Source of the DNA: a virus
Taxonomy: Duplodnaviria; Caudoviricetes
IMG/VR virus record: IMGVR_UViG_3300037467_001267
Coordinates: 1-64,000 of that record
Reading direction: 5' to 3' (one strand)
DNA: 64,000 nucleotides
Of the stretch, positions 1 through 64,000 are shown one piece after another. The position numbers and the translations under genes were made by a program. Position 1 is the stretch's first letter. Every line of letters starts with the position of its first letter. The notes under the pieces were generated by a model. The model worked only from the letters and a program-made list of their open reading frames with translations. It was not told where the DNA came from and searched no databases.

Positions 1-1
1 T

Positions 2-118
2 AACGAGTACTGCTACTGCCGCGTCGTGGGCAACTGCGGGAAGCTGCTCGTGATGCACAAGCTCCCGCCCGGCACGGCCAAAGAAATTTCCCGCCGCGTG
101 GAAGAGCGGCGGAAGTAG
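2..118 (+). CDS. 3' end of a hypothetical protein truncated by the window edge
   Basis: Open frame NEYCYCRVVGNCGKLLVMHKLPPG...ERRK ending TAG 116-118; same strand as all neighbours. Confidence 0.4.
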   Translation, partial: NEYCYCRVVGNCGKLLVMHKLPPGTAKEISRRVEERRK

Positions 119-220
119 TATCCCGATGTTTCGTGCCGCGGAGAGTAATGAACGGCTTTGATCCGAGAAACGCGGACAATCTAGGGATTCAGGTGCCCAT
201 GCCGCTTACCATGGGATGGA

Positions 221-362
221 AGGCACGTAACTTCAGCTGGTAGAAGTGACCACCGTGGATCAGGCAACACCTCTCGGGGCGGCACCCCGAGAGCCTGGTC
301 GAGCCGAAAGGCTAACACGAAGTCCGAGTGGTGATACGCGGGTTCGACCCCCGCCGTGCCTC
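221..362 (+). ncRNA. tRNA-like RNA with a ~67-nt structured insertion in the anticodon arm
   Basis: Acceptor AGGCACG(221-227)/CGTGCCT(355-361); D-arm ACTTC-AGCTGGTA-GAAGT; stem ACCAC(249-253)/GTGGT(328-332); variable loop GATAC; T-arm GCGGG-TTCGACC-CCCGC; 74 nt instead of 7 between the anticodon-stem strands; no encoded CCA. Confidence 0.8.
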
Positions 363-364
363 TT

Positions 365-478
365 ATGGTGTTCATAGCATATATCTTTGCGGTGGTAGCC
401 GGATTAGGGTCTATGACGGCACTCGTAATATACGGCCATCCTTGGTTTGCCCTTCTGGCGTTCGTGTTTTGTTGTAGC
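365..478 (+). CDS. Possible 37-aa hydrophobic membrane peptide
   Basis: ATG...TAG reading MVFIAYIFAVVAGLGSMTALVIYGHPWFALLAFVFLL; below the ORF-track cutoff; AT-rich. Confidence 0.35.
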
Positions 479-491
479 TTACAGGTCAACC

Positions 492-713
492 GTGAACGTA
501 ATACTCGTGCTGAGCACGAAGAATAATCATGCGGCCGTCGAGGAGCTGCCTGAAGCCTCGCTGGACCAGGGACGGGTGCGAAGGATCGCACGCGGTGACG
601 CTGCTGCGATAAAGTTCCTCGACGGCCGCTACTGGTATCTGGCCTGGGATGGCGAGCGGATGATGTGGTTCCCCGTTAATGGGCTCGGAGAGCCCCGAAG
701 GGTCGAGCGGTGA
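492..713 (+). CDS. Hypothetical protein
   Basis: GTG start inside ORF 447..713; stop overlaps next start (GTGA). Confidence 0.45.
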   Translation: MNVILVLSTKNNHAAVEELPEASLDQGRVRRIARGDAAAIKFLDGRYWYLAWDGERMMWFPVNGLGEPRRVER

Positions 714-952
714 TTCAGAAACATCAACTAAGAGAGCGTGTGGTGCGCAAGCTGCAAGACCGTCTGGTGATGCTCGAAATGCGCATCGACAACGCGATCG
801 TGAACGGCACCATCAAGGGCGAGAAGCACGCCTGGGTGGACTTCGACGACATCCCCATCGACCCCGAGCTGGTCGAGGGCCTGGCGGCGAGGTACGGGGC
901 GAACGGATGGGCCTGTAAGGTCGAGAACTCTAGCATTCAGGTGACGTTGTGA
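710..952 (+). CDS. Hypothetical protein
   Basis: 80-aa ORF, 4-nt overlaps with both neighbours, genome-typical GC3 codon usage. Confidence 0.6.
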   Translation: MIQKHQLRERVVRKLQDRLVMLEMRIDNAIVNGTIKGEKHAWVDFDDIPIDPELVEGLAARYGANGWACKVENSSIQVTL

Positions 953-1959
953 GCAAAGCATACCGCCAGGACTCCCCGAACACGATCAAGGTCGAGTTGA
1001 CCGAGGGCTGTACGCTCTCCTGCTCGTTCTGCGGCATCAACGGGATTCGAACCAAGCCGGGTGGCTTTAAGTTCCTGTCGCTGGAGACGGCCCAGCGAAT
1101 CGGGGAGCTGTTAGCCGCGGAGGTTCGCGAGCGTGCCTGGAATCCCCGCATCGAGATGGCCATGCGGGGCGAGCCGACGATGAACCCGAATCGCGGGCCG
1201 ATCGTCCACGCCCTCCGCACGGCCAACCCCAAGGGCCACATCCAGATGACGAGCAACGGGGCCGGGCTCCTGAAGGGCGGCGACCCGTACGCCGCAGTCC
1301 AGGATCTGTTCGACGCCGGGGTGAACGTGCTGATCCTCGACAACTACGACGGCATCCAGTCCGTCAACCGCATCCTCTCCAAGCTCCCTTCCGACTGGGT
1401 GCGGCACTACCCGCAAGACATCTCCGCGAACCCGTACAAGCGGCGGAAGCATGACGAGCACGAGGTGGTCGTGCTCCCCGACATCTCTAAGACCGACAAA
1501 GGGGTCCATAACAAGCACGAGCTGTGCAACCATGGTGGAGCAGCAGGCCCGAAAGACTACTCGAAAGCCGACAAGATTTGCGCGAAGCCGTTCCGGGAAC
1601 TGGTCATTCGTCACGACGGGCGGATACCGGCTTGCTGCGACGCTTGGTTCGGCCAAATGTGCTTCGGCGACGTGCATACTGCGGCGTCGCTTGACGAGAT
1701 TTGGCAGGGCGAGCACCTCATGGCTCTCCGCCGCCATCTGTTTCACGGCCTACGCATCGTTGGCGACTGCGACGGTTGTAATTCTCGTTCTACTCGGGTG
1801 GGCCTACTCCCCAACAAGAACGGGACGGGCTGGATGCCCGAGCCGACAGCCAGCGACCTGGACATGCTAGTCTCGCTGGCGAAGCAGGGGCCCATGACTC
1901 AACCCGTCGAGCGTCCCTGGTACACGGGGCTGACGGTGAAAGGACAGAAGGTATCATGA
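949..1959 (+). CDS. Radical SAM enzyme with SPASM/Twitch-type C-terminal domain
   Basis: CxxxCxxC (GCTLSCSFC), GEP motif (MRGEPTMN), MTSNG, C-terminal CAKPF..DGRIPACC..GDV..CDGC. Confidence 0.9.
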   Translation: MSKAYRQDSPNTIKVELTEGCTLSCSFCGINGIRTKPGGFKFLSLETAQRIGELLAAEVRERAWNPRIEMAMRGEPTMNPNRGPIVHALRTANPKGHIQMTSNGAGLLKGGDPYAAVQDLFDAGVNVLILDNYDGIQSVNRILSKLPSDWVRHYPQDISANPYKRRKHDEHEVVVLPDISKTDKGVHNKHELCNHGGAAGPKDYSKADKICAKPFRELVIRHDGRIPACCDAWFGQMCFGDVHTAASLDEIWQGEHLMALRRHLFHGLRIVGDCDGCNSRSTRVGLLPNKNGTGWMPEPTASDLDMLVSLAKQGPMTQPVERPWYTGLTVKGQKVS

Positions 1960-2240
1960 AGAAAATCTACAAGTACATCCTTCCGCAAGACCAATGGGAT
2001 GAGGGCGTGTCCGTTACAATGCCCCGGGGTGCTCAGCTGCTCGACGCCCAGATCCAACCCCATAGCGGACTCTGTCTTTGGGCTCTGGTCGATCTGACCC
2101 AGCCTGATGATGTGCGAACGTTCCGGGTGTTTGGGACGGGGCAACCCCTCCCGACCTGGTTCACGGGGAGAGGCTACGTCGCGACGTTCCAAATGGAGAA
2201 GGGCTATTTGGTCTTCCATCTCTTTGAGGTGACTAAGTAA
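1956..2240 (+). CDS. Conserved small phage protein (IYKY..MP.GA..LWALVD..VFGTG..HLFE pattern)
   Basis: 94-aa ORF coupled to neighbours; pattern recognisable from other phage hypotheticals. Confidence 0.6.
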   Translation: MKKIYKYILPQDQWDEGVSVTMPRGAQLLDAQIQPHSGLCLWALVDLTQPDDVRTFRVFGTGQPLPTWFTGRGYVATFQMEKGYLVFHLFEVTK

Positions 2241-3196
2241 TGGCGCAGAACGCTTTCCAACACGGCTCCAGTTCGCTGGAAGACTTCTACGGCTGGATGA
2301 ACGAGAGACATGCTATCTTCCGGCGGCGGTTCGTCGAGAACAAGCCCAAGCCGTGGACGGAAGACAAGATCATGCTGGAGTACAAGTTCACGAACGTCTT
2401 CCGCGAACTCGACAAGGGCACCATCGCCCTCCGGAAGATGGAGAAGCAGACCGTCCAGGACTTCCTGGCCTGCGAAGACCCCGAGCGGGCGTTCCACCTC
2501 GCCAAGCAAATCGTCTTCAACACGTTCTGGTACCGCACGTTCAACTGGTACGAGCATGCGGAGAAGCTGGGCATGGTCTCGAACTACGAGGACATGCACG
2601 ACTACTTCATGGACCTACACCGGCGGGACAAAAGAATCTTCACCGGGGCCCATATGGTGCGGGGCGACAACGGCGAGATCAAGGTGTTCCCCTACCTGCG
2701 GCTGCTGAAGGAAGTCTGGGACACGCTCGACGGGCTGACGGCGAGCATCGTCAAGTTCGGCACGATGGAGAACGCCTACTGGAAGGTACGGGAGTACCAT
2801 CTGGTGGGCCCGTTCAACGCGTACGAGCTGGTCTGCGATTGGCGGTGGAACGTCCTGGAGGCGACCGACTCGCTGACGTGGGGGTCGATCGGGCCGGGAG
2901 CTGCCCGCGGACTCCAGCGACTCGGGCTCGACGTGAGCACGAAGAGCATGGTGGACCTGTGGCACGAGGCCCCCAACTACCTCGCCCCGCACGTCCTCTC
3001 CCACTTCCCGGCCAAGGTCTTCAAGAGCAAGGAATCCAATGCTACGAACCCTTATAGCGTTTATCCGCGGCAGGATTTCGAATGGCCTCCGTTTGAAATT
3101 CGTGAGATCGAGCACTCCCTGTGCGAGTTCGACAAGTACGAGCGATGCCGAGCAGGCGAGGGCCGACCAAGACAAAAGTTCGCCGGACACGGATAA
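2240..3196 (+). CDS. aGPT-Pplase1 / 5-hmdU DNA kinase (helical domain) family protein
   Basis: FYGWMNERHAIF..KPKPWTEDKIMLEYKFTNVFRELDKGT, FTGAHMV, GPFNAYELVCD, GPGAARGL, EIEHSLCEFDKYER are characteristic of this family. Confidence 0.82.
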   Translation: MAQNAFQHGSSSLEDFYGWMNERHAIFRRRFVENKPKPWTEDKIMLEYKFTNVFRELDKGTIALRKMEKQTVQDFLACEDPERAFHLAKQIVFNTFWYRTFNWYEHAEKLGMVSNYEDMHDYFMDLHRRDKRIFTGAHMVRGDNGEIKVFPYLRLLKEVWDTLDGLTASIVKFGTMENAYWKVREYHLVGPFNAYELVCDWRWNVLEATDSLTWGSIGPGAARGLQRLGLDVSTKSMVDLWHEAPNYLAPHVLSHFPAKVFKSKESNATNPYSVYPRQDFEWPPFEIREIEHSLCEFDKYERCRAGEGRPRQKFAGHG

Positions 3197-3404
3197 CCCG
3201 CTCGCGTTCTACTCCACCGTCGAGCTGTTCGACGAAATCGGGCGGCGGAGTTCCACGCTCGTGTGTGCGTACAAGCCGCTGGTCTGCGAGCCCGGGTTCA
3301 CCTGGGCCCAGGTCTGGCGGGGACAAGACTTCGATTCTGCCCTGGGCCTGTCGCGTCGGCTCTGGCATAGCTTGGACCAGGACGCGAGAAGGAGCGCAAA
3401 GTGA
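3039..3404 (+). CDS. Small hypothetical protein (true start uncertain, probably near 3180)
   Basis: Fills the gap between kinase and methyltransferase; LAFYSTVELFDEIGRR pattern; stop overlaps next start. Confidence 0.4.
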   Translation: MLRTLIAFIRGRISNGLRLKFVRSSTPCASSTSTSDAEQARADQDKSSPDTDNPLAFYSTVELFDEIGRRSSTLVCAYKPLVCEPGFTWAQVWRGQDFDSALGLSRRLWHSLDQDARRSAK

Positions 3405-4072
3405 TTCAGTCAGACTACCGGGGCATCCGGTATACTTGGTCGGGAGACGACCGACGCAATGGTGCTTTGTACGGCGTGCTAACCGTACCGCTGTTTGGCT
3501 ACCAGAACGAGGGTGTGCTCCAGGACGACATCGAGGAGCGCATCAACTGGCTGGCCATCCACGAGAAGCCCAAGCGGGAGTTGCTCGAACACCGCATGGG
3601 GCTGGCCCACCGGGAGTGGATCAAGGCCGTCGCGGGCACGGACAAGCGGGTGCTGGAGTGGGGCTGCGGGGCGAGCACCCTCTGGTACCGGGAGAACGGG
3701 ATCAAGGTCACGACCGTCGAGCACGACCCGGTGTGGGCCGCGATCATCGGCGGGGTCATGCTCTACCCGATGCCTGCCTGGCCGACCAGAGCCCGGGACG
3801 CCGAGGGCACGCCCGTCGTCACCGCACCGGAATTCGACTACGTGCGATGCCCCGGACTCGGCAGGTTCGACATCATCCTGGTGGACGGGATTCTCCGCAA
3901 CGCCTGCCTGCGGTACGCACCCCGGCTACTCACCAACCACGGGATTGTCCTCCTCCACGACGCCCAGCGGGACTGGTACGAGCTGGGGCGCAAGGACTAC
4001 ACGACCGTGAGGGAGTTGCCGGAGTGCGAGGACTACAAGGGACCAACCCTCTGGGCGGGTAGACCGCTGTGA
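3401..4072 (+). CDS. Class I SAM-dependent methyltransferase-like protein (glycan O-methyltransferase-like)
   Basis: Motif I RVLEWGCGAST, VTTVEHDPVW, FDIILVDG..R..C, IVLLHDAQR. Confidence 0.72.
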   Translation: MIQSDYRGIRYTWSGDDRRNGALYGVLTVPLFGYQNEGVLQDDIEERINWLAIHEKPKRELLEHRMGLAHREWIKAVAGTDKRVLEWGCGASTLWYRENGIKVTTVEHDPVWAAIIGGVMLYPMPAWPTRARDAEGTPVVTAPEFDYVRCPGLGRFDIILVDGILRNACLRYAPRLLTNHGIVLLHDAQRDWYELGRKDYTTVRELPECEDYKGPTLWAGRPL

Positions 4073-4320
4073 GTTATCTCAACCAGCTAATCCGGCGACA
4101 GGCTCCGCTCACCCGGTGTCAATGCGCGGTGCTGGCGGTTCTCACGACGGAGTTCGCAAGCGTGGACGATGTCTGGCGACGCAAGCCCGTCTATGCCGAG
4201 AACCGGGCTGGGCGAATTGGCCCGTCGCCTACGGAACTATTTCGCAAGTCTTACGGAGTCTCGTCCAGCAAGGCTTCGCGGAAACTACGGGCGGAAAGCG
4301 TCCCAGATATAGGAGTGTAG
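4069..4320 (+). CDS. Hypothetical protein
   Basis: 83-aa ORF overlapping upstream stop; atypical composition. Confidence 0.3.
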   Translation: MSYLNQLIRRQAPLTRCQCAVLAVLTTEFASVDDVWRRKPVYAENRAGRIGPSPTELFRKSYGVSSSKASRKLRAESVPDIGV

Positions 4321-4324
4321 TAGC

Positions 4325-4969
4325 ATGAGAACCTGGCGCATAGACGACGTGTCGGTCAACACCGACGTTCCCGCTCTCATCGAGCTGATCGAGGCATGTC
4401 TCAGCGAGCCCGACGACAGGGTGCTGCTGGCGATCAACCCGGTCGTGATCGGCAAAGACCGCCAACGTCCGTTCCCGGCCGCGATGAAGCCGCTCTCCGT
4501 CGTGTCGGAGTATTTCCGGGCGACGGCCTGTGGGGTGCCGCCCATCCCCGCCACGCCCCGATACGCGGGGCGGATCATGACCGCCGGGCACGGCATGATC
4601 CACGTCGACCACCGGCTCCTCACCTACGAGCAGCAGGAGCTTTCGATCCTCATGTCCTGCTCGCTGGCGAGGGCGGACAGCTTCGTTCCGCCATTCAACT
4701 ACTGGAACGGGAACACGCAAGCGATCTGCGTCAAGCACGGCATCCAACTCATCAAGTACGAGGACGGTTGGCGCCACGTCCTGCACAACGACTACAACCC
4801 GCACCACCTGACCTGGTATCTCCATCCCTGGGACATCACGCCGGGCGGGTTGCGGGCCTGGCGACAGAGTAACGCACCTCTTTGTGATTTGTGCGGTAAA
4901 CCCTACCGAGGCAACCACGTCGATCCTGTATCCGGCAAGCCCCGCCACCCCGGGTGCGTTCCGTTTTAG
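4325..4969 (+). CDS. Polysaccharide deacetylase-like (CE4/NodB-fold) protein
   Basis: RIDD (motif 1), GHGMIH (HxxxH metal motif), FVPPFN (motif 3); C-terminal CDLC..H..H..C tail. Confidence 0.7.
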   Translation: MRTWRIDDVSVNTDVPALIELIEACLSEPDDRVLLAINPVVIGKDRQRPFPAAMKPLSVVSEYFRATACGVPPIPATPRYAGRIMTAGHGMIHVDHRLLTYEQQELSILMSCSLARADSFVPPFNYWNGNTQAICVKHGIQLIKYEDGWRHVLHNDYNPHHLTWYLHPWDITPGGLRAWRQSNAPLCDLCGKPYRGNHVDPVSGKPRHPGCVPF

Positions 4970-4978
4970 GAGATAGCT

Positions 4979-5977
4979 ATGCGTATCATCGTCTGGACAC
5001 GCGGGCGGCTCAACCTCCAGCGAACCCGCAAGAACTTCCATCTGGACTCGCCCGAGATTCTCTCTCGCTGGGACGTGACGTACGTACTCTGTAACTCGGA
5101 GGTTAGGGAGTACGAAGCGAAGTATCCCAACAGTAAGACGATTAACGTTCCCGACGAATGGAACGCCAGCGAGATTCGGCACTGGTTGACGTACAACTAC
5201 GTGGAGCCCGACCCATTCCACGTCCTGATGGACGACGACCTGTATTTCCTCCGCCGCGTTGCGCCGACGGATATTCGTCAGCGGTCGAGCCCGGGAGTCC
5301 AGGACGCCATGGACATGTTCGAGCGCATCGAGAAATACTTGAACGAGGGTTACGCCCATGGCGGCATCTCCATCCGAGCGGGAAACAACCGCATCCCCGG
5401 CGTCTACGCCGAGAACACCCGCGTCATGGACATCCACTTCTACGACGCCCGCACCTTCGTCGAGGAGCGGATCAACCTGGCGGAGACGCCTGTTATGGGA
5501 GATTTCCACGCTACACTATCTCTCCTGGAACTCGGCTACCCGAACGTGCTTGACGCGGAGTTCATGTCTGGGCAACAGGACCATACGCCCGGCGGATGCT
5601 CTCGGTACCGCACTGTTGAGATGTTGCGCGAGACAGCGGAGAAGATGGCTCGCATCCACGCCCCGTTCGTGAAGGTGCGGTACAAGACGGTGAAGAACTC
5701 GCTGGCCCCGCAGGCGACTCTGCCCGACGTGACGGTGTACTGGAAGAAGAGCTTCGGCACGAAAGCCCACTTGCGGAAGTACAACCCGGCGTGCTTGCTC
5801 TGTGGTAAGCTTGCGGAGGAGCATATCGACGCGGACATCGAGAACTACGATAAGGATGGCGTATGTATAAATACACGCCAAAAAGTCTATGACCAACGAA
5901 CAGATTCAGCGGCTCAAGTTTCTAGCGGACAAGGTGCGGGGGTTGGAAGCTCGGAGGGAGGAGCTGGCGAGGGCTAA
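4979..5977 (+). CDS. GT-A glycosyltransferase of the TET/JBP-associated (TAGT/GREB1-like) DNA-base glycosyltransferase type
   Basis: RHW..FHVLMDDDLYF (DxD), DFHATLSLLELGYPN, TPGGCSRYRT, VTVYWKK; preceded by TAGGAGATAG RBS. Confidence 0.75.
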   Translation: MRIIVWTRGRLNLQRTRKNFHLDSPEILSRWDVTYVLCNSEVREYEAKYPNSKTINVPDEWNASEIRHWLTYNYVEPDPFHVLMDDDLYFLRRVAPTDIRQRSSPGVQDAMDMFERIEKYLNEGYAHGGISIRAGNNRIPGVYAENTRVMDIHFYDARTFVEERINLAETPVMGDFHATLSLLELGYPNVLDAEFMSGQQDHTPGGCSRYRTVEMLRETAEKMARIHAPFVKVRYKTVKNSLAPQATLPDVTVYWKKSFGTKAHLRKYNPACLLCGKLAEEHIDADIENYDKDGVCINTRQKVYDQRTDSAAQVSSGQGAGVGSSEGGAGEG

Positions 5978-6179
5978 CGATAACCTCGCCGGGAGCACCG
6001 ACGTTAGCTTTTGGAACACGGGCAACTCGGAGAAATGCGTCAAGCTCGACAGCAAGAAACCGGCGGACGCAGAACTGTTCCGCACGATCGTGTCGGGTGC
6101 TCGGGAAGCAATCCGGGAAGAGATTCGCAAGATCAACGAAGAGCTGGTGAACCTGGACTACGTGGAGAAAGGAACATGA
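5889..6179 (+). CDS. Hypothetical coiled-coil protein
   Basis: 96-aa ORF overlapping the glycosyltransferase 3' end. Confidence 0.55.
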   Translation: MTNEQIQRLKFLADKVRGLEARREELARANDNLAGSTDVSFWNTGNSEKCVKLDSKKPADAELFRTIVSGAREAIREEIRKINEELVNLDYVEKGT

Positions 6180-6379
6180 TCTACCGCATCGCCCTCTGGT
6201 TGGGGTGCTGTATGATGGTGACGGGCGGGGTTTACTTCGCCGTCATCCTCCAGGCCTGGTGCGTCGATCGAATCGTGAAGTACCTCGACGCCTTCTGGAT
6301 AATTGGGGACTACGTGATCCATCGCCGTGAATTTAAGCAGTGGCTTAACAGGAGCAAAGATGAAGATTCGAAAGCGTGA
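6176..6379 (+). CDS. Small membrane protein
   Basis: ATG 6176 after AAAGGA; MIYRIALWLGCCMMVTGGVYFAVILQAWCV hydrophobic segment. Confidence 0.55.
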   Translation: MIYRIALWLGCCMMVTGGVYFAVILQAWCVDRIVKYLDAFWIIGDYVIHRREFKQWLNRSKDEDSKA

Positions 6380-8966
6380 CGGGAAGTTACAGGACTGGGA
6401 CATGACGAAGGTCAGGGTGGCGGTGGCCAAAGCCGTCCGCGGTGCCTACGATCCGCCCGAGAAGTACGTCTTCAACCTCGACGCCATCGTAGATTCGGCG
6501 GAGCGTGCGGTGGCGAAGGTCGTGCGGGACAAGCAAGACCGGGGCTTCGTGGACATCGAGGAGGTCCAGGACGCGGTGGAGGACGGTCTCATGGAAGCCG
6601 GGCACACGAAGGTGGCCCGCTCCTACATCCTGTACCGCCGCGACCGGGCGATGGTGCGCAAGCGGATGGAGATGAAGCCGCCCGCGAACATGATCGAGGA
6701 TTACATCCACCCGGCCAAGTACGCCAAGTGGTTGCCGGAGTTGAAGCGGCGGGAGACGTACCTGGAAACCGTGTTGCGGTCGCAGGCCATGCATGTCCGC
6801 AAGTTCCCGCAGTACAAACTGGAAATTGAAGGGGTGTTTGAGCGAGTGCTGGACAAGCACGTCCTGCCGAGCATGCGCTCGATGCAGTTCGGCGGGGAGA
6901 AAGCCGAGGAGCATAACGCAGCGATCTACAACTGTAGTTTCTCGCTGTGTGACCGGCCGAGGTTCTTTGCCGAAGCGTTCTACCTGCTCCTGTGCGGCTG
7001 CGGCGTGGGTGCGAGTATCCAGAAGCAGCACGTCGCGAAGCTGCCGCCGATCCGCCGGATGGACACGAGCAAGGTCAGGCACTTCACGATCGTCGATACA
7101 ATCGTCGGCTGGGCGGACGCGGTGGACGCGATGTTCGACGCGGCGATGGAGGGGTACTGGATCGAGTATGACTATTCTCAGGTTCGCCCTGAAGGCACTG
7201 TTCTTGGAAAGTCTGGCGGCCGTGCTCCTGGGCATGTGCCTTTGCGTAAGTGCCTGGAGACGCTTCGCACTATGTTGGAAGCGGCGGCGGGGCGGCACCT
7301 CAGGCCGATCGAATGCGGGGACGCGATCTGCCATATCGCCCTCGCCGTGCTGTCTGGAGGCATTCGAAGATCGTCGCTTATTCTGATCTTCTCGCCCGAC
7401 GACGAGGAGATGCTCACGGCCAAGGCCGAGGGCAACTTCAGGTACCCGTCAGGCAAAGACCCCGGCCTGAACGCCCACAGGCAGATGAGTAACAACTCCG
7501 CCTGCTGTGTGCGGAACAAGACCACCCGGGAGCAGTTCGAACGGCTGTTCGAACTGTCCGTGGCGAACTGGGGTGACCCGGGCATCTACTGGACGGACGA
7601 CGAAGACTACGGCACGAACCCATGCGGCGAGATCGGGCTGAACCCAACGATCACGAACGGTCAACTCATGGAGCTGGTTCAGGCTGGTGTGATCCATGGA
7701 GTGGGTGCTGAGTACTGGGACGGTTCGGGACTGGGTGAGATCAACGAGCGTCTATCTGGCTGGTCGTTCTGTAACCTGTGCGAGACGAACGCGGCACGGG
7801 TGAAGACCAAGGCGGAGTTCTTGGCGGCGGTTAGGGCTGCCGCGGCGATCGGCACGCTCCAGGCCAGCTACACGAGTTTCCCGTACCTGGGTGCCATCAC
7901 CGAAGCCATCGCACGGCGGGAAGCCCTCCTGGGCGTGGGCATCACCGGCATCATGGACAACCCCGACTTGGTCCTGGATCCTGAGCTGCTTCAAGAAGCG
8001 GCGGCGGAAGCCGTGGCGACGAACATGGAGTGGGCTCTGAAGCTTGGGATCCGCCCGGCAGCGAGGGTCACGACGGTCAAGCCCAGCGGTACGGCTTCGC
8101 TGGAACTGGGCTGCGTGGGCAGCGGGATCCATCCGCACCACGCACGGCGATACTTCAGAAGAATTACCGCCAACCCGCTGGAGCCGGTGGCGAACTACCT
8201 GAAGATGCTAAATCCGCATCTGTTCCAGGAGAAGCCGAACGGGGACTGGTGTATTACCTTCCCCGTCGCCGCACCCGACACGGCGACTAAGTTCGTTAAA
8301 AATCAGTCCGCCAGCGAGTTTCTGGACAACGTGTTCCTGGTGTACGAGAACTGGGTCAAGCCGGGGACGGCACGGCCCGAGAGCAGCCCGGGTCTGACCC
8401 ATAACGTTAGTGCTACCGTCACGGCATGGGACCACGAGTTCCCGGAAGTCCGCTCCAGACTCTGGGAGGAGCGTCACCGCTACAACGCCATCTCGTTCGC
8501 CCACGCCGGCTCGGACAAGGGCATCCCGTACATGCCGCGGGAGGAAGTCACGACGGACGCCGACTGGGCACTCTGGGAGGAGCTGATCACGAAGTACACG
8601 CCGGTAGACTACACGCAGTTCGTGGAAGAGGAGGACATGACGGCGGCGAACGCCGAAGCCGCGTGTGCCGGCGGGGCCTGTGACGTGATCGAGGGCGCCA
8701 TCCTGAAGCGTGCCCCGTACCCGGGTGCGGTCATGCTGTTCGAGGGGCCGTGGCAGGACTGGGACGAAGAATCCCACCCCCACTGGATCGTGGTGGAGGC
8801 ACCCGAGCCTGATAGCAACTACTTCTACGACGGTAAGTCATGGTGGTGGCTGCCGCCGAGCACGAACCACGACACGGTCAAAGAAACGGTGCTGGGCCAC
8901 GAGTACGTCTGGGCCAAGGCGGTGCGGGGCAAGACGTTACACGAGTTGAACATGGAGTGGCTCTAA
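6360..8966 (+). CDS. nrdJ: Class II (adenosylcobalamin-dependent) ribonucleotide reductase with N-terminal ATP cone
   Basis: ATP cone (IRKRDGKLQDWD), VLPSMRSMQFGG, YNCSF, TNPCGEI, FCNL, TTVKPSGTAS, C-terminal ACAGGAC; AGGAG RBS at 6350. Confidence 0.92.
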   Translation: MKIRKRDGKLQDWDMTKVRVAVAKAVRGAYDPPEKYVFNLDAIVDSAERAVAKVVRDKQDRGFVDIEEVQDAVEDGLMEAGHTKVARSYILYRRDRAMVRKRMEMKPPANMIEDYIHPAKYAKWLPELKRRETYLETVLRSQAMHVRKFPQYKLEIEGVFERVLDKHVLPSMRSMQFGGEKAEEHNAAIYNCSFSLCDRPRFFAEAFYLLLCGCGVGASIQKQHVAKLPPIRRMDTSKVRHFTIVDTIVGWADAVDAMFDAAMEGYWIEYDYSQVRPEGTVLGKSGGRAPGHVPLRKCLETLRTMLEAAAGRHLRPIECGDAICHIALAVLSGGIRRSSLILIFSPDDEEMLTAKAEGNFRYPSGKDPGLNAHRQMSNNSACCVRNKTTREQFERLFELSVANWGDPGIYWTDDEDYGTNPCGEIGLNPTITNGQLMELVQAGVIHGVGAEYWDGSGLGEINERLSGWSFCNLCETNAARVKTKAEFLAAVRAAAAIGTLQASYTSFPYLGAITEAIARREALLGVGITGIMDNPDLVLDPELLQEAAAEAVATNMEWALKLGIRPAARVTTVKPSGTASLELGCVGSGIHPHHARRYFRRITANPLEPVANYLKMLNPHLFQEKPNGDWCITFPVAAPDTATKFVKNQSASEFLDNVFLVYENWVKPGTARPESSPGLTHNVSATVTAWDHEFPEVRSRLWEERHRYNAISFAHAGSDKGIPYMPREEVTTDADWALWEELITKYTPVDYTQFVEEEDMTAANAEAACAGGACDVIEGAILKRAPYPGAVMLFEGPWQDWDEESHPHWIVVEAPEPDSNYFYDGKSWWWLPPSTNHDTVKETVLGHEYVWAKAVRGKTLHELNMEWL

Positions 8967-8974
8967 GTGTAGGT

Positions 8975-9073
8975 TCGGCTGTACGTCTCGGAATGGGCGG
9001 TGCAACTCCGCCCGATGGCCAGAGCGGCGGGCAGAGCGTCCCGTGGTTGTCGGTTCGAATCCGACCGGCCGAA
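8975..9073 (+). ncRNA. tRNA-like RNA with a hairpin inserted in the D-loop and an aberrant anticodon loop
   Basis: Acceptor TCGGCTG(8975-81)/CGGCCGA(9066-72); T-arm GTCGG-TTCGAAT-CCGAC; D-stem CG(T)CTC/GAGCG enclosing GGGCGG-TGCAACT-CCGCCC; stem CGGG/CCCG with 8-nt loop; no CCA. Confidence 0.72.
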
Positions 9074-9075
9074 TT

Positions 9076-9327
9076 ATGCTACTAAGTGAGTGGGTTGCGA
9101 GAGCGGAAGGCGTGGTGGCTCGCCTGAAAGAGCTGCCGGGAGACATCGAGGTCATGAAGGTGCCGGGACGCATCGTCCTGGATTACGACGGCACGATCCT
9201 CGGGAAAATTAACTGCGGAGAAATGGAGCTGGTGATTTATGGCGATGAGACCGGTCAGGCTGGGGCTAGACGAGATGAATCTGTTCAACACCATCGCGGT
9301 GGAGACGGGGGCGAAGTGCAACCGTAA
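9076..9327 (+). CDS. Hypothetical protein
   Basis: ATG right after the tRNA-like element; overlaps next gene. Confidence 0.4.
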   Translation: MLLSEWVARAEGVVARLKELPGDIEVMKVPGRIVLDYDGTILGKINCGEMELVIYGDETGQAGARRDESVQHHRGGDGGEVQP

Positions 9328-10213
9328 GTGCGGGTTCTGCCCGGTGAGTCTGGGCGGGCGGGATGAAGATGAGTACATGGACCAGGGCACGTTCAACAAG
9401 ATCATAGCCGAACTGGTCTCGCTGAAGTACAAGGGGAGTTTCATCTTCCACCTCTACAACGAGCCCATGAAAGATAAGAGGCTCGTTGACCTGGTGCGTC
9501 AGGCCCGGGAGAACTTGCCCCGGGCGGGGTTGAGATTTAACACCAACGGCGACTACATCAAAGAGCCCTGGGACGTGGCGAAGTATTTTGACGCGGGCCT
9601 GAACCAGATGCTGATCAACGTCTACTCCAACGAGAAGCGGTACCAGCAGCTGGTGGAGATCGTGCGGCAGGTCAAGGTGGCCCACGAGGGTCTGCACTAC
9701 GACGCGGGAGACATGAAGCGTGCCGGGATGAGCGTAGAGGTGCTAAGAAAGTTCGGGTCGGAAGTGTACCAGCTGGGCGGCACCCAGAAGCTGCAGAACA
9801 GGAGCGGCCAGAACACGGATCCCAACCTGGCCGTGTTGGACGAGCCGCTGGAAAAGTACTGCGTGCGGCCGTTCAGGCATATTAACGTGAACTGGAAGGG
9901 CGACGTGGTCTTGTGTTGTAACGACTACTTCGGTCGTGTGACGATCGGGAACGTGCGTGAGCGGAGTTTGGTGGACTTGTGGAATGATCCGCTCCTGATG
10001 CTCTACCGCAAGAAGCTCCAGCGAGAGGATCGGAGAATGCCGCTGTGTGATAAGTGCGATTACGGCGGTGGGGTCATGCCGCACAGTACGCACCCCATTG
10101 CGTGGCCGGGTCGTGCGTGGGCGGAGGATTATCGTGACGTTGACGTCGAAAAGCTGCGGCACATAGCCAAAACGTGCGCGGAGTCGGCGTCCATGGGGCA
10201 GTTAGGGGAATAG
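9239..10213 (+). CDS. Second radical SAM enzyme with SPASM/Twitch-type domain
   Basis: CxxxCxxC (KCNRKCGFC), HLYNEP, FNTNG, YCVRPF..KGDVVLCCND..IGNV..SLVDLWN..CDKC. Confidence 0.9.
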   Translation: MAMRPVRLGLDEMNLFNTIAVETGAKCNRKCGFCPVSLGGRDEDEYMDQGTFNKIIAELVSLKYKGSFIFHLYNEPMKDKRLVDLVRQARENLPRAGLRFNTNGDYIKEPWDVAKYFDAGLNQMLINVYSNEKRYQQLVEIVRQVKVAHEGLHYDAGDMKRAGMSVEVLRKFGSEVYQLGGTQKLQNRSGQNTDPNLAVLDEPLEKYCVRPFRHINVNWKGDVVLCCNDYFGRVTIGNVRERSLVDLWNDPLLMLYRKKLQREDRRMPLCDKCDYGGGVMPHSTHPIAWPGRAWAEDYRDVDVEKLRHIAKTCAESASMGQLGE

Positions 10214-10228
10214 TTGGGCTTATTAGAG

Positions 10229-10300
10229 GCTTGCCTGCTGGTTTTCGCAGGGCGGGGTATATCCGGAGTAGGGTAGACCCCCGAAAACCAGCAGGCGGGC
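10229..10300. repeat. Long intergenic inverted repeat/hairpin
   Basis: GCTTGCCTGCTGGTTTTCG(10229-47) pairs with CGAAAACCAGCAGGCGGGC(10282-300); inner GGGGT/ACCCC stem. Confidence 0.7.
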
Positions 10301-10407
10301 GCAGGATTAAGCGGAATCGGGGTTGGGAGCGGTTTCGGAGGGGTCGAAAACGGGCGAAAGCCCGGGATGATCCTTACGAGACCCTAACTGCGGAATGGGA
10401 GCCTGGT

Positions 10408-10638
10408 ATGACGTTACGGATCGGACGGGTTGATGACGCGTATCGACCGGCTGTCGTGGAAGACGCGATGAAACTGCATCCGAATCTGGACGTGGTGCTG
10501 GGCCCCGAGTGGGCACGCCCGCTATGCGTGGGTGTGGTGTTCGTGCCGAGGGGGGCGGAGAAGTTTCTGGAATGGATTAAGGAAGCCCACGTGCGTGAAA
10601 CGTTGGGCACAGGCAAGGTAGACGAGATACGCATATGA
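10408..10638 (+). CDS. Hypothetical protein
   Basis: ATG 10408 after GGGAG; stop overlaps next start. Confidence 0.5.
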   Translation: MTLRIGRVDDAYRPAVVEDAMKLHPNLDVVLGPEWARPLCVGVVFVPRGAEKFLEWIKEAHVRETLGTGKVDEIRI

Positions 10639-11294
10639 GCAAAGTATTCTACGTGGCGGCGTCGGCAGCGAGACAGGGCGAAGCGAAGGCGATCGCTGAA
10701 CACTTGCGGGCTCGCGGTGCGAAGGTTAAAGCCCGCTGGCTAGAACAGGGTGATGTGTCGTACGGACGGCCGGGTGTGGAGGACGAACTGGGTACGTGTG
10801 CCCAGATGGACATGCACGACGTGATAAACTCTGACGAGGTAGTCTGCCTGTCCGGAGACGTCTATACTAAGGGTGGGCGGCATAGCGAAGTCGGTGCCGC
10901 GATAGCACTAGGAAAGAACGTGTGGCTGTTTGGTCCGAGAGAGCAAGTCTTCCACTACCACCCGTTAGTTACACAGGTGGAACGGCTGGACCAGATCGTC
11001 GTGAAGGATGTGGCCGAGAACTTTCGGACACGTAAACCCATGCGGGACGGGTTTATTGAGCAGCAAATTTACGAGCTGCGGAACAAGATCAAGTCTGTGA
11101 TGCTGAAACACGGCCCTGGCAAGTTCGTGTCGAGCCATGAGGTGCTCGGTCAAGTTACGGAGGAATATCACGAACTGATCGACGTAATTCGCAGAGACAA
11201 AGATAAAATTGGCCCGATTGCGGACGAACTGTTCGACATCGCGTTGGTGGCCGTGTTGGGTGTGGTGTCGATGCGTATGGGAGGTAATGACTGA
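10635..11294 (+). CDS. Nucleoside 2-deoxyribosyltransferase/N-glycosidase-like domain fused to a MazG-like helical domain
   Basis: KVFYVA..DMHDVINSDEVVCL..GGRHSEVGAAIALGK (NDT family), then HEVLGQVTEEYHEL..DELFDIALVA (MazG EExxE..E..D). Confidence 0.7.
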   Translation: MSKVFYVAASAARQGEAKAIAEHLRARGAKVKARWLEQGDVSYGRPGVEDELGTCAQMDMHDVINSDEVVCLSGDVYTKGGRHSEVGAAIALGKNVWLFGPREQVFHYHPLVTQVERLDQIVVKDVAENFRTRKPMRDGFIEQQIYELRNKIKSVMLKHGPGKFVSSHEVLGQVTEEYHELIDVIRRDKDKIGPIADELFDIALVAVLGVVSMRMGGND

Positions 11295-11584
11295 TGAGTA
11301 ACCCAATCGACGAAATCCTGAATGAGTTTCGTGAAGCACGAAAGCAGGGCCGCCAGAAGTATGGCGGTAGCGATCCTGTGGGACACGACCTCAACCACCG
11401 TCTCAGCGATTGGTTGAGGTTCGTGCGTGACCACCTCGACCGTGCGGGAGGGCCGGATGCTTTCGTGGCCCTGGACCAGCGGGAGCATCTCGTCAAGGCG
11501 GGAGGATTGCTACTCTCTGCGATCTGGGCTCTGGATGTGAACGCAGGACGCATCCCATTACCGGGAGCCGACACCCATGAGTAA
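11294..11584 (+). CDS. Hypothetical helical protein
   Basis: 96-aa ORF coupled to neighbours. Confidence 0.55.
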   Translation: MSNPIDEILNEFREARKQGRQKYGGSDPVGHDLNHRLSDWLRFVRDHLDRAGGPDAFVALDQREHLVKAGGLLLSAIWALDVNAGRIPLPGADTHE

Positions 11585-12215
11585 GTTTAACATGATGACT
11601 TTACCGGCGGCGTACGAGCTGTTGGGCTTGGACATGAAGATCAAGCTCACGCCCGAGGCCCTCAGCAAAGCATATAGAAAAGCCGCGTTGGCCAACCACC
11701 CGGACACGAAGTTCGGCGAGCTGGCGAAGCGGGAGGCCGCGGAGAAGATGGCTTCGATTAACGACGCCAAAGAGCTACTGGAGAAGCTGGTCAACCGGGC
11801 ACCGAGTTTCTCCGCCAACCCGTTCGGCACGGCGGTGCCTGTGGACGACCATCAGCTGGAAAGCAAGTTCCAGGGCGAGGTGATCGCCGCATGGGAGGCG
11901 ATCGGGGCACTAATTCTTAAAGTACACGGCAACGCGTTCCAGAAGGCCGGGTGGCCGGATTTGCAGGTCTACCACGTCAAGTGGACTGGGCACCTGGAGC
12001 TCAAAGTAAACGACAACAAACCGTCCGAGATCCAGCGAATCGTGATACGCGATCTGATGGCCCGCAAGACATGGGCGTTCGTCCTGCGGATGAAGGCGGG
12101 GATCGTGTACCTGGAGAACGACCGCGGGCAGGCGATCAGCCATATGGAGGGATGGAAGAAGATGACCGCCGTCCAGCGGGCTCATTCTATGCTAAGTCTA
12201 CTGGGAGTAAAGTAG
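11577..12215 (+). CDS. J-domain fused to VRR-NUC (PD-(D/E)xK) nuclease
   Basis: AYELLGL..KAYRKAALANHPD..MASINDAKELL (J-domain, HPD) then ESKFQ..AGWPDL..LELK..SEIQ (VRR-NUC). Confidence 0.78.
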   Translation: MSKFNMMTLPAAYELLGLDMKIKLTPEALSKAYRKAALANHPDTKFGELAKREAAEKMASINDAKELLEKLVNRAPSFSANPFGTAVPVDDHQLESKFQGEVIAAWEAIGALILKVHGNAFQKAGWPDLQVYHVKWTGHLELKVNDNKPSEIQRIVIRDLMARKTWAFVLRMKAGIVYLENDRGQAISHMEGWKKMTAVQRAHSMLSLLGVK

Positions 12216-12281
12216 CTTTATAGGGATCGAGGTACTTGCGGCACCGCCCAGCGGAGAGCCTACATCCTAACTCTAGTAGAG

Positions 12282-12406
12282 ATAAGAGATAAGATAACTT
12301 TCAAAATTGCTATAGGTGTGTATCTCACGTATAGGGGTATTAAGAGTAAGGGGGTTTGGGGAAAGTCGGTGCTGCGTGGCCCCACGATCCCCGTAAAGGA
12401 GCTTTA
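12282..12406. repeat. Composite element (AT-rich GATAA-repeat box plus 42-nt GC box) with a second copy at 45814-45930
   Basis: ATAAGAGATAAGATAA(12282-97) is the exact reverse complement of 45842-57; 12365-12406 matches 45890-45930 at 35/42 in direct orientation. Confidence 0.75.
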
Positions 12407-12408
12407 CT

Positions 12409-13056
12409 TTGGGCGAGTTATTCGACGATTGGGACGTGTCTCCGAAGAGGAAGACTGCCGCGGAGGAGCTTTTGGACGCGCAGAAACAACATGACCGCGA
12501 GAAGCGATCGAGGAAGGCGAGGCGGAAGAGCAAACGGCATAAGCCGCGGCGGGTGGGTGTGAACCCGTTCGCTGAGCGGGGCCTGGTCGCGATGACGACG
12601 CCGCCTCATCAGGAGAAGGGACGTGTGGATCGGAGAGACAAGAAACTCCCGGGCGGAGGAACGAGCATGACATGCCCGGAGTGCCATCAACCTAAGCTTA
12701 AGATGTCGCTGTGGGTGGAGGACGGAGGCAGGCTGATCTGTCGTAAGTGCCACTGGAAGAAGCATCGCGCCAAGGGGAGTATGGTGACTGTGGGTGCCCT
12801 GTTTGGCGGGATGGAGCGCACGTGGGAGTTCAACTGGGACAAACTCGAAGCGGAACGCGTGAAAGCGGGGATCGGGATCCAGCACCTTGCCGCGGCGATG
12901 GGCGTTTCTCATGTTACTTACATCAACCGCAGGGACAATCACGTCACCGATCGTGTGACTGAAACGGTGGCCCGGGCGATCCTCGACGAGTTCCTGATGA
13001 TGAACGTACGGACGGCGGACGACCGCTCGCTGACGCCGGATGACCGGGAAAAGTAG
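12409..13056 (+). CDS. Zn-ribbon plus HTH protein, possible transcription regulator
   Basis: CPEC..CRKC and C-terminal LEAERVKAGIGIQHLAAAMGVSHVTY (XRE-like HTH). Confidence 0.55.
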   Translation: MGELFDDWDVSPKRKTAAEELLDAQKQHDREKRSRKARRKSKRHKPRRVGVNPFAERGLVAMTTPPHQEKGRVDRRDKKLPGGGTSMTCPECHQPKLKMSLWVEDGGRLICRKCHWKKHRAKGSMVTVGALFGGMERTWEFNWDKLEAERVKAGIGIQHLAAAMGVSHVTYINRRDNHVTDRVTETVARAILDEFLMMNVRTADDRSLTPDDREK

Positions 13057-13075
13057 TGGCGGAAGTGGTGGGCGA

Positions 13076-13114
13076 AATTTTCCTGTTTCGCCTATTTTGG
13101 GACGTGTATATAGT
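13076..13114 (+). promoter_or_regulatory. Sigma70-like promoter with conserved upstream AATTTTC box
   Basis: AATTTTCCTG-TTTCGC-N17-TATAGT; same architecture at 45984 and 47228. Confidence 0.6.
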
Positions 13115-13195
13115 TGAGCCTGGTAGCCGATCGATGGCGAGGACGTGCGTGGGAGCATATTCTCGCGGGCAACATTGATTGGCGAAACCGGGCAT

Positions 13196-13681
13196 ATGAG
13201 TGAAGGTGGCGGCAAACGGGCAGGCGCACCGAAAGGTGTCGCTGCGCCGAACTACGTACGTTGCGACGCGTTGATTGACCTCGTGGCGAACTGCTTAGCA
13301 CGCAGGCTCCCGAAGTCTACTCTGAAGCGTGTCGTGCGCGAGGCCCTCACCACGCCCGAATCGCCCACGCCGTCCATCTCCCCACGCACCATCGAGACCC
13401 TCATCAAGATCGCCCGCGAGCGCATGGTCGCACGTGCCGCGGAGAAGCGGGGCATCCATAAGGGCGACGCCATCGCCTGGCTGGAAGGCGTCATCGCCGA
13501 CGACCGGATCCACGTCCAACATAAGCTGACCGCGCAGCAACAGCTCACCGAACTCCTGGGCCTGGACGCACGGTTCGAACTGGAGGAGCGGAAGAAGGGC
13601 GACCAGCCCGCCCAGAATCTGGTCGAGCAGATGCGTCAGCAGCTCGCTGCGATGGACGAGAGCGTAGGGGGTGGGTCATGA
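13196..13681 (+). CDS. Putative terminase small subunit
   Basis: Helical protein immediately upstream of and overlapping TerL. Confidence 0.55.
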   Translation: MSEGGGKRAGAPKGVAAPNYVRCDALIDLVANCLARRLPKSTLKRVVREALTTPESPTPSISPRTIETLIKIARERMVARAAEKRGIHKGDAIAWLEGVIADDRIHVQHKLTAQQQLTELLGLDARFELEERKKGDQPAQNLVEQMRQQLAAMDESVGGGS

Positions 13682-15219
13682 CCGAAGACGACCAGCTCGA
13701 AAGTCTAGAGGCCCTGGTCTCGCTGGAGCGGGGCGGCACGTACTCGCCCGTGGCCGGTTGGTTCAACCAGCTGGAGGCCTGGCGGATCTGTTCGCTGGAC
13801 GCATTCCAGGAGGCCTGGTCGTTCGCAGAGGAGCGTCACTCCATCGACCGCTTCCTGCGGCGCATCTCCCATCGCGTGCATAAGGGCACGGAGCAGGGGC
13901 AGTCCGCCCATCAGACCCTGCCCAAGGCCTGGGCACCGTTCAACGGGTCGCACGCCCAGCAGCAGGCGTTCTGGAAGTGCGACAAGCGGTTCATTATGCT
14001 GCCCTGCGGACGCCGCTCGGGCAAGACGGCCTTCTCCAAGCGGAAGTTCATCAAGAAGATCATGGCCGAGGGCCATAAGTGGGATCGGCCCTGGTACATC
14101 GCCGCGGCCCCGACCCACGCCCAGGCCAAGCGCATCTACTGGCATGACCTGAAGAGCCTGGTGCCGCCCGAGTTCGTGCTCGACAAGTCCGAGGGCGAGC
14201 TGATGCTCCGGCTCAAGAACGGTGCCGACATCCAGGTCATGGGGATGGACGTGCCGGAACGGGCGGAGGGCCGCTCGCTGAACGGCGTGCTGCTGGACGA
14301 GTACGGCAACATGAAGCCGCACGTCTGGTCGGCCCACCTGCGGCCCGCACTCGCCGACCGCGGCGGGTTCGCCTGGCTGATCGGTGCCCCGGAAGGTCGC
14401 AACCACTACTACGACCTGTGGTGTGACGCCCGCGCAGACACGACGGGTCAATGGGCGGGCTTCACCTGGACCACGGAGGAGGTGCTCCCGCTCTACCTGG
14501 GCAAAGAGCAGGCGGAGATCGAAATCATCTCCGCCCAGAACGACATGGACCCGCTGACGTACGACCAGGAGTACCGTGCGTCGTTCGTCGTGTTTACGGG
14601 CCTGGCGTACTACCAGTGGAGCGACGCGAACATCTCCCAGTGCGAGTACTCGCCCAGCGAGCCGCTCATCCTGATGTTCGACTTCAACGTCGCACCAGGC
14701 ATCGCGATCGCTGGGCACGAGCGGCCCCGCGGTACGGAGATCGTGGGCGAGGTCTACATCCCGAACGGGTCCAACACCATCCGGGTCTGCAAGAAGATCA
14801 TCGAGGTGTACGGCAAACACCGTGGCGACGTGTACTGCTACGGCGACGCCACGGGCGGGAGTGTCGGCACGGCCAAGGTCGCGGGGTCTGACTGGGATCT
14901 GATCCGGCAGTACCTCAAGCCCGTGTTCGGAGACCGGCTGAGAATCCGGGTGGACCGTTCGAATCCGGAGGAGCGGCAGCGGGTCAACGCGATGAACTCG
15001 CGGCTGTGCTCGGTGTCGGGTGTCCGCAAGCTCTTCGTGGATCGGCGGTGCAAGTGGACCATCAAGGACTTCGAAGGCGTCAGGGTAATTGAGGGCAGTG
15101 CGGGCGAGATCGACAAGGACTACGACGCACGGCTGACTCACATAACCGACGCTATTGGGTACTATGTGTTCAAGAAGTTCCCGATGGCGGGCGGGCTGAT
15201 CATGAATAGGAGTCTGTGA
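13678..15219 (+). CDS. terL: Terminase large subunit
   Basis: Walker A CGRRSGKT, AAAPTHAQAK, Walker B VLLDEY, GAPEGRNHYY, nuclease FDFNV and HITDAIGY. Confidence 0.95.
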   Translation: MTEDDQLESLEALVSLERGGTYSPVAGWFNQLEAWRICSLDAFQEAWSFAEERHSIDRFLRRISHRVHKGTEQGQSAHQTLPKAWAPFNGSHAQQQAFWKCDKRFIMLPCGRRSGKTAFSKRKFIKKIMAEGHKWDRPWYIAAAPTHAQAKRIYWHDLKSLVPPEFVLDKSEGELMLRLKNGADIQVMGMDVPERAEGRSLNGVLLDEYGNMKPHVWSAHLRPALADRGGFAWLIGAPEGRNHYYDLWCDARADTTGQWAGFTWTTEEVLPLYLGKEQAEIEIISAQNDMDPLTYDQEYRASFVVFTGLAYYQWSDANISQCEYSPSEPLILMFDFNVAPGIAIAGHERPRGTEIVGEVYIPNGSNTIRVCKKIIEVYGKHRGDVYCYGDATGGSVGTAKVAGSDWDLIRQYLKPVFGDRLRIRVDRSNPEERQRVNAMNSRLCSVSGVRKLFVDRRCKWTIKDFEGVRVIEGSAGEIDKDYDARLTHITDAIGYYVFKKFPMAGGLIMNRSL

Positions 15220-15539
15220 TGACGCACACCCACGCCAACTTGGAAGTGTCGGACGCGACGTACAGCGAGGTTGAGCGGTTGCTGAAGGCCGCTGGCTACG
15301 ATCATGCCTTCTTGGACGGTGGTACGATCAACATGCACGGCATTGCTCTGGTGCTTTCTCGGGGCAGCCGCGTCACCGAAGAAATGGTAACACGGTTCCT
15401 GAACTGGAAGCTTCCAGCGAGCGTGTTGCCCGATCCGTGCGTGATGGACACCGCGTATCCGCACCGCATTGGCACGAATCTCCTAACAGCAGACGAGGCA
15501 CGTCAGATGCTCGAACATGTATTGGGAGGTGGGAAGTGA
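15216..15539 (+). CDS. Hypothetical protein
   Basis: 107-aa ORF coupled to TerL. Confidence 0.55.
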   Translation: MMTHTHANLEVSDATYSEVERLLKAAGYDHAFLDGGTINMHGIALVLSRGSRVTEEMVTRFLNWKLPASVLPDPCVMDTAYPHRIGTNLLTADEARQMLEHVLGGGK

Positions 15540-15928
15540 ACGGATGGATCGGCGTAGACCTGGACGGCACGCTCGCCCACTACGACAAGTGGGTGGGGCC
15601 GGAGCATATCGGCCCGCCGATCCCGGCGATGTGCAAGCGGGTGCGTGCTTGGCTCAGCGAGGGCAGGGAAGTGCGAATCTTCACCGCCCGCATCTTCCCG
15701 TACACGGGTGTGCTCCGGCCGAGCGAGCCGATGCCCGTCCAGGAGGGTGCTCGCTGGACGGCGGCGTTCCTGTCTGCGTGCGCCATCGCGGAGTTCTGCC
15801 GTAAACACTTCGACCAGGTGCTTCCGATCACCTGTGTGAAGGACATGCAGATGATCGAGCTGTGGGACGACAGGGCGGTACAAGTCCAGCCCAACACGGG
15901 CAGGCCCGTCCGGGATTTTGTGGAGTAA
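15536..15928 (+). CDS. HAD-superfamily phosphatase-like protein
   Basis: WIGVDLDGTLAHYD (DxDGT), IFTAR, LWDDRAV. Confidence 0.75.
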   Translation: MNGWIGVDLDGTLAHYDKWVGPEHIGPPIPAMCKRVRAWLSEGREVRIFTARIFPYTGVLRPSEPMPVQEGARWTAAFLSACAIAEFCRKHFDQVLPITCVKDMQMIELWDDRAVQVQPNTGRPVRDFVE

Positions 15929-15933
15929 AGCAC

Positions 15934-16284
15934 ATGGCGTTCAAACTGGTGATTCCGAAGCAGCGGGCGGGCTCGCTCCAGCGGTACGAGGCGAGCATCA
16001 ACGCCGCGGGCCTGCTGTCGTTCAACAAGATCGACCTGGTCGCCGTCAACTTCGTCGCCAACGCGTGCGACAAAGCGGCCCTGCTGGTCGACACGGAGCT
16101 GAAGCGCATCGCCATCCGAGTGGCGGTGGAGCGGGAGCCCTGGGTCAAGCTCCGTTACAACAAGGGCAACACGGCGGCCTGCCTGAGCGTCAAAGCCGCC
16201 CTGAGGGAGCTGGGAGTCAAGACCGTGAAGCCGCGGCGGCTTGAGGTGACAGTCAAGGACAACCTGCTTTGTGTTTCTCTCTGA
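15934..16284 (+). CDS. Hypothetical protein
   Basis: ATG after GGAG; genome-typical codon usage. Confidence 0.6.
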   Translation: MAFKLVIPKQRAGSLQRYEASINAAGLLSFNKIDLVAVNFVANACDKAALLVDTELKRIAIRVAVEREPWVKLRYNKGNTAACLSVKAALRELGVKTVKPRRLEVTVKDNLLCVSL

Positions 16285-16483
16285 CGACATCGACGTGGTC
16301 ATGTTGGACCCCGTCGTCTCGGGCGTGGCGGTGTTCTTCCAGGACAGCGAAGCGTATAGTTGGGTAACGAACATCAACGTGCCGCGACTGCTCCAGGAGC
16401 TACACGCGGCCTTCGAACAAGGGGTGTTCGAATACGTCGGCGTCACGGACGGCAGCCGGCACTGGTACAGGAGAAGGTCATGA
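16271..16483 (+). CDS. Hypothetical protein
   Basis: 70-aa ORF bridging neighbours. Confidence 0.45.
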   Translation: MFLSDDIDVVMLDPVVSGVAVFFQDSEAYSWVTNINVPRLLQELHAAFEQGVFEYVGVTDGSRHWYRRRS

Positions 16484-17535
16484 GATACGCCGGTGTGTTT
16501 GCCGTCCCCATCGAGGACGCCCAGGGCAACAAGCTCCTGAAGAAGTGGTACGACGCGGGTGCGCGACTATTCATCGGCTGGGCGAGCCGGATGAACACGT
16601 CCGGCAAGTTTCCCGCCCAGGATCGCCAGGCCCAGCTGGAGTGGCGCAACGCGGTACGGGCACTAGGCCCCGACGCCAAGTACCTCGACTACCCGCTGCC
16701 CGACTGGCGGACCACGCCGACGGCCCAAGACCTGGACCTAATGGCGAACGACCCGGCGTGTCTGGGCGTGTACATGCCGGACGAGCCCAACCAGAAGGTG
16801 CTGAACCCCGCGACCCAGAAGTGGGATCTGTGGCGGTTCTCGATCGCCGTGCTCCAGCAGTACCTGGCCCCGATTCTCGCCCACCCCGTGCTCTTCAAGA
16901 AGCTGGTCGTCATGAACCTGGACGGCACCCAGCTCACCGCCGCGTGGGGGGCCTACCAGGCCAACGACGTGGCGGCAGTCCTCGACGCGTGCCCCAGGAT
17001 CACCCACGTCCTCTCCGACTGGCATCCGCGCAACAACAACCCCGCACGGTACGGTGACGACCTGCCTGGGAAGGCGGTGCGGGTGGTTGGGCGGCTCACC
17101 CCGTCCCGCGGGATGAAGCGTGGCGCCATCCTGGAGTGCGCGTTCGAGCAGCTGCCGAACAGCGTCGGCGGTCGCGGGCCGACTGGTCCGGAGATCTGGG
17201 CACAGTACCAGGGCGTAATCGCTGAGGGGGATGATGTCGAGATCGTGGCGTTCTTCCCCGAGGCACCCAAGCCCAACGCCGGGCACATCTTCGACAACAC
17301 GAACGCCGAGCAGTTCGCGATGTGTACGAAGGTGATGAACGACTTCGCTCCTGCGGCGACGCTCCCAAGCGAGCCGGTAACACCCACGCCGGCCACTCCA
17401 ACGCCGCAGGAGCTTTTAAACCTCATCGCCGCGGCCAACGCCGCGGTCACCACCCTCCAGGAGCAGAACAAAGAGCTCCACGAGCGGATCAACGTGCTGG
17501 AGAACCGCAAGTACACGATCACGGTGACGGAATGA
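16480..17535 (+). CDS. Glycoside-hydrolase-like TIM-barrel protein with Pro/Thr linker and C-terminal coiled coil
   Basis: LGVYMPDEPN acid/base-like motif, VLSDWHP, AILEC; EPVTPTPATPTP linker. Confidence 0.55.
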   Translation: MRYAGVFAVPIEDAQGNKLLKKWYDAGARLFIGWASRMNTSGKFPAQDRQAQLEWRNAVRALGPDAKYLDYPLPDWRTTPTAQDLDLMANDPACLGVYMPDEPNQKVLNPATQKWDLWRFSIAVLQQYLAPILAHPVLFKKLVVMNLDGTQLTAAWGAYQANDVAAVLDACPRITHVLSDWHPRNNNPARYGDDLPGKAVRVVGRLTPSRGMKRGAILECAFEQLPNSVGGRGPTGPEIWAQYQGVIAEGDDVEIVAFFPEAPKPNAGHIFDNTNAEQFAMCTKVMNDFAPAATLPSEPVTPTPATPTPQELLNLIAAANAAVTTLQEQNKELHERINVLENRKYTITVTE

Positions 17536-17822
17536 TTACCGTCAGACGAGCGGAGACGGACGGTATGTGGGCAGCCGTCTGCGAACTCCCCGACGTTGCC
17601 CTGGTGTCCCTCAGCGACGACGTGTACGACGCCCTGTGGCTCGTCACCGCCCTGGCGAAGAAATACCTGGAGCTTCAAGATGGGCCTTTTGTGCAACTCA
17701 TGCGGTCGCAGTTCCCACCCCGGATCGCCGTGCCCCCGGCCGTCCGACGTGACCAACAGCGACGACTACCGCCTGGATTTGCACCTGAGCTCCGGACAAA
17801 CCGTTTCAGTCTGGCTCAATGA
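17532..17822 (+). CDS. Hypothetical protein
   Basis: ATG overlapping upstream stop (AATGA). Confidence 0.4.
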   Translation: MITVRRAETDGMWAAVCELPDVALVSLSDDVYDALWLVTALAKKYLELQDGPFVQLMRSQFPPRIAVPPAVRRDQQRRLPPGFAPELRTNRFSLAQ

Positions 17823-18012
17823 CCTCGACAGGGCCCTGGGCCTGGTCGAGCAGCTCAAGTGCGGCCAGCCCGTCCATATCCAGGGCAAAGGTCGCCCGAT
17901 GCTGTCCGACAAATTCGTCTACGTGCCGGCGGGGATGTGCCCCACGGCCGTCGTGGAACATGACCCCGCGAGCGAGTACGCCCGCCAACTGGGAGCGCAA
18001 CATGGACTCTAG
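17749..18012 (+). CDS. Hypothetical protein
   Basis: GTG start within ORF 17596..18012. Confidence 0.4.
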   Translation: MTNSDDYRLDLHLSSGQTVSVWLNDLDRALGLVEQLKCGQPVHIQGKGRPMLSDKFVYVPAGMCPTAVVEHDPASEYARQLGAQHGL

Positions 18013-18859
18013 CAACCTCTGGACGGTCGCGACCGTCATCACGCTGACGTGCGTCGTCGTGTCGCAGATCAAGCTCTGGCTCGGCACCAGCAAGTTCCTG
18101 CGGGCGGTGCCCCTGATCGTCGTTGCCGTGCTCGTCGCCATGGGCCTGTCGGTGCTCGCCCACCTCGCTGGGTACCTGCCGGGCTCGGTCGGCCAGCTCC
18201 TCGCCCAGACCGTCCTGGCGGCCCTGGGCTCGGGCGGGCTGTACAACGTGATCAACGGCAGCTCGCTCCAGCGACTCGACATCACCGCCGTGGCGCCCAC
18301 GACCCGCGGCAACAACGCGGCCCTGGTGACGGAGATCCCTTCCCTGGACGCCGACAAGGTGGCGGTGAGCTACGAGGACGAAGACCATCACGGCATGACG
18401 CCCCTCGCACCCCTCGTCCTCCTGGTCGCCTCGATGCTCCTGGCGGGGTGCGGGAACAAGGGCAACCCCGTGGTGGTGCTTGCCGACCCGTCCGCCACCC
18501 AGACCAGCAAGCTGTACGCGGCCAAGCAGGTGTACCTGTCCTCGCTGGAGTTCTTCATCTTCCTGCGGGACCAGAACGTGGTTACCCAGAAGTGGATCAA
18601 CGAGCAGAAGCATATCTTCGACGACGTGCAGCTCGCCTACAAGGTCTGGGAGCAGGCCGTCCAGAACGGTGGCGACGTCAAGACGGCGGAGGAGAAGTTC
18701 AAGGCAGCGGCGGCGGTACTCCAGAAGCTGCGGGAGCAGTACCAGACGCCATCCACCCAGCCCGCAGCGAAGGTGAGCGAGTATGACGACCGTGGCAATC
18801 CTCGGGCTGGCGCAGCTGGCCCTGGAAATTGGGGCGAAATGCGTGCGCGAGCAGCGTGA
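18002..18859 (+). CDS. Holin-like multi-TM protein fused to a lipoprotein-like domain
   Basis: Three hydrophobic segments in the first ~85 aa; internal MTPLAPLVLLVASMLLAGC lipobox at 18395; GGGAG RBS. Confidence 0.6.
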   Translation: MDSSNLWTVATVITLTCVVVSQIKLWLGTSKFLRAVPLIVVAVLVAMGLSVLAHLAGYLPGSVGQLLAQTVLAALGSGGLYNVINGSSLQRLDITAVAPTTRGNNAALVTEIPSLDADKVAVSYEDEDHHGMTPLAPLVLLVASMLLAGCGNKGNPVVVLADPSATQTSKLYAAKQVYLSSLEFFIFLRDQNVVTQKWINEQKHIFDDVQLAYKVWEQAVQNGGDVKTAEEKFKAAAAVLQKLREQYQTPSTQPAAKVSEYDDRGNPRAGAAGPGNWGEMRARAA

Positions 18860-18935
18860 GCCGACGCCGGAAGAGCAGGCCCTGATCGACCAGGAGATCG
18901 AGAAGGCCAGGGCCAACTTGTTCCGCCCCGAATGA
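18783..18935 (+). CDS. Small hypothetical protein (50 aa)
   Basis: MTTVAILGLAQLALEIGAKCVREQREPTPEEQALIDQEIEKARANLFRPE; below ORF-track cutoff. Confidence 0.5.
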   Translation: MTTVAILGLAQLALEIGAKCVREQREPTPEEQALIDQEIEKARANLFRPE

Positions 18936-19020
18936 CCTCGACCGCCTGCCTGTGTCCGCGACCCGGTCTCTTCTCCTCCCGGGTCGGTGAGTGCCCCTCA
19001 TCCTCAGGCAGTTTTGAACT

Positions 19021-19374
19021 ATGAGCAACAAACACGACATCGTGATCCAGCAGGGCTCCGTGTTCCGCCGCGTCCTCCAGTGGCGGAACCCCGACGACAC
19101 GGTCGTGGACCTGACGGGGTACACGGCGGCGATGCAGGTGCGGCCGGACTACAAGAGCACCACGAAGCTCGTGGACCTGTCCGACCCCACGCATGGGTCC
19201 ATTACGTTCGACATCCCGGCCGGGCTGATCTGGATCGAGATCAAGTCGAGCTTCACCGCCACGCTGGTCGCACCGGCCACCGCCGTGTACGACTTCGAAC
19301 TGGTCGAGCCGAGCGGAGAGCGGCACCGCCTGCTGGAGGGCAAAGTCGCCATTACCCCGGAGGTGACCCGGTGA
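19021..19374 (+). CDS. Beta-sandwich virion/fibre-attachment protein
   Basis: DIVIQQGSVF..VDLTGYTAAMQVR..VYDFEL..RLLEGKV pattern seen upstream of phage fibre genes. Confidence 0.65.
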   Translation: MSNKHDIVIQQGSVFRRVLQWRNPDDTVVDLTGYTAAMQVRPDYKSTTKLVDLSDPTHGSITFDIPAGLIWIEIKSSFTATLVAPATAVYDFELVEPSGERHRLLEGKVAITPEVTR

Positions 19375-19862
19375 AGGTCGAAGTCATCAACGACACCCAG
19401 GTGCTGGTCATCACCCAGCCCGACCCGACGATCAAGCTCTCCACCCCGGGGCCGCAGGGCCCGGTGGGTGCCGCGGGCTCGGCCGACCAGATCGCCAAGG
19501 GCGGGTCGAGCATCACCATCGACAACGTCGGCACGATGACGGCGACCGCCCCGCAGCTCGACGTGGACGCCCCGACGAACTTCAACCAGGACGTGGTCCT
19601 CCAGGGCAGCGACCTGTTCGTGAACGGCGGCACGATTTACGGCGACGGGTCGGGGCTGACGGGCGTCATGAAGCCGTACGTCCATACGCAGAACGCCGCG
19701 GCCTCTGTATGGGTCATCAACCATAACCTGGGGCGATGGCCGTCCGTCACAACGACGGACACGTTGGGAAGGCCCGTATTCGGCGACGTGCAGTACGTCA
19801 CCAACAACCAAGTGACCGTTACGTTCTCCGTGGCCCTGTCGGGCACGGCCTACTTGAACTGA
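19371..19862 (+). CDS. Fibre/decoration protein
   Basis: Short GPQGPVG collagen-like piece; C-terminal YVHTQ..WVINHNLGRWPSV domain. Confidence 0.65.
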   Translation: MKVEVINDTQVLVITQPDPTIKLSTPGPQGPVGAAGSADQIAKGGSSITIDNVGTMTATAPQLDVDAPTNFNQDVVLQGSDLFVNGGTIYGDGSGLTGVMKPYVHTQNAAASVWVINHNLGRWPSVTTTDTLGRPVFGDVQYVTNNQVTVTFSVALSGTAYLN

Positions 19863-19872
19863 GGAACTTCCC

Positions 19873-21354
19873 ATGCAGGTGTACTCCCCGCTCGACCTGA
19901 ACAAGAACGAGCTGCGCCAGGCGGTGCTGCAGGTGCTCGCCAGCGACCCTGGCTCGGCCGTCCAGGGCCAGATTTACTACAACTCCGCCAGCAACACCGT
20001 CCGCCGCTTCAACGGGTCGACATGGGCGGACGTGGGTGCGAGCGGTGCCGGCCTGTCCAACGCGTACGCGGCGGTGAGCGACGGCACGAACAGCACCACG
20101 GCGTCCGGCTCGGACACGCTGCGCTTCATCGCTGGCGGGTCGAACCAGCTGACGATCACCGTGGCCGAGGGCACGCCCGACTCCGCCACGTTCACCGTCA
20201 ACGCGTCGGCCACGCCCGGTGCGAACAAGATCCCGCAGGCCGACGGCAGCAACAAGCTCGCGGCCGGATGGATCAGCGAGGTGCTCGCCACGTCCGACCT
20301 GTCGGACGTCACCGCCAAGACGGGCAGCGGCACCACCGTCGTGTTCGCCACCCTGCCGACGTTCGCGGCGAGTGGCGGGGTATCCCTGGACGCCGGGTCG
20401 GGCCGCATCCAGAACGTGGCCGATCCCTCGAACGCCCAGGACGCGGCCACCAAGGCGTACGTGGACGCGACGGCGTCCGGGCTGGACCTGAAGAACTCCG
20501 TGCGGTACGCCACGACGGGCAACATCACCCTGTCGGGGCTCACGACCCAGGGCGGCGGCGACTGGCCGGGTGCCCTGACCGCGGGCGACCGGATTCTGGT
20601 CAAGAACCAGACCACCCAGACCCAGAACGGCATCTACACCGCCGCCAGCGGGGCCTGGGCCCGGGCCCCGGACGCCGACACCAACGCCGAGCTGACGCCC
20701 GGTGCGTTCACGTTCGTCGAGGACGGCACGACGCTGGCCAAGTCGGGCTGGGCGATCAGCTCGACGACCGTCAACATCGGCACGACGAACATCGTCTGGA
20801 CGCAGTTCTCCGGTGCCGGGGCCTACACCGCCAGCTCGCTGTCGGGCGGCATCGCCGTCTTCAAGCAGCTGACGGGAGTGAACTTCGAATTCAAATCCGT
20901 CCTGGCCGCGTCCACGAAGGTGTCGGTGGTCGCCAACGGGTCGGGCAACACCGTAGACATCGACGTGGTCGAGGCCAACCTGACCCTCACGAACATCGGC
21001 GGCACGCTCTCCGTCGGTAAGGGCGGCACCGGCCAGACGACGGCCAGCGGGGCTCGCGGCACGTCCGGCCTCGGGTCGGGCACGGCCCCTGCCAACGCTT
21101 CGAACGTCGTCGCGACGGACGGCGGCATCCCGCTCAAGCGGACGTTCGCCATCACCGCCCCGGGCGGCACGACGAGCTTCGTGTGCACCCATAACCTGGG
21201 CGTGGCGGTGCCTATGGTGATCGTCTCCGACAACAACTCGCCCAAGAACAAGGTCGAAACGGAGGTCGAGTTCACCGACACGAACACCGTTACGATCAAA
21301 ATTTTCCCGGCCCCGGCCAACACGACCGTCTTCAACGTCACGGTGATCGGATGA
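19873..21354 (+). CDS. Head/tail fibre protein
   Basis: IQNVADPSNAQDAATKAYVD, GLDLKNSVRYATT, DRILVKNQT..QNGIY; G/T/A/S-rich; C-terminal HNLG domain. Confidence 0.75.
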   Translation: MQVYSPLDLNKNELRQAVLQVLASDPGSAVQGQIYYNSASNTVRRFNGSTWADVGASGAGLSNAYAAVSDGTNSTTASGSDTLRFIAGGSNQLTITVAEGTPDSATFTVNASATPGANKIPQADGSNKLAAGWISEVLATSDLSDVTAKTGSGTTVVFATLPTFAASGGVSLDAGSGRIQNVADPSNAQDAATKAYVDATASGLDLKNSVRYATTGNITLSGLTTQGGGDWPGALTAGDRILVKNQTTQTQNGIYTAASGAWARAPDADTNAELTPGAFTFVEDGTTLAKSGWAISSTTVNIGTTNIVWTQFSGAGAYTASSLSGGIAVFKQLTGVNFEFKSVLAASTKVSVVANGSGNTVDIDVVEANLTLTNIGGTLSVGKGGTGQTTASGARGTSGLGSGTAPANASNVVATDGGIPLKRTFAITAPGGTTSFVCTHNLGVAVPMVIVSDNNSPKNKVETEVEFTDTNTVTIKIFPAPANTTVFNVTVIG

Positions 21355-21701
21355 AGTTTTACTGCGGAACCAACAAGGCCCCGGCCACCCTGACGGTGAC
21401 GACGAACGCAGTCACCCCGGACGCGACCCAGGGCAACAACTTCAACGCGACCAACGGTGCGAACCTGACCGTCAACAACATGACGAACCTGACCGCCGAC
21501 GACGACGGCAGGGAGTTCCGGGTCAGGGTCAAGAACTCGGGTGCGTCCGCCATCACCGTGTTGCTCGGCACCAGCTACCGATTCGGCTCCCAGTTGACCG
21601 CCCTGTCTTCCGTCGCCGCCGGCAAGACGAACTACATCGGTCTGGTCTACAACGCGGCGGACTCCAAACTCGACGTGGTGTCGGAACAGGTAGGATTCTA
21701 A
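21351..21701 (+). CDS. Fibre-associated protein
   Basis: Small beta-rich ORF coupled in the fibre block. Confidence 0.6.
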   Translation: MKFYCGTNKAPATLTVTTNAVTPDATQGNNFNATNGANLTVNNMTNLTADDDGREFRVRVKNSGASAITVLLGTSYRFGSQLTALSSVAAGKTNYIGLVYNAADSKLDVVSEQVGF

Positions 21702-21991
21702 TGGCCGTACTCACCGTACAAGACCGGCAGCGAACCGCCGCGCAGTGGATCCGCGACAACACGACCCCATGCGGGTTCCTCAAGGCGGACGTGCTCGCGG
21801 CCGTCAACGCCATCGACGACTACCTCGACGGCATGCTCACGGCCCGTCCGACCACGAGCCTCGCTGTGGCCGTCCAGAACGCGGCACCGAACTTCTGGAC
21901 CAGCTCCACCACCACCCAGAAGTACGCGGTGCTGTCGTACGTCATGCGTCGCCGGGCCAACCAACTCGTTGCACAGGAGGATAACGCCTAA
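21701..21991 (+). CDS. Hypothetical protein
   Basis: 96-aa coupled ORF. Confidence 0.6.
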   Translation: MAVLTVQDRQRTAAQWIRDNTTPCGFLKADVLAAVNAIDDYLDGMLTARPTTSLAVAVQNAAPNFWTSSTTTQKYAVLSYVMRRRANQLVAQEDNA

Positions 21992-22494
21992 TGGGCACCA
22001 CCAAGCAAGCCATCGACCCGCTGTCGGCATTGTTCAAGACGAGTGCCTTCCCCGCCGTCGTCGTCAACCAGGGCACCAACTTCCCCGTGGGCGGGCTCGC
22101 CTTCGACGCCTCCACGAAAGAGACGGCGTACTTCAAGTTCAAGGCCAGCAACTACGGGTCGGGCAACGTCACCGTCACCATCCGCTGGTACGCCGACACG
22201 GCCACCACCGGGGACGTGATCTACGGAGCGCAGCTGGCCGCCATCAGCCCGAACACCGACACGCAGGACGTGGAGACGAAGGCCCTCGCCACCGCCAACA
22301 CGGTGACGGACTCGCACCTGGGCACCGTCGGCCAGCGGGTGCACGACTGCTCGATCACCATCAGCAACCTGGACTCGCTGGCTGTTGACGACGAGGTGTG
22401 GCTGGCCCTCTACCGCGACGCCGCGGCGGGCGGGGACACCATGACGGGCGACGCGATCGTGGTCGGCATCGAGGTCTCTTACTCGGACACCTGA
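21991..22494 (+). CDS. Beta-rich virion protein
   Basis: 167-aa coupled ORF, jelly-roll-like composition. Confidence 0.6.
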   Translation: MGTTKQAIDPLSALFKTSAFPAVVVNQGTNFPVGGLAFDASTKETAYFKFKASNYGSGNVTVTIRWYADTATTGDVIYGAQLAAISPNTDTQDVETKALATANTVTDSHLGTVGQRVHDCSITISNLDSLAVDDEVWLALYRDAAAGGDTMTGDAIVVGIEVSYSDT

Positions 22495-22497
22495 TCC

Positions 22498-23238
22498 ATG
22501 GGTGCTACGTTCAACGGTTCCGGATGGTTTCGGAGGGATTCGTCCTTCGCGACCGGCGACAACGCCACGGTGATGGCGTGGTGCCGCCCCACGTCCCTGC
22601 CTGCGTCGGGCGGGTACGCCAACGTCATCTGTAACACCAACCCGAATTCCGGAGGCACGTTCGGCTGGGGCATCGACATCCATAACGCGACCGGGACGGC
22701 CAAGTGGAGCCTCGGCACCAACAGCAACGACTACGACGCCACGGCAGGGGCGGCTCCCGCCGTCAACACCTGGTTCCACGTCGCCGCCATCCGCAACGGG
22801 AACACCAAGACCCTCTACGTCAACGGCGTCCAGGCGGGTACGGGTTCCGACGTCACCACGACACAGACCAGTCTGTTCGTAGGCAGTGCGTTCAACAACG
22901 TCGCTGCCGTCGGCTCCGACCTGTTCAGCGGCACGATCGCGTACGTGAAGATTTGGAAGGCCGTGCTAACGATCAACGAGATCGCGCAGGAGATGCGGCA
23001 AGGCAAGCCGTTCCGCACGGCCAACCTCTTCGGGCACTGGCCCCTCTTCAACACCGGAGATTTCACCGTTGACTACTCGGGCGGAGGCAACTCCCTCACC
23101 AGCGGAGGGTCGGGCACGGTGTACGGAGATGGCCCACCCGTCCCACTATACACCCGGTCGGCGATTTTCTTCCGAGCACCGGTCGTCGTAACGCCGCCGC
23201 CCACGGGCAACAACGCAACGATGTTCCTTACCTTTTGA
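22498..23238 (+). CDS. LamG/concanavalin A-like lectin domain protein
   Basis: TVMAWCRP, NTWFHVAAIR, LYVNGV, FSGTIAYVKIWK, LFGHWPL. Confidence 0.82.
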   Translation: MGATFNGSGWFRRDSSFATGDNATVMAWCRPTSLPASGGYANVICNTNPNSGGTFGWGIDIHNATGTAKWSLGTNSNDYDATAGAAPAVNTWFHVAAIRNGNTKTLYVNGVQAGTGSDVTTTQTSLFVGSAFNNVAAVGSDLFSGTIAYVKIWKAVLTINEIAQEMRQGKPFRTANLFGHWPLFNTGDFTVDYSGGGNSLTSGGSGTVYGDGPPVPLYTRSAIFFRAPVVVTPPPTGNNATMFLTF

Positions 23239-23244
23239 GAGGCT

Positions 23245-24771
23245 ATGCCCACGAACAACCCATCATGGCTCGTCATCGGAGAGCCCGGCGTCCAGAGCGT
23301 GCGCTCGGTGGCCGGCAAGCAGGGCGACATCGTCCTCAGCATCGACGACGTGCAGACCCTCGCCACGTCCCTCAGCAACAAGATCAGCCTATCGGCGGTC
23401 GGTGCGGCGAACGGCGTGGCCGGGCTCGATAGCAACGGCGACCTGGTCGGCAGGATCATCCTGACGCCCCGCACCTCGACCAGCCTGGCCTCGATCGTGT
23501 TGCTGTCGGGCGAGATGGCCTTCAACTCCGACACCGGACAGGTGCTACGGGGCGACGGGGTGACGCTGGGCGGCATTCCCGTCCGCCAGCCGACGGTCGT
23601 GACGCAAGATCTGTCGGCCAGCGGGACGGGCAGCTACCTGCTCGACCACCAGAACGCCGACGTGTTGGTGGTCAAGGGCTACACGACCGACGTAATCCGC
23701 ACGTGGACGTTTAACCTGATCGACGGGGCGACAGCGAACGCGGGCATCAAGGCCGGCACGTACGTCGGCCAGCGGCTCACAATCAAGCTCGACCTTCGGG
23801 CGACGACCACGGACGGTATCACCGGCGGCACAATCGTGGCCCTCTTCAGCGGTGTACGATTCGGATGGAACACGTCCGTGCTTGGATATCATGGCTCGGG
23901 ATACCGGAGATATACGACCGAACCCGACCTCAACCTCGACCCAGGCACGTTCGTCTGCCAGCAAGCATTCGACCTGGTCTGGGACGGCACGTACTGGCAG
24001 CCCGACCAGCCCTGGCCGAGCATCGGCAACGTAGTAGACACGTTCGGCTTCGCGTCCGGGGCATGGGCCCGGTCGGGCACGTACTCGCTGGCCCACGGCC
24101 GGAAGCTGAATCTGAACACCAACCCGCAGTTCGGTGCGACGTTCGGCGACACCAATGCCGCGTACGCCAACTACTGCCTGGTGGGCGGGGAATCCTCTTC
24201 CACCGGCACAAACGCCAGCCATAGCATCTTCTGGGGGCGTAATCTGACCGGCCCTACGACGATTTCCGGCAACGTGGGATTCCAGTTCGTCATGGGCGAA
24301 GGTGCCCGACCCCGCACGCCGTTGAGCCGAACGTTCGGCCACGCCCAGGGGACGACAGATTGGGGCTCGTGTCAGGCGGCGGACTACCTGTACAGTGCCG
24401 TTACGACCGACGCGACGGCCACAGTCATGGGCATTCGCCCCGCGGCGGCGGGCGGACATCTCGTGGTGGCTCCCAAGACACTTTACAACTGTATCTACCA
24501 GCTGGCCGCGTACAACGTCACCGACAACGCGGTCGCGACGGTAACGGGGCGGTTCACGATCTGGCGGGACGGCTCGAACAACACCGCCCTGCTCGAAAGT
24601 GTCGAGTTTTCCCGGGCAAACTCCGCCGCCATGGCCGGCTTCGGGTTCACCATCGCCGCCGACGACACCAACGAGCGGCCGTCATTCACCGTGACCGGGT
24701 TCGCCGGCAAGACGGTTCGCTGGACCCTGCGTTTGACTGCGGCCGAGGCTGCGGGAGCTGCTGCGCTATGA
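23245..24771 (+). CDS. Fibre / receptor-binding protein
   Basis: VRSVAGKQGDIVL, VLLSGEMAFNSDTG..RGDG (Mtd-N/hyaluronidase-like), beta-repeat middle. Confidence 0.68.
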   Translation: MPTNNPSWLVIGEPGVQSVRSVAGKQGDIVLSIDDVQTLATSLSNKISLSAVGAANGVAGLDSNGDLVGRIILTPRTSTSLASIVLLSGEMAFNSDTGQVLRGDGVTLGGIPVRQPTVVTQDLSASGTGSYLLDHQNADVLVVKGYTTDVIRTWTFNLIDGATANAGIKAGTYVGQRLTIKLDLRATTTDGITGGTIVALFSGVRFGWNTSVLGYHGSGYRRYTTEPDLNLDPGTFVCQQAFDLVWDGTYWQPDQPWPSIGNVVDTFGFASGAWARSGTYSLAHGRKLNLNTNPQFGATFGDTNAAYANYCLVGGESSSTGTNASHSIFWGRNLTGPTTISGNVGFQFVMGEGARPRTPLSRTFGHAQGTTDWGSCQAADYLYSAVTTDATATVMGIRPAAAGGHLVVAPKTLYNCIYQLAAYNVTDNAVATVTGRFTIWRDGSNNTALLESVEFSRANSAAMAGFGFTIAADDTNERPSFTVTGFAGKTVRWTLRLTAAEAAGAAAL

Positions 24772-26006
24772 AACTGATTGGATCTCCAACCGGCACGCTA
24801 AAGATCCGCGGCCCTTTGCCGTCGGATCGCGACTTCCAGGCGACGGCGTTGGCCCGGGACACCACCATCTCGTCCGGGGGCACGTCCCTGCGCGTCAACA
24901 AGGACACGTCCTGGACGGACCACACCGCCGCTACGGTGGACAAAGAGTTCGACGTTCAGCTGACGGAGAGTGTCGCCGGCACAATGGACGATATGGTCGT
25001 CCAGAACGTCACCCCGGGCGTCGTGTCGTACGACGCGACCACGAACCGGGCGACGCGGGTGGCGGACGGCACGGCCCAGATCAACTTCCATACGGCCTGG
25101 GTGTCGCGGGGCGTGAAGTTCGCGGTGTCCCGCCAGGGCGGCACGACCAGCTCAGTCTTCAACGGGTTCCAGCCCGGCTCGCTGGCGAAGCACATCTGCG
25201 ACTCCATCGACGCCAAGCTGACGGGCACGCCGTCCGTACGCAAGCCGCAGTACCTGGGGGACCCGGCGGTGTTCGGCCACTTCACCCGCAACCCGGATCG
25301 CTGGACGCTCGGCTGGGATCTGTCGTGCCTGTCCGTCTGGAACAGCTACGCGGACGAGGGCAAGCCCGACGTGGCGACGGGGAACATGATGGGCGGGACA
25401 CTCATCTCCCCCAAGCATGTCCTCTTCAACGCCCACTACGTGCCGGTTGTGCCCGGCAACCGCGACCTCTGGTTCGTGGCGGAGGACGGGGAGGTGATGA
25501 AGGCCACAGCCGTCGCGACGGCCCTATGGATCGACCCGACGGTTGCCGACATCGCCGTGCTGACCCTGCAGAATCCCTTGCCGAGCAAGTTCAAGCCGGC
25601 CAAGGTGCTCCCGCTGAACTTCCAGAACTACCTGCCGTTCAGCGTGGCGGATGCGAACGGCACGGACATCACGCCCCGCATCCCCGTCCTGACGGCCAAC
25701 CAGGACAAGCAGATCGGCGTGTCCGAACTGTACGCCCATTACCCCGCGCAACGCACCGCCGTCTCCCTGATCGTGCCTGCGGGGACTCCGCGAAGCTCGT
25801 TCGTGACCTACCTCCGCAACCATGACTCCTCCCATCCCGGGTTCACCGTCGTCAACGGTGACGTAGTGGTCCTGGGTGGATGGCAGTACGGCGGGGCGGG
25901 CACGTTCTGTAACCTCAACAACTCGACGAACCGAAGTGCTATCAACACCGCCATTGCGCCGTACTCGCTGACCGAAGTGGATCTGTCCGCATTTCCGACG
26001 TACTAA
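24768..26006 (+). CDS. Trypsin-like serine protease with N-terminal structural domain
   Basis: GGTLISPKHVLFNAHY (His), DIAVLTL (Asp), NHDSSHP (Ser). Confidence 0.72.
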   Translation: MKLIGSPTGTLKIRGPLPSDRDFQATALARDTTISSGGTSLRVNKDTSWTDHTAATVDKEFDVQLTESVAGTMDDMVVQNVTPGVVSYDATTNRATRVADGTAQINFHTAWVSRGVKFAVSRQGGTTSSVFNGFQPGSLAKHICDSIDAKLTGTPSVRKPQYLGDPAVFGHFTRNPDRWTLGWDLSCLSVWNSYADEGKPDVATGNMMGGTLISPKHVLFNAHYVPVVPGNRDLWFVAEDGEVMKATAVATALWIDPTVADIAVLTLQNPLPSKFKPAKVLPLNFQNYLPFSVADANGTDITPRIPVLTANQDKQIGVSELYAHYPAQRTAVSLIVPAGTPRSSFVTYLRNHDSSHPGFTVVNGDVVVLGGWQYGGAGTFCNLNNSTNRSAINTAIAPYSLTEVDLSAFPTY

Positions 26007-26007
26007 C

Positions 26008-26472
26008 ATGCCACAGAACATAATCCTAGTATCGGGGGCGGTCGCGGTATCGACGACAATGCCCGTGTTGACCACCCAAACCCCGAACACGGGGCCGTGG
26101 TGGGTGGCACTACTCATCTCGGGCATGGGTGCCGCCGGCACCGCGTTCGGGGCGGTGCTACACTTCCTGTCGACCCGCCGCAAACATAAAATCGACGCCC
26201 AGACGCAACTCGTACAGGACCACAGGACGCTGGCCGAGCAACTACACCGCGAGATCGGGCGGTTGGACGCGATCTGCGAGAGGCAGCAGAAAGAGATCGA
26301 CGGCAAAGAGGGCCGCATCTCGGTGGAGCGGCAGCTGAAGCACGAGTGCGCCAAGAAGCTTCAGGCCATGCAGCTCCAGAAGGACGAGCTGGAACAGAAA
26401 CTCATCGAGTGCGGAATCTACATCAACCAGCTAGAGTTTAACCTGGCCCAAGAGAGGACCAAGAATGCCTGA
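26008..26472 (+). CDS. Single-TM coiled-coil protein (holin/spanin-like)
   Basis: WWVALLISGMGAAGTAFGAVLHFL followed by a long coiled coil. Confidence 0.55.
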   Translation: MPQNIILVSGAVAVSTTMPVLTTQTPNTGPWWVALLISGMGAAGTAFGAVLHFLSTRRKHKIDAQTQLVQDHRTLAEQLHREIGRLDAICERQQKEIDGKEGRISVERQLKHECAKKLQAMQLQKDELEQKLIECGIYINQLEFNLAQERTKNA

Positions 26473-28000
26473 AATGACGACCAGCATCAAGGGAACTACG
26501 TCCCTGGCCGAGAACCAGGTGGACGTCAAGTCCATCGCGTACAACGAAATGCTCCCTCGCTGGGAGATGGTGGACGACCTGCTCGGCGGCACCCAGGCCA
26601 TGCGGATGGCGGGCCAGAAGTGGTTGCCTCAGGAGGAGGACGAGACCGACGCCAAGTACAAGAACCGGCTCGCCCGCAGCTTCCTGTTCGAGGCGTTCAG
26701 CGATACGGTGGACAAACTCTCCGCCAAGCCGTTCGCCAAGCCCGTCGGCGTCAAGCACGAGCCCACCGGGGCCCTGGCGGACTTCCACAAGGACGTGACG
26801 CGGTGCGGGGACGACATCACGCAGTTCGCCAAGGCCGTGTTCGCGGACGGGCTGGCGTATGGGATGGCGGACATTCTCGTGGACTACCCGCAGATCGACC
26901 CGGGTGCCACCCTGGCCGACGAACGGGCCAAGGGTGCCCGCCCCGTCTTCATCCATCTCCAAAGCAAGAACGTACTGGGCGTCCGCGAAACATACCAGGA
27001 GAACGGCCAGAAGGTCGTGACGGAAATCCGCATCCGGGAATGCCGCGTCGAGCCCAAGGGCGAGTTCGGCGACCAAGAAGTCCATTACGTGCGGGTGTAC
27101 CGCATCGACTCGTGGCAGCTCTGGCGCAAAGACCCCGAGAAGCATGTCTGGGCGGTCGAGGCGGAAGGACAGCATACGTTCGGCGGGGTGCCGCTCGTCA
27201 CGTTCAAGCCGGGCAAGTCCACCGGGTTCCGGACGTGTAAGCTCCCGCTGGAAGCCCTGGCCTGGATGAACATCGCCCACTGGCAAAGCAGCTCCGACCA
27301 GCGGAACATCCTGCGGTTCGCCCGCATCGGCATCCTGTTCGGCTCCGGGTTCAGCGACGAGCAGATCGACGCGGGCATCACCGTCGGCCCCAACGCGTTC
27401 GTCGGCACGACCAGCGAGAACGCGGATCTGAAGTACGTGGGCTACCAGGGCACCAGCATCGAGGCGGGGCAGGCCGACCTGGACAAGCTGGAGGCCCTGA
27501 TGGAGACACTCGGTGCCCAGCCCATGGTCGAGAAGGGTGGCGACCAGACCGCCACGGGCAAGCTGATCGACGACGCGGGGCGAGTCCAGACCACCATCCA
27601 GGCATGGGTGCGTATGCTGGAGAACACCCTGACGGAGGCGTACGGGATGGCGGCGAAGTGGGTCGGGCAGGAGCTTCCGAAAGACTTCGCCGTTGACGTG
27701 TTTAGCGACTTCACCCTGTCGCCCCGGGCGACGGACGACTTGAACTGGATTCTGGAAGCGAGGGCCCAGGGCGATCTCGACCACGAGACCGTCATCAACG
27801 AGGCGAAGCGTCGCGGTGTGTTGAACGACGATGTGACGGCAGAAGCCGTCCAGGAGAAACTCCAAAATGAGGGCCCAGCCCTCGGAGAAGTGACCAATGG
27901 TATTCGAACGGGCACGAGTCAGCAGGGTGGAGGCGGAGGAGGGAAGCGAACACAAAGCGGGCTGGGTGGTGGAGTGCCCGGCGTGCGGGTTCGGCCATAA
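26465..28000 (+). CDS. Portal protein (DUF4055 type)
   Basis: WEMVDDLLGG..YKNRLARS, ILVDYP, PLEALAWMNIAHWQSSSD..ILRFA; position upstream of MuF and MCP. Confidence 0.88.
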   Translation: MPEMTTSIKGTTSLAENQVDVKSIAYNEMLPRWEMVDDLLGGTQAMRMAGQKWLPQEEDETDAKYKNRLARSFLFEAFSDTVDKLSAKPFAKPVGVKHEPTGALADFHKDVTRCGDDITQFAKAVFADGLAYGMADILVDYPQIDPGATLADERAKGARPVFIHLQSKNVLGVRETYQENGQKVVTEIRIRECRVEPKGEFGDQEVHYVRVYRIDSWQLWRKDPEKHVWAVEAEGQHTFGGVPLVTFKPGKSTGFRTCKLPLEALAWMNIAHWQSSSDQRNILRFARIGILFGSGFSDEQIDAGITVGPNAFVGTTSENADLKYVGYQGTSIEAGQADLDKLEALMETLGAQPMVEKGGDQTATGKLIDDAGRVQTTIQAWVRMLENTLTEAYGMAAKWVGQELPKDFAVDVFSDFTLSPRATDDLNWILEARAQGDLDHETVINEAKRRGVLNDDVTAEAVQEKLQNEGPALGEVTNGIRTGTSQQGGGGGGKRTQSGLGGGVPGVRVRP

Positions 28001-28235
28001 CTTCCAGGACTCGGGCTGGAAGTTTGACGGCGACCAGGAGTACCCGACCTTCCAGCCCTCAATGAAGGTGGTGATTCGTCTCGACGACAAACCCACCTAC
28101 ATCTGTCACTCCTCAGTGAAGAACGGCAAGATCCACTACCATAACGACTCGACCCACGATTACGCGGGCAAAGTCGTCAAACTGGAGATCGTAGAGTGCC
28201 CACGGTCAACCAAACCATCCTTGACAAAATCGTAG
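27897..28235 (+). CDS. DUF6527-like protein
   Basis: CPACGFGH..WKFDGDQEYPTFQPS..CHSSVKNGKIHYHNDSTH; own GGAG RBS; overlaps portal and MuF. Confidence 0.7.
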   Translation: MVFERARVSRVEAEEGSEHKAGWVVECPACGFGHNFQDSGWKFDGDQEYPTFQPSMKVVIRLDDKPTYICHSSVKNGKIHYHNDSTHDYAGKVVKLEIVECPRSTKPSLTKS

Positions 28236-29245
28236 CCCACGCCCATAACATCGAAGAGATGAAGATGGGTGAGGTGCTGCAGTCCGTCAAGGCGTTCAAC
28301 GACGTCACGGTGGCCGACCTGATCGGAGACATGGGGCGGAGGTTAGAGAATCTGTCGGGCCCCAGCGGAGCCCGATACATGTACCTCAAGCAAGCCGTCT
28401 CCGACCAGGTCGGCCAGGGCCTGGCAGCAGCGAAGAAAGAACTGCTCGCTGGTGTCCGCGACTCGCTGAAGCAGGAGATCGCGTGGCAGACCAAAGCCTT
28501 CCAGGGCATCGCACCCGACGGCACTAAGATCCGACGGGTGTCGGCGAAGACTCTAAACAAAGTCTTGGACCGGCTCCGCGTCCAGGAGTCCAAGATCGAC
28601 ACCCTCTTCCGGAGGATCCAGCGGGACACCACGTCCCGCATCATGAACACGGTTCGCCGGGGCATGTGGGACAAGAACGCGACCAGCGACATCCTCACCT
28701 CCATCAAAGGCACCAGGACCAACCGCTTCGTGGACGGGCTGTTGAATAAGACCCGGGCACAAATCGAGGCGGTGGTCCGGAGTGCCCATGGTGAAGTCAT
28801 CGAGTCGGCCAAGGAAGCATTCTTCGCGGAGAACGACCACCTCGTCAAAGCGGTGCAGCTCTGTGCCGTCCTCGACGAGCGCACCACGGCGTACTGCCGG
28901 TCGATCGACGGTGACGTGTACCCGGTGGGCGAGGGGCCGCGACCGCCCTTCCACTACAACTGCCGGACCACGACGACGCCCGTACTCCGCTCGTGGAAGG
29001 AACTGGGCATCGAACCCGACAAGCGATTCACAGGCACCCCCGCCGACAAGGTCACCTACAACGACTGGCTCAAGAGGCAGCGGGCCGACATCCAAGACCA
29101 GGTGCTCGGCAAAACCCGGGCACAGCTGTATCGTGATGGAAAGGTCGCGATCGAAAAGTTCACGAACAACCGGGGCCGATTCCTTTCCATCCCCGAGCTT
29201 ATGCGAAGGGAGGGGCTGGCCGAGAAGGACATCCCGAAATTCTAG
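28196..29245 (+). CDS. MuF-like minor head protein
   Basis: AVLDERTT..CRSIDG..RPPFHYNCRTT; TYNDWLKRQ..VLGKTRA. Confidence 0.88.
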   Translation: MPTVNQTILDKIVAHAHNIEEMKMGEVLQSVKAFNDVTVADLIGDMGRRLENLSGPSGARYMYLKQAVSDQVGQGLAAAKKELLAGVRDSLKQEIAWQTKAFQGIAPDGTKIRRVSAKTLNKVLDRLRVQESKIDTLFRRIQRDTTSRIMNTVRRGMWDKNATSDILTSIKGTRTNRFVDGLLNKTRAQIEAVVRSAHGEVIESAKEAFFAENDHLVKAVQLCAVLDERTTAYCRSIDGDVYPVGEGPRPPFHYNCRTTTTPVLRSWKELGIEPDKRFTGTPADKVTYNDWLKRQRADIQDQVLGKTRAQLYRDGKVAIEKFTNNRGRFLSIPELMRREGLAEKDIPKF

Positions 29246-29390
29246 TTGACTTCATGGTTTCCACCAGGGATTCTGGTGGAAAGATTTCTGTTGGCTTAAA
29301 TCGGACTCGACCGTAGATTCCGGGAGTTCGCTGTCGTCCACGGGCAAAATGGTCGGCGGCGTAGACCCCGGTGAATGGAGCTGGAACGTT

Positions 29391-30188
29391 ATGGCTTTGA
29401 AAGCACTCTTGGAATCCCTTGACGGCCTGCCGGAAGCGGTGGCCGCGGAGTACACGAAGCGGGAGGACGGCAAGTTCGTCCTGAACGTGGAGAAGGTTGC
29501 CGACGGCGACAACGGCGAACTGGAGCTGGCTCCGGTGAGCAAGTTGAAGTCGGCCCTGGAAGCGGAACGCACGAACGTGCGCAACGCGAACGCCAAGCTG
29601 GCCGCGTTCAAGGATCTGGACCCCGTCAAGGCCAAGGAAGCTCTGGGCAAGGTCGCCGAGATGCAGACCTGGAAGCCCGAGACCGAGGTGGAGAACCGGA
29701 TCAAGCTGCTAAAGGAAGAGTTGGCCACGGCCAACAAGACGGAGAAAGAGGCTCTCCAGAAGCGGATCAGCCGTGCCGAGGCGCAGCTCAAGAAGACGCT
29801 CGTGACGAACGTCGCTGTCGCCGCGATCCAGAAGGCCAAGGGCAGCGTGACGCTGCTTCTGCCCCACGTGGAGCGGTCGATCCGCATGCGCGAGCAAGAC
29901 AGCGAGGACCAGCCCTACCTCGTTGAAGTGGTGAATGAGAAGGGTGATGTCGCGGTCGGCGATGGGGCGGGCAACCCCATGACGATCGACCAGCTGGTCG
30001 CGAAGTTCCAGGCCAGCGACGAGTTCGCTCCCGCTTTCGCCCCGTCCGGGGCGTCTGGCTCTGGTGCGTCGAATGGACGCCAGCAGCAAAAGGGTTCGGT
30101 CAACACGACCGTCAAAGTCGGTCGTGTCATCACCGGGGTGGACCCTGCCGACGTGACCTCGGGCAAGGTCACGCTCCAGGGCGAATAG
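29391..30188 (+). CDS. Capsid scaffolding protein
   Basis: LESLDGLPEAVAAEY..GKFVLNV, coiled coil, SGASGSGAS; directly upstream of MCP. Confidence 0.8.
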   Translation: MALKALLESLDGLPEAVAAEYTKREDGKFVLNVEKVADGDNGELELAPVSKLKSALEAERTNVRNANAKLAAFKDLDPVKAKEALGKVAEMQTWKPETEVENRIKLLKEELATANKTEKEALQKRISRAEAQLKKTLVTNVAVAAIQKAKGSVTLLLPHVERSIRMREQDSEDQPYLVEVVNEKGDVAVGDGAGNPMTIDQLVAKFQASDEFAPAFAPSGASGSGASNGRQQQKGSVNTTVKVGRVITGVDPADVTSGKVTLQGE

Positions 30189-30465
30189 ACTCGCTGGGTG
30201 GCTCCGCGAGTTGTGCTAAGTGCCTCGTGTCCGTGGGCTCTCGATCGAGACTCTCCTGAGAGCATCTGGCCCGGCTGCCGTGGAGTCGCCCCTGCCGGGG
30301 AATAACTGGCGACCAGGAGTCTCGGACACGAGGCACTTAGAAATTGGGCGGCGTCCTGAGCACGACGTAAAACTGCTCGACATAGGCGTGAAGCCGGCAA
30401 GTGGCGTGATGCCCTGCTGAAACCGTTTGTAACTCCCCTTGGTTTCTACACAGGACACAGCCACC
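30188..30465 (+). promoter_or_regulatory. Highly structured leader upstream of the major capsid gene
   Basis: Perfect 18-bp helix 30216-33/30323-40 enclosing further hairpins; flanking hairpins. Confidence 0.6.
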
Positions 30466-31581
30466 ATGGCTAACACTAACAGCAACATCATGCCGCGGAT
30501 CTTGGCCCGCGGCCTTCAGGTGCTTCGCGAGGCGGCGTCTATGCCGCGGCTCGTCAACGGCGATTACTCGGCGGAGGCGGCTCGCAAGGGCACTACCATC
30601 GACATCCCCGTCCCCACCTCCACCACGACGCAGGACGTCACCCCGTCGAACACGCCGCCCGCCGGCGTGGACAAGAACTACGACCTGGTCCAGATCTCCC
30701 TGAACCAGTGGAAGAAGAACGCCCCGTTCTACCTGACGGACAAGGAGCTGGCGGAGATCGACGCCAACCAGCACTTCATCCCGATGGCCGTGGACGAGTC
30801 GATGCGGGCCCTGGCGCAGGTCGTCAACCAGTACATCTTCTCGATGTACAAGGGCGTGTTCGGCTTCTACGGCACTCCGGGCACCACCCCGTTCGCGACC
30901 GACGTCAAGGGTGCCACGCAGACCCGGGCGATCCTCAACACCCAGAAGTGCCCGAAGGCGAACCGCCGCGGCATGCTGGACTACACGGCGGAGGCGAACT
31001 TCCTGGAGCTCGCGCAGTTCGCCAACTTCGAGCAGACCGGCGACCAGGGCGTGAAGATCGAGGGCCAGATGGGCCGGAAGTACGGCAACGACTGGTACTC
31101 GGACGACGACGTGCCGTTCCACACGGCCGGCACCGGGTCGGGCTACCTCGTCAACAACGTCGCCGGGTACGCCGTCGGCACCAAGACGATCGCGGTGGAC
31201 ACCGGCACCGGCACCATCGTACAGGGCGACATCATCACGTTCGCTGGCTCCACCCAGACGTACGCTGTGACCTCCGCCCTGGCCGGCAACAACATCAGTT
31301 TCTACCCGGGCCTGGTCGCGACCCTGGCCGACAACACGGCGATCACCCTCAAGGCCAGCCACCGCGTCAACCTGATCTTCCACCGTGACGCGTTCGCGTT
31401 CGCCACCCGTGCCCTCCAGGACGACGGCGACGCCAACACCGTCACGATGCAGGATCCCAAGACCGGCCTGGTGCTGCGGCTCGAAAAGATCCGCGAGTAC
31501 AAGCAGACCCTGTACGAGTTCGACATCCTCTACGGTGCGCAGCTCGTGCGCCCCGAGCTGGCCTGCCGCCTGGCCGGCTGA
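30466..31581 (+). CDS. Major capsid protein (P22 coat-like, HK97 fold) with insertion domain
   Basis: KGTTIDIPVP, ISLNQWK, MRALAQVVN, NLIFHRDAFAFATRAL, FDILYGAQLVRPELA. Confidence 0.9.
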   Translation: MANTNSNIMPRILARGLQVLREAASMPRLVNGDYSAEAARKGTTIDIPVPTSTTTQDVTPSNTPPAGVDKNYDLVQISLNQWKKNAPFYLTDKELAEIDANQHFIPMAVDESMRALAQVVNQYIFSMYKGVFGFYGTPGTTPFATDVKGATQTRAILNTQKCPKANRRGMLDYTAEANFLELAQFANFEQTGDQGVKIEGQMGRKYGNDWYSDDDVPFHTAGTGSGYLVNNVAGYAVGTKTIAVDTGTGTIVQGDIITFAGSTQTYAVTSALAGNNISFYPGLVATLADNTAITLKASHRVNLIFHRDAFAFATRALQDDGDANTVTMQDPKTGLVLRLEKIREYKQTLYEFDILYGAQLVRPELACRLAG

Positions 31582-31598
31582 TTCGTCCTCCTTCCCGG

Positions 31599-31632
31599 GT
31601 GGCCCCGCGTCCGTGCGAGCGGGGCCGCTTTA
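31599..31632 (+). terminator. Possible intrinsic terminator after MCP
   Basis: GTGGCCCCGC/GCGGGGCCGC stem then TTTA (short U tract). Confidence 0.45.
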
Positions 31633-31686
31633 TCCGCCCACTCCGCCGTGGCGTGGTCGGATTAAGTGTCCCATCCGGAGAAAAGC

Positions 31687-31944
31687 ATGGCCGAGCATAT
31701 CTTGGACGAGAAGATCCGCGAACGCGACGTGCACAACGTCATCGAGGGCCATCGCCCGCTGGCGACGGTGACGATGAAGGGCCCCATGGGCGATGTGATC
31801 TGCAACGACAACCCGCAAGACATCGCGTTCTGGAAGAACAAGGGGTGCAAGGTCGTCAAGAACAACCCACCCGCGGGCGGCGGCACCGACATCGTCTCGG
31901 GCGACGGGGAGACCGAAGGGGAGGCCGAGGAGGCCGGGGAATAG
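31687..31944 (+). CDS. Small acidic head-associated protein
   Basis: ORF right after MCP with acidic tail. Confidence 0.5.
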   Translation: MAEHILDEKIRERDVHNVIEGHRPLATVTMKGPMGDVICNDNPQDIAFWKNKGCKVVKNNPPAGGGTDIVSGDGETEGEAEEAGE

Positions 31945-32065
31945 GCGGGCCTACCCCCGCCCGTCCCGACGCCGTATAACCAGCAGGAGCGGCCCTAGCA
32001 GCGACCCGGCGGGGCGGAGCGGTACCAACCTCCCGCCCGCCCCGCCCTCTTAGGAGCGGACGACG

Positions 32066-32587
32066 ATGTTTGTTGTCGAAGATGGATCTGGGTTGCCTGA
32101 CGCCACGTCGTTCTGCGACTTGGCGTTCGCGGACAGCTACATCGCCATGTACGGCAACGACACCGACCGCACCGCCTGGGCGGCTCAGGACGACGCCACC
32201 AAGCAAGGCCGTCTCGTGCGGGCCGCGCAGTACCTGACGGTGAAGTACGAGTCTCGCTGGATCAACTACCGCGTCCACGAGACGCAAGCCCTGCCCTGGC
32301 CCCGGGCCTGGGTCCAGGACTCGGACGGGTTCGCGATCCCCAGCACGGCCGTCCCGTTGCAAGTCAAGCAGGCCCAGTGCGAAGCGGCCCTGCTGGACAT
32401 GAACGGCACCGACCTGATCCCGAACAGCGACCCCGCCCAGAACATCAAGGCGGAGTCCGTCACCGTGGGGCCCATCACCGAGTCGATCAGCTACGCCGGC
32501 ATTAAGGGCACCCAGCCGACGTTCAAGAAGATCGACCTGCTCCTGCGGATGTACCTGACCGCCCGGGGCGAAGTGAGGCGGGCATGA
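32066..32587 (+). CDS. Head-tail adaptor (DnaT-like family)
   Basis: FVVEDGSGLPDATSF..ADSY, QALPWPR, VPLQVKQAQCEAA, ESVTVGPITESISY. Confidence 0.85.
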   Translation: MFVVEDGSGLPDATSFCDLAFADSYIAMYGNDTDRTAWAAQDDATKQGRLVRAAQYLTVKYESRWINYRVHETQALPWPRAWVQDSDGFAIPSTAVPLQVKQAQCEAALLDMNGTDLIPNSDPAQNIKAESVTVGPITESISYAGIKGTQPTFKKIDLLLRMYLTARGEVRRA

Positions 32588-32952
32588 CGAGTCTCGACCG
32601 GCGGCTGGTGCCTAAAGTCCAGACCCTCATCGCCAAGTACGGCAAGACCGTCACCGTCACAGTGCCGGGGCTGAGGAGCTATTCGGTCGCTGACGGAACG
32701 GTATGTGCCGCGGGCGACACGGATTACTCCGTCAAGATCACCCCACCCACGCCCTGGACCATGGCCCCACTCCCGGGCTCGTCCGTCCAGTCGGGCGACA
32801 TGTCGGCGTACGTGGCCGCGTCCGGGCTGGAGTTCACGCCGGACGCTGGGATGGTGCTGACGGACGGCGGACAGGCCTGGACGGTGATGGCGGTCGGCAG
32901 GATATACACGGGCGACCTGGTGGCGATGTACTTGCTACAACTACGGGCATGA
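32584..32952 (+). CDS. Head closure protein
   Basis: Size and synteny after adaptor. Confidence 0.65.
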   Translation: MTSLDRRLVPKVQTLIAKYGKTVTVTVPGLRSYSVADGTVCAAGDTDYSVKITPPTPWTMAPLPGSSVQSGDMSAYVAASGLEFTPDAGMVLTDGGQAWTVMAVGRIYTGDLVAMYLLQLRA

Positions 32953-33371
32953 GCCAGATCCAAACCAACTTCCTAGAGTTCCAGCGGGCCGTCAACGGGT
33001 ATGTGAACGAGGAAGTGCCTAGGGCTGCCCTGAAGTTCCAGAAGCAAGTCTATTACGAGGCCCTGCAGAAGATCGTGGAGCGGACGCCCGTCAAGACCGG
33101 CAGGGCGAGGGCGAACTGGGTGGTGACGCGATCGGCGTTCTACGCCGGGCACTGGTTCAAGAAGACAGACCCCGACGGGTCGGACACGATCGCCAAGGGA
33201 TGGCGTGTGATCAACCGGATGTCGGCGTACGAGAACTGCTACATCCAGAACAACTTGCCGTACATCGAGAGGCTGGAGAACGGCTGGTCGAAGCAAGCCC
33301 CGCACGGCATGGTCAAGATCACGATCCGTGATTTGGCCGAGAAGTACGGGCTGGAGGTTGATGAGACATGA
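32949..33371 (+). CDS. HK97 gp10-like neck protein
   Basis: RTPVKTGRARANW, NNLPYIERLENGWSKQAPHGMV. Confidence 0.88.
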   Translation: MSQIQTNFLEFQRAVNGYVNEEVPRAALKFQKQVYYEALQKIVERTPVKTGRARANWVVTRSAFYAGHWFKKTDPDGSDTIAKGWRVINRMSAYENCYIQNNLPYIERLENGWSKQAPHGMVKITIRDLAEKYGLEVDET

Positions 33372-33778
33372 CGTTCGCCGACGCCGCAAAAGAAATCCGC
33401 GAACGTTTCGACATCAACTTCGCCCAGGCGAAGGAAGTGCCGGTCGAGTACCCGAACGTGCCGTTCACCCCGCCGCCCAGCGGAGTATGGGCCCGCTTCC
33501 GAATTCTGTGGGGTGATTCGTTCCAGGCCACGCTGGGCTCCGCCAAACGGTTCCGCACGCCGGGGATCTTAGAGGTGCAGATTTTCGAGTCCGTCCAAAA
33601 GGGCGACGGATGCTCGCTGGAGTTGGGCGACGTAATCAAAACGCTGTTCCGAAGCACCACGGTCAACGGCATCACTTGGAGAACACCATCGCTCGCAACA
33701 GTCGGACGCGACGAGCAATGGTGGCAGACCAACGTCTCGTGTCCGTTCTATTTCGACGAGGTAGCCAATGCCGAGTGA
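33368..33778 (+). CDS. Tail terminator protein
   Basis: YPNVPFTPP..WARFRILWG..GILEVQIF; synteny. Confidence 0.8.
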   Translation: MTFADAAKEIRERFDINFAQAKEVPVEYPNVPFTPPPSGVWARFRILWGDSFQATLGSAKRFRTPGILEVQIFESVQKGDGCSLELGDVIKTLFRSTTVNGITWRTPSLATVGRDEQWWQTNVSCPFYFDEVANAE

Positions 33779-34943
33779 TGCAGATCGTATGCGTATTTCC
33801 GCCATCGAGGAGACCGGCTTTGCCGGGGCCTTGACGAGCACCACCCTCCAGGACTGGCGGTTCACGTCCGAGTCCCTCCACCAGGAGCAGACGACGGAGG
33901 ACTCCAAGGAGATCAAGGACGACCGCCAGGTCAGCGACGTGGTCCGCACCAAGGTGTCGGGCATGGGCGGGCTCGGCCTGGAGCTGAGCTACGGGGCCCA
34001 CGACCCCATCCTGAAGGCCCTGCTCCTGTCCACTGCCTGGAGCTCGCCCGTCACCATCGGCCCCATCAGCACGCTCTCCGCCGCTGCCACCGACAACAGC
34101 TTCAACGACTCCGCGAACGGACTGGCCTCACTGGTCGCCGGCCAGTGGATCAAGGTGTCGGGCTTCGCGACCGCCGCCAACAACGGCTACTTCAAGATCA
34201 AGACCGTCGCCGCGGGCAAGGTCACCGTCACCGGAGGCACGCTCGTCAACGAGACCGCGTCGGCCGGGCGGAAGATCAACATGGGCGGGCAGATCGTCAA
34301 CGGCATCACCAAGACGAGCTTCTACATCGAGAAGCAGTTCAGCGACCTGACGAACGTGTTCGCCGGGTACAAGGGCATGATGCCGAACACCGGCGGGTTC
34401 TCGGTCAAGGCCGACCAGATCATCACCGGCAACGTGGACTTCCTCGGCAGCCGCGAAATCTCCCTCGCCAGCTCGCTGGGCTCGGGCTACACGCCCGCCC
34501 CGACCAACGGCGTCATGGCCGGCGTGTCGGACGTCACCGCGGTCTGCATCGCCCCGGCCGCGAGCCTGGTCCAGGCAGTGGACGTCAGCGAGTTCTCGTT
34601 CAACATCAACAACAACCTGCGCGAGCGGCTGCGGGTCGGCACGCTCGGTGCGTTCTCCATCGCGGCCGGCAAATTCAACGCCGACGGCAACGCCATCATG
34701 TACTTCGCCGACGCGACGCTGATCGACTACTTCCTGAACTTCACCGAGGTGTCGGTGGCGTACGGGATCAACGACGCGGCCAACAACGGCTACCTGATCG
34801 AGTTCCCCGCCGTGAAGTTCTCGCAGGGCCAGCGGGTGGCCGGCGGCGAGAACACCGACGTCATGGCCGACATGAAGTGGCGGGCCAAGAAGTCCGCGGC
34901 GGAGGGGATCACCTGCCGCATCGCCCGCTTCCCGGCGTTCTGA
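33768..34943 (+). CDS. Tail tube (major tail) protein
   Basis: RFTSESL, SFYIEKQFSD, FNINNNLR, IEFPAVKF; synteny. Confidence 0.85.
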   Translation: MPSDADRMRISAIEETGFAGALTSTTLQDWRFTSESLHQEQTTEDSKEIKDDRQVSDVVRTKVSGMGGLGLELSYGAHDPILKALLLSTAWSSPVTIGPISTLSAAATDNSFNDSANGLASLVAGQWIKVSGFATAANNGYFKIKTVAAGKVTVTGGTLVNETASAGRKINMGGQIVNGITKTSFYIEKQFSDLTNVFAGYKGMMPNTGGFSVKADQIITGNVDFLGSREISLASSLGSGYTPAPTNGVMAGVSDVTAVCIAPAASLVQAVDVSEFSFNINNNLRERLRVGTLGAFSIAAGKFNADGNAIMYFADATLIDYFLNFTEVSVAYGINDAANNGYLIEFPAVKFSQGQRVAGGENTDVMADMKWRAKKSAAEGITCRIARFPAF

Positions 34944-34957
34944 TACACCTTAGGATC

Positions 34958-35007
34958 GGCGGTGGGTGAGGGTTTTGGTGCTTTTACCTCGCCCACCGCC
35001 ACCTTTT
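34958..35007 (+). terminator. Intrinsic terminator-like hairpin after tail tube
   Basis: GGCGGTGGGTGAGG/CCTCGCCCACCGCC 14-bp stem followed by ACCTTTT. Confidence 0.55.
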
Positions 35008-35035
35008 AATTCATAAAGCACCGGGAGATTCTAAG

Positions 35036-35431
35036 GTGAAGATTTCACGCCTCAAGATCGACAAGGACAAGACGGAGAACGGCACCTGGTGCAAGACCGG
35101 CCTGGACGGGCTGGAGCTACTCATCGCCCGCCAGGGCAACATCAAGTACCGCGACTACATCGCCAAGAACTCGAAAGAGCTCCAGATCCAGGCCCGCCAC
35201 AACGCGATCGACGTCAAGGCCGTGGACCAGATCAACAAGGACGCCGCCGCCCGCTACATCCTGCTCGGCTGGCGCAACCTGGAGGACGACAACGGCCCGA
35301 TCGCCTACTCGCCCGAGAAGGCACGCGAGCTGTTCGACCTCGCACCCGACCTGTACGAGATCACGATGTCCTTCGCGCAGGACATGAACCAGTTCCTCGC
35401 CGACGCGGCGGAGGACTCCAAGGGAAACTGA
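35036..35431 (+). CDS. Tail assembly chaperone (G-like)
   Basis: ILLGWRNLED..PIAYSPEKARELF; between tube and tape measure; ends at GGGAAAC slippery site. Confidence 0.82.
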   Translation: MKISRLKIDKDKTENGTWCKTGLDGLELLIARQGNIKYRDYIAKNSKELQIQARHNAIDVKAVDQINKDAAARYILLGWRNLEDDNGPIAYSPEKARELFDLAPDLYEITMSFAQDMNQFLADAAEDSKGN

Positions 35432-35778
35432 CTCGCTGCCTGAGGTGGCAGCTGGAATGGGCCCCGCACCTGAAGGTGTTGGAGCATCGCCGCAAGCGAG
35501 GCCACTTCGTACAGGCCCTGGCCGAACGGCCGGTGGTGTACGATGATTTGGCCTTCGTGTGGAAGGCGTTCTTCGACCTGAGTCGCACGCGTCCCGTAGG
35601 GTTCGGCCCGTCGCCCCTGTCCACGTCCGACATCCTGGCCTGGATGCAGATCTACCAGCTCCCGCCCGCCCAGCGGGCGGAGTTCTACGAGCTGCTGACG
35701 GCCATGGACGAGGAGTGGATGAAGTGGGCCGACGCGGAGAGCAAGAGGAAACATGGCAACTCTAAAGCTGCTGATTGA
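35422..35778 (+). CDS. Tail assembly chaperone (T-like), -1 frameshift extension
   Basis: -1 frame entered at G GGA AAC 35422-28; WKAFFDLSRTRPVGFGPSPLSTSDILAW. Confidence 0.75.
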   Translation, partial: GKLTRCLRWQLEWAPHLKVLEHRRKRGHFVQALAERPVVYDDLAFVWKAFFDLSRTRPVGFGPSPLSTSDILAWMQIYQLPPAQRAEFYELLTAMDEEWMKWADAESKRKHGNSKAAD

Positions 35779-38533
35779 CGCGAGCGGTGCTCAGCGAGGG
35801 GCGGTGGACTTCCGCAACGCGACGATCACCATCAACAACGCGGCTGCGGGCGTGTCAAAGAACCTCCACGGCGTGGCGGATGCCGGCAGTCACTTCGGGC
35901 AGACCCTGAGTCATGTCCTGGCGGCTGCCGGCATCACGCTCGGCGTGCACAAGGTCGTCCACGACCTGCTGGAGTTCGAAACCGGCCTGGTCCGCGTCGG
36001 CAAGGCGACTGGCATCCACGGCCAGGAGCTGGACGCGTTCGGGGACGACATCGTCAAGATGTCCACCCATGTCCCGATCGCCACCCACGAGCTGCTGGAG
36101 CTCGGGTTCGCGGCCGGACAGCTCGGCGTCCACGGCAAAGAGAACATCATGGCCTTCACCGAGGCGGTCGCATTCCTCGGCACGACAGGCAACCTCGCTG
36201 GTGAGGAGGCGGCGCAGTCCCTCGCCCGCATTCTGAACGTCACCCGGGAGTCCTTTGGGCAAGTCAAGAACCTCGCGAGCACGATCGTCCAAGTCGCCCA
36301 TGGCGATGCTACGACCAAGGGAACGGCGGCAACAGAGGCTCAAATCGCCCGCACGTCAGTCAAGGTGGCCCAAGCCGCCGCCCCGTTCAACGTGAAGTCC
36401 GCCGACGTGGTCGCCCTGGCCGCGAGCTACGCGAGCGTGGGCGTGGAGGCCCAGGTCGCCGCGACGACGACGGGCAAGCTCCTGCGGGCCTTCGACGAGG
36501 CGACCCGCGTGGGCGACACGTTCGGCTCCCATCTGGGCGAAATCGCCCGGGTGTCGGGGATGACGTCGAAAGAGTTCCAGAACCTCTACAAGAACGACCC
36601 GTCCACCGCGTTCGCCAAGTTCGTCCAGGGCCTCGGCAAGATCCAGGCGGCGGGCGGCAGTGCGACGGAGGTCATGCAGGATCTGAACCTGGCCGACGAG
36701 CGGCTGCTCAAGGCGATCCTGCCTCTGGCGAAGGGCAGCGAGGATCTGGTCAACCGGCTCGCCCTCGCCCGCAAAGAGTTCAGCGACCCGAAGCGGCTCG
36801 ACATCGAGGCCGGGAAGCAGTTCGTCACCCTCGCCTCGCAGCTCAAGATGCTGGGCAACACGTTCGAAGCATTCTTCCTGGTACAGCGAGGGAAGGCGGA
36901 CGGGCTGCGGCAGTTCGTCCAGACCCTCAACGAGGCCCTCCAAGTCATGCTGGGCTTCCGCCAGGTCACCGACCAGACCAGCCCGGCGGTGAAGATTCTC
37001 GTCTCGCTGGTGAAGGACTTCGTGGCCGTGCTGGGCGTCTGGGCCGCGATCAAGGTCGTGGGGATGCTCAACGACATGCGGCTGCAGGTGCTCGGGTTCG
37101 CGGAGGGCATCGGCAAGGCGACCATCCTGACCAACCCACTCCTCTCCGCCGTGCTGGCGGTGGGCGTGGCCCTGTCCGCCTGGACGGTCGGCACGACCCT
37201 CATCGAGCAATTCCAGTCCGTCGCCGAGCTGGTCGAGAACCTCAGCTACAGCATCGCCAAGCTCCAACTGAGCGGCGGGAAGAGCATCACCGGAACCCTG
37301 GCGAACTTCCTGCCCGCCGGCACCACCGCCGTCGCCGGACTCGCGGAGCGGTACTCGACGCAGACCCCGCAGGAGATTTCCAACCTCAAGCAGCTCGACG
37401 AAATGCACGACAAGAGCATGAAGTCGATCCGCGACACGTTCGCCCAGAACGGCGGCAGCTCCACCGGCAACTCCTTCGGCAAGGACTTCGTCAAGAACTT
37501 CCTGGGTGCGACCGACCAGATGCGGGACGCCCTGAAGGGTGTGTTCGGCACCGAGGCGGTCGCCGCCGAAATGGCTAAGATCCGCAAGGGTCTGGAGGAC
37601 GCCGGCCATGCCGCCAAGGAGGGCGGGGAGCAGGGCACCGAAGCCTACGACGCCATGCACGAGGCCCTGCGTAAGAACATCGAGCAGCTGGAGTTCGAAG
37701 GTAAGTACCTGAAGCTCAACAACCTGGACCGTCAGGTCGCCTCGACGCTCGACAAGCTCCGTGCGGAGATCGGGGACGAGATCAACGACAAGGACGAAGA
37801 GGCACTCCATATCCTGGCCGAGCGCATCAAGCTCAACGCCCGGCTGAATGCCGAGCACGAGATCGACCAGGAGATCGACCGGATGCGGGAGGAGCTGGAG
37901 CTGGGCCAACTCGGCAACGACCAGCGACAGGAGGAGATCCTGTACCGCCAGGTCGTCAACAAGTACATCGAGCAGGGCATCGACCTGACGGAGGACTACA
38001 AGAACAAGACCCGCGACTTCATCCACGAGTACGTTAAGGTCAAAGACGCCCAGGATCGCTTCCAGAACTTCGCCAACAACGTCGGCGACGCTTTCGGACG
38101 TGCCTTCGAGAACGCTGCCATCCAGGGCAAGAGCTTCAAAGAGACGATGCTCGGCCTCATCCAGGACGTGGAGCAGGCCCTCATCCACGAGCTGGTCACC
38201 ACGCAGATCGTCAAGGCGGTCAGCGGGGCGGTGTCGGGCAGCGGGCTCCTCGCTGGTCTGTTCGGGGCCCAGCCGACGGCCCACGCCACGGGCGGCTGGG
38301 TCACCTCCCCGACGTTCTTCAACGCGGGCGGCACCACTCACGTCGCTGGCGAGGCGGGGCCTGAGAAAATCTCCACCGCCCGGGAGTACTGGGGTCTGGT
38401 CTCCGCCGCCCAACGCGGCGGGGAGTCGCCGAAGATCACGAACGTCAACATGACGGTCGTGACGCAAAACGCCGACAGCTTCATGAAGAGCAAGCGGCAG
38501 ATCACTGCCGAGATGAAGAGAGGAATCAAGTAA
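35753..38533 (+). CDS. Tape measure protein
   Basis: 926 aa Ala-rich helical, FETGLVRVGK core, C-terminal HATGG..AGEAGPE. Confidence 0.92.
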   Translation: MATLKLLIDASGAQRGAVDFRNATITINNAAAGVSKNLHGVADAGSHFGQTLSHVLAAAGITLGVHKVVHDLLEFETGLVRVGKATGIHGQELDAFGDDIVKMSTHVPIATHELLELGFAAGQLGVHGKENIMAFTEAVAFLGTTGNLAGEEAAQSLARILNVTRESFGQVKNLASTIVQVAHGDATTKGTAATEAQIARTSVKVAQAAAPFNVKSADVVALAASYASVGVEAQVAATTTGKLLRAFDEATRVGDTFGSHLGEIARVSGMTSKEFQNLYKNDPSTAFAKFVQGLGKIQAAGGSATEVMQDLNLADERLLKAILPLAKGSEDLVNRLALARKEFSDPKRLDIEAGKQFVTLASQLKMLGNTFEAFFLVQRGKADGLRQFVQTLNEALQVMLGFRQVTDQTSPAVKILVSLVKDFVAVLGVWAAIKVVGMLNDMRLQVLGFAEGIGKATILTNPLLSAVLAVGVALSAWTVGTTLIEQFQSVAELVENLSYSIAKLQLSGGKSITGTLANFLPAGTTAVAGLAERYSTQTPQEISNLKQLDEMHDKSMKSIRDTFAQNGGSSTGNSFGKDFVKNFLGATDQMRDALKGVFGTEAVAAEMAKIRKGLEDAGHAAKEGGEQGTEAYDAMHEALRKNIEQLEFEGKYLKLNNLDRQVASTLDKLRAEIGDEINDKDEEALHILAERIKLNARLNAEHEIDQEIDRMREELELGQLGNDQRQEEILYRQVVNKYIEQGIDLTEDYKNKTRDFIHEYVKVKDAQDRFQNFANNVGDAFGRAFENAAIQGKSFKETMLGLIQDVEQALIHELVTTQIVKAVSGAVSGSGLLAGLFGAQPTAHATGGWVTSPTFFNAGGTTHVAGEAGPEKISTAREYWGLVSAAQRGGESPKITNVNMTVVTQNADSFMKSKRQITAEMKRGIK

Positions 38534-38534
38534 C

Positions 38535-39512
38535 ATGGGCTTCCATGAAGTGGTCTTTCCCGAAGACATCAGCTACGGCTCCAGCGGCGGGCCGGGCTTC
38601 AAGACCTCCATCATCACGGTCAACTCCGGTGCCGAGGAGCGGGTGGCGCACTGGTCGCAGGCCCGCCGCAAATTCGACGTGGCCGAAGCTATCAAGAGCT
38701 ACGTGGAGCTGTCCCAGCTCATCCAGTTCTACAAGGCACGACTCGGCTGTGCGAACGGGTTCCTGTTCAAGGACTGGAGCGACTACGCCACCACGAGCGA
38801 CGGGATTCTACACGCGGAGTTCCCGACCGTCATCTCCCATACCGACCAGGTCATCGGGGTGGGCGACGGGACCAGAACGCAATTCCAGCTCACCAAGACG
38901 TACGCCGACATCGGCGGCTCCCATACCCGCACGATCACCCGCCCCAAGAGCGGCACCGTCCTGGTCGGCGTGGACGGGGCGAACCTGGCGACGGGCTGGA
39001 CGCTGAACTACTCGACGGGCGTGCTCAACCTCGCCACCGCCCCCGCGGCGGGGAAGGTCGTGACCTGGGGCGGACAGTTCTACGTGCCGGTGCGGTTCGG
39101 GGACGAGCTGGACGGGCAGCTCCCCATTTCGCTCGACGACTACAACAACGGCAGCGTCCGCATCCCGCTAATCGAGCTCCAGGACGAGGTGGAGTCCAGC
39201 GACGACTTCTTCATGGGCGGTGCCGTAGAGGTCGAGCTCCAGGCCAACTACAACCTCGACTCCCTCCACCGCGTGTTCGTCTTCAAGGCGACGAGCGCAG
39301 GCCACTCGGTGTTCCTGCCGAACCATGCCGCGTCGGCCGGTCTCCAGCCCGGTGGCCCGTTCTGCTACGTCATCAACGACGCCACGTCGCCCAACAACTT
39401 CTCGCTGAAGGACTACGACGGCAACCTCATCACCACGGTCAACGCGGGTGCCGGCGTGACGATGCTTCTCTCGATCGACGCCGTGGGGACGAGGGTGTGG
39501 TATGCTAAGTAG
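38535..39512 (+). CDS. Distal-tail protein (DUF2460/TIGR02217-type) with C-terminal extension
   Basis: FHEVVFPEDISYGSSGGPGFKT..EER..WSQARRKFD, FLFKDWSD, FYVPVRF. Confidence 0.88.
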   Translation: MGFHEVVFPEDISYGSSGGPGFKTSIITVNSGAEERVAHWSQARRKFDVAEAIKSYVELSQLIQFYKARLGCANGFLFKDWSDYATTSDGILHAEFPTVISHTDQVIGVGDGTRTQFQLTKTYADIGGSHTRTITRPKSGTVLVGVDGANLATGWTLNYSTGVLNLATAPAAGKVVTWGGQFYVPVRFGDELDGQLPISLDDYNNGSVRIPLIELQDEVESSDDFFMGGAVEVELQANYNLDSLHRVFVFKATSAGHSVFLPNHAASAGLQPGGPFCYVINDATSPNNFSLKDYDGNLITTVNAGAGVTMLLSIDAVGTRVWYAK

Positions 39513-40623
39513 AGACAAGTTCTACGGCGGAGCCTACGGAATCCCCAGCGGGTCACCCACACTCCGCAAGGGGGCACCCCGCGTCATCGACATTTCCGCG
39601 GTCGAGAACGGCACCAACGCCGCGAGCGTGACCCTGCCCAACAAGTCCCTCTACCAGCCGGGCGGGCCAGCATTCTTCTTCGTCAACAACGGCCCGCGGA
39701 CGATCGGGCTGAAGGACGGCAGCAGTACGTTCTGGAACGTGCCCCCGGGGAACACCGCGACGGTCGTGCTCGGCACGACCCGCTGGTGGGCGTTCATGGA
39801 CGTCACCGGCACGGCCAAGCCCGTCGCGACCAACGGCAACGTCGTCCGGACGGTGCCCGTGGGGTACGTGGTGCCGCCGACGACGGTGACTCAGCCCACC
39901 GCTTACGACCCGATCCTGTGTGACGGCGGATACCGCCGTGCGAGGCTCTGCGGGCCGGACGGCGGGGCGTACGTCAACATCTGGATGCTCGACGCCGACG
40001 TGGACCCGCATTTCGTGGACGGCGTGGCCATCTTCAAGTACCAGGACGTTTGCTACTACTTCAAGCAGAGCGACCGCCTCCAGGTCAACCACGGCTTCAC
40101 GCTCGCCGGGAGCGACGTGACCTGGTTCGCGACCTGCGATCTGTGTACCACGGACGGCGGTGGACCGCCGCCAGACCCGCCCGTGCCCTGTACGCTGCCG
40201 ACGGGCCTGTCTACCGCATACACGGTGGACTTCCATCACAAGCTGTACCTGAGCGGAGTGTGCCCGCCGGATTGCGAATCCGACCTGTCCGAGACACTGA
40301 CCCAGGTCTCGCCGGGCGTCTGGCGATGCACCAGCTACTCGACATGTCTCGGGCAAACCATGCCGTACTCCGGCAGCGTCGCCATCGAGATGACCTGGGT
40401 CAACCCGGGCGACGGCTCGCCATGTTACTGGGAGTTGTTCTTCACCGACGGGGTGGCGGCATGCCGGTCGGTGTTCCGGAAGTTCACCGGGCTGACCCCG
40501 ATCGGGGGCGACTGGTCCCAAGTCGATCCGTTCCCCCTATGGGTGTGCCCGGGCGACGGCCTTACCCATAACGTTTGTATCGGGGCAGACAACGACTCGA
40601 TTACTTCACCGGTGGTGGGATGA
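39502..40623 (+). CDS. Cys-rich tail-associated protein (possible receptor-binding protein)
   Basis: N-terminus paralogous to the Dit extension; 14 Cys in the C-terminal part. Confidence 0.6.
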   Translation: MLSRDKFYGGAYGIPSGSPTLRKGAPRVIDISAVENGTNAASVTLPNKSLYQPGGPAFFFVNNGPRTIGLKDGSSTFWNVPPGNTATVVLGTTRWWAFMDVTGTAKPVATNGNVVRTVPVGYVVPPTTVTQPTAYDPILCDGGYRRARLCGPDGGAYVNIWMLDADVDPHFVDGVAIFKYQDVCYYFKQSDRLQVNHGFTLAGSDVTWFATCDLCTTDGGGPPPDPPVPCTLPTGLSTAYTVDFHHKLYLSGVCPPDCESDLSETLTQVSPGVWRCTSYSTCLGQTMPYSGSVAIEMTWVNPGDGSPCYWELFFTDGVAACRSVFRKFTGLTPIGGDWSQVDPFPLWVCPGDGLTHNVCIGADNDSITSPVVG

Positions 40624-41012
40624 GGAAGAAACCGCTATTTACTCTGCCCCAGGTGGGGTGCGAGCACTGGTCGGCGGACGGGCTGAGCGGCGTGTGCGCC
40701 ATTGGCAAGTTCGGCGGCAGGCCGTCCCCCTCGATCTGCGAGCGATGCCCGGACTACTCTGGTCCGGAGGAGCGAGTCACCGGCAGGCCCGTCGCCCAGG
40801 GGCCACAGCCCGTCGATGCCTTGCTCTCGCCGCAGCGGCTCGCCCAGATCGACTCCTACAAAGAGGCATGCCGGGCATGCGAAAACTGGCTCGGCAGCTT
40901 CGACACGGTTAAGGGCACCACACTGGAGGGCTACACGAAGTGCGGCCGGTGTAACTGCGTGTCCAAACGCGTGAGTCTCTTCTCGGGTTACTGCCCGGTG
41001 GACAACTGGTAA
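40620..41012 (+). CDS. Cys-rich small protein (DUF6171-like C-terminus)
   Basis: CEHW..CAIG..CERC and CRACE..CGRCNC..CPVDNW. Confidence 0.6.
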   Translation: MRKKPLFTLPQVGCEHWSADGLSGVCAIGKFGGRPSPSICERCPDYSGPEERVTGRPVAQGPQPVDALLSPQRLAQIDSYKEACRACENWLGSFDTVKGTTLEGYTKCGRCNCVSKRVSLFSGYCPVDNW

Positions 41013-41866
41013 TGCTGATACTCTCACCAGCTCTCGAATCGCTGAGGCTCCAGCGGACTCACCGCTTCGCGATCCTCTGGCGCATCACCCGGGTGGACGG
41101 GCAGGTCTTGCGGTTCACCTCGCACGACCGGCCGATCACATACGCAGGCTCGCTGTGGACGCCTGCCGGCGGGTTCTCGTCCTCCGCCCAGCAACGCCAG
41201 GACGGCTTCAAGGATCGCAACTGGGAGGCGACCGGCATCATCTCCAGCGACGCCATCAAATTCGACGACCTGCGTGCCGGCAAGTACCGCCAGGCCAAGG
41301 TCGAGTGCATCAAGATCGACTGGCGGTATCCCTGGGCAGACCCGTTCGAAATCTCGACGTTTTGGATCGTCAACACCCAGTACACCGGCGTGCTTTGGGA
41401 GGCCCAGATCGAGGGCCTGACCCATAAGCTCAAAATGTCGATCGGGCGGGTGTTCGGAAGGACGTGTGACGTCCATGCGTTCGGGGACTCCCGCTGCGGG
41501 ATGAATGAGGCGGACTTCACGTTCTCGGGGAGCGTGACCGCGGTCAACGTAGCACGGCGGGATTTCCAAACGACCGTCAGCCAAACCACGAACTACTTCA
41601 AGCGTGGCTACGTGAAGTGGACGAGCGGCGACAACACCGGCCTGACGATGGAGGTCAACAAGAGCTTCGGCACCGCGGGCCGCATCGTCCTATGGCTGCC
41701 GATGCCGTACAACGTGGCCGTCGGCGACACCTTCAACATCGTCGCCGGATGCGACCGGCTGTACTCGACGTGCATCAACAAGTTCGACAACGTCGTCAAC
41801 TTTCGGGGGTTCCCATGGATTCCAGGGACGGACGCGGTTCTGCGCACGCCGGACGCGAAGACGTAA
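41012..41866 (+). CDS. DUF2163/Phage_BR0599 tail-tip protein
   Basis: WRITRVDG..FTSHDR, C..FGDSRC, GCD....C..KFDNVVNFRGFPWIPG. Confidence 0.9.
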   Translation: MLILSPALESLRLQRTHRFAILWRITRVDGQVLRFTSHDRPITYAGSLWTPAGGFSSSAQQRQDGFKDRNWEATGIISSDAIKFDDLRAGKYRQAKVECIKIDWRYPWADPFEISTFWIVNTQYTGVLWEAQIEGLTHKLKMSIGRVFGRTCDVHAFGDSRCGMNEADFTFSGSVTAVNVARRDFQTTVSQTTNYFKRGYVKWTSGDNTGLTMEVNKSFGTAGRIVLWLPMPYNVAVGDTFNIVAGCDRLYSTCINKFDNVVNFRGFPWIPGTDAVLRTPDAKT

Positions 41867-41876
41867 GGAGCATGGT

Positions 41877-42281
41877 ATGCCTTGGAAATGTTTCGCCATC
41901 AAAGCGATACGCATGACCGACTGGGAGTCCACACCCCATGGCGGGCAGTGTCGGCGGATGATGTTCACCCTGCCTGACGGGCGGGAAGTAGGATTTGACG
42001 AGTTGCCTCCCGGGGCTATGTGGCACTCCAACGACCAACCACGAGGCAGTTACCTCGCTGGGGCGGATAGCATCCAGGTCAAGTTGCCCGGCCCAACGAT
42101 CTGGTCGATGAACCGCCCGGGGACGAACGGGTGTAAGTGGGACGTGTCGGGAGAGATCCCGAACGTCACCGCCTCTCCCAGCATCAACTTCGTGGGCCTC
42201 TACCACGGTTGGGTTCAAAATGGTGTCGTATCGGACGACGTGGAAGGCCGCAAATTCGATGAGATGGGACGCCGTGCCTAA
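41877..42281 (+). CDS. Second DUF6527-like protein
   Basis: CKWDVSGEIPNVTASPSINF..YHGWVQNG; AAGGAG RBS. Confidence 0.58.
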   Translation: MPWKCFAIKAIRMTDWESTPHGGQCRRMMFTLPDGREVGFDELPPGAMWHSNDQPRGSYLAGADSIQVKLPGPTIWSMNRPGTNGCKWDVSGEIPNVTASPSINFVGLYHGWVQNGVVSDDVEGRKFDEMGRRA

Positions 42282-42714
42282 GCGACAAGACATTATCGAC
42301 TTCGCCCGCTCGCTGGTAGGCACCAGGTTCAAGCATCAGGGCCGGTTGCCCGGGGCCGGGTTGGACTGCATCGGCGTCGTGGCCGTCACCGCCCAGCACT
42401 TCGGGCTGACGTACCACGACATGACGGGCTACTCCAACCGGCCGGACGGGGTGACGCTATTGCGGGAGTTCGACAAGGCCCTGGTCCGCATCGGCCCGGC
42501 GGACGTACAATGCGGCGACGTGCTGACGTTCTGGTGTGAGGCCCCGGGCAAAGTCCAACATGCCGCGATCGCGACCGACCGCGGCATGATCCACTCGACC
42601 GTCGAGTACCGGCGGGTGGTCGAGCATCGCCTGGACGACTACTGGCGCAAACGGCTCGCTGTGTGCTATCGGTTCCCGGGCGACCTAGACACGATGAGGT
42701 TCTCATGGCGGTAG
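42274..42714 (+). CDS. NlpC/P60 tail-associated peptidase
   Basis: GTRFKHQGR..GLDCIG, HAAI, IHS catalytic motifs. Confidence 0.9.
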   Translation: MPKRQDIIDFARSLVGTRFKHQGRLPGAGLDCIGVVAVTAQHFGLTYHDMTGYSNRPDGVTLLREFDKALVRIGPADVQCGDVLTFWCEAPGKVQHAAIATDRGMIHSTVEYRRVVEHRLDDYWRKRLAVCYRFPGDLDTMRFSWR

Positions 42715-45284
42715 TTGCCCTCGTTCCCCTGTTCTCCTGGCTCGGCTCGTCCGTGGGCGGGGCGTTGTTCGGCGGCACGGCCGCTACGGCTACCGCCGCG
42801 GCAACGGGCGGGTTCGCCATCGGTTCCGCCGTCGGCACGGCCGTGGGCGTGGCGGCGGGTGCGTACATCGACAGCACGTACCTCTACCCGATGCTGATGC
42901 CGTCCCAGGACCAGAAGGGCCCACGCCTGGACGACCTGCCGATGCAGACGGCCAGCGAGGGCTCGGGCATGCACTACTGCCTGGGGGCGGAGAGCCGCGT
43001 GGCCGGCACGCTGATCTGGCTGTCGCCCCTGATCGAAGTCAAGCGGGAAGATCCAGTCGAGGGCGGCAAGGGCGGCGGCGGTGGTGCGAAGCAGACCACG
43101 TACGACTACTACCTGGACATCGCCATCGGCGTGTGCGAAGGGCCTGTCGACGGCATCACCAAGATCTGGGCGGACAGCAAACTCATCTACGACGAGGACG
43201 GCTCGCTGCACGTCGGCGGCACGGCGACGGGCTACTCCCTGACGAGCTTCCAGCCGTTCGGCGACACTGCCCTCAACATCGGCGGAGGCACCGGCACGTT
43301 CCTCAAGGGCGACTACGTCAAGATCCCCGGCCATGACTTGTACAAGGTCGCGGAAGACTACCCGGGCGGCGACGGGACGCTCATGATCGAGAATCCGGGG
43401 TTGGAGGACGAGGCCCACACCGGCGACTCGGTCACCCGCATCTCGCCCACGGGCGGGAACGGCATCTGGGACAACCGCATCAAGTTGGTCCGCATCTACA
43501 ACGGTGCCGACAACACACCCGACAGCATCATCGAATCGTACATGGGTGCCGGGAACGTGCCGGCGTTCAAGGACACCGTGGTGGTCGTCATTAAGGCCAT
43601 GTTGCTCCGTGACTGGGGCAACCGATGCCCGCAGTTCAGCTTCCTGGTCCGGGCACAAACCCACGAGTCCGCGGCGGCGGGAATCTCGAACCTCCTGGAG
43701 CGTGCCGGCGTGGCGTTCTCGCGGGGAGAGTATAACGTCGATGCCGTGCCCAAGTCCGTCCGCGGCTACTCACTGACGGGCCCCACGGAGACCGTCAAGG
43801 CCATCGAGCCCATCCTCCAGGCGTACGACATTCTGGTCCAGGAGAGCAACAGCTCCCTCCGATTCTTCGCCCGTGGTGCCGAGACCAAGATCGAAGTGTT
43901 CGCTGATGATCTGGCCGCTGCCGAAGGCGACGGCACCGCGTCCCGCCCGTTCCGGCTGAGCGATCCGTCCGGCTTCGACCTGCCGCGGGAAGTGAACGTC
44001 AGCTACAACGACCCCACCATCGACTGGCAGCGGGGCTCCCAGCGAATCGTCCGCAACGACGCCAACACGACGCAAGTCCTCACCATCGACGTGCCCATGA
44101 CCCTCCATCCCAGCGACGCCGCCAACCTGGCCGCGTCGCGGTTGTGGCGGGGGTACGCCGAGCGGATGCAGATGGAGCTCACGCTCCCGCCCCGCTACTT
44201 CCATGCGCAAGAGAACGACATCCTCACCATCCCGTACGATGGTAACGTCTACTCCATGCGGATCCAGGAGATCAACGAGGGCGTCAACCACCTGCTCGAA
44301 GTCAAGGGCCTGCTGGTCGGCGTGGAGGACATCGACGAGTCGGTGGAGTGCGGTGCCCGCCTCAACGAGTCACCCCCGCCCGCGTTCAGTGCCCCGGTCG
44401 AGGTCATGATCCAGGACGCACCCGCCCTGGCGGCGGAACATGCCGACGAGACGGGGGTGTACATCACCGCCGCGAGCAACTCGGCCATCTCCAACTTCGC
44501 CGGGGCGGCGGTGTACGCCAGCACCGACGGCACGAACTTCTCCCAGGTCACCGACATCCAGGCCCCGGCATCGACCGGGTACGCGGCCACCATCCTGCCT
44601 ACGTCACAGCCCGGCGTCTGGGACACCGAATCGTCGCTGGAGATCGAGATGATCGAGGGCGACCTGCAGAGCGTGACGGACGAGCGGGTGTATAATGGCG
44701 CCAACCGGATGTGGGTGGGCAAGGAACTGGTGGCCTACCGAGACGCCACGCTGATCGGCCCGCGTCGGTACAAGTTGACGAACTTCCTGCGGGGACTCCG
44801 GAGCACGCCCACCGACGGCCACGACATGGCCGAGCTTTGCGTCGTGGTGTCGCCGAACACGCACCAGTTCCTCCCACTCAACCGGAGCGGCACGCACCAC
44901 TTCAAGGTCGTCCAGCTCGGGGAGACCCTGGAGGACGTCAGCACCCAAACTGTCGAAGTCGCTGGTGGGCCGGCACGGCAACTCGCCCCGATCGTCCATA
45001 CCGCCTACCGCGACACCGACGGTGCCCTGACCGTCGAATGGTTCCGCCGCACCCGCTATCCGGTGCCGGTATGGTCCGCGTACAAACCCCTCGGCAGCGA
45101 GGTGGAGGTGTACGAGGTGGACTTCGGTGGGCTGCGCACCAAACAAGTTTCTTCCCCGTCCGTCACGTACAGTGCGGCGGAGCAAACCGAAGATGGACTC
45201 ACGCCGGGCGACCCCGTCGTGGTGACCATTTACCAACTCAGTGAGCGGGTGGGCCGTGGCTACCCCGCACAGGAGACGTTATGA
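42705..45284 (+). CDS. Central tail-tip / host-specificity protein (GTA-like Phage-tail_3)
   Basis: GPRLDDL..ASEG, RVAGTLIW, CEGPVDGITKIWAD, PAFK, GNRCPQFSF, NFLRGLR. Confidence 0.88.
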   Translation: MAVVALVPLFSWLGSSVGGALFGGTAATATAAATGGFAIGSAVGTAVGVAAGAYIDSTYLYPMLMPSQDQKGPRLDDLPMQTASEGSGMHYCLGAESRVAGTLIWLSPLIEVKREDPVEGGKGGGGGAKQTTYDYYLDIAIGVCEGPVDGITKIWADSKLIYDEDGSLHVGGTATGYSLTSFQPFGDTALNIGGGTGTFLKGDYVKIPGHDLYKVAEDYPGGDGTLMIENPGLEDEAHTGDSVTRISPTGGNGIWDNRIKLVRIYNGADNTPDSIIESYMGAGNVPAFKDTVVVVIKAMLLRDWGNRCPQFSFLVRAQTHESAAAGISNLLERAGVAFSRGEYNVDAVPKSVRGYSLTGPTETVKAIEPILQAYDILVQESNSSLRFFARGAETKIEVFADDLAAAEGDGTASRPFRLSDPSGFDLPREVNVSYNDPTIDWQRGSQRIVRNDANTTQVLTIDVPMTLHPSDAANLAASRLWRGYAERMQMELTLPPRYFHAQENDILTIPYDGNVYSMRIQEINEGVNHLLEVKGLLVGVEDIDESVECGARLNESPPPAFSAPVEVMIQDAPALAAEHADETGVYITAASNSAISNFAGAAVYASTDGTNFSQVTDIQAPASTGYAATILPTSQPGVWDTESSLEIEMIEGDLQSVTDERVYNGANRMWVGKELVAYRDATLIGPRRYKLTNFLRGLRSTPTDGHDMAELCVVVSPNTHQFLPLNRSGTHHFKVVQLGETLEDVSTQTVEVAGGPARQLAPIVHTAYRDTDGALTVEWFRRTRYPVPVWSAYKPLGSEVEVYEVDFGGLRTKQVSSPSVTYSAAEQTEDGLTPGDPVVVTIYQLSERVGRGYPAQETL

Positions 45285-45742
45285 TTCAGACCACTCCCCG
45301 ACATGCCTTGCCTCTCGTTGACGGCAACCAGGCGTCCCAGGAAGTCCCGCACAACACGTCCATCGTGGGCCTGGACCAGCTGACGAACCTCGCCGTGTCC
45401 TCGGTCAAGACGCTGTCGAACACGCCGCCCGGTGCTCCGGCGAACGGCGATGCGCACATCGTCGGAGGCACGCCCACTGGCGCATGGGCCGGCAACGCCG
45501 ACAACGTGGCGTACTATTACTCTGGCTGGAAGTTCTTCACGCCCGTCGAGGGCATGAAGGTCTGGGCCAAGGACGAAGACGTGATCTACATCTACGACGG
45601 CACGGCATGGAACGCAGCGAGCGTCGTGCCGAAGTACACCACCGCCGGTCTGCCTGCGCACAAGCAAGGCCTGATCGTCTTCGACACGACCAGCGGGCAG
45701 TTCAAAGGATCAACCGGCACGGCGTGGGTGGTCCTGGGGTAA
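45281..45742 (+). CDS. DUF2793 tail fibre-associated protein
   Basis: TPRHALPLV..QASQEVPHN, PPGAPANGDAHIV..PTGAWAG..GWKFFTPVEG. Confidence 0.88.
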   Translation: MIQTTPRHALPLVDGNQASQEVPHNTSIVGLDQLTNLAVSSVKTLSNTPPGAPANGDAHIVGGTPTGAWAGNADNVAYYYSGWKFFTPVEGMKVWAKDEDVIYIYDGTAWNAASVVPKYTTAGLPAHKQGLIVFDTTSGQFKGSTGTAWVVLG

Positions 45743-45813
45743 GTAAAGGGGCTTTATGGGAATCCGTCCTCCTCGGGCACCGCTTCTACCTTCGTATACT
45801 ATCTCACTACTCT

Positions 45814-45930
45814 ATACACATATATAGCAAAACCATATATCTTATCTTATCTCTTATAGGGTAGGGAGTTAGATGAGGGCGGGCGGAGGGTCGGTGCTGC
45901 ATGGGCCTCGATTCCCGTAAAGGGTCTTTA
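45814..45930. repeat. Second copy of the composite junction element
   Basis: AT box inverted and GC box direct relative to 12282-12406. Confidence 0.75.
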
Positions 45931-45983
45931 GTCGCCACGATTCCTGCTCGCTGGTGGGTTTCCCACGGGCAGGCGTGGTGGAA

Positions 45984-46022
45984 AATTTTCTGGTTTACTT
46001 TTGGTGGAGGGTCGCTTAGGAT
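45984..46022 (+). promoter_or_regulatory. Sigma70-like early promoter
   Basis: AATTTTCTGG-TTTACT-N17-TAGGAT upstream of the ATAGGAGATAG RBS. Confidence 0.62.
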
Positions 46023-46062
46023 TCGGTCAGTCAGATTTGGACGCCGATAGGAGATAGTAATC

Positions 46063-47226
46063 ATGTCTACCGTGAACCAGTACCTCGCTAAGCTGTTCCT
46101 GAAGAACGAAGCCATCGAGAAGCACTTCACCGACGCCCAGATCTGCGAGATGATGGCTCAGCGGTTCCCGGGCACGGCCGCGAGCCGCCCCGAGAAGATT
46201 CGCTATCGCCGCCAGCAGTTCAACGAGAACATGGGCCAGTTCGAAGGGATGAACCCGGACAAGGTCGTGTCCTACGAGTACGATGCCGACGGCAACCAGG
46301 TCCAGCCGGTCAAGACCGTCACGAAGCGGGTGGTGGTCGAGGGCGGAGTTACCGCCGACCAGGTCAAGGAAATTGTGGACGAAGCCATCGCCCAGCAGGC
46401 CGCGAAGGAGAAGCCTGCGATCACGATCACCGTGCCGAGCCGCAACCACTCGATCACGATGCCGAGCGACGACGTTCACGAGAAGTTCCAGAAGGCACTG
46501 ATCAAGCTCAAGGCGGGCGTGCCGGTGCTCCTGGTTGGACCTGCTGGCTCGGGCAAGACGACTCTCGCTAAGCAACTCGCTGCCGCCCTGGGGCTCCAGT
46601 TCACGTTTAACTCGATGTCGCTGGGCACCAAAGAGACGGACATCCTGGGCCGCACGCTCCCTGACGAGAAGGGCAACTGGATCTATCGCCCCAGCCCGTT
46701 CGTTAACACGTACCAGAACGGTGGGCTCCACCTGTTTGACGAAATCGACGCCAGCGACCCGAACCTGCTGGTGAGCATTAACGCCGCCATCGCGAATAAG
46801 CTCCTGAGCATTCCCTTCCGTGACGACCCCACGCCCATCGCGATGCACGAGGATACTCTGATCATCGCTGCGGCGAATACGTACGGGAATGGGGCCAACC
46901 GGATGTACGTCGGTCGCAACCAACTCGATGCGGCGACCCTGAATCGGTTCACCATGGGGACGATCACGATCGACTACGATCGCAAGTTGGAAGCTCGTCT
47001 GACTCCCTCCCGCCTCGGTGGGAACACCGCGATGGCGGAGGTTCTGCTGAACTGGGCCTGGACGACGAGGGAGCGTATCGACCGCAACGCCCTCAAGCGG
47101 ATCATGAGCACCCGGAACATCCTCGATGCCGCCGACTGCCTCCATGCGGGCGAGACGATGGACGAGATCAAGACGACGTATTTTGAGGGCTGGTCGCAGG
47201 ACGAACTGCGGGCGGTCGCTGCCTAA
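46063..47226 (+). CDS. MoxR/CbbQ-like AAA+ ATPase
   Basis: LLVGPAGSGKT, LFDEIDAS, IIAAANTYG..YVGRNQLDAATLNRF. Confidence 0.9.
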   Translation: MSTVNQYLAKLFLKNEAIEKHFTDAQICEMMAQRFPGTAASRPEKIRYRRQQFNENMGQFEGMNPDKVVSYEYDADGNQVQPVKTVTKRVVVEGGVTADQVKEIVDEAIAQQAAKEKPAITITVPSRNHSITMPSDDVHEKFQKALIKLKAGVPVLLVGPAGSGKTTLAKQLAAALGLQFTFNSMSLGTKETDILGRTLPDEKGNWIYRPSPFVNTYQNGGLHLFDEIDASDPNLLVSINAAIANKLLSIPFRDDPTPIAMHEDTLIIAAANTYGNGANRMYVGRNQLDAATLNRFTMGTITIDYDRKLEARLTPSRLGGNTAMAEVLLNWAWTTRERIDRNALKRIMSTRNILDAADCLHAGETMDEIKTTYFEGWSQDELRAVAA

Positions 47227-47227
47227 G

Positions 47228-47274
47228 AATTTTCTGGTAGACTCCCGGGAGTGGTTCGGCTATACTCCCGGGAG
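47228..47274 (+). promoter_or_regulatory. Sigma70-like promoter overlapped by two palindromic operator-like sites
   Basis: AATTTTCTGG-TAGACT-N17-TATACT; ACTCCCGGGAGT at 47241-52 and ACTCCCGGGAG at 47264-74. Confidence 0.65.
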
Positions 47275-47287
47275 ATAGGAGATAGGA

Positions 47288-48115
47288 ATGAAACTGCCCC
47301 CGATCAAAACCGATGGACGCATCCGCCGACACGAGTATACGGGCGTGGGCCATGCCGTAGACATCGCGGTGTCCGGCGACAGCCGTACGGAAGCAGGTCG
47401 AAAGATCGGCGACAAGCTCTCCACGATGAGCACGAGCTGGACTGGTTACAAGTCGGCTCGCGATAACCGCGAAGCGGACATCGAAACGCTTGCGACGATC
47501 CGGCAGATCCGCGACCGCATCGAGCGGCAGCTGGACCTGCCCCAGCAGACCGTTCGCCGTCGCCGGCATGGTCTCGACTCGGGTGCGGAGCTTGATCCGA
47601 TCGCCTGGGTCCAACGTGACCCGTACGGCTGGACGGATACGCTCCGCGAACCGCAGACCAAGCGTGTGATCCGCATCGGAGTGAATCTGGTCCTCTCCTC
47701 GTTCATGGGGCAAAGCTACGTGCTCTATCGCGGGGCGTGCGCCGTGGCTCTGGCGGATATTCTTTCCTCGCAGGGTATCGACGTGGAGTTGGTCGCCTTT
47801 AAAGCATCGAGCGATGCGGACGGCGCAGGTCAGACCGATGTGCAGAGCGTCGTGGTTAAGGCGAGCGATCAGCCGTTAAACCTCGCTGCCTGTGCGACGT
47901 GTTTCTGCTCGCTGAGTTTCGTCCGAACCGTGCTTCTGGCCGGCCAAGCTCGTATGTGCCCGCTGCCTCCCCATTCCTCGATGGGCTCGCCCACGAATTT
48001 GCCGGAGGAGGATCGTAAAGGTTTCGACGTTATCATCGACCAAGACGTACAAACGTACGATGGGGCCGTCACCCGCGTCTTAGAAGAGGTTAGGAAGGCT
48101 TCCGGGCGGGCGTAG
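47288..48115 (+). CDS. VWA-like partner of the MoxR ATPase
   Basis: GAELDP, RVIRIGVNL..S, YRGACAVALADIL..GIDVEL; directly downstream of the AAA+ gene. Confidence 0.7.
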   Translation: MKLPPIKTDGRIRRHEYTGVGHAVDIAVSGDSRTEAGRKIGDKLSTMSTSWTGYKSARDNREADIETLATIRQIRDRIERQLDLPQQTVRRRRHGLDSGAELDPIAWVQRDPYGWTDTLREPQTKRVIRIGVNLVLSSFMGQSYVLYRGACAVALADILSSQGIDVELVAFKASSDADGAGQTDVQSVVVKASDQPLNLAACATCFCSLSFVRTVLLAGQARMCPLPPHSSMGSPTNLPEEDRKGFDVIIDQDVQTYDGAVTRVLEEVRKASGRA

Positions 48116-48190
48116 GCTACCCGGATATACCCTAGACCCCGATCGGGTCTAGAACCAAGCAGGAACCACCCTAGCATAGAGGATAGTCCG

Positions 48191-48856
48191 ATGGTTATTA
48201 CCCTCCCCGATACCCCGAACGAACTTATTAAGGCTATCGCCGCGATGTCCGCCAGCGAGCTACAGGAGCAGTACGGCATCTGGGAGCAGCACGCGGCGGA
48301 GTACGAAGTGTTTGAAGAGCAGGCGAAGCTGATCTGGGCCAAAGAGGTTCTGCGGGTACTCGACCAACGCATCGCGGAGCTTTCCGGTGAACATGACGCG
48401 CAGCCCGTCCGGGTGCGCCACTTCTCGATCACGACCAAGGGCGGCAGCGAGACGTTCGCCAGCTCGCTGACCGACGACGAAGCACGAAAGATTTGCCAGA
48501 ACCACGTCAGCGAGTTCGCCCGCAAGCTCGGGTTTACCCGCAAGCCGACCGACGCCCAGTGGGCGTGGATCCATAAGCTCGCGAACGAGAAACCCAGCCA
48601 GAGCGAATGGGAGGGCACCGTGGGTGGGAAATGGCAGGGCAACGCCCGAGTCGTCGCCATGCTGCCTCGTGACGGGGCTCGCGGGCCGCAGACTATCGTG
48701 AGGCTCCTCGTGGGCCATAACGAGTTCACGTGGTTCGCGACCGGGACGCCCGACATGGCGGTGGGTGACGTGGTGCGAATCGACGCCACGGTGAAGGCCC
48801 ACGAGACGTTCCGCGGCATTAAGCAGACCATCCTGACGCGGGTGAAGAAAATTTAG
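48191..48856 (+). CDS. Hypothetical protein with C-terminal OB-fold-like domain
   Basis: GDVVRIDATVKAHETFRGIKQTILTRVK. Confidence 0.65.
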   Translation: MVITLPDTPNELIKAIAAMSASELQEQYGIWEQHAAEYEVFEEQAKLIWAKEVLRVLDQRIAELSGEHDAQPVRVRHFSITTKGGSETFASSLTDDEARKICQNHVSEFARKLGFTRKPTDAQWAWIHKLANEKPSQSEWEGTVGGKWQGNARVVAMLPRDGARGPQTIVRLLVGHNEFTWFATGTPDMAVGDVVRIDATVKAHETFRGIKQTILTRVKKI

Positions 48857-48863
48857 TTGGGTC

Positions 48864-48892
48864 TAGCTTTAATTACCCCGATAGAGTATAAT
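48864..48892 (+). promoter_or_regulatory. Sigma70-like promoter
   Basis: TAGCTT-N17-TATAAT upstream of the SNF2 gene. Confidence 0.5.
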
Positions 48893-48912
48893 ATACACCG
48901 GAGCATATAGGA

Positions 48913-51039
48913 ATGATCACGGCCATCGAAAACGTCGTTCAGCCGCTCTGCGAAGCAACGGCGGGCATGTTCGAACCCCTCCACCCGTACGAATGGGACT
49001 GGTTGGAGATCGGCGTGACCGACGACGTGGACAAGTTCCTCGTCAGGGGCCGCACGTACACGAAGGTCAAGGCGGAGGGGTGTAAGTGGTGCGACCTGCC
49101 CCAGTCCGAGCACTGGTCGGGCGGGCACAAGTTCCAGCCCGTCGAGGTAGCTTTCGTCCAGGACGGGGAGAGCTACGGGGAGTCGGGCATGGCCCCCAGC
49201 GGGGCCTTCAACAAGCTCCTGGAGCGCATCCCCGAGAAGCGGCTCCACTCCAAGCACGACAACGAGTGGTCGTGCGCCACGACCGACTTCACCGCCCTCC
49301 TGATCAAGTCGCTGTGGCCCGCCGACCGCATCCGCTGGCGCAGCGAGAACGCCCACCTGATGTTCTCCTACCTGACGGCACGGTTCTCGTCCCAGGCGGC
49401 GGCGGCTAAGATCGCCGCGGAGTACAAGGTCAACAAGACCGTGCCGGCCCTGCCGGCGGACTTCATCGAGCACCCGGACTACCCCCTGTTGGGCTTCCAG
49501 CGAGTCCCCACGGCGATGTTCGCGTTCCGCGAGTCGGCAGCACTGTTCATGGAGCAGGGGTGCGGCAAGACCCCGACCACGATCGCCCGCATCATGCTCG
49601 AAGCCCAGCGGAAGTTCCGGGGCCAGACCAAGGGTGTGTCGGCCGGGATGTACCGCGTCCTGATCGTCTGCCCCAACCAGGTTCGCTACAACTGGCAGAT
49701 GGAGTTCGAAAAGTTCGCGACCCTCCCCGGGAAGGTGACGGTGCTCCGCGGCGGGCAGCTAGCACGCGGCAAAAAGCTCATCGACGCAGTCAGGGCGGAG
49801 CCGGACTGCTGCTGGTCGGCCGTCGTCATCGGGTACGACACCGTCAACTCGATGCTCGAGCATCTCAAGCTCGTCAAGTTCGACCTGGCCGTGTGCGACG
49901 AATCGCACATGATCAAGAGTGCCCGGGCTCTCCGGTCGCAGGTCATGCGGAGACTCCGCGACGAGGGGCAGATCCGCCAGCGGATGATCCTGACCGGCAC
50001 GCCGATCGCGAACACGCTCATGGACCTCTGGAACCAGTTGGAGTTCCTGGGCCCGGGGCTGTCGGGGTTCCAGGCGTTCTCCGCCTTCAAGTCGTTCCAC
50101 GGCAAGTGGGTGCGGGGCATTGGCGGCACGGTCATTGAGAAGCTGGTCGGGCTGAGGAACGTCCCGCTCATCCAGGAGCGGCTGGCCCGGCTCGCCTTCA
50201 TGATCACGAAAGAGGAGGCGGGGCTGGAGCTGCCCGACCTTCAGGAGATCCCGCTGGAGGTGGAGATGTCTCCGCAGCAGGCGGAGTATTACGTCAAGGT
50301 TCGCGACCAGCTCGCCATCGAGATCCAGAACGACAAGGACGAGGCCGAGCGGGCGGGCAAGAAGCTCCAGGTCAGCCACGTCCTCACGAAGCTGCTCCGC
50401 CTGTCGCAGATCACGAGCGGGTTCATCCGCTGGGACGACGTGATCGACGAAGAGGGCAACGTCGTCAAAGAGGGTTTCGTGGAACCCATCCCGGGCGAGA
50501 ATCCGAAGCTGGAAGCCCTCATCGAGAAGCTCAAGGAAGAGGATCGCGACCCGCGGGCCAAGTCGATCATCTGGTCGTGCTGGAAGAGCTCCATCGTCAT
50601 GATCGCGGAGCGGCTGGAGGAGGAGGGCATCCCGTTCGTCGAGTACTGGGGCGAAGTCTCCCAGGCCCAGCGGGAGAAGGCGGTCTGGGACTTCAACAAC
50701 AACCCGGAAGTGAAGGTGTTTCTGGGCAACCCGTCGTGTGCGGGTGCGGGGCTGAACCTGCTCGGCTACAACCCCAACGACCCGGACGCCGACGACACGT
50801 ATTGCGATTGGGAGCTGGTCTACGACCAGGGCTGGTCGGCCGTCTTGCGATCCCAGGCCCTCGCCCGAGCCCACCGCAAGGGCACCCGCTTCCCCGTCAC
50901 CGCGTACGACTTCATCGTGCCGGGTACGATCGACGAAGAGATCCGCAACCGCGTCACGAAGAAAATCGAGATGGCGAACAACATCCAGGATCTGTCGAAC
51001 CTCCTCGACACGATCCTGGGGTATAAGGTGGAGGACTGA
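48913..51039 (+). CDS. SNF2-family helicase/translocase
   Basis: MEQGCGKT, LIVCP, VCDESH, LTGTPIAN, KSIIWS, GAGLNL, QALARAHRKG. Confidence 0.92.
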   Translation: MITAIENVVQPLCEATAGMFEPLHPYEWDWLEIGVTDDVDKFLVRGRTYTKVKAEGCKWCDLPQSEHWSGGHKFQPVEVAFVQDGESYGESGMAPSGAFNKLLERIPEKRLHSKHDNEWSCATTDFTALLIKSLWPADRIRWRSENAHLMFSYLTARFSSQAAAAKIAAEYKVNKTVPALPADFIEHPDYPLLGFQRVPTAMFAFRESAALFMEQGCGKTPTTIARIMLEAQRKFRGQTKGVSAGMYRVLIVCPNQVRYNWQMEFEKFATLPGKVTVLRGGQLARGKKLIDAVRAEPDCCWSAVVIGYDTVNSMLEHLKLVKFDLAVCDESHMIKSARALRSQVMRRLRDEGQIRQRMILTGTPIANTLMDLWNQLEFLGPGLSGFQAFSAFKSFHGKWVRGIGGTVIEKLVGLRNVPLIQERLARLAFMITKEEAGLELPDLQEIPLEVEMSPQQAEYYVKVRDQLAIEIQNDKDEAERAGKKLQVSHVLTKLLRLSQITSGFIRWDDVIDEEGNVVKEGFVEPIPGENPKLEALIEKLKEEDRDPRAKSIIWSCWKSSIVMIAERLEEEGIPFVEYWGEVSQAQREKAVWDFNNNPEVKVFLGNPSCAGAGLNLLGYNPNDPDADDTYCDWELVYDQGWSAVLRSQALARAHRKGTRFPVTAYDFIVPGTIDEEIRNRVTKKIEMANNIQDLSNLLDTILGYKVED

Positions 51040-51042
51040 GCC

Positions 51043-51312
51043 ATGTGGTGGATGCTAACGGACAACGCATGGCTGATGTTCTCTCCTCCGCCGTATCTCG
51101 TCCAGCAGCGGAGACTGGAGCGTGACCGAGACTCCTACGGATATCCCAAGGGCGAGGCTCGCTGGGGCCCGTGGCGAACTGTGGTCGAGTTCTACGACAA
51201 GACGCAAGCGGAGAACGTGACGCGGGTGCTGGACGCCCGCGTGATGCTAACGAACACCCCGCCGTATCATACGGTGCGGACGGATCGGGAATATAGGATG
51301 GTGACGCGATGA
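51043..51312 (+). CDS. Hypothetical protein
   Basis: ORF with GGAGG RBS. Confidence 0.5.
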   Translation: MWWMLTDNAWLMFSPPPYLVQQRRLERDRDSYGYPKGEARWGPWRTVVEFYDKTQAENVTRVLDARVMLTNTPPYHTVRTDREYRMVTR

Positions 51313-51596
51313 ATCTACCTCATCTCCATAGGGCCACGAATATGATCGCCTACGATGTGGGAGCGACGCACCGCCAATCGGGCTGGGGTGAAGCTCGCGT
51401 GGACCAAATCCTCCTCTGCGTCGAGGGTGAGGGTTATGATCTGCTTCCGATCGAGAAGTGGCTATCCACGTTGACGGATGAGCAGCTGGAGACGGTGTGT
51501 ATCGACGAGCAGACGGAAGCAGAAGATATTCTTGCAGGGCCGAATGTTCCTGAGCTCGCTGGGGAGGTCTTGAATAGGATCTGGGAGTTAATTTAG
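51309..51596 (+). CDS. Hypothetical acidic protein
   Basis: Coupled ORF. Confidence 0.55.
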   Translation: MNLPHLHRATNMIAYDVGATHRQSGWGEARVDQILLCVEGEGYDLLPIEKWLSTLTDEQLETVCIDEQTEAEDILAGPNVPELAGEVLNRIWELI

Positions 51597-51604
51597 GAGC
51601 AACC

Positions 51605-51934
51605 ATGAATAGGAAAGTAGTAATGATCCAGGCAGACCCCCGCTACAGCACGCGGGGTCTGGAACAGTTCGGGGAGGTCACGTACCTCCTTCAATACAAG
51701 CCGTACGTGCTCGACACGCTCAACGTCCTCGACTCGATCAACCGGGCTCTCGACCTAATCAAGTTCGACCCCGAGGTGGACGTGATCGTCACCACCGGGC
51801 CGTTCGTGCTCGTGTCGATGCTTTTCTGGGTGCTGGGTCGTCGCTACACGACGATGAACGTGCTCGTGTTCGACGCCCCGCACGACTGCTACACGGAGAA
51901 GAAGTATCTGCTGACCGAGTCGGATTACAAGTAG
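51605..51934 (+). CDS. Hypothetical protein
   Basis: AGGAG RBS; alpha/beta pattern. Confidence 0.6.
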   Translation: MNRKVVMIQADPRYSTRGLEQFGEVTYLLQYKPYVLDTLNVLDSINRALDLIKFDPEVDVIVTTGPFVLVSMLFWVLGRRYTTMNVLVFDAPHDCYTEKKYLLTESDYK

Positions 51935-51961
51935 GCCCTCTGGGCCAGATAGGAGATAGTG

Positions 51962-52324
51962 ATGACTGCGGCTCGCAAGAAGAATACCCTGAACCGGCTC
52001 CAGACCCGACAGCTGGAGGATTGGCTCGTCGCCCATCGGGAAGATCTGGAGTCCGGCAAGATGGGTGCCCGTCATGAGATCGCTGCCGCCGCCCAGCGGG
52101 AGTTGAAGTTCATGATCACCGACGGCAACGTTACGGGCTCTGGTGACGTCATGGGAATCAAGTGGCCGCCACGGGCGAAGATGTCGAGTCCGATTCGCAC
52201 GGGGCGACGGTGGAAGATCATCACCCAGGAACTAAACGCCCTCATGAAGACCTTGGGTCATGTCCCGAGTCCGGCGTTCCAAGCCTTGGTCGAAGAGGCG
52301 GAGACGATCGAGGAGGTGGCGTGA
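51962..52324 (+). CDS. Hypothetical protein
   Basis: Preceded by ATAGGAGATAG. Confidence 0.6.
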   Translation: MTAARKKNTLNRLQTRQLEDWLVAHREDLESGKMGARHEIAAAAQRELKFMITDGNVTGSGDVMGIKWPPRAKMSSPIRTGRRWKIITQELNALMKTLGHVPSPAFQALVEEAETIEEVA

Positions 52325-52560
52325 TGTGGACCAAAGCCCAGGACGTGCCTAAAGAGTCCGCCGACGCTGTGCTGGATCGGTTCGACAAGTCGGAGCCCGC
52401 GATTCAGCGGATGATCACCCTACAGTACGTGCTCGACGCGACCAACCGGCTGGAGTACATCGAGTACCTCCACGAATTCATCAAGAGGTTCGTGAATACC
52501 GATGTGGTCAAACCCGAGCCGTACGCGGCTTGGAGGGAAAGGACGAACCGCGATGGCTAA
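52324..52560 (+). CDS. Hypothetical protein
   Basis: ATG overlapping upstream stop; GGAGG RBS. Confidence 0.5.
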   Translation: MWTKAQDVPKESADAVLDRFDKSEPAIQRMITLQYVLDATNRLEYIEYLHEFIKRFVNTDVVKPEPYAAWRERTNRDG

Positions 52561-53137
52561 GACAACCCTACATCCACCCCACGACGCCGTCAAGCGGTTC
52601 CAAGCAGCGTACGACGCCATCGTGTCCCTCCACCGCCGCTTCTACGACTACATGGCGGAGATGGACCGAGTTCTCAAGTCGGGAGTCCTCGACAAACAGG
52701 ACTTGTGCGACGTGGGCTTCCTGTTCCGACAGTGTCGGGATCAACTCGACGATTGGAGGAAAGACGCTCAGGCACGGATGGAGTTCGTCAACAACGTCCT
52801 GGGCGAGAAGATGACCCAGGAGGTCGCCGCCAACCCCGACAAGGCCAGCGACAAGGTCGAGGGGTCGATGGCGAACGGCTCGCTGGAGGTCGTTTACCGC
52901 GGTGCCCCGCCCGCCGTCGGCACTCCGGAGTTCGAAGCGTTCGCGAAGTGGGCGGGCATCCAGGACACGAAGCAGTTCACGGCGGGGCTGATGAAGGTCT
53001 CCTGGACGGAAATGGAGAAGCTGCTGACGGAGTGCATGGAGGCCGGTCTGCCCCTCCCGCCGCATATGAAAACTTGGCCGGTCTTCAACGTGAAGTACCG
53101 CAAGAAAACGTCGCGTGCTACCGACGACGTAAAATAG
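52553..53137 (+). CDS. Conserved replication-module protein
   Basis: DLCDVGFLFR..LDDWRK; sits just upstream of the SSB-like gene. Confidence 0.6.
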   Translation: MAKTTLHPPHDAVKRFQAAYDAIVSLHRRFYDYMAEMDRVLKSGVLDKQDLCDVGFLFRQCRDQLDDWRKDAQARMEFVNNVLGEKMTQEVAANPDKASDKVEGSMANGSLEVVYRGAPPAVGTPEFEAFAKWAGIQDTKQFTAGLMKVSWTEMEKLLTECMEAGLPLPPHMKTWPVFNVKYRKKTSRATDDVK

Positions 53138-53172
53138 TTCGGTGGCCTGAACCTTTTTGAAGGAGCCATATC

Positions 53173-54030
53173 ATGGCTAAGAATCGTATGGATAAGCCCA
53201 CGGGCATGATCAAGGTCGAGGGCGTGAGCGGGGGCTTCCTCGCCACGATCGCGGGCCAAGACACCTCGCTGGCGTCCATGCAGGCGCACGTGATCGTGCC
53301 GCGGCTGAAGGTCATCCAGTCGATGACCGACAAGGACTTGAAGGCGAAGGTGGGCGGGGAGGGTACGGTGTGCATCCGCCCCGGCGACGAGGTGGTCGCG
53401 GCCCTGGAGGAGCCCTTCCTGTTCCAGCCCCGTTTCTTCTACAGCGAATACGCCACCTGGGCGGATCGGAAGGACAACGAGTCCTCCCGCATCATCGGGC
53501 GGAGCTTCGACCCCCAGAGCGAGATCGCCAAGAAGGCGGCGGACGCCAAGCGGCGTAAAGAGATGTACCCCGACCAGGAGAAGAAGCCCGAGGACAAGCG
53601 GCTGTACTACAGCCACGTCCATCACTTCTGCTGGTTCGGCGTCATCTACGGCGAGCACCCGCTGGCCGGCAACGAAGTCGTGCTGTCGATGGAGCGGGGC
53701 GAGTTCGGCCAGGGCCGGCAGTTCATCACCGCGATCTCCATGCGGAAGTTCCAGCCCGAAGGTGCCGACAAGAAGGTGCCCGTGCCGCTCTGGGCGCAGG
53801 TCTGGCAGCTCACGTCCAACTCCCGCACCCGCAACGGCAACACCTGGTACGGGTTTGACTTCAAGGCCCCGGAGGGCCACCCCGGGATCATTCGGGACGA
53901 CGAGGTGGAGCACGCCCAGTCCGAATACGCCCGGCTGGCGCAGCTCCATGAGGAGCGTCGGCTCCAGGTCGATCACGCCGAGGGCGACGAGACGGACGCT
54001 GGCGAGGCGTCCACGACCAAGTTCGCCTGA
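53173..54030 (+). CDS. Putative single-stranded DNA-binding/annealing protein
   Basis: IVPRLKVIQSM, aromatic-rich OB-like core, GNTWYGFDF, acidic C-tail; position before primase. Confidence 0.6.
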   Translation: MAKNRMDKPTGMIKVEGVSGGFLATIAGQDTSLASMQAHVIVPRLKVIQSMTDKDLKAKVGGEGTVCIRPGDEVVAALEEPFLFQPRFFYSEYATWADRKDNESSRIIGRSFDPQSEIAKKAADAKRRKEMYPDQEKKPEDKRLYYSHVHHFCWFGVIYGEHPLAGNEVVLSMERGEFGQGRQFITAISMRKFQPEGADKKVPVPLWAQVWQLTSNSRTRNGNTWYGFDFKAPEGHPGIIRDDEVEHAQSEYARLAQLHEERRLQVDHAEGDETDAGEASTTKFA

Positions 54031-54058
54031 TAGAAGCTAGTAACATCGTAGTGTCCCT

Positions 54059-54093
54059 GTCGTGACGGCGGCAAACCGTCACGGCGGTTTGTT
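54059..54093 (+). terminator. Terminator-like hairpin after SSB gene
   Basis: GTCGTGACGG/CCGTCACGGC stem followed by GGTTTGTT. Confidence 0.45.
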
Positions 54094-54140
54094 ACGCCAA
54101 CACGGGCAACGTTGGCGGCTAACTATCTAGGAGTTGTGGC

Positions 54141-57038
54141 GTGACCAAAGGTAAGACGAGTCTGCCGATCGAACGGATTAACGCTCTGGCGGAGCTGGAG
54201 CGTTGGGATTGGAAGTATGAGCCGCTCGGCAACAACGAAGTCAAGATCTGCTGTCCCGTCCATGAGGACAAGTCCCCGTCGGTCAACCTCGACGTGGAGC
54301 AGAACCTTTGGAAGTGCCACGTATGCCCGGCCCGGGGCGACATCGTCTCGCTGATCGCGGCCATCGCCACCCGAACGTCGGGCAAGCAGATCGACCGCTC
54401 CACGGTCATCAACGATCTGGGGTCTCGGTACGACCTGGAATCGATCAAGGTGCTCTCCCAGGACGTGGTCGAGAAGCATCACCAGGCCGTCTGGGAGGCG
54501 GGGCCGCTCCTCCAGGCCCTGTACGACCGCGGCGTAACCGACGCCGACATCCGCGAGGCACGGCTGGGGTACTGGGAGGGCCGCATCTCCATCCCCGTCT
54601 ACGACGAGCATTGGAACGTCGTGAACATCCGGCGGTATCTCCCCGGGGCTCCCGGCCCCGAGAAGATGCGGAACATGAAGGGGTACGGGCGACCCGCCCG
54701 GATGTACCAGATCGCCGATCTGAAGTACGAGAAGGTCTGGCTATGCGGCGGGGAGTTGAAGGCCCGCGTCGTCAAGCGACTCCTCAACCCGCATGGGGTC
54801 GGGGCCGTGGCCCTGACGGAGGGCGAGGGTAACTGGGAGCATAAATACTCCCAGAAGTTCAAGGACAAAGTCGTCTACATCTGCTACGACATTGACGCTG
54901 TGGGCTTCCATAACAGCCGCAAGGTCGCGGGGTACATCGCCCGGTTCGCCAAGGCGGTCTTGCTTATCCGGCTGCCGCTCGACCCCGGGAAGTACCCCAA
55001 GGGCGACGTCAACGACTACGTGGGCCAGGAGCACGCGACGGACGCCGACCTGCTCCGCCTGATGGCGGAGGCGACGGAGTTCATCCCCGACGACCCGACT
55101 ACTCCGGAGGACACGTCGAGCGTCCGCAAGGTCAAGCTCGTGGACGCGACCCGTCCGGAGAACGTCGGCCATCGGCTGGAGATGGACGGCACGGTGAACG
55201 CGATGGAGGAGACCCCGTACCTCATCCCGCGAACGATCGGCTGCGCTTGCGACCGCAACCAGCCCGAGTGTACGCGGTGCCCGGTGCTCCCGCAAGACCC
55301 GCACCCCGACACCGGCAAGGTCGTGCTGAAGATCCGCGGCACGTCGATGGGGATGCTGAACATGGTCGGCTCGCCCGAGAAGCTCCAGCGGGAGAGCATC
55401 CGCGAGTCGCTGGGAATCCCGACATGTAAGAGCGTGACGTTCACCGTCCAGGACCACTTCAACGTCTGGGACGTTCGGCTCTCACCGCAGCTGACGATCA
55501 GCGGGAGCAACGCCGACAACGTCAACATGCCGGCCCTGGTCGTGTCCGAAGAGATCGACCTGAACGTGCCGTACGTCCTCCAGGGCAGGATCTACCCGCA
55601 CCCCAAGAACCAGCAGGCCGTCCTGGTCATCGACGAAGTCAAGCAGGCGGAGGACTCGCTGAATTCCTTCACGCCGACGGCCAGCGAGCTGGAGACGCTC
55701 AAAGTCTTCCAGCCCGCCGAGTGGACGACCAAGGGGATCAAAGAGAAGCTGGACGACTTCTATGCGGACATCGAGTTCAACGTCACGCGCATCTACCACC
55801 GGCGGAATCTACACGTCCTCATGGATCTCGTCTACCACTCCGCCCTGTACTTCTACTTTGACGGGCGGCTCCAGAACGGGTGGGTTAACGCTCTCGTGGC
55901 GGGAGACACTTCGCAAGGCAAGAGCGAGGCGACGACGCGCATTATGGGGCACTACGGTCTCGGTGAGCGAGTCGAGTGTAAGAACGCGACTGTCCCGGGC
56001 CTGCTCGGGGGTTTCGAGAACCTTGGTAACAAGATGTTCGTTAAGTGGGGTGCCGTCCCGACCCATGACCGCCGGTTTGTCGTGCTCGAAGAGGTCAACG
56101 GAGCCGCCGTCGAGGTCATCGGCAAGCTCACCGACATGCGAAGCTCCGGCATCGCGGAGCTACAGAAGGTCGGCGGTGTGCGACGGGCTCATGCTCGTAC
56201 AAGACAGCTATGGACGGGCAACTCCCGATCGAACCGCCGGGTAAGCCAGTTTAATTTCGGGGTGGAGCTGCTACAGGAGCTCATCGGCTCCGCCCAGGAC
56301 GTGCGGCGGTTCGACGTGGCGATGGTCGTGTCTAAGTCGGACGTAGACCCGAAAGAGATCAACAAAGCCCAGGAGGAGCGGCCCCGTGTGGAACATAAGT
56401 ACACTCCTGAGTTGTGTCGCCGCCGCGTGCTTTGGGCTTGGACTCGCAGCCCAGCTCAGGTTGTCTTCGACAAAGAGGCGGAGAGGGCGTGCCTGGCGGG
56501 AGCGGCAGACATGTGTGCGAAATACTCTGAGGAAATCCCCCTGGTGGACAAGGGTACGATGCGGTTTAAGATTGCTCGCCTGGCTGTTGCGTGCGCGGCC
56601 TGTACGTTCTCGACGGGCGACACGACGGAGAGCGTGAGGGTGCGGGAGTGCCACGTCGAGTTCGTGTCGAAATGGCTCGACAGAATCTACTCCGGTTCGA
56701 CCCTAGGCTACCACGACTTCTCTCGGGCCGTACAGTTCGCCCAACAGCTCAAAGATCCGGAGATCGTGGAGTCCCACATCCGTACGCAGAAGTTCCCGCG
56801 GGACTTCGTGGACAACCTCCTCCACTCGAAAGAGATCACCCTCAACGACATTATGGACTGGTGCGAGGTCGACAAGGACGCCGCCCAGAAGGTCTTGTCG
56901 GTTCTGGTGCGTAAGAATGCGATTTACCGCGATGGTCGCTTCTACGCCAAGACGCCGACATTCATCTCCCTACTCAAACACCTCCAGGCCAAGGGCGACC
57001 TGCCGGAGAACAACATCGCCAAGGACAAGTTCGCATGA
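54141..57038 (+). CDS. Primase-helicase: CHC2 zinc finger + TOPRIM + MCM-like AAA+ helicase
   Basis: CPVHED..WKCHVC; YDID and KGDVNDY; CAC..CTRC; NALVAGDTSQGKS, VVLEEVN, ARTRQLWTGN, VRRFD. Confidence 0.85.
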   Translation: MTKGKTSLPIERINALAELERWDWKYEPLGNNEVKICCPVHEDKSPSVNLDVEQNLWKCHVCPARGDIVSLIAAIATRTSGKQIDRSTVINDLGSRYDLESIKVLSQDVVEKHHQAVWEAGPLLQALYDRGVTDADIREARLGYWEGRISIPVYDEHWNVVNIRRYLPGAPGPEKMRNMKGYGRPARMYQIADLKYEKVWLCGGELKARVVKRLLNPHGVGAVALTEGEGNWEHKYSQKFKDKVVYICYDIDAVGFHNSRKVAGYIARFAKAVLLIRLPLDPGKYPKGDVNDYVGQEHATDADLLRLMAEATEFIPDDPTTPEDTSSVRKVKLVDATRPENVGHRLEMDGTVNAMEETPYLIPRTIGCACDRNQPECTRCPVLPQDPHPDTGKVVLKIRGTSMGMLNMVGSPEKLQRESIRESLGIPTCKSVTFTVQDHFNVWDVRLSPQLTISGSNADNVNMPALVVSEEIDLNVPYVLQGRIYPHPKNQQAVLVIDEVKQAEDSLNSFTPTASELETLKVFQPAEWTTKGIKEKLDDFYADIEFNVTRIYHRRNLHVLMDLVYHSALYFYFDGRLQNGWVNALVAGDTSQGKSEATTRIMGHYGLGERVECKNATVPGLLGGFENLGNKMFVKWGAVPTHDRRFVVLEEVNGAAVEVIGKLTDMRSSGIAELQKVGGVRRAHARTRQLWTGNSRSNRRVSQFNFGVELLQELIGSAQDVRRFDVAMVVSKSDVDPKEINKAQEERPRVEHKYTPELCRRRVLWAWTRSPAQVVFDKEAERACLAGAADMCAKYSEEIPLVDKGTMRFKIARLAVACAACTFSTGDTTESVRVRECHVEFVSKWLDRIYSGSTLGYHDFSRAVQFAQQLKDPEIVESHIRTQKFPRDFVDNLLHSKEITLNDIMDWCEVDKDAAQKVLSVLVRKNAIYRDGRFYAKTPTFISLLKHLQAKGDLPENNIAKDKFA

Positions 57039-57670
57039 TACACGATCTGGGATTGATGGTGCGGGCGTTCCATGAGAAATATGGATTCCCGCTGGACCGC
57101 AAGCTCTCCGACGAGCGTACGCAGAGCGACATGGCGCAAGGAACCTTCCAGACCTCGCAGGCTCTACGCGAGTTCGGTAAGCTCCTCGTGGAGCAGGCGG
57201 AAGCCTGGCGGGTGCCGGCCACCGCGATGCAGCATGACGGAGACGGGCGGCTGTACTCGATTATGATGATGGCGGAAGAGTTCGGAGAGTACGCCATCGC
57301 CATGGCGGAAAAGAACGAACTCAAGGCTGCGCACGAGCTGGCGGACTTAGCCTACACGGTCTACGGTCGTGGCGAGCAGTACAACGTACCGCTTACTGCC
57401 GTGTTCGTGGAGCTCCATAAGTCAAACATGACGAAAGAGAAGGTGGGTGAGCGGATGCGGACTCGCGACCAGCCGAACACGTACCTGCCGCCGGACATCC
57501 GTGCCGCGGTCGTGGCGGGGCGGATCGCCCGGCGGCGTAATGGTATGACCGTCGCGGGATACACCGACGTCCAGCCCCGCGAGAAGGACACGCTGCGGTT
57601 GGAGTGTACGTGTGGTGCATTGAAAGACCCTGGTCATGCCCCGAACTGCCCGCGTAATGGGCTCGATTAA
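57035..57670 (+). CDS. MazG/PRA-PH-like nucleoside triphosphate pyrophosphohydrolase
   Basis: VRAFHEKYG, MAEEFGE, HELADLAYTVYG, ELHKSNMTK. Confidence 0.82.
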   Translation: MIHDLGLMVRAFHEKYGFPLDRKLSDERTQSDMAQGTFQTSQALREFGKLLVEQAEAWRVPATAMQHDGDGRLYSIMMMAEEFGEYAIAMAEKNELKAAHELADLAYTVYGRGEQYNVPLTAVFVELHKSNMTKEKVGERMRTRDQPNTYLPPDIRAAVVAGRIARRRNGMTVAGYTDVQPREKDTLRLECTCGALKDPGHAPNCPRNGLD

Positions 57671-57681
57671 TAGGAGATAGC

Positions 57682-58677
57682 ATGAACACCTTCGACACGT
57701 TAGACGAACTCTGGCTCGACGCCGCCCACAAGCTCTTGGGCGAGGGCGAGGGCATCGCCAGCCGCGACGGCGGGGTGGCCCGCGAAGTCCTGGGCTACTC
57801 AGCGAGGCTCGCTGATCCGCGTGCGTGCTTTCTGTTCAACCCCGTACGGGCCATCAGCCCCAGCTACGCCGCGGCGGAGCTGCTCTGGTACCTGTCGGGC
57901 ACGAGCAATACGACCGGCCTCCAGGAGTACGCCCCGCAGTACAAGCGGTTCACGGAGGACGGCGTCCACGCGTACGGTGCCTACGGGCATCGGATCTGGG
58001 CCACCCACGAAGTGCTCGCGACCGGCATCGACTTTCAGGGCGACCATTTGCGGCCGCTCTTCACCGACCCCTGGCGACCGGCCGGCCAGCTGGAGATGTT
58101 GATGGCCCTCCTGTCGAAGCTCCCCGAGACCCGGCAGGCGGTCGTCTCGCTGTGGAGGCCGCACGACATCACTTGCGCCCTCCAGCAGAACAAGAAGGAT
58201 CTGCCCTGTACGCTCTCCCTGCAGTTCCTACTCCGCAACGGGAAGCTCAACCTGATCGTCACGATGCGGAGCAACGACATCTGGCTGGGCCTGCCGTATG
58301 ACGCCTGGTCGTGGTGCTCGATCCAGCAGCTCGTCGCCACGGCCCTGGGCGTGGAACTCGGCTGGTACCAGCACCAGGCCGGGTCGATGCACGTCTACGA
58401 GCGGAACTACGAGAAGTTCCAGCAGGCGGCGTGGGTGGACAACTTCTCGACGGGGTCGATCGAGTACACCCCATTCTACCGCTGGAACAGCGAGATCCGC
58501 ACCGCGTTGAACGTCGAGCAGGTCATCCGTGAGCGGAAGTCCCTATGTATGCTGGACCGTCCGTTCAAACAGACCCTGCTCGGCCAGACGTGTGTGATGG
58601 CGGCAACGAAATGGGACAAGCTGGCTTGGGAGCATATCGAGAACAAGACCCTTTCGAGGTACTGCGAATGTTTATAA
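57682..58677 (+). CDS. Thymidylate-synthase homologue, predicted dCMP (hydroxy)methylase type
   Basis: AELLWYLSG, GAYG.R, TRQAVVSLW, DLPCT (catalytic Cys), MRSNDIWLGLPYD (Asp at the specificity position), AGSMHVYE. Confidence 0.88.
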   Translation: MNTFDTLDELWLDAAHKLLGEGEGIASRDGGVAREVLGYSARLADPRACFLFNPVRAISPSYAAAELLWYLSGTSNTTGLQEYAPQYKRFTEDGVHAYGAYGHRIWATHEVLATGIDFQGDHLRPLFTDPWRPAGQLEMLMALLSKLPETRQAVVSLWRPHDITCALQQNKKDLPCTLSLQFLLRNGKLNLIVTMRSNDIWLGLPYDAWSWCSIQQLVATALGVELGWYQHQAGSMHVYERNYEKFQQAAWVDNFSTGSIEYTPFYRWNSEIRTALNVEQVIRERKSLCMLDRPFKQTLLGQTCVMAATKWDKLAWEHIENKTLSRYCECL

Positions 58678-59204
58678 TCGAAGGTGCCGACCATCTCGGC
58701 AAGACGCACGCGGCGAAGCGTATGGTGGAGCTGGCCGAACCCCGGTATCCCGTGCGGTACCAGCATATGTCGAGGCAGAACGCCGCGTTCAACTACGGCA
58801 GCGACTACCTCGACCTGCTGTCGAAGTACGCCGTCCAGGATCGCTTCCATCTGGGTGCCCTCGTCTACCACGAGCCCGGCACGCTCACGACGGACAACCT
58901 GTTGACCGTCAAGCGGTGGCTCAAGGATGTGGGCTCGATGGTCGTGATCTTCTACGCCAGCGACGAGCGGGCTTACGAGAAGTCGCTGCGGGAGGAAGGC
59001 AAGGCTGAGATGTTCTCGGTCGAGAAGATCCTGGAGGCCAACGAGAAGTTCCGCAAGCTTACCTATGAGGGAGTCTGCGACTTCTCCTACGACGTGACTA
59101 TGTCGGGCTGGGTGTCGGACGGGCAGCTCAAGACGTGGCTCGGCTGGTGGTACTCGCGGATGGACGGATGTGCGAACACGCGGCGGAACTACATGGCGAG
59201 GTAA
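58668..59204 (+). CDS. Deoxynucleotide monophosphate kinase (P-loop)
   Basis: FIIEGADHLGKT, VQDRFHLGALVY. Confidence 0.8.
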   Translation: MFIIEGADHLGKTHAAKRMVELAEPRYPVRYQHMSRQNAAFNYGSDYLDLLSKYAVQDRFHLGALVYHEPGTLTTDNLLTVKRWLKDVGSMVVIFYASDERAYEKSLREEGKAEMFSVEKILEANEKFRKLTYEGVCDFSYDVTMSGWVSDGQLKTWLGWWYSRMDGCANTRRNYMAR

Positions 59205-59205
59205 C

Positions 59206-59700
59206 ATGCACTTCGGAACAGCACAAGCTATGGAACGGCGATTCCGCGACCTGATGGGTAACCTCCATCGCTGGGCGGAGTCGATGGCGTGCGGTTGTAA
59301 GCGGAAGCAAGTCGGGTTCGCCCTCGTGGCGATCGGCCCCGACGGACATTTCCGCGAGATCTGCCGGGCCCATAACGGCCCGTCGGCTGCGGGGCACGAG
59401 TGCTCCAACGTCGTGGGCGGCTGCGGATGCGGACACAGCGAGCCCCGCCTCATGATGGCGGCGATGCGTGCGGGGTACACCGCCCCGCAATGGATCGACA
59501 AGCTCGTCGTCGTCGGCACGTACTCGCCCTGCTCGTTCTGTGCGAACGCGATCGTGGACGCGAAGATCGCACACGTCTGCGTGTACGACATCCTGACCGA
59601 GCACGACACGCGGGGCGTTGAGATTCTCAATCGGGGATTGCCTAAGGGTGCGGTCAGCATCGCTGACCTGAAGTATGAGGAGATCGAGTCATGGGCGTAG
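59206..59700 (+). CDS. dCMP deaminase-like zinc deaminase
   Basis: CKRKQVG, HNGP, GHSE (HxE), SPCSFC (PCxxC). Confidence 0.85.
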   Translation: MHFGTAQAMERRFRDLMGNLHRWAESMACGCKRKQVGFALVAIGPDGHFREICRAHNGPSAAGHECSNVVGGCGCGHSEPRLMMAAMRAGYTAPQWIDKLVVVGTYSPCSFCANAIVDAKIAHVCVYDILTEHDTRGVEILNRGLPKGAVSIADLKYEEIESWA

Positions 59701-60110
59701 AGAGACCGCAAGTCAACCTGGAGATGGACCGCGTCGTGTGCGGGATCCACGGCGAGCCGTTCCGTGCGAAGTGGCCGGAAGGATACCCGACCTTCGCCGT
59801 CGAAGTCTTCCACGCCGTCGCTCAGACGGGCGTGTTCTCGGATGTGGGTGAGTTCAAAATCAACCGCATGCTGAAGACCAAGCCGCTCTGCTGCCGGCTG
59901 AAGGAAATCGACCCGGCCAAGCTCGTGGAGCTGTACGCCCGAACGCCGATGGCGGTGACGGCGGTGTGCTCGCGGTGCGCCCTCCTCAAGCCGGGTGCCC
60001 CGTACAAGTACAACGACCCGCGATCGAACTACGGGCACCTCACCCTGACGCACCTGTGCTTCGAGTGCGTCGTGTACCGGCTGGTCGCGGCCCCGGGGCG
60101 GAGTAACTGA
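59691..60110 (+). CDS. Cys-rich hypothetical protein
   Basis: CGIH, LCC, CSRC, HLCFEC. Confidence 0.55.
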   Translation: MGVERPQVNLEMDRVVCGIHGEPFRAKWPEGYPTFAVEVFHAVAQTGVFSDVGEFKINRMLKTKPLCCRLKEIDPAKLVELYARTPMAVTAVCSRCALLKPGAPYKYNDPRSNYGHLTLTHLCFECVVYRLVAAPGRSN

Positions 60111-60373
60111 TGTGGATCACCAAGTCGCCCCTCGACTGTCCGTACTGCGGCCACGTCCATGCCGGGCTCAAGCAGGCGTCGTCGGCGTCCGGCTCGCTGG
60201 TCGAGGGTGCGACGGTGATCTGTCCGAGCTGTGCAGGCATCGTCCGATGGGACGGGCAGAAGCTCGCCCTACTCACCAAAGAGCAGAAGGCGGCGATGGA
60301 CTTCCATCCCCAGCGAGCGGAGATGGAAGCGTACGTCGCGGCGATCGTGAAGAAGAGAGGTTTGTACGGATGA
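60110..60373 (+). CDS. Zn-ribbon protein
   Basis: CPYC..CPSC. Confidence 0.6.
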   Translation: MWITKSPLDCPYCGHVHAGLKQASSASGSLVEGATVICPSCAGIVRWDGQKLALLTKEQKAAMDFHPQRAEMEAYVAAIVKKRGLYG

Positions 60374-62427
60374 TTAAGCTACCCAACGGGGCGATGCTGC
60401 TCGAGCACGCCCACGAACTGCCCGACTGGAGGGACTGCCGTGACCTGTTCCTGGACATCGAGTCCAAGCGCATCTACAAGGCCCACATCATCGAGGACGA
60501 CGACGGGGAGGAGACGGACCACAGCGGTCTCTACCCGTTTGGCGGCGATCGTATCGCGGGCATTGCGGCAGTACCAGACGACCACCCCACGCCCGTCTAC
60601 ATCGCCGTCCGCCACACGCCGATGTTCTCCCCGAACATCCCCGAGGAGAATGTGCGGCGGTGGCTCGACGACCACGTAGGCATGCGGGCTAAGCCCAAGC
60701 GGTGGAGCAACCATAACATCCTCATCGACGTTGCGTTCGTGGAGCACGAGGGCGTCACGGTCAACGTGGACCTGGACGACACGCTCACCCGGGCCAAGAT
60801 GTACGACTCGGACAGGATAGGGCACGGCCTGAAGTCCGTCGTGCCTGCCTGGGGTGGGCCACCGATGAGTGAAGAGCATCGCATCAAGGCTTACTTAAAG
60901 TCGATCAAGTCCAAGTCGTACGCGGACGTGCCCTGCGACCTCATGGGTCACTACGCGACGGACGACGTTCTGGGCAACCGCTGGCTCACCCGGTTTCTCG
61001 ACGCTAAGATGCCCGACATGCGGAACATCCCCCGCAACGAGCAACTCCTCACCCCCGTCCTGTACGACATGGAGCGGGAAGGTCTGCTGATCAACCGCAA
61101 GGAATGTAAGCGGGCTCTCGCCGAAGGCTACCGCGACCTGTTGTTGCTGGGCACCGAGATCGGCATGATCGCCGGGCGGGAGTTCACCAACTCCGCCGCG
61201 TGCCTGTACGACATCCTGACGAACCGCTTCGGCCTGCCCGTCCTAGTCACCAAATGGGAGAAGGACGAAGAGACCAAGAAGTACGTCGACACCGGGCGGG
61301 CCACGTACTCGAAAGACGCCCTCGGCATCTACGCACGCCATCCGCTGGTCCTGGCGGACGAGAACCTGGTCGAGCTGGTGGACCTGATCCTGAAGTACCG
61401 CAAGGTACAGCAGATGGTGAGTTTGTTTTACGAGCCGTTCCTGAAGCTCGCTGACGAACGGGAGTACATCCATCCGACGTACAACCAGCTGGTCCGGACG
61501 GGCCGCATGAGTTGTAAGCGACCCAACGCCCAACAGCAGACCAAGAAGTCCAAGCGGCTGATCAAGCCAGGCCCGGGGAGATGCTTTATCTCCTGCGACT
61601 ATTCGCAGATCGAGTTTAGACTTATAGTCCACTACATCGAGGACGTGAACGCCATTAGAGCTTATCAGGAAGATCCCTGGACGGACTTCCACCAGTGGGT
61701 CGCCGACATGATCGGCATCGGCCGCAAGCCAGCGAAGACGCTCAACTTCGGCATGGGCTACGGGGCGGGCCAAAAGAAGGTCACCAGCGAGCTGTCGAAG
61801 AACGAAGACATCATCGCTGACGTCGGTGAAGAGATCAACGCGATGGTGTTGGAAGGTAAGCTCGACCCGTCGAAGCGCAGCGAAATGTTTAACATCTTGT
61901 GCGAGGAGCGGGCGAGGGCGGCGTACAACACGTACCACGAGACCCTGCCCGGCATCAAGAAGACTTCTCGCGAGGCCGGAGCCTTCGCCAAGAGCCACGG
62001 CTACGTGCGGAACCTGCTGGGCCGCATCCGGCATCTCCCGCCCGAGCGGGCCCATATCGCCTTCAACACCGTCGTCCAGGGCTCCGCGATGGACTTCATC
62101 AAAGAGGCTATGATTAGGTTGGCCCCCCGCTACAACAAGCGGATGCGCGACTGGGACATCAAGATCGTAGCCAACGTCCATGACGAGGTGCTCTTCAACG
62201 CCCCGGTCGAGCTGATGCTGAACGAAGAGGTTCACAGCTACATCCTGGAGAACCTGGAGATGACGAGCGTGCCCCTCCTGGTGCCGTTGAAGTCGGGGCT
62301 CGGCGTGAGCGATCGCGATTGGGCGGAGGCCAGCGGCGACGAAGCCCGCTGGGCGGACGGCACGGTGTGCAAACCAAAGGACTACCGTGGAGACGACAGA
62401 CCTATCGCCGGGCGACTCGTTGGCTAA
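60370..62427 (+). CDS. Family A DNA polymerase with 3'-5' exonuclease
   Basis: ExoI LDIES, ExoII NHN..D, ExoIII YATDD; RTGRMSC..PNAQ; motif A DYSQIE, B KTLNFGMGYG, C VHDE. Confidence 0.95.
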   Translation: MIKLPNGAMLLEHAHELPDWRDCRDLFLDIESKRIYKAHIIEDDDGEETDHSGLYPFGGDRIAGIAAVPDDHPTPVYIAVRHTPMFSPNIPEENVRRWLDDHVGMRAKPKRWSNHNILIDVAFVEHEGVTVNVDLDDTLTRAKMYDSDRIGHGLKSVVPAWGGPPMSEEHRIKAYLKSIKSKSYADVPCDLMGHYATDDVLGNRWLTRFLDAKMPDMRNIPRNEQLLTPVLYDMEREGLLINRKECKRALAEGYRDLLLLGTEIGMIAGREFTNSAACLYDILTNRFGLPVLVTKWEKDEETKKYVDTGRATYSKDALGIYARHPLVLADENLVELVDLILKYRKVQQMVSLFYEPFLKLADEREYIHPTYNQLVRTGRMSCKRPNAQQQTKKSKRLIKPGPGRCFISCDYSQIEFRLIVHYIEDVNAIRAYQEDPWTDFHQWVADMIGIGRKPAKTLNFGMGYGAGQKKVTSELSKNEDIIADVGEEINAMVLEGKLDPSKRSEMFNILCEERARAAYNTYHETLPGIKKTSREAGAFAKSHGYVRNLLGRIRHLPPERAHIAFNTVVQGSAMDFIKEAMIRLAPRYNKRMRDWDIKIVANVHDEVLFNAPVELMLNEEVHSYILENLEMTSVPLLVPLKSGLGVSDRDWAEASGDEARWADGTVCKPKDYRGDDRPIAGRLVG

Positions 62428-62605
62428 GTTCGAAGGCATAATCAAAATCGAGGTAGACCTGGCCCAAGTTTCCGGCCAGAAGCAGTTAGAGCGTATTCGA
62501 CAGCTCGTGCTCTCCCTCCAGGAGAAGTACCCATACGGCTGGTCCGCGACTCGCTGGAGGGAGCGGGCCATTTACTCAAGGAACGACGCATATGGCAACG
62601 ATTGA
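62387..62605 (+). CDS. Hypothetical protein
   Basis: 72-aa ORF overlapping polymerase end. Confidence 0.4.
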   Translation: METTDLSPGDSLAKFEGIIKIEVDLAQVSGQKQLERIRQLVLSLQEKYPYGWSATRWRERAIYSRNDAYGND

Positions 62606-63143
62606 AGCATACGTGAAGCGGTGGTATGAGCGTATCGGTCATGATGGCGGATTGGTCATCAGGCCGATGCGGGGTGACGTCTATCAACTCTCGTGGAGGC
62701 CCAACTCGCTGGGTTGTACCAAAGAGATCCCGATTGGGGTGCCGAAGGTGTGCTTAGGGACTCCCCAGGGCATCGAGCGACATCTGGATTTGGTCTTGCC
62801 CGAGGTCCATCGGGCGATCAGCGAGGTGGGCGAGATTCTCCCCGGCGAGTCCGGCCACCTCGGGCCGTTCGGCAAGCTCGCCTACTCCCGCATCGACAAG
62901 CAGTGGGTGCCCTGCCACCTCCACGACGGTAAGTGGTCGGCCATCCCGCGTCCGCTGTTGCCGGGCGAGACCCGCTTCATCGAGCTGATGTCGAAGCTGG
63001 AGGGCATGACCAAGAACCAGCTCATGCGGCGGGCGGTTATGCTCGAAGCGGACTATGAGGGGATGTGCGGCAGAGAGGACGACTCCGACGACTTCAACCG
63101 GTTCGTGACCGACATCGTCATGAAGCTCTGGGAGGAGAAATGA
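62592..63143 (+). CDS. Hypothetical protein
   Basis: 183-aa coupled ORF. Confidence 0.55.
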   Translation: MATIEAYVKRWYERIGHDGGLVIRPMRGDVYQLSWRPNSLGCTKEIPIGVPKVCLGTPQGIERHLDLVLPEVHRAISEVGEILPGESGHLGPFGKLAYSRIDKQWVPCHLHDGKWSAIPRPLLPGETRFIELMSKLEGMTKNQLMRRAVMLEADYEGMCGREDDSDDFNRFVTDIVMKLWEEK

Positions 63144-63295
63144 AGATCAAGTTCGAACCCCGCGACTTGTGGATTAGGTTGTACTGGGATGCGACCTACG
63201 TCCAACCCGACTACACCAAGACGCGGACGATCAAGTGGTATCTGTGCCTGGTGCCTTGCTTCCCGATCTGCTGGGAGACGAAGAGGACGTTGTGA
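63140..63295 (+). CDS. Small hypothetical protein
   Basis: GGAGG RBS; KFEPRDLWIRLYW..WYLCLVPCFPI pattern. Confidence 0.55.
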   Translation: MKIKFEPRDLWIRLYWDATYVQPDYTKTRTIKWYLCLVPCFPICWETKRTL

Positions 63296-63726
63296 TGTCC
63301 GAACGCTACAAGACCTTCATGCGGCAGCTCCTGGAGCTCTACCTCATCCTGGAGACCGAGGGTGAATGCGCCAAGGCGGACAACGTCCGCGAGGCCAGCG
63401 AGCCGCATTGGTATGCGATGACGGAGCAGGAACAAGCCCGTGCGAGGGCCTGGTCCTCGTTGTTCCAGAAGTTCGACGACTACCGTGCCGGCAAGGCGAT
63501 CCGCCGCCCGGCCAAATTCGTACGGGAGGATAAATGGTCACAGGCCACAAGCTCGACATGTTGCGCAAGCTCTCCGGAAACTTGCCCCAATACCTCTACA
63601 TCACCGAATACTCCTACTGGGATGACCTTGGACTGCTCGCCCCAAACTACGAGCGATGGGAGTACGATGGATGCCTCACAGCCAAGTACGGCATCGAACG
63701 ACGAGTCAGACCGCGAGGCAAAGTAG
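63295..63726 (+). CDS. Hypothetical protein (3' part overlaps next ORF)
   Basis: ATG overlapping upstream stop; first ~80 aa look coding. Confidence 0.4.
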   Translation: MSERYKTFMRQLLELYLILETEGECAKADNVREASEPHWYAMTEQEQARARAWSSLFQKFDDYRAGKAIRRPAKFVREDKWSQATSSTCCASSPETCPNTSTSPNTPTGMTLDCSPQTTSDGSTMDASQPSTASNDESDREAK

Positions 63727-63794
63727 TCGAGCGGCAGCAGGTCTCGCTGCTTCGCGATCCACACGCCATTACTCTTTGGGGATGCCCGTCATGA
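63534..63794 (+). CDS. Hypothetical protein
   Basis: GGAGG RBS upstream of ATG 63534. Confidence 0.5.
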   Translation: MVTGHKLDMLRKLSGNLPQYLYITEYSYWDDLGLLAPNYERWEYDGCLTAKYGIERRVRPRGKVVERQQVSLLRDPHAITLWGCPS

Positions 63795-64000
63795 TGAAAT
63801 GCGATAACTGCGGCCTGGACTGTTCCAACCCGATCGCGAACACCTTGGGTGTGGCGTGCTCCTACGGATGTTCTGCGGCCCTGGTCGGCAAGCATCCGGA
63901 GTTTGTAGCTTGCTGTCTCCGCTGCCACAAACCAGTTGGCGAGCATCCGATACGACACGGCCAGCGAGGTTGGTGTTGCTCTCCCGCGTGTGACTTCGAA
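63791..64000 (+). CDS. Cys-rich protein truncated by window end
   Basis: MMKCDNCGLDC..CLRCHKPVGEH..WCCSPAC, open to 64000. Confidence 0.5.
   Translation, partial: MMKCDNCGLDCSNPIANTLGVACSYGCSAALVGKHPEFVACCLRCHKPVGEHPIRHGQRGWCCSPACDFE

Follow-up and report, generated by a model that had tools for sequence, protein, structure and literature searches.

We detected an RNA element in a phage from soil and rhizosphere metagenomes that has a genuine tRNA body, is very likely non-decoding, carries a folded domain in place of its anticodon loop, and ends two nucleotides before a start codon. A thymidine-hypermodification type gene set, as assigned by Pfam, lies directly 3′ of it. With moderate confidence, our analysis suggests that the element (positions 221-362) is a processing signal within an mRNA, similar to the t-elements of plant mitochondria and cut by RNase P and RNase Z/BN.

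Phage genome and gene neighborhood

The window, a stretch of 64,000 nt, comprises bases 1-64000 of a 72,095-bp IMG/VR virus record that is rated complete, with a GC content of 62.6% and nearly all genes on the plus strand. We found no terminal repeat; the left record end (window 1-118) cuts a Cys-rich ORF, the last ORF (ATG at L002:10056) continues past the right end, and the "complete" record may miss a short stretch or be arbitrarily opened. Besides the modification genes (Table 1), Pfam matches in the record included PolA, a primase, a thymidylate-synthase-like protein, and a dCMP deaminase. The two radical-SAM/SPASM proteins share 23% identity (E 1e-18), as distant paralogues, and are the only ones of their kind in the record, and one tRNA-shaped element lies upstream of each gene.

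The nearest isolated phages by terminase and kinase were M6/PaMx11-like siphoviruses of Pseudomonas, Xanthomonas, and Variovorax (32-34% identity), and an uncultured spring phage was nearer than these isolates, at 47% identity. At least 11 metagenome studies of soil and rhizosphere contained the phage sequence, whereas no RNA run was listed among the public runs that contain it. We infer that its host is most likely a soil proteobacterium.

Two sigma-70-like promoters (TTGATC and TTGACT, spacing of 17-18 nt, TAGTAT) were observed near the right end of the record, at L002:9440-9500 and 9715-9770 (record about 71,440-71,770), and the same leader, GGGCAGATAGGAGATAGGA, lies between each of them and an ATG. 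Many genes have the motif TAGGAGATAG as their ribosome-binding site. Our search of window 1-1000 revealed no sigma-70-type promoter, and no promoter-like site was detected upstream of element 221-362; a weak TTGATC-18-TAGGGA arrangement upstream of the element is altered in variants.

A tRNA body with an insert in place of the anticodon loop

The element is a genuine tRNA body, far from what chance would produce. All nucleotides that build the L-shape are intact (U8, A14, G15, G18 G19, A21, C48, G53-C61, and UUCGA), and the minimum free energy (MFE) structure from RNAfold, at -64.2 kcal/mol (z -3.65, with 0 of 200 shuffles as good), contains every pairing that had been proposed from inspection of the sequence. 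A strict scan for a perfect T arm, a 7-bp acceptor stem, and U8 returned just two structures in the 72-kb record, at 221-362 and 8975-9073, and 0 in 60 genomes simulated with the same dinucleotide composition. When the insert was deleted in silico, ARAGORN at its default settings called a tRNA in nearly every splice variant. R1, a covariance model built from the element, aligned end to end with ordinary 73-nt phage tRNAs (E about 1e-7), its best matches being mixed in isotype and biased by the choice of loci.

At default thresholds, standard tools do not recognize the intact element as a tRNA. ARAGORN at default settings found 0 genes, and Rfam, searched with the 300-nt region 150-450 at gathering scores and at E<=10, returned no tRNA match and no family at all, as the original prediction had anticipated. 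The cloverleaf of a canonical tRNA is present with its tertiary nucleotides, but the 7-nt loop with U33 and purine 37 is not: every 7-nt loop that can be obtained by excising part of 254-327 has G at position 33, where tRNAs have U. The absence of U33 and of an encoded CCA had been noticed beforehand and held in each case, and since no known intron class fits either, the proposal of a non-decoding tRNA mimic is borne out as very probable.

Table 1. Positions of the features discussed, in window coordinates.
Feature	Position	Strand	Basis or remark
Acceptor stem, 5′ strand; 7 bp with 355-361	221-227	+	Pairing, MFE fold, strict scan
U8 A9 at 228-229, D arm, G26	228-248	+	Pairing, MFE fold
D arm ACUUC-AGCUGGUA-GAAGU	230-247	+	5-bp stem 230-234/243-247; loop AGCUGGUA with G18 G19
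Anticodon-type stem, 5′ strand ACCAC; partner 328-332	249-253	+	Pairing, MFE fold
Insert, 74 nt, three-way junction in place of anticodon loop	254-327	+	MFE fold, z -3.99 for insert alone
P1, CGUG/CACG	254-257/316-319	+	
P2a, GAUCAGG/CCUGGUC	258-264/294-300	+	
Bulge CAACAC	265-270	+	
P2b, CUCUCGGGG/CCCCGAGAG, loop 280-284	271-279/285-293	+	
P3, AGCC-GAAA-GGCU, loop GAAA	302-305/310-313	+	
Unpaired 8 nt, AAGUCCGA	320-327	+	
Anticodon-type stem, 3′ strand GUGGU (328-332), then 5-nt variable loop GAUAC	328-337	+	Pairing, MFE fold
T arm GCGGG-UUCGACC-CCCGC	338-354	+	Pairing
Acceptor stem, 3′ strand, and discriminator C362; CCA not encoded	355-362	+	Pairing
UU and AUG	363-367	+	Start codon at 365, 2 nt past discriminator C362; no Shine-Dalgarno upstream
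ORF1, 53-aa hydrophobic peptide, GC3 0.46	365-526	+	Bases 368-500 absent in allele B
ORF2, conserved small gene, GC3 0.69	492-713	+	
Radical-SAM/SPASM (rSAM1)	949-1959		Pfam
5-hmdU DNA kinase (5-HMUDK)	2240-3196		Pfam
TET-associated glycosyltransferase	4979-5977		Pfam
Ribonucleotide reductase (RNR)	6327-8966		Pfam
Second tRNA-shaped element: 7-bp acceptor, U8 A9, D-region hairpin, 8-nt "anticodon" loop, T arm GUCGG-UUCGAAU-CCGAC, discriminator A9073, no CCA	8975-9073	+	
UU and ATG 9076; 83-codon ORF overlapping second radical-SAM start (9239)	9074-9327	+	
Second radical-SAM/SPASM	9239-10213		Pfam

Junction with the start codon and alleles of the locus

The original prediction missed that the element abuts a start codon, a feature suggesting that the element acts in cis on the mRNA. 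Both tRNA-shaped elements end in the same N73-UU-AUG arrangement with an ORF behind it and no Shine-Dalgarno sequence. Of the 62 other plus-strand genes, by contrast, 46 have a GGAG-type site. The phage loci that we fetched contain 899 ordinary tRNAs, and in 12 of these (1.3%) an ATG within 5 nt of the 3′ end opened an ORF of at least 40 codons. The second element starts 8 nt past the RNR stop codon, and its D-region hairpin is 19 nt long (GGGCGG-UGCAACU-CCGCCC), with CAGAGCG repeated. It had no Rfam match (16.5 bits for RF02553 against a gathering score of 69) and was not matched by R1, and the ORFs behind the two elements (53 and 83 codons) have no similarity to each other.

The coding signal of ORF1 is weak. 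ORF2 is a real gene, judging from its GC3 of 0.69 and its substitutions in the variant (five of eight at third codon positions), and it opens a chain of overlapping genes that continues through ORF3 (710-952), the radical-SAM gene, an ORF at 1956-2240, and the 5-HMUDK gene, with stop/start overlaps at 713/710, 952/949, 1959/1956, and 2240/2240. A minus-strand ORF at 181-591 was rejected as a gene, since its GC3 is 0.53 and the two indels of the variant (133 nt and 1 nt) disrupt its reading frame.

Three alleles of this locus were identified in contigs of four soil and rhizosphere metagenomes aligned to bases 1-2000. The first is the window type, with the tRNA-like element followed by the 133-nt ORF1 segment. 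Allele B, seen in two runs, joins the UUAUG of the element directly to position 501 (junction 367->501), and the ATG of the element here begins ORF2 (MILVLSTKNNH...). Allele C, also seen in two runs, has 477 unrelated bases in place of 220-500, from the 5′ end of the element on, and is 100% identical over 501-1174, which covers ORF2, ORF3, and the start of rSAM1. Contigs that mismatch the window before 501 end in ...TGGGATCAAATGACG, a conventional ribosome-binding site and ATG for ORF2, and they probably belong to allele C. Because allele B fuses the element to the same ORF2 start that elsewhere has a Shine-Dalgarno leader, the tRNA-shaped cassette and such a leader appear to be interchangeable there.

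Searches for related elements

Homologues of the element were not detected in any of the sets that we searched. Neither the element nor 20 kb of sequence matched any of 50,697 phage records by blastn, an exact 32-mer and 23-mer from the insert had 0 matches in IMG/VR, and a D-loop..T-loop..TTATG pattern also had 0 matches. In 1.58 Mb of fetched loci, R1 detected no homologous insert. MW202621, the nearest annotated relative (47% identity in TerL), lacks a tRNA-like element within its first 50 kb. Close relatives are known as proteins (86%, 81%, and 64% identity). Single-protein queries with rSAM1 and RNR returned 0 loci in IMG/VR; an alignment of rSAM1 with its three closest relatives as query yielded 54 rSAM1-homologue loci (44 from metagenomes, 1 from a genome, and 9 from IMG/VR) at 33-49% identity, none of which has a tRNA-shaped neighbor.

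A looser D-loop..gap..T-loop pattern mostly returned tandem tRNAs (87 of 120), the rest including unrelated insert-bearing tRNAs. The insert-bearing tRNAs of other phage contigs lie in tRNA arrays, and a start codon is abutted in 1 of 33. Several IMG/VR phages each encode multiple tRNAs whose anticodon region is interrupted by an insert of 45-80 nt (L042:53-183, L060:5590-5720, and L096:10457-10587 with their neighbors; L027/L077; L083; L094; L076; L016; L082). The tRNA-Val(UAC) inserts of L042, L060, and L096 each contain a T arm and 3′ acceptor followed by a 5′ acceptor and D arm, and look like a nested or permuted tRNA. For one such tRNA, ARAGORN in intron mode calls the anticodon CUA in L027 and UUG in L077, and GGTTAC(T/C)TC near the 3′ end is common to several of these inserts.

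A candidate processing signal in the mRNA

Bacterial RNase Z cleaves immediately 3′ of the discriminator, and cytidines at that point inhibit it (PMC7479834). The element places an acceptor stem, T arm, and elbow in an mRNA precursor, as a t-element does, and its trailer is UU rather than CC and thus permissive for RNase Z. The parts that tRNA-processing enzymes read, namely the acceptor stem, the T arm, the D/T elbow, and a non-C trailer, would all be available to them. Under the proposed mechanism, RNase P would cut at the 5′ end, before A221, and RNase Z/BN, or RNase E in the U-rich trailer, would cut past discriminator C362. The predicted products are a compact, stable tRNA-scaffolded RNA of about 142 nt and a downstream mRNA beginning UUAUG, nearly leaderless, which would serve as the entry to a translationally coupled chain of ORF1/ORF2, ORF3, the radical-SAM gene, and the 5-hmU DNA kinase gene. 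The second element may punctuate the transcript of RNR and the second radical-SAM gene likewise. Among the roles that had been listed for the element beforehand, a carrier processed by RNase P/Z is closest to the evidence.

The same record encodes a Hammerhead_II ribozyme (RF02276) at L002:9970-10034 (record 71,969-72,033), which exceeds the gathering score of 37 with 40.1 bits. Elements for RNA cleavage are therefore in use in this phage. This ribozyme sits between an early gene and a Shine-Dalgarno-ATG start, about 60 nt short of the right record end and beyond the window, and it would lie about 280 nt upstream of element 221-362 if the record ends are joined in a concatemer.

The nearest isolated relatives infect proteobacteria, whose tRNA genes mostly encode CCA, and in E. 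coli-type hosts a UU leader is less favorable for leaderless initiation than a 5′-terminal AUG. These two points weaken the processing reading, together with the lack of a detected upstream promoter and the GC3 of ORF1. A broader version of the proposal treats the element as a swappable "tRNA-shaped start cassette" that brings its own AUG in place of a Shine-Dalgarno leader. TRNA-maturation enzymes of the host would convert it into a leaderless message, making expression of the DNA-hypermodification operon depend on RNase P/Z activity, and the excised RNA would have a further role in trans, for instance in countering a tRNA-sensing defence or in working with the radical-SAM enzymes encoded nearby. 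In this full form we consider the proposal unlikely.

Fold of the insert and a possible role in trans

A natural variant of the element was present as one 230-nt contig (depth 6.8) that differs from the window by 12 substitutions and one insertion across positions 190-367. Our analysis of this single sequence covers seven listed substitutions of the 12, plus the insertion. Five of the seven fall in P2b, and pairing is kept at all five: G276>A with C288>U and G278>A with C286>U alter the pairs 276:288 and 278:286 on both sides, and C287>U turns the pair 277:287 into G-U. When seven substitutions were placed randomly in a simulation, at least two double changes and no broken pair arose about once in 10,000 trials (p about 1e-4). 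The pattern argues for selection on the insert fold, as seen in one variant rather than in a covariation analysis. Of the other two, G301>A falls in the junction, and G222>C lies in the acceptor stem, where its partner position, C360, is outside the listed part of the variant.

The variant also inserts an extra A in the P3 loop, turning GAAA into GAAAA. The GNRA tetraloop that had been predicted is therefore present in the window and not conserved, being a pentaloop in the variant, and a GNRA-receptor contact, judged by eye, was set aside for the same reason. The CAACAC bulge, the AACAC junction, and the 8-nt AAGUCCGA are identical in the variant; AACAC does occur twice in the insert, as had been noticed. 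Pairing of AACAC with GUGUU 3′ of the AUG, also judged by eye, was rejected because the GUGUU segment is missing in allele B.

A plain hairpin would suffice for a processing signal, and the compensatory changes that keep the insert hairpin hint at an additional function of the insert. The main role of the element may thus lie in trans: the tRNA body would be a natural scaffold through which the three-way-junction RNA is processed and stabilized, and the released RNA would bind a protein, either to divert a tRNA-sensing defence as its sponge or decoy or as a partner of the neighboring radical-SAM enzymes. The unchanged bulge, junction, and 8-nt segment are in keeping with such binding, and the placement of both elements upstream of the only two radical-SAM/SPASM genes is suggestive of a partner. 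Against this, the 54 radical-SAM-homologue loci lack a tRNA-shaped neighbor, the GAAA loop is not kept, and allele C replaces the element next to 100% identical ORF2, ORF3, and rSAM1 start sequence, so the enzyme does not need the RNA in cis. The 38 proteins scanned, a set that left out virion genes and most small ORFs, offer no recognizable binding partner and include no Ro60 (TROVE), RNA ligase, splicing endonuclease, or CCA-adding enzyme. The decoy for anticodon nucleases that had been suggested is unlikely, as there is no anticodon loop to cut. A main role in trans is compatible with processing and is a possibility that we regard as doubtful.

Comparison with known RNA classes

The element differs from two bacterial RNAs that resemble it in part. 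tmRNA shares a tRNA-like acceptor and T-arm domain with a large internal insert, but it has no proper D arm and does have a tag ORF and pseudoknots; ARAGORN -m found no tmRNA at default, 95%, or 85% thresholds and gave a nonsense "permuted" call at 70% only, which counts against the earlier suggestion of a mini-tmRNA. YrlA is a non-decoding RNA of bacteria and phages with a T arm, a D arm, and an acceptor-like stem, and in M. smegmatis it is cut by RNase P and gains CCA (Chen et al. 2014, PMC4201824). YrlA is permuted, however, its "acceptor" being a closed stem-loop while its 5′ and 3′ ends form a Ro60-binding helix, with the Ro60 gene adjacent, whereas the element ends at its acceptor, has no match to RF02553 in 150-450 at E<=10, and is accompanied by no Ro60 gene or TROVE domain in the proteins scanned.

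Ribozymes and riboswitches were considered as well. No small self-cleaving ribozyme (hammerhead, HDV-like/theta, twister, pistol, or hatchet) was found on either strand at E<=10, and no hammerhead core is possible because the insert junctions are 0, 1, and 2 nt. An HDV-like fold, judged by eye, had no model match, and no Rfam riboswitch model matched the element.

The element could instead be a true tRNA gene with an intron of a new class, spliced to yield a decoding tRNA. Lak megaphage tRNAs carry short "enigmatic introns" of this kind (Devoto et al., bioRxiv 10.1101/356790), and together with the insert-bearing tRNAs at other loci described above they demonstrate that phage tRNAs with short inserts exist. 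The likeness is a short insert of unknown class in the anticodon region of a phage tRNA; the Lak tRNAs, however, occur in tRNA sets, with anticodons predicted under eukaryote tRNAscan settings, whereas this element is solitary, has no U33 loop, and abuts a start codon. In intron mode (ARAGORN -i) at an 80% threshold, the element was called as tRNA-Pro(UGG) with a 67-nt intron at the canonical position 37/38, and the CGUG/CACG helix beside the anticodon stem loosely recalls a splicing helix.

Other observations weigh against splicing. All excised 7-nt loops have G at 33. At 74 nt, the insert is far below the group I core (P3-P9), which needs about 200 nt or more, and neither Intron_gpI nor any other ribozyme model matched at E<=10, in agreement with the early judgment that it was too short for a group I intron. 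For an archaeal or eukaryal spliced intron, we enumerated 49 4-bp helices and sought an hBHBh′ motif, defined as a 3-nt bulge, 4-bp helix, and 3-nt bulge in register with the anticodon stem; none is compatible with the stem 249-253/328-332, and the CGUG/CACG helix is flanked by an 8-nt bulge and by the junction. The initial reading had likewise seen no clean bulge-helix-bulge. The nearest isolated relatives of the phage infect bacteria, which are without the splicing endonuclease, and neither that enzyme nor an RNA ligase was found among the 38 proteins scanned. The sole other tRNA-like gene of the record is also non-canonical, leaving no tRNA set to complement, and fusion to a start codon is atypical of tRNA genes. 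A spliced tRNA is therefore improbable.

The fixed N73-UU-AUG spacing at both elements, without a Shine-Dalgarno sequence, could also reflect a structured 5′ element that stays uncut, either as a cap protecting the mRNA 5′ end or as a recruiter of ribosomes or tRNA-binding factors to the AUG. Given the textbook ribosome footprint, 30S binding should be impeded by a stable helix at a distance of 3 nt from the AUG, and such an element would be without known precedent in bacteria, which makes this explanation highly improbable. Finally, a decaying tRNA pseudogene, or a DNA palindrome serving as a protein-binding or recombination site in a tRNA relic, would agree with the allele boundaries at the 5′ end of the element and at 367/501 and with the insert being an imperfect palindrome at the DNA level, but it is hardly tenable given that the tertiary-interaction nucleotides are all intact, that substitutions compensate for one another instead of falling at random, that the second element ends in the same arrangement, and that simulated genomes contained no such structure.

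Related systems and implications

The processing signal that we propose would work like a t-element or a unit of the mitochondrial "tRNA punctuation" model, and the element lies outside tRNA proper, tmRNA, YrlA, and any Rfam family. Non-aminoacylated or non-decoding tRNA-like RNAs are used as RNase P/Z handles to release a neighboring RNA in several other systems, including the vtRNAs (TMERs) of murine gammaherpesvirus 68, MALAT1 mascRNA, and the RNase P-processed phage RNAs C4 (P1/P7) and CI (P4). Their hosts and cargos differ from those of this element, and to our knowledge none of them creates a start-codon-proximal mRNA end.

In plant mitochondria, t-elements are non-decoding tRNA-like structures in mRNA precursors at which proposed RNase P and RNase Z cuts define 5′ and 3′ mRNA ends (Forner et al. 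2007, PMC1920247). The element described here resembles them in being non-decoding, in lying within an mRNA precursor, and in having a message that starts at or next to a proposed cut. It differs in that t-elements are organellar, whereas this one belongs to a dsDNA phage of bacteria, combines an entire cloverleaf body with a three-way junction of 74 nt, and brings a start-codon context that replaces a Shine-Dalgarno leader, with its cuts being predicted. In E. coli, the secG-leuU co-transcript of an mRNA and a tRNA is separated by RNase P (PMC2241853); there a normal decoding tRNA lies 3′ of the mRNA, whereas here a non-decoding mimic lies 5′ and touches the start codon. We found no paper in the literature on a tRNA-shaped, anticodon-less phage element that abuts a start codon.

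If this reading is correct, bacteriophages would use "tRNA punctuation" as mitochondria do, borrowing the tRNA-trimming enzymes of their hosts to cut long messages, and start-codon-proximal mRNA ends would be made without a ribosome-binding site. Because standard tRNA finders and Rfam skip such elements, they would constitute a layer of phage gene control that annotation has missed. The element would also be a natural, compact tRNA scaffold that carries a folded RNA cargo.

Follow-up and report, generated by a model that had tools for sequence, protein, structure and literature searches.

In the thymidine hypermodification clusters of phages M6, PaMx11, ViI, PhiW-14 and SP10, a PF18723 gene occurs together with a hydroxymethylase gene homologous to thymidylate synthase (TS; PMC5889632, PMC8989533). 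In T4-type and TET-associated glycosylation (T4 alpha- and beta-glucosyltransferases; TAGT GT-A enzymes, Burke 2021, PMC8256090), synthesis of a hydroxymethyl pyrimidine precedes the addition of sugar by a DNA glycosyltransferase. A TS homologue also sets the base chemistry in the RB69/DLP3 glycosylated 5-hydroxycytosine pathway, in which glycosyltransferases build the DNA glycan (PMC13326640), and GT-A enzymes near TS homologues, accompanied by extra sugar-modifying genes, were already noted by Pyle 2023/2024 (bioRxiv 10.1101/2023.12.21.572611). The window analyzed here (64,000 nt of a 72,095-bp IMG/VR virus record) has the PF18723 gene, the TS-type hydroxymethylase and the genome neighborhood in common with the M6/PaMx11-type clusters, but it differs from them in the cytosine type of its TS homologue and in carrying a glycosyltransferase instead of a P-loop 5-hmdU DNA kinase (5-HMUDK), ADDT, and a PLP or FAD enzyme. 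The class to which it belongs differs from the GT-A systems of Pyle et al. in its conserved PF18723 partner, which is unmentioned in that paper. We consider the chance somewhat better than even that the locus encodes a kinase-free DNA hypermodification system that hangs a tailored sugar on hydroxymethylated cytosine.

The sequence-only reading had described a tightly coupled gene run at 949-5977, encoding a radical SAM enzyme, an hmU-kinase-family protein, a methyltransferase, a deacetylase and a base glycosyltransferase. The run is real (Table 1): the + strand carries all of its genes at the positions given in that reading, and their stops and starts overlap or nearly abut, with a 205-nt gap as the single exception. 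Four of the five family calls hold, and the fifth, the hmU kinase, is misleading; of the interpretation, a base-glycosyltransferase hypermodification locus with sugar tailoring is supported and the kinase premise is not. Two genes had been left out of the list, those for the DUF7352 protein and the 83-aa ORF. The former has homologues in unrelated Vibrio, Flavobacterium and Arthrobacter phages and none in the other glycosyltransferase loci of a 79-locus IMG/VR set, and the protein is probably not pathway-specific. The 83-aa ORF has no family match in Pfam, PHROG or NCBIfam.

Table 1. Features of the operon, the second radical SAM gene and the nucleotide-pool cassette
Feature	Coordinates	Strand	Evidence
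rSAM1, BtrN-like twitch/SPASM radical SAM enzyme, 336 aa	949..1959	+	Radical_SAM and SPASM matches
DUF7352 small protein, 94 aa	1956..2240	+	PF24043, E 5.5e-23
aGPT-Pplase clade 1 protein, M6 gp55 type, AADT paralogue	2240..3196	+	PF18723, E 3.6e-42
Intergenic gap, 205 nt	3197..3400		Open frame without clear start (sequence read directly)
Class I SAM methyltransferase (probable), 223 aa	3401..4072	+	Methyltransf_24 E 0.046; PDB 3cvo E 0.004
83-aa ORF, coding status uncertain	4069..4320	+	GC3 lower than that of neighbors
CE4/NodB-like metal-dependent deacetylase, 214 aa	4325..4969	+	AF2 model and Foldseek; CE4-like motifs
TAGT-type GT-A DNA base glycosyltransferase, 332 aa	4979..5977	+	PF20691 TAGT 34.3 bits; phrog_842 E 1.6e-28
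rSAM2, second BtrN-like radical SAM enzyme, 324 aa	9239..10213	+	Radical_SAM and SPASM matches
MazG-like NTP pyrophosphatase	57035..57670	+	PRA-PH E 6.8e-12; phrog_671
TS homologue, predicted dCMP hydroxymethylase	57682..58677	+	Thymidylat_synt E 5e-26
P-loop dNMP/thymidylate-kinase-like protein, start uncertain	58674..59204	+	Walker A motif
dCMP deaminase-like protein	59170..59700	+	phrog_174 E 6.8e-7

The glycosyltransferase scores above the Pfam cut-off for TAGT (27.5 bits) and has an invariant DDD motif (D85 D86 D87), in agreement with the earlier TAGT-like DxD assignment; it ends in a Cys-containing tail of roughly 60 aa. The IMG/VR neighborhood analysis that had been proposed was carried out on the 79 loci holding a glycosyltransferase of this type. 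A PF18723 gene was present in 61 of them and a TS homologue in 69, usually adjacent, so the association of the three genes is not due to chance; in 17 loci, the glycosyltransferase had a BtrN-like enzyme next to it. PhiJL001, a cultured phage, carries the same three-gene core and lacks ADDT. ADDT (aGPT-Pplase2), which the sequence-only reading had not recognized in the window, is indeed missing throughout the 72,095-bp record.

That reading had placed a kinase among sugar-tailoring enzymes and suggested a phospho-sugar base: the PF18723 protein would serve as a 5-HMUDK and phosphorylate 5hmU in DNA, and a sugar would displace or extend the phosphate. Pfam names PF18723 '5-hmdU DNA kinase, helical domain', and in SP10 a domain of this type is fused to a kinase (Table 3, PMC5889632). 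However, 5-hmdU DNA kinase activity has been demonstrated experimentally for distinct P-loop proteins, M6 gp54 and PaMx11 gp49 (PMC8989533), and the window protein matches not these but their neighbors M6 gp55 (ORF055) and PaMx11 gp50 (PaMx11_50), which are aGPT-Pplase clade 1 proteins. It consists of the stand-alone helical domain only and is therefore not a kinase; its AF2 model (pLDDT 90) has an all-helical HhH/PUGT-like fold, with the amino-acid:DNA transferase PUGT (8z2m, Z 10.4) as the top VIA match. A gp49-like P-loop kinase was undetectable in the 72-kb genome and in all 79 related loci (0/79). Because no kinase is detectable and the PF18723 protein is of the gp55/gp50 type, the phospho-sugar proposal loses its basis, and with a TS homologue of the dCMP type also standing against it, we regard this route as very improbable. 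In the PF18723 tree, PaMx11 gp50 is sister to gp19 of the kinase-free PhiJL001.

The PF18723 protein is an amino-acid:DNA transferase paralogue that has kept the catalytic-cysteine motif: C295 is invariant, and its surroundings resemble those of the catalytic PUGT Cys247. It is predicted to act, probably, on a flipped-out 5-substituted pyrimidine. The fold and the cysteine would also suit a group transferase, in which Cys295 activates the C5 methylene without phosphorylation and attaches a nucleophile, for example the amine of a sugar that the operon deacetylase could unmask, to give an N- or C-linked product rather than an O-glycoside. Such a reaction is improbable, since M6 gp55 is dispensable for group transfer in vitro (PMC8989533), a hydroxyl is a poor leaving group, and most core loci have no deacetylase.

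The identity of the base can be approached through the TS homologue, the only one detected in the genome, whose best PDB match is the CMP hydroxymethylase MilA (E 1e-26). It carries Asp at the position of ThyA N177, keeps Asp at 169 and has Asp at the L143 position. ThyA N177 sets substrate specificity, Asp there being a cytosine determinant, and D169N marks 5hoC synthases (PMC13326640). The Asp at the N177 position points to 5hmC rather than 5hmU as the probable base and makes the earlier hmU premise doubtful. Because Asp is kept at 169, the enzyme is not a 5hodCMP synthase by the D169N signature, which sets the window apart from the RB69/DLP3 pathway. The cassette of pool genes that contains the enzyme is separated from the operon by about 52 kb in the linear record; with the ends joined, the distance would be about 14 kb. 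The kinase-like member of the cassette has viral thymidylate-kinase/dNK-like clusters as Atlas neighbors at 0.96, and its likeness to PaMx11 gp49 is confined to the P-loop.

A thymine-derived base is a possible but distinctly less probable outcome. Downstream of the TS homologue, the kinase-like ORF is followed, with an overlap, by the deaminase-like gene, whose product could convert hm-dCMP to hm-dUMP; alternatively, the TS homologue could take dUMP despite its Asp. Either way, a base-J-like tailored glycosyl-5hmU would result, which is what is predicted for most of these clusters, those with Asn-type TS homologues (63 of 71 related loci, PhiJL001 included). The window glycosyltransferase groups with those of L063, an Asn-type (hmU) locus, and the phages so far known to have PF18723 all hypermodify thymidine. 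Against this stand the established cytosine determinant and the MilA match, and the six loci with Asp-type TS homologues form a PF18723 clade of their own (support 100/99). T4 also has a dCMP deaminase alongside its dCMP hydroxymethylase, and its pool-gene order is similar to that of the window (pyrophosphatase, hydroxymethylase, dNMP kinase, deaminase).

The remaining operon genes are candidates for sugar tailoring. The radical SAM-SPASM/twitch call is borne out for rSAM1, whose family profile (A4) matches BtrN, the 2-deoxy-scyllo-inosamine dehydrogenase of butirosin biosynthesis (PDB 4m7t), with E 6e-33, the next radical SAM enzyme following at 1e-6. The match extends over the radical SAM core as well as the auxiliary-cluster region, and cysteines are conserved (21, 25, 28, 211, 229, 230, 274 and 277 of rSAM1 are invariant); BtrN has 270 aa, compared with 324-336 aa for the phage enzymes, which sit in a DNA-modification operon. 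This homology lends support to the earlier idea of a radically oxidized sugar. M6 gp53, in contrast, is described as spore-photoproduct-lyase-like (PMC8989533). Homologues of rSAM1 beside a glycosyltransferase are 32-44% identical to it, mostly 36-41%. rSAM2 belongs to the same family (23% identical to rSAM1) and likely acts in the same pathway as the operon; its closest relative (40%), in L086, lies directly 3' of PF18723 and two genes ahead of the glycosyltransferase.

The methyltransferase call can be upheld tentatively. The Methyltransf_24 and 3cvo signals are both sub-threshold, but LEWGCGAST in the protein is a motif of the GxGxG type, and one homologue carries the JGI name SAM-dependent methyltransferase. 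Its GTG start at 3401 is preceded by a strong Shine-Dalgarno sequence, and its homologues adjoin CE4-like genes in L053, L060 and L062. The neighboring deacetylase has no Pfam, PHROG or NCBIfam match, yet its model (pLDDT 90) resembles CE4 esterases/deacetylases, including Streptomyces lividans CE4 (Foldseek, 2cc0, E 6.5e-5), and the DD, HxxxH and PP(F/Y) motifs occur in the expected order (D7, D8, H89, H93, H96, P122 and P123 invariant, H167 nearly so), in line with the CE4-like call. It differs from CE4/NodB enzymes in a TM of only about 0.5, a short core (about 180 aa) and an added Cys-rich C-terminal tail.

The rSAM1, methyltransferase and CE4-like genes are missing from the closest relatives (L079, L094/L095, L126/L127 and L091), and these three could therefore be an unrelated insertion, a cassette for host envelope or virion glycans or a small metabolite, leaving the TS homologue, glycosyltransferase and PF18723 protein to make a simple glycosyl-hydroxymethyl pyrimidine. 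The CE4-like family and its methyltransferase neighbor also occur in glycan clusters of 55 other phage loci, which have no DNA-modification gene: TS, PF18723 and a window-type glycosyltransferase are all missing there. On the other hand, the company that the CE4-like family keeps elsewhere, phage sugar genes of the NAD epimerase/dehydratase, GT1/GT4 and GT10-like kinds, speaks for a role in sugar tailoring. We nevertheless find this explanation rather unlikely. The cassette genes sit exactly between PF18723 and the glycosyltransferase or next to them, and their stops and starts overlap; the 17 loci mentioned above have BtrN-like genes bordering the glycosyltransferase. In relatives, other sugar genes fill the same slot: L126 has genes there for a UDP-glucose dehydrogenase-like protein, an NAD epimerase/dehydratase and an FkbM methyltransferase, and L093 has genes for a radical SAM enzyme, an FkbM methyltransferase and a GT61-like glycosyltransferase. 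These slot genes support a hypermodification locus with sugar tailoring.

From the families, folds, motifs and gene associations described above, we infer a tailored glycosyl-5hmC pathway, including the nature of its base and its sugar, the sequence of its steps and all of its chemical products. The pool cassette (57.0-59.7 kb) most likely supplies 5-hydroxymethyl-dCTP, so that the phage DNA would be made with 5hmC. After replication, the TAGT-type glycosyltransferase would put a sugar from a host nucleotide sugar on the hydroxymethyl group. No nucleotide-sugar gene naming the sugar was found in the genome; an N-acetylhexosamine is the presumed one. The CE4-like enzyme would then strip the acetyl group, the SAM methyltransferase would attach a methyl, and one or both BtrN-like radical SAM enzymes would oxidize a sugar CH-OH to a ketone. 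The substrate of all these tailoring steps could be the sugar already bound to DNA or the donor ahead of transfer. In the literature searched, we found no report of a set of BtrN-like radical SAM enzyme, CE4-like deacetylase and methyltransferase for any DNA glycan. Beside its kinase-free core, the window locus is characterized by a cytosine signature and a deacetylase/methyltransferase/BtrN-like cassette.

The IMG/VR record of which the window forms the first 64 kb is 72,095 bp long and is rated complete by CheckV. In this GC-rich genome (G+C content of ∼62%), gene limits in the window were set by GC3 together with family matches, and all genes examined lie on the plus strand. The region 949–5977 is a single tight run of genes, as a sequence-only reading had described it, and is followed downstream by a ribonucleotide reductase gene and a second radical SAM/SPASM gene (table). 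No tRNA or tmRNA gene was found by ARAGORN in window positions 1–12000. A nucleotide match to the end of PaMx11 gp50 corresponds to the conserved C-terminus of the PF18723 protein and not to DUF7352. In the gap behind the PF18723 gene, ∼68 codons stay open in one frame, with GC3 moderately high but without a clear start codon; candidate explanations are a small gene, an extension reached by frameshifting and a regulatory spacer. In the closest relatives of the window phage (locus L126, 14730–16361), an N6/N4 DNA methylase gene follows ribonucleotide reductase at the place that is occupied in the window by the second radical SAM gene. The protein encoded at 10635–11294 weakly resembles nucleoside 2-deoxyribosyltransferases (E 3.8e-4) and is kept in two related loci, L079 and L091. 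MilB, the pathway partner of the CMP hydroxymethylase MilA, has a nucleoside 2-deoxyribosyltransferase-like fold. The 10635–11294 protein may hydrolyze nucleotides in pool control.

Features of the modification gene run and of the nucleotide pool region
Feature	Positions	Strand	Remark
Radical SAM/SPASM protein	949-1959	+	
DUF7352	1956-2240	+	
PF18723 protein	2240-3196	+	
205-nt gap	3197-3400		
Probable methyltransferase	3401-4072	+	
83-aa ORF	4069-4320	+	
214-aa CE4-like protein	4325-4969	+	
TAGT-type glycosyltransferase	4979-5977	+	
Pool genes: MazG-like pyrophosphatase, thymidylate synthase (TS) homologue, P-loop protein, deaminase-like protein	57.0-59.7 kb		Directly ahead of family A DNA polymerase

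The glycosyltransferase closing the run was confirmed as a TAGT-like DxD enzyme. It scores 34.3 bits against PF20691, above the gathering cut-off of 27.5 bits, and matches phrog_842 with an E-value of 1.6e-28, and residues D85, D86 and D87, which form the GT-A DxD metal/nucleotide-sugar motif, are invariant in 14 sequences. Comparison of the family profile with the PDB returned no solved relative. The alignment of the family led to 79 IMG/VR loci, the contents of which were scored by tblastn with the window proteins; such an alignment-based scan was required, as an IMG/VR scan with the single PF18723 protein found no relatives. PF18723 is present in 61 of these 79 loci, 69 have a TS homologue at a distance of up to 10 kb (in the genome of the window it is found at 57.7 kb), and a radical SAM homologue occurs in 17. 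The commonest gene order is PF18723, glycosyltransferase, TS homologue and then an HD-domain protein. The same core, lacking an amino-acid:DNA transferase (ADDT), is found in the cultured phage PhiJL001 (gp19, gp22 and gp24). Our search found no papers that describe this kinase-free core (TS homologue, TAGT glycosyltransferase and PF18723) or name its product; GT-A enzymes near TS homologues have been reported by Pyle et al. (bioRxiv 10.1101/2023.12.21.572611), who also noted sugar-modifying genes. In PhiJL001, gp18 (locus L005, 6833–7288) contains a conserved domain of ∼55 aa (…ENPKRPGS…GMTV…GFIKI) that follows low-complexity charged sequence. A gp18-like domain stands directly upstream of PF18723 in at least 23 IMG/VR loci and is absent from the window; DUF7352 was considered as its relative and proved to be unrelated.

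The PF18723 protein had initially been taken for a member of the 5-hmdU DNA kinase (5-HMUDK) family, but this protein is very probably not a kinase. Its Pfam match is strong (145.1 bits, cut-off 25, residues 12–305 of 318), and the Pfam title of PF18723 is '5-hmdU DNA kinase, helical domain'; the window protein has no domain beyond this one, aligns with M6 gp55 (ORF055) and PaMx11 gp50, not with gp54 or gp49, and lacks a Walker A motif. Phosphorylation of 5hmdU has been demonstrated for the neighboring P-loop proteins M6 gp54 and PaMx11 gp49 (Table 1 of PMC8989533), and glycinyl-thymidine was formed in lysates without a need for M6 gp55 (PMC8989533). In SP10, the kinase and PF18723 domains are fused in one protein (Table 3 of PMC5889632), and we infer that the kinase name of the Pfam entry arose because of this fusion. 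Annotation of stand-alone PF18723 proteins as DNA kinases should be avoided. Database labels in this area can mislead automatic annotation in two ways: proteins with PF18723 only inherit the 'DNA kinase' name, and the proven 5-hmdU DNA kinase M6 gp54 (locus L139, 4420–4983) is labelled 'terminase small subunit' in GenBank/RefSeq, as is PHROG 800.

The AlphaFold model of the PF18723 protein (44 sequences, pLDDT 90) is all-helical. The top match in a VIA search with this model was PUGT, the amino-acid:DNA transferase PaMx11 gp46 (8z2m; Z 10.4, a modest value for a helical protein, with an rmsd of 3.9 over 208 residues); next in rank were QNG1, an enzyme of queuine salvage, and HhH DNA glycosylases. 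PUGT was ranked first by VIA only, and Foldseek gave nothing below E 0.3 (E 0.66). The model thus predicts an HhH DNA-glycosylase-like helical fold, which is common to AADT paralogues. Cys295 is invariant, and the motif around it, IREIEHSLCEFDKY, mirrors IQEVETILCKWKS around Cys247 of PUGT, which is catalytic in that enzyme (PMC11472151). The PF18723 tree pairs PaMx11 gp50 with PhiJL001 gp19 as sisters, and the sister of M6 gp55 is a protein linked to a glycosyltransferase, so that PF18723 proteins are common to kinase/ADDT clusters and glycosyltransferase clusters. This sharing suggests a task that is common to both cluster types and that would be performed on the hydroxymethyl pyrimidine itself.

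Searches for the partners of the kinase-dependent route gave negative results. In tblastn searches with PaMx11 gp49, nothing below E 0.1 was found in the whole genome and no 5-HMUDK was found in the 79 related loci, and the match of phrog_800, the family to which gp49 belongs, is confined in the genome to the Walker A loop of an AAA_5 ATPase. The P-loop ORF at 58674–59204 was rejected as a concealed 5-HMUDK, as it resembles viral thymidylate/dNMP kinases. The earlier observation that no aGPT-Pplase2 (ADDT) gene is recognizable in the window was borne out for the whole 72,095-bp record, in which PF18724 had no match at E-values up to 0.01, a weak negative on its own given that 14 control genomes were equally matchless. 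A PaMx11-type ADDT was likewise found in none of the 79 related loci by tblastn with gp46.

The TS homologue (57682–58677) bears on the identity of the modified base. It has the catalytic-Cys motif LPCT, and RSNDIWLGLPYD puts Asp at the position of ThyA Asn177. Among solved structures it is closest to the CMP hydroxymethylase MilA, and the pool genes are in a T4-like order. Among 71 alignable TS homologues, 63 have Asn at this position (PaMx11 gp51, PhiJL001 gp24 and 61 metagenomic loci), six have Asp and two have Ala; the six Asp-type loci are the closest relatives of the window phage and have a PF18723 clade of their own. The Asp at Asn177, the MilA relationship and the T4-like order of the pool genes together favor 5hmC, which we consider to be probably the modified base. 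Deamination of hm-dCMP to hm-dUMP is a possible alternative, in line with the grouping of the window glycosyltransferase with those of an Asn-type locus. Asn at ThyA Asp169 is the mark of 5hodCMP synthase of the RB69 gp48 type (PMC13326640). The window protein keeps Asp there (RSND) and so carries no 5-hydroxycytosine signature.

The remaining genes of the run encode candidate sugar-tailoring enzymes. The radical SAM-SPASM assignment of the first gene product held up. Cysteines C21, C25 and C28 of the CxxxCxxC radical SAM motif are among eight invariant cysteines, and the family profile (A4) matches BtrN with an E-value of 6e-33 in two stretches that include the Cys-rich C-terminal auxiliary-cluster part, while the next radical SAM match is at 1e-6. 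The family profile was required for this result, as a PDB search with the single sequence of this protein gave no match. BtrN oxidizes an aminocyclitol at a secondary alcohol group, which yields a ketone (PMC10337720). The second BtrN-like protein (9239–10213) has its closest relative inside the glycosyltransferase cluster of a related locus, L086. The CE4-like protein matched no Pfam, NCBIfam or PHROG family at E-values up to 0.1 and no PDB sequence. Its model (pLDDT 90) has many CE4 esterases/deacetylases among the best Foldseek matches (2cc0, E 6.5e-5; BA3943, E 2e-4; TM ∼0.5), which points to a NodB fold. RIDD, HGxxH and PPFN are invariant across 43 sequences, and the invariant D7-D8, H89/H93 and PPFN appear to follow the canonical CE4 order. 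The proposal of a CE4-like deacetylase was therefore supported at the level of the predicted fold but not by a polysaccharide-deacetylase Pfam match. Evidence for the proposed SAM methyltransferase, a putative class I enzyme, is weak: it has the SAM-binding motif I sequence LEWGCGAST and a match to PDB 3cvo (E 0.004), and its Methyltransf_24 score (15 bits) is below the cut-off of 26.3. The CE4-like protein and the glycosyltransferase carry short Cys-rich C-terminal tails (4880–4969 and 5780–5900) that open with a CxLCGK motif (CDLCGK and CLLCGK) and that are missing from the majority of homologues. They may act as small zinc-binding modules that contact DNA or a partner.

The tailoring genes are tied to the DNA pathway by the presence of sugar genes in the corresponding slot of relatives and by the occurrence of BtrN-like genes next to the glycosyltransferase in 17 loci. 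In L126, UDP-glucose dehydrogenase-like, NAD epimerase/dehydratase and FkbM methyltransferase genes fill the slot that separates PF18723 from the glycosyltransferase, and in another related locus, L093, it contains genes for an FkbM methyltransferase, a radical SAM enzyme and a GT61-like glycosyltransferase. One contig of 27,368 bp encodes a glycosyltransferase with 69% identity together with a methyltransferase with 50% identity. A metagenome scan with the CE4-like protein found distant relatives only. Its family occurs in 55 further phage loci (L008–L062) in big sugar clusters (NAD epimerase/dehydratase, GT1/GT4 and GT10-like), and none of these contains the TS homologue, PF18723 or the TAGT-type glycosyltransferase; these glycan clusters without DNA-modification genes argue against the link, as does the lack of the cassette in the closest relatives of the window phage. 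In L008–L062, the CE4-like gene nearly always adjoins an unannotated family of ∼185 aa.

In summary, we read the locus as a variant of phage DNA glycosylation, the chemical products of which we infer throughout. From the initial proposal of DNA hypermodification with a sugar, glycosylation of DNA and the sugar-tailoring enzymes are retained, but a kinase-dependent phospho-sugar is not, as no 5-HMUDK was found in the genome or in the 79 related loci. A more specific scheme would place an aminoglycoside-like sugar on 5hmC in DNA, with a hexosamine altered by de-N-acetylation, methylation and BtrN-type radical oxidation, perhaps directly on the DNA polymer, and with the PF18723 protein acting in a cysteine-dependent manner on both hydroxymethyl pyrimidines without phosphorylation; we regard this scheme as speculative and rather unlikely. 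Hypermodifications of phage DNA govern its readability to restriction enzymes, CRISPR nucleases and sequencing chemistries, and they are a source of useful enzymes. The three-gene core that lacks a kinase is widespread, being found in 61 of the 79 loci and in PhiJL001, and offers a clean setting for finding the function of the gp55-type protein. In the window phage, this core is joined with a cytosine-type hydroxymethylase and enzymes of the aminoglycoside-sugar type, a combination that leads us to expect a hitherto undescribed type of sugar on the DNA.

Follow-up and report, generated by a model that had tools for sequence, protein, structure and literature searches.

The synthase gene and its surroundings

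The DNA analysed here (the window) comprises positions 1 to 64,000 of IMG/VR record IMGVR_UViG_3300037467_001267 (Caudoviricetes), a virus record of 72,095 bp that was judged complete. The virus occurs in soil and rhizosphere metagenomes. Towards the end of the window lies an open frame of 331 codons, with GGAG 8 nt upstream of its ATG, whose product matches the thymidylate synthase family PF00303 (Thymidylat_synt) with 91.8 bits (E 5e-26; cut-off 24.3). It is the only thymidylate synthase (TS) homologue in the 72-kb genome, in which neither ThyX, TET/JBP nor ADDT was found and no recognisable dUMP hydroxymethylase is encoded. The features of this gene and of those discussed with it are collected in Table 1.

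Table 1 Features of the window referred to in the text.
Feature	Position	Strand	Basis or remark
5-HMUDK-family protein (aGPT-Pplase clade 1)	2240..3196	+	PF18723 E 4e-42, whole protein
His106 codon of the kinase homologue, sole conserved-yet-different position	2555..2557	+	Comparison of Asp- with Asn-linked kinases
TAGT-family (GT-A, DDD motif) DNA glycosyltransferase homologue	4979..5977	+	PF20691 E 3e-8
MazG/PRA-PH-type nucleoside triphosphate pyrophosphohydrolase	57035..57670	+	PF01503 E 7e-12; adjoins the synthase in relatives too
Thymidylate-synthase-family pyrimidine hydroxymethylase, predicted dCMP hydroxymethylase (5hmdCMP synthase), 331 aa	57682..58677	+	PF00303; MilA best relative; residue signature
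Codons D173-L-P-C176-T177: Asp at L143, catalytic Cys, Thr at H147	58198..58212	+	MAFFT; rules of PMC13326640 (L143) and PMC8670742 (H147)
GAC = Asp207, at the E. coli ThyA Asn177 position (pyrimidine selector)	58300..58302	+	Alignments, homologue conservation, contigs
P-loop nucleotide-kinase-like protein (IEGADHLGKT)	58665..59204	+	Profile match to SPbeta YorR E 6e-5 and thymidylate kinase P-loops
CDA-fold nucleotide deaminase, zinc motifs HSE and PCxxC	59206..59700	+	PF00383 E 7e-6; profile matches
Family A DNA polymerase, end of cassette	60376..62427	+	ORF; start unsettled, longest ORF from 60112

The MazG/PRA-PH enzyme encoded upstream of the synthase likely removes a canonical dNTP. Downstream, the P-loop kinase gene starts with an ATG that overlaps the final codons of the synthase gene, and two small ORFs separate the deaminase from the family A polymerase. 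The order MazG-synthase-kinase-deaminase-PolA is kept in relatives, and no close cultured-phage relative of positions 54000 to 62500 was found by megablast. Searched singly against the PDB, neither the deaminase nor the P-loop kinase homologue gave a match; profile searches were successful, those with the deaminase retrieving cyanophage, S. mutans and T4 dCMP deaminases. Both zinc motifs of the deaminase are invariant in 13 homologues. No relatives of it were detected in cultured phages by tblastn, for which the window's deaminase is too divergent. Together, MazG, P-loop kinase, deaminase and PolA form a T4-like modified-cytosine cassette around the synthase. The combination of an Asp177 synthase with a deaminase, PRA-PH and PolA marks metagenomic phages with fully replaced cytosine (bioRxiv 10.1101/2024.12.05.627091).

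At the opposite end of the window are genes for a protein of the 5-HMUDK (HMUDK) family of DNA kinases and for a TAGT-family glycosyltransferase. The kinase homologue is 31 to 33% identical to M6- and Ab18-type kinases and shares R23, F50, N52, R55, D58, R99, N102, D200, C295, E296 and K299 with 61 members linked to synthases carrying Asn at position 177 (E. coli ThyA numbering; hereafter Asn-type, as opposed to Asp-type). Searches for kinase loci with a single sequence gave none, and an alignment was needed as the query. A TAGT-family transferase was present at 10/12 Asp-type and 32/65 Asn-type kinase loci. Two radical SAM/SPASM genes are also found in the genome.

An aspartate at the pyrimidine-selecting position

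The synthase contains the motif MRSNDIWLGLPYD, and the initial annotation had placed its Asp (Asp207) at the position of E. coli ThyA Asn177. Two kinds of alignment confirmed this assignment. When HMMER was used to align the protein with solved structures, residues R196 to D207 ran without gaps against 'RSADVFLGVPFN' of E. faecalis TS, with D207 opposite Asn, and against 'RANDAFRGAVSD' of MilA, with D207 opposite Asp. A MAFFT alignment with E. coli ThyA was likewise gap-free here and equated D207 with N177. A location of the Asp off the Asn177-equivalent position was thus examined against the solved-structure sequences and not observed. Asp occupies the position in 120/120 of the closest database homologues, and not one letter differs in the contigs that span 58240-58677 in three soil or rhizosphere runs; Asp207 is therefore neither an error nor a chance variant.

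According to the MAFFT alignment, R28, E66, Y101, R151, D173, C176, T177, R196, S197, D199, D207, H237 and Y239 of the window's synthase correspond to R21, E58, Y94, R126, L143, C146, H147, R166, S167, D169, N177, H207 and Y209 of ThyA, respectively. The catalytic set of PF00303 (Cys146, Glu58, Tyr94, Arg166, Asp169, His207 and Tyr209) is matched in full. An AlphaFold model built on 40 homologues (mean pLDDT 94.6) was most similar over its full length to MilA (TM 0.78-0.81), with TM values of 0.55-0.62 for thymidylate synthases; the Foldseek probability was 1.00 against both MilA and TS structures.

Predicted substrate and product of the synthase

Published work provides residue rules against which the sequence can be read. 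Position 177 picks uracil (Asn) or cytosine (Asp), whilst at position 143 a bulky hydrophobic residue correlates with a methyl product and Asp or Glu with a hydroxymethyl product (PMC13326640). Positions 147 and 177 stood out when metagenomic contigs containing modified cytosine were compared with contigs lacking it (PMC8670742), and mutagenesis of residue 177 switched base preference in E. coli TS, L. casei TS and T4 gp42 (cited in PMC8670742 and PMC13326640). Ser167 and Arg126' confer deoxyribose preference, MilA and BcmA carrying Ala and Lys instead (PMC5175136). Finally, Asn replacing Asp169 marks flavin-dependent 5-hydroxy-dCMP synthases and was seen in all tested 5hodCMP synthases (PMC13326640). 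The premise of the initial annotation, that Asn selects dUMP and Asp selects dCMP as in the T4 motif, agrees with PMC13326640, PMC8670742 and PMC5175136.

At positions 143/146/147/166/169/177 the window's synthase reads D-C-T-R-D-D, identical to T4-like gp42; ThyA reads L-C-H-R-D-N. Asp at 177 and Thr at 147 are two specificity positions that independently side with T4 gp42 and MilA and not with the dUMP hydroxymethylases. Every sequence feature of a dCMP hydroxymethylase of the T4 gp42 type is present, namely D207, D173 with T177, and S197 with R151; D145, T149 and Asp179 of gp42 are the counterparts of D173, T177 and D207. The signatures of related enzymes are absent. Asn177 (with Asn147) of the dUMP hydroxymethylases (SPO1 gp29, M6 and ViI type) is replaced by Asp (and Thr), and the L143, His147 and Asn177 of canonical ThyA by D173, T177 and D207. 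Ser197 and Arg151 stand in place of the Ala and Lys of the CMP hydroxymethylases MilA and BcmA, indicating a deoxyribose substrate and favouring dCMP over CMP. The Asn169 of 5-hydroxy-dCMP synthases (RB69 gp48 and DLP3 gp80 type) is likewise missing, D199 being retained here and Asp in 120/120 homologues.

On this signature the window's synthase is very probably a dCMP hydroxymethylase, with 5hm-dCMP as its predicted product. The initial annotation had left three products open, 5-hydroxymethyl-, 5-methyl- or 5-hydroxy-dCMP, and Asp177 by itself cannot separate them; indeed, several metagenomic Asp177 synthases assayed in bioRxiv 10.1101/2024.12.05.627091 gave 5mdC. Asp173 at the L143 position, however, favours hydroxymethyl over methyl, being the published hydroxymethyl correlate (PMC13326640) and conserved as Asp in 117/120 homologues, and the partner families, a hydroxymethyl-directed kinase and a TAGT transferase, require a hydroxyl. 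The retained Asp199 argues against the published 5-hydroxy-dCMP synthase signature. A methyl product of the Xp12 type or a hydroxy product of the RB69 type therefore appears very unlikely, and the hydroxymethyl option is the one that stands.

Pairing of Asp-type synthases with HMUDK-family kinases

Asp-type synthases feed cytosine glycosylation, carbamoylation or methylation. To our knowledge, every 5-HMUDK pathway described so far begins with hmU and leads to modified thymine. The initial annotation had drawn attention to the conflict between the Asp of the synthase and its kinase partner, and the conflict is real. The dUMP hydroxymethylases that accompany HMUDK in seven cultured phages (M6, Ab18, CN2, RHph_I65, SBSphiC, ViI-like ECML-4 and phiW-14) all read D-C-N-R-D-N, as do those of 48 viral contigs in which the synthase lies at most 3 kb from HMUDK.

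The conflict is not a one-off. HMUDK was found in 18/50 viral contigs with an Asp-type synthase, each of the 18 having a single synthase. At least five lineages show the pairing. Besides the clade of the window, these are another synthase clade, the kinases of which cluster with that of the window, a clade in which the kinase is the sister of the ViI type, a single genome combining Asp177 with a synthase backbone that resembles the Asn type, and the cultured Microbacterium cluster EA phages. Often the genes are coupled in an operon. Eight contigs have the order synthase-kinase-glycosyltransferase, frequently with overlapping genes, although in one of them the glycosyltransferase lies about 3 kb further on. 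Asn-type contigs contain the same synthase, kinase and transferase genes, with only the type of synthase exchanged. No published description of a conserved pairing of Asp-type synthase and HMUDK was found in the literature searched. A survey of HMUDK contigs called the neighbouring synthases dUMP hydroxymethylases, and the part of it available to us reports no check of residue 177 (PMC8989533).

The P-loop kinase follows the type of the synthase. It was present in 9/9 Asp-type HMUDK genomes and 0/21 of the comparison set. Such a pattern would be expected with hm-dCMP as the product, since this nucleotide, like the product of the T4 enzyme, needs a phage kinase.

These observations bear on another explanation of the conflict, whereby the synthase, despite its Asp and Thr, hydroxymethylates dUMP supplied by the deaminase and so serves thymine hypermodification of the ordinary kind. 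Synthase and kinase would then no longer disagree, and the genome does encode a deaminase that could make dUMP. However, the mutagenesis of the E. coli, L. casei and T4 enzymes shows that residue 177 switches base preference, all typed kinase-linked dUMP hydroxymethylases retain both Asn177 and Asn147, and the Asp-type set needs a P-loop kinase of its own. We consider this explanation highly improbable.

The cultured representatives are the Microbacterium phages Mercedes, Neferthena, Koji and Casey, whose complete genomes encode both an Asp-type synthase (motif 'GYRAD', compared with 'GFRND' in T4) and HMUDK. In Mercedes the kinase (gp48) matches PF18723 with 107 bits, and the genome additionally contains MazG, a P-loop kinase and a pair of TAGT genes. 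Neither a PF00383 deaminase nor TET/JBP was found in the four complete genomes. The Microbacterium-type kinase is carried by 42 Microbacterium phage records, which the four represent, and is only 22% identical to that of the window. A survey of Microbacterium phages mentions, among the right-arm genes of cluster EA, no more than a thymidylate synthase and a MazG-like protein (PMC7302621).

The substrate of the kinase homologue

The reading that we favour takes both enzymes at face value. The synthase would convert dCMP and methylene-tetrahydrofolate to 5-hydroxymethyl-dCMP, as T4 gp42 does. The MazG enzyme would strip the canonical triphosphate from the pool, the overlapping P-loop kinase would phosphorylate the modified monophosphate, and the phage polymerase would then put 5-hydroxymethylcytosine (hmC) into DNA. 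Once the DNA has been replicated, its hydroxymethyl groups would be decorated by the HMUDK-family kinase and the TAGT-type glycosyltransferase that regularly accompanies it, the substrate of the kinase homologue being hmC rather than hmU. Taken as a whole, with enzymatic steps proposed from the residue signature, fold, gene order and co-occurrence, we give this chain a probability of about 0.5. Roughly even odds likewise apply to its general form, in which HMUDK-family enzymes linked to Asp-type synthases may be 5-hydroxymethylcytosine DNA kinases that, with TAGT, lead to cytosine hypermodification via 5-phosphomethylcytosine. Such a pathway could, with about equal chance, be the cytosine counterpart of thymidine hypermodification in soil phages and in the cultured Microbacterium cluster EA phages.

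Three observations support this reading. The Microbacterium phages pair an Asp-type synthase with the kinase in genomes lacking both a deaminase and TET/JBP, the synthase-kinase-transferase module exists in both flavours, with the type of synthase swapped, and the P-loop kinase follows the Asp-type synthase. Against it, the only 5-HMUDK assayed on both bases, a commercial enzyme, phosphorylates hmU and not hmC (PMC6457204). The proposal of the initial annotation that hypermodification falls on cytosine and that the 5-HMUDK homologue is an hmC-DNA kinase is thus plausible, and comparative genomics leans towards it and strengthens it; a deaminase in the same genome could nevertheless supply hmU. 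Its remark that such a substrate was not known for this family still holds, as the literature searched yielded neither an hmC DNA kinase nor a phosphomethylcytosine intermediate, and it contains no nucleoside analysis for any of these phages.

The deaminase suggests a route by which the kinase would keep its known substrate. In this scheme the synthase makes 5hm-dCMP and, after phosphorylation, the deaminase converts it to hm-dU nucleotides, so that hmU enters DNA, with or without an additional replacement of cytosine. Phage deaminases encoded next to an Asp177 synthase act preferentially on 5mdCTP and 5hmdCTP, are able to convert 5hmdCTP to 5hmdUTP and, in seven cases, led to 5hmdU in DNA upon co-expression with T4 gp42 and gp1 (bioRxiv 10.1101/2024.12.05.627091). 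The hmU specificity of the tested 5-HMUDK fits the same scheme, as does the distribution of the gene. Like the window genome, all 11 near-complete metagenomic Asp-type HMUDK genomes carry a deaminase, compared with 1/14 near-complete metagenomic Asn-type genomes, where the single match was weak and below the cut-off. The kinase and deaminase genes are directly adjacent in one lineage, and in the genome whose synthase has an Asn-type-like backbone, Asp177 coincides with a deaminase directly adjoining the synthase. Both the ubiquity of the deaminase and its adjacency to the kinase count against an hmC substrate.

This co-occurrence first appeared to be strong support (Fisher p 2e-5, calculated before one comparison genome was retyped as Asp-type), but three findings led us to downgrade it. 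A deaminase is also encoded by cultured Asn-type kinase phages and is therefore not specific to the kinase. Asp-type phages lacking the kinase have a deaminase at a similar rate (8/12 complete genomes). Lastly, the complete Microbacterium genomes combine an Asp-type synthase and the kinase with neither a deaminase nor TET/JBP and, since these four phages stand for a group of 42 records, the deaminase route cannot be general. Furthermore, in many relatives the synthase has its place in the kinase operon whilst the deaminase stays with the polymerase genes. Overall, the deaminase is present in four of the pairing lineages and absent from one, which is about the background rate for Asp-type phages; it thus appears to be an accessory of cytosine cassettes in general and not a link to the kinase. 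We judge it unlikely that the deaminase supplies the kinase with hmU.

A further alternative is that the kinase does not act on a hydroxymethyl pyrimidine at all, for example by phosphorylating a transferred sugar, or that it takes hmC and hmU indiscriminately. Kinase and TAGT-type transferase travel together in both Asn- and Asp-type phages, no transferase of the ADDT type, which would draw on a phosphomethyl intermediate, was found, and no specificity residue differs consistently between the two groups of kinases. On the other hand, some 45 core positions of the kinase are conserved in both groups and a single one differs, which suggests the same chemistry, and the literature searched offers no precedent for another role. 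This alternative seems to us distinctly unlikely.

The differing core position is His106 in the window's clade and Thr elsewhere. As a specificity switch it is a lead only, given that other Asp-linked lineages keep Thr. Lys49 and Gly60 of the kinase are enriched in Asp-linked kinases but within the expectation for multiple testing, and His177 versus Asp in the glycosyltransferase gave an unclean split that follows phylogeny. No kinase residue was found to change consistently across the Asp-linked lineages; this, together with the distance of the deaminase-free Microbacterium kinase, is counted against the hmC-directed kinase. We also considered a two-base model, with the transferase acting on hmC and the kinase on hmU. 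It became less attractive once Asn-type phages, in which hmU is the only product, proved to pair the kinase with a transferase of that same family.

Comparison with known systems

The modification system of T4 (gp42, gp56 dCTPase, gp1 dNMP kinase, cd deaminase and DNA glucosyltransferases) resembles that of the window in the six diagnostic residues of the synthase and in its helper set, since a pyrophosphohydrolase, a nucleotide kinase, a deaminase and a DNA glycosyltransferase are also encoded in the window genome. The two synthases are nevertheless only about 25% identical or less, and gp42 occupies a long branch, as does ThyA, in what was a quick tree. Moreover, the window's synthase is extended at the C-terminus by about 80 residues in a MilA-like manner, and its genome encodes an HMUDK-family kinase, which T-even phages lack, and no second thymidylate synthase.

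MilA, the CMP 5-hydroxymethylase of mildiomycin biosynthesis (PDB 5jnh and 5b6d), is the best match both by sequence (E 1e-26) and by full-length fold (TM about 0.8). It shares Asp at positions 177 and 143 and the Thr after the catalytic Cys. It differs at the residues setting ribose versus deoxyribose preference (Ala and Lys, compared with Ser197 and Arg151 in the window), and it belongs to a bacterial antibiotic pathway, whereas the window's synthase is located in a phage replication module.

The pathways of M6, PaMx11/Ab18, ViI, phiW-14 and SP10, which combine a dUMP hydroxymethylase with 5-HMUDK, use a kinase of the same family (PF18723). Here too the synthase and kinase genes are linked, and some metagenomic members have a TAGT-type transferase. 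Their synthases, however, carry Asn147 and Asn177, both of which are of the cytosine type in the window, whose genome lacks ADDT (aGPT-Pplase 2) and a PLP enzyme. Gene order differs as well, being kinase-(transferase)-synthase in the thymidine hypermodification phages and synthase-kinase-transferase in the Asp-type phages. The metavirome and Xp12 cassettes (bioRxiv 10.1101/2024.12.05.627091) share PRA-PH, the Asp177 synthase, the PF00383 deaminase and the family A polymerase with the window, but those characterised make 5mdCMP and use the deaminase to obtain dTTP; for the window, a hydroxymethyl product is predicted, and a DNA kinase homologue is present in addition.

Implications

The components of the system belong to known families; their combination and the implied substrate of the kinase are not described in the literature searched. 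Should hmC be the substrate of the kinase, group transfer activated by phosphate would reach cytosine, with new DNA modifications and a new enzyme for the marking of 5hmC. If instead the deaminase feeds the kinase, phages would possess a second, cytosine-first route to hmU for hypermodification. Either outcome is directly testable, since cultured Microbacterium phages carry the same gene set.

A glycosyltransferase accompanies the HMUDK-family kinase

The HMUDK-family kinase of the window has as its companion a GT-A glycosyltransferase of the TAGT DNA glycosyltransferase family. Such an enzyme accompanies the kinase in 10 of 12 contigs with an Asp-type synthase (named for the residue at E. coli ThyA position 177) and in 32 of 65 Asn-type contigs, the association being drawn from loci L154-L203 (e.g. 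L163:3843-4616) and L025-L048. A kinase and glycosyltransferase module acting on hydroxymethyl pyrimidines was not found in the thymidine hypermodification literature searched. The 12 closest kinase loci contain no homologues of the two radical SAM/SPASM genes of the window, and among 68 other Asp-type loci such homologues were present in 9; thus, these genes are not tied tightly to the kinase.

Locations of the features discussed
Feature	Location	Remark
TAGT-family GT-A glycosyltransferase	window 4979-5977	companion of HMUDK-family kinase
Radical SAM/SPASM genes (two)	window 949-1959 and 9239-10213	
Nucleoside 2-deoxyribosyltransferase-like protein	window 10635-11294	weak match to PF05014, E 4e-4
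Mercedes gene block	MT498063.1 29597-36560 (L217:1598-8561)	leftward
Mixed-signature synthase, L208	G058:C1:35519-36461	'GYSGID'
Reverse mixed-signature synthase, L209	G074:C1:43993-44601	

Related gene sets in cultured phages

HMUDK-family kinase matches were obtained in 42 Microbacterium records, and an Asp-type synthase was verified in four genomes of this phage group. In Microbacterium phage Mercedes, where the full set was observed, a single block encodes HMUDK together with an Asp-type synthase, two TAGT glycosyltransferases, a P-loop kinase and MazG. Both a deaminase and TET/JBP were absent from the four Microbacterium phage genomes checked, and a literature search returned no DNA-modification data for the kinase-bearing phages.

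In Brevibacterium phage LuckyBarnes and Glutamicibacter phage Montesquieu, HMUDK adjoins the gene for an Asn-type hydroxymethylase of approximately 515 residues, exceeding the usual length by approximately 200 (both lengths as annotated). This pair is accompanied by two glycosyltransferases in LuckyBarnes and by an aGPT-Pplase 2 (ADDT-type transferase) in Montesquieu; neither genome contains a deaminase.

Synthases with mixed specificity residues

The L208 synthase, found in one viral genome, carries Asn147 but Asp177 on an Asn-type hydroxymethylase backbone. A deaminase gene lies directly upstream of it, and HMUDK is encoded elsewhere in the genome. The reverse combination, Thr147 with Asn177, occurs at L209, in an HMUDK-bearing genome that lacks a deaminase.

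Other genes of the window

The P-loop kinase ATG lies within the end of the synthase gene, 13 nt before its terminus (58665-58677, ATGTTTATAATCG), which suggests that the two genes are translationally coupled. A longer P-loop kinase ORF from 58545, proposed by an ORF finder, was unsupported by homologue alignment.

Of 12 related kinase loci, 4 have a homologue of the nucleoside 2-deoxyribosyltransferase-like protein downstream of the ribonucleotide reductase gene. PF05014 is the family of MilB and the DNPH1-type nucleotide N-glycosidases. The window protein may serve to deplete the pool of a nucleotide.
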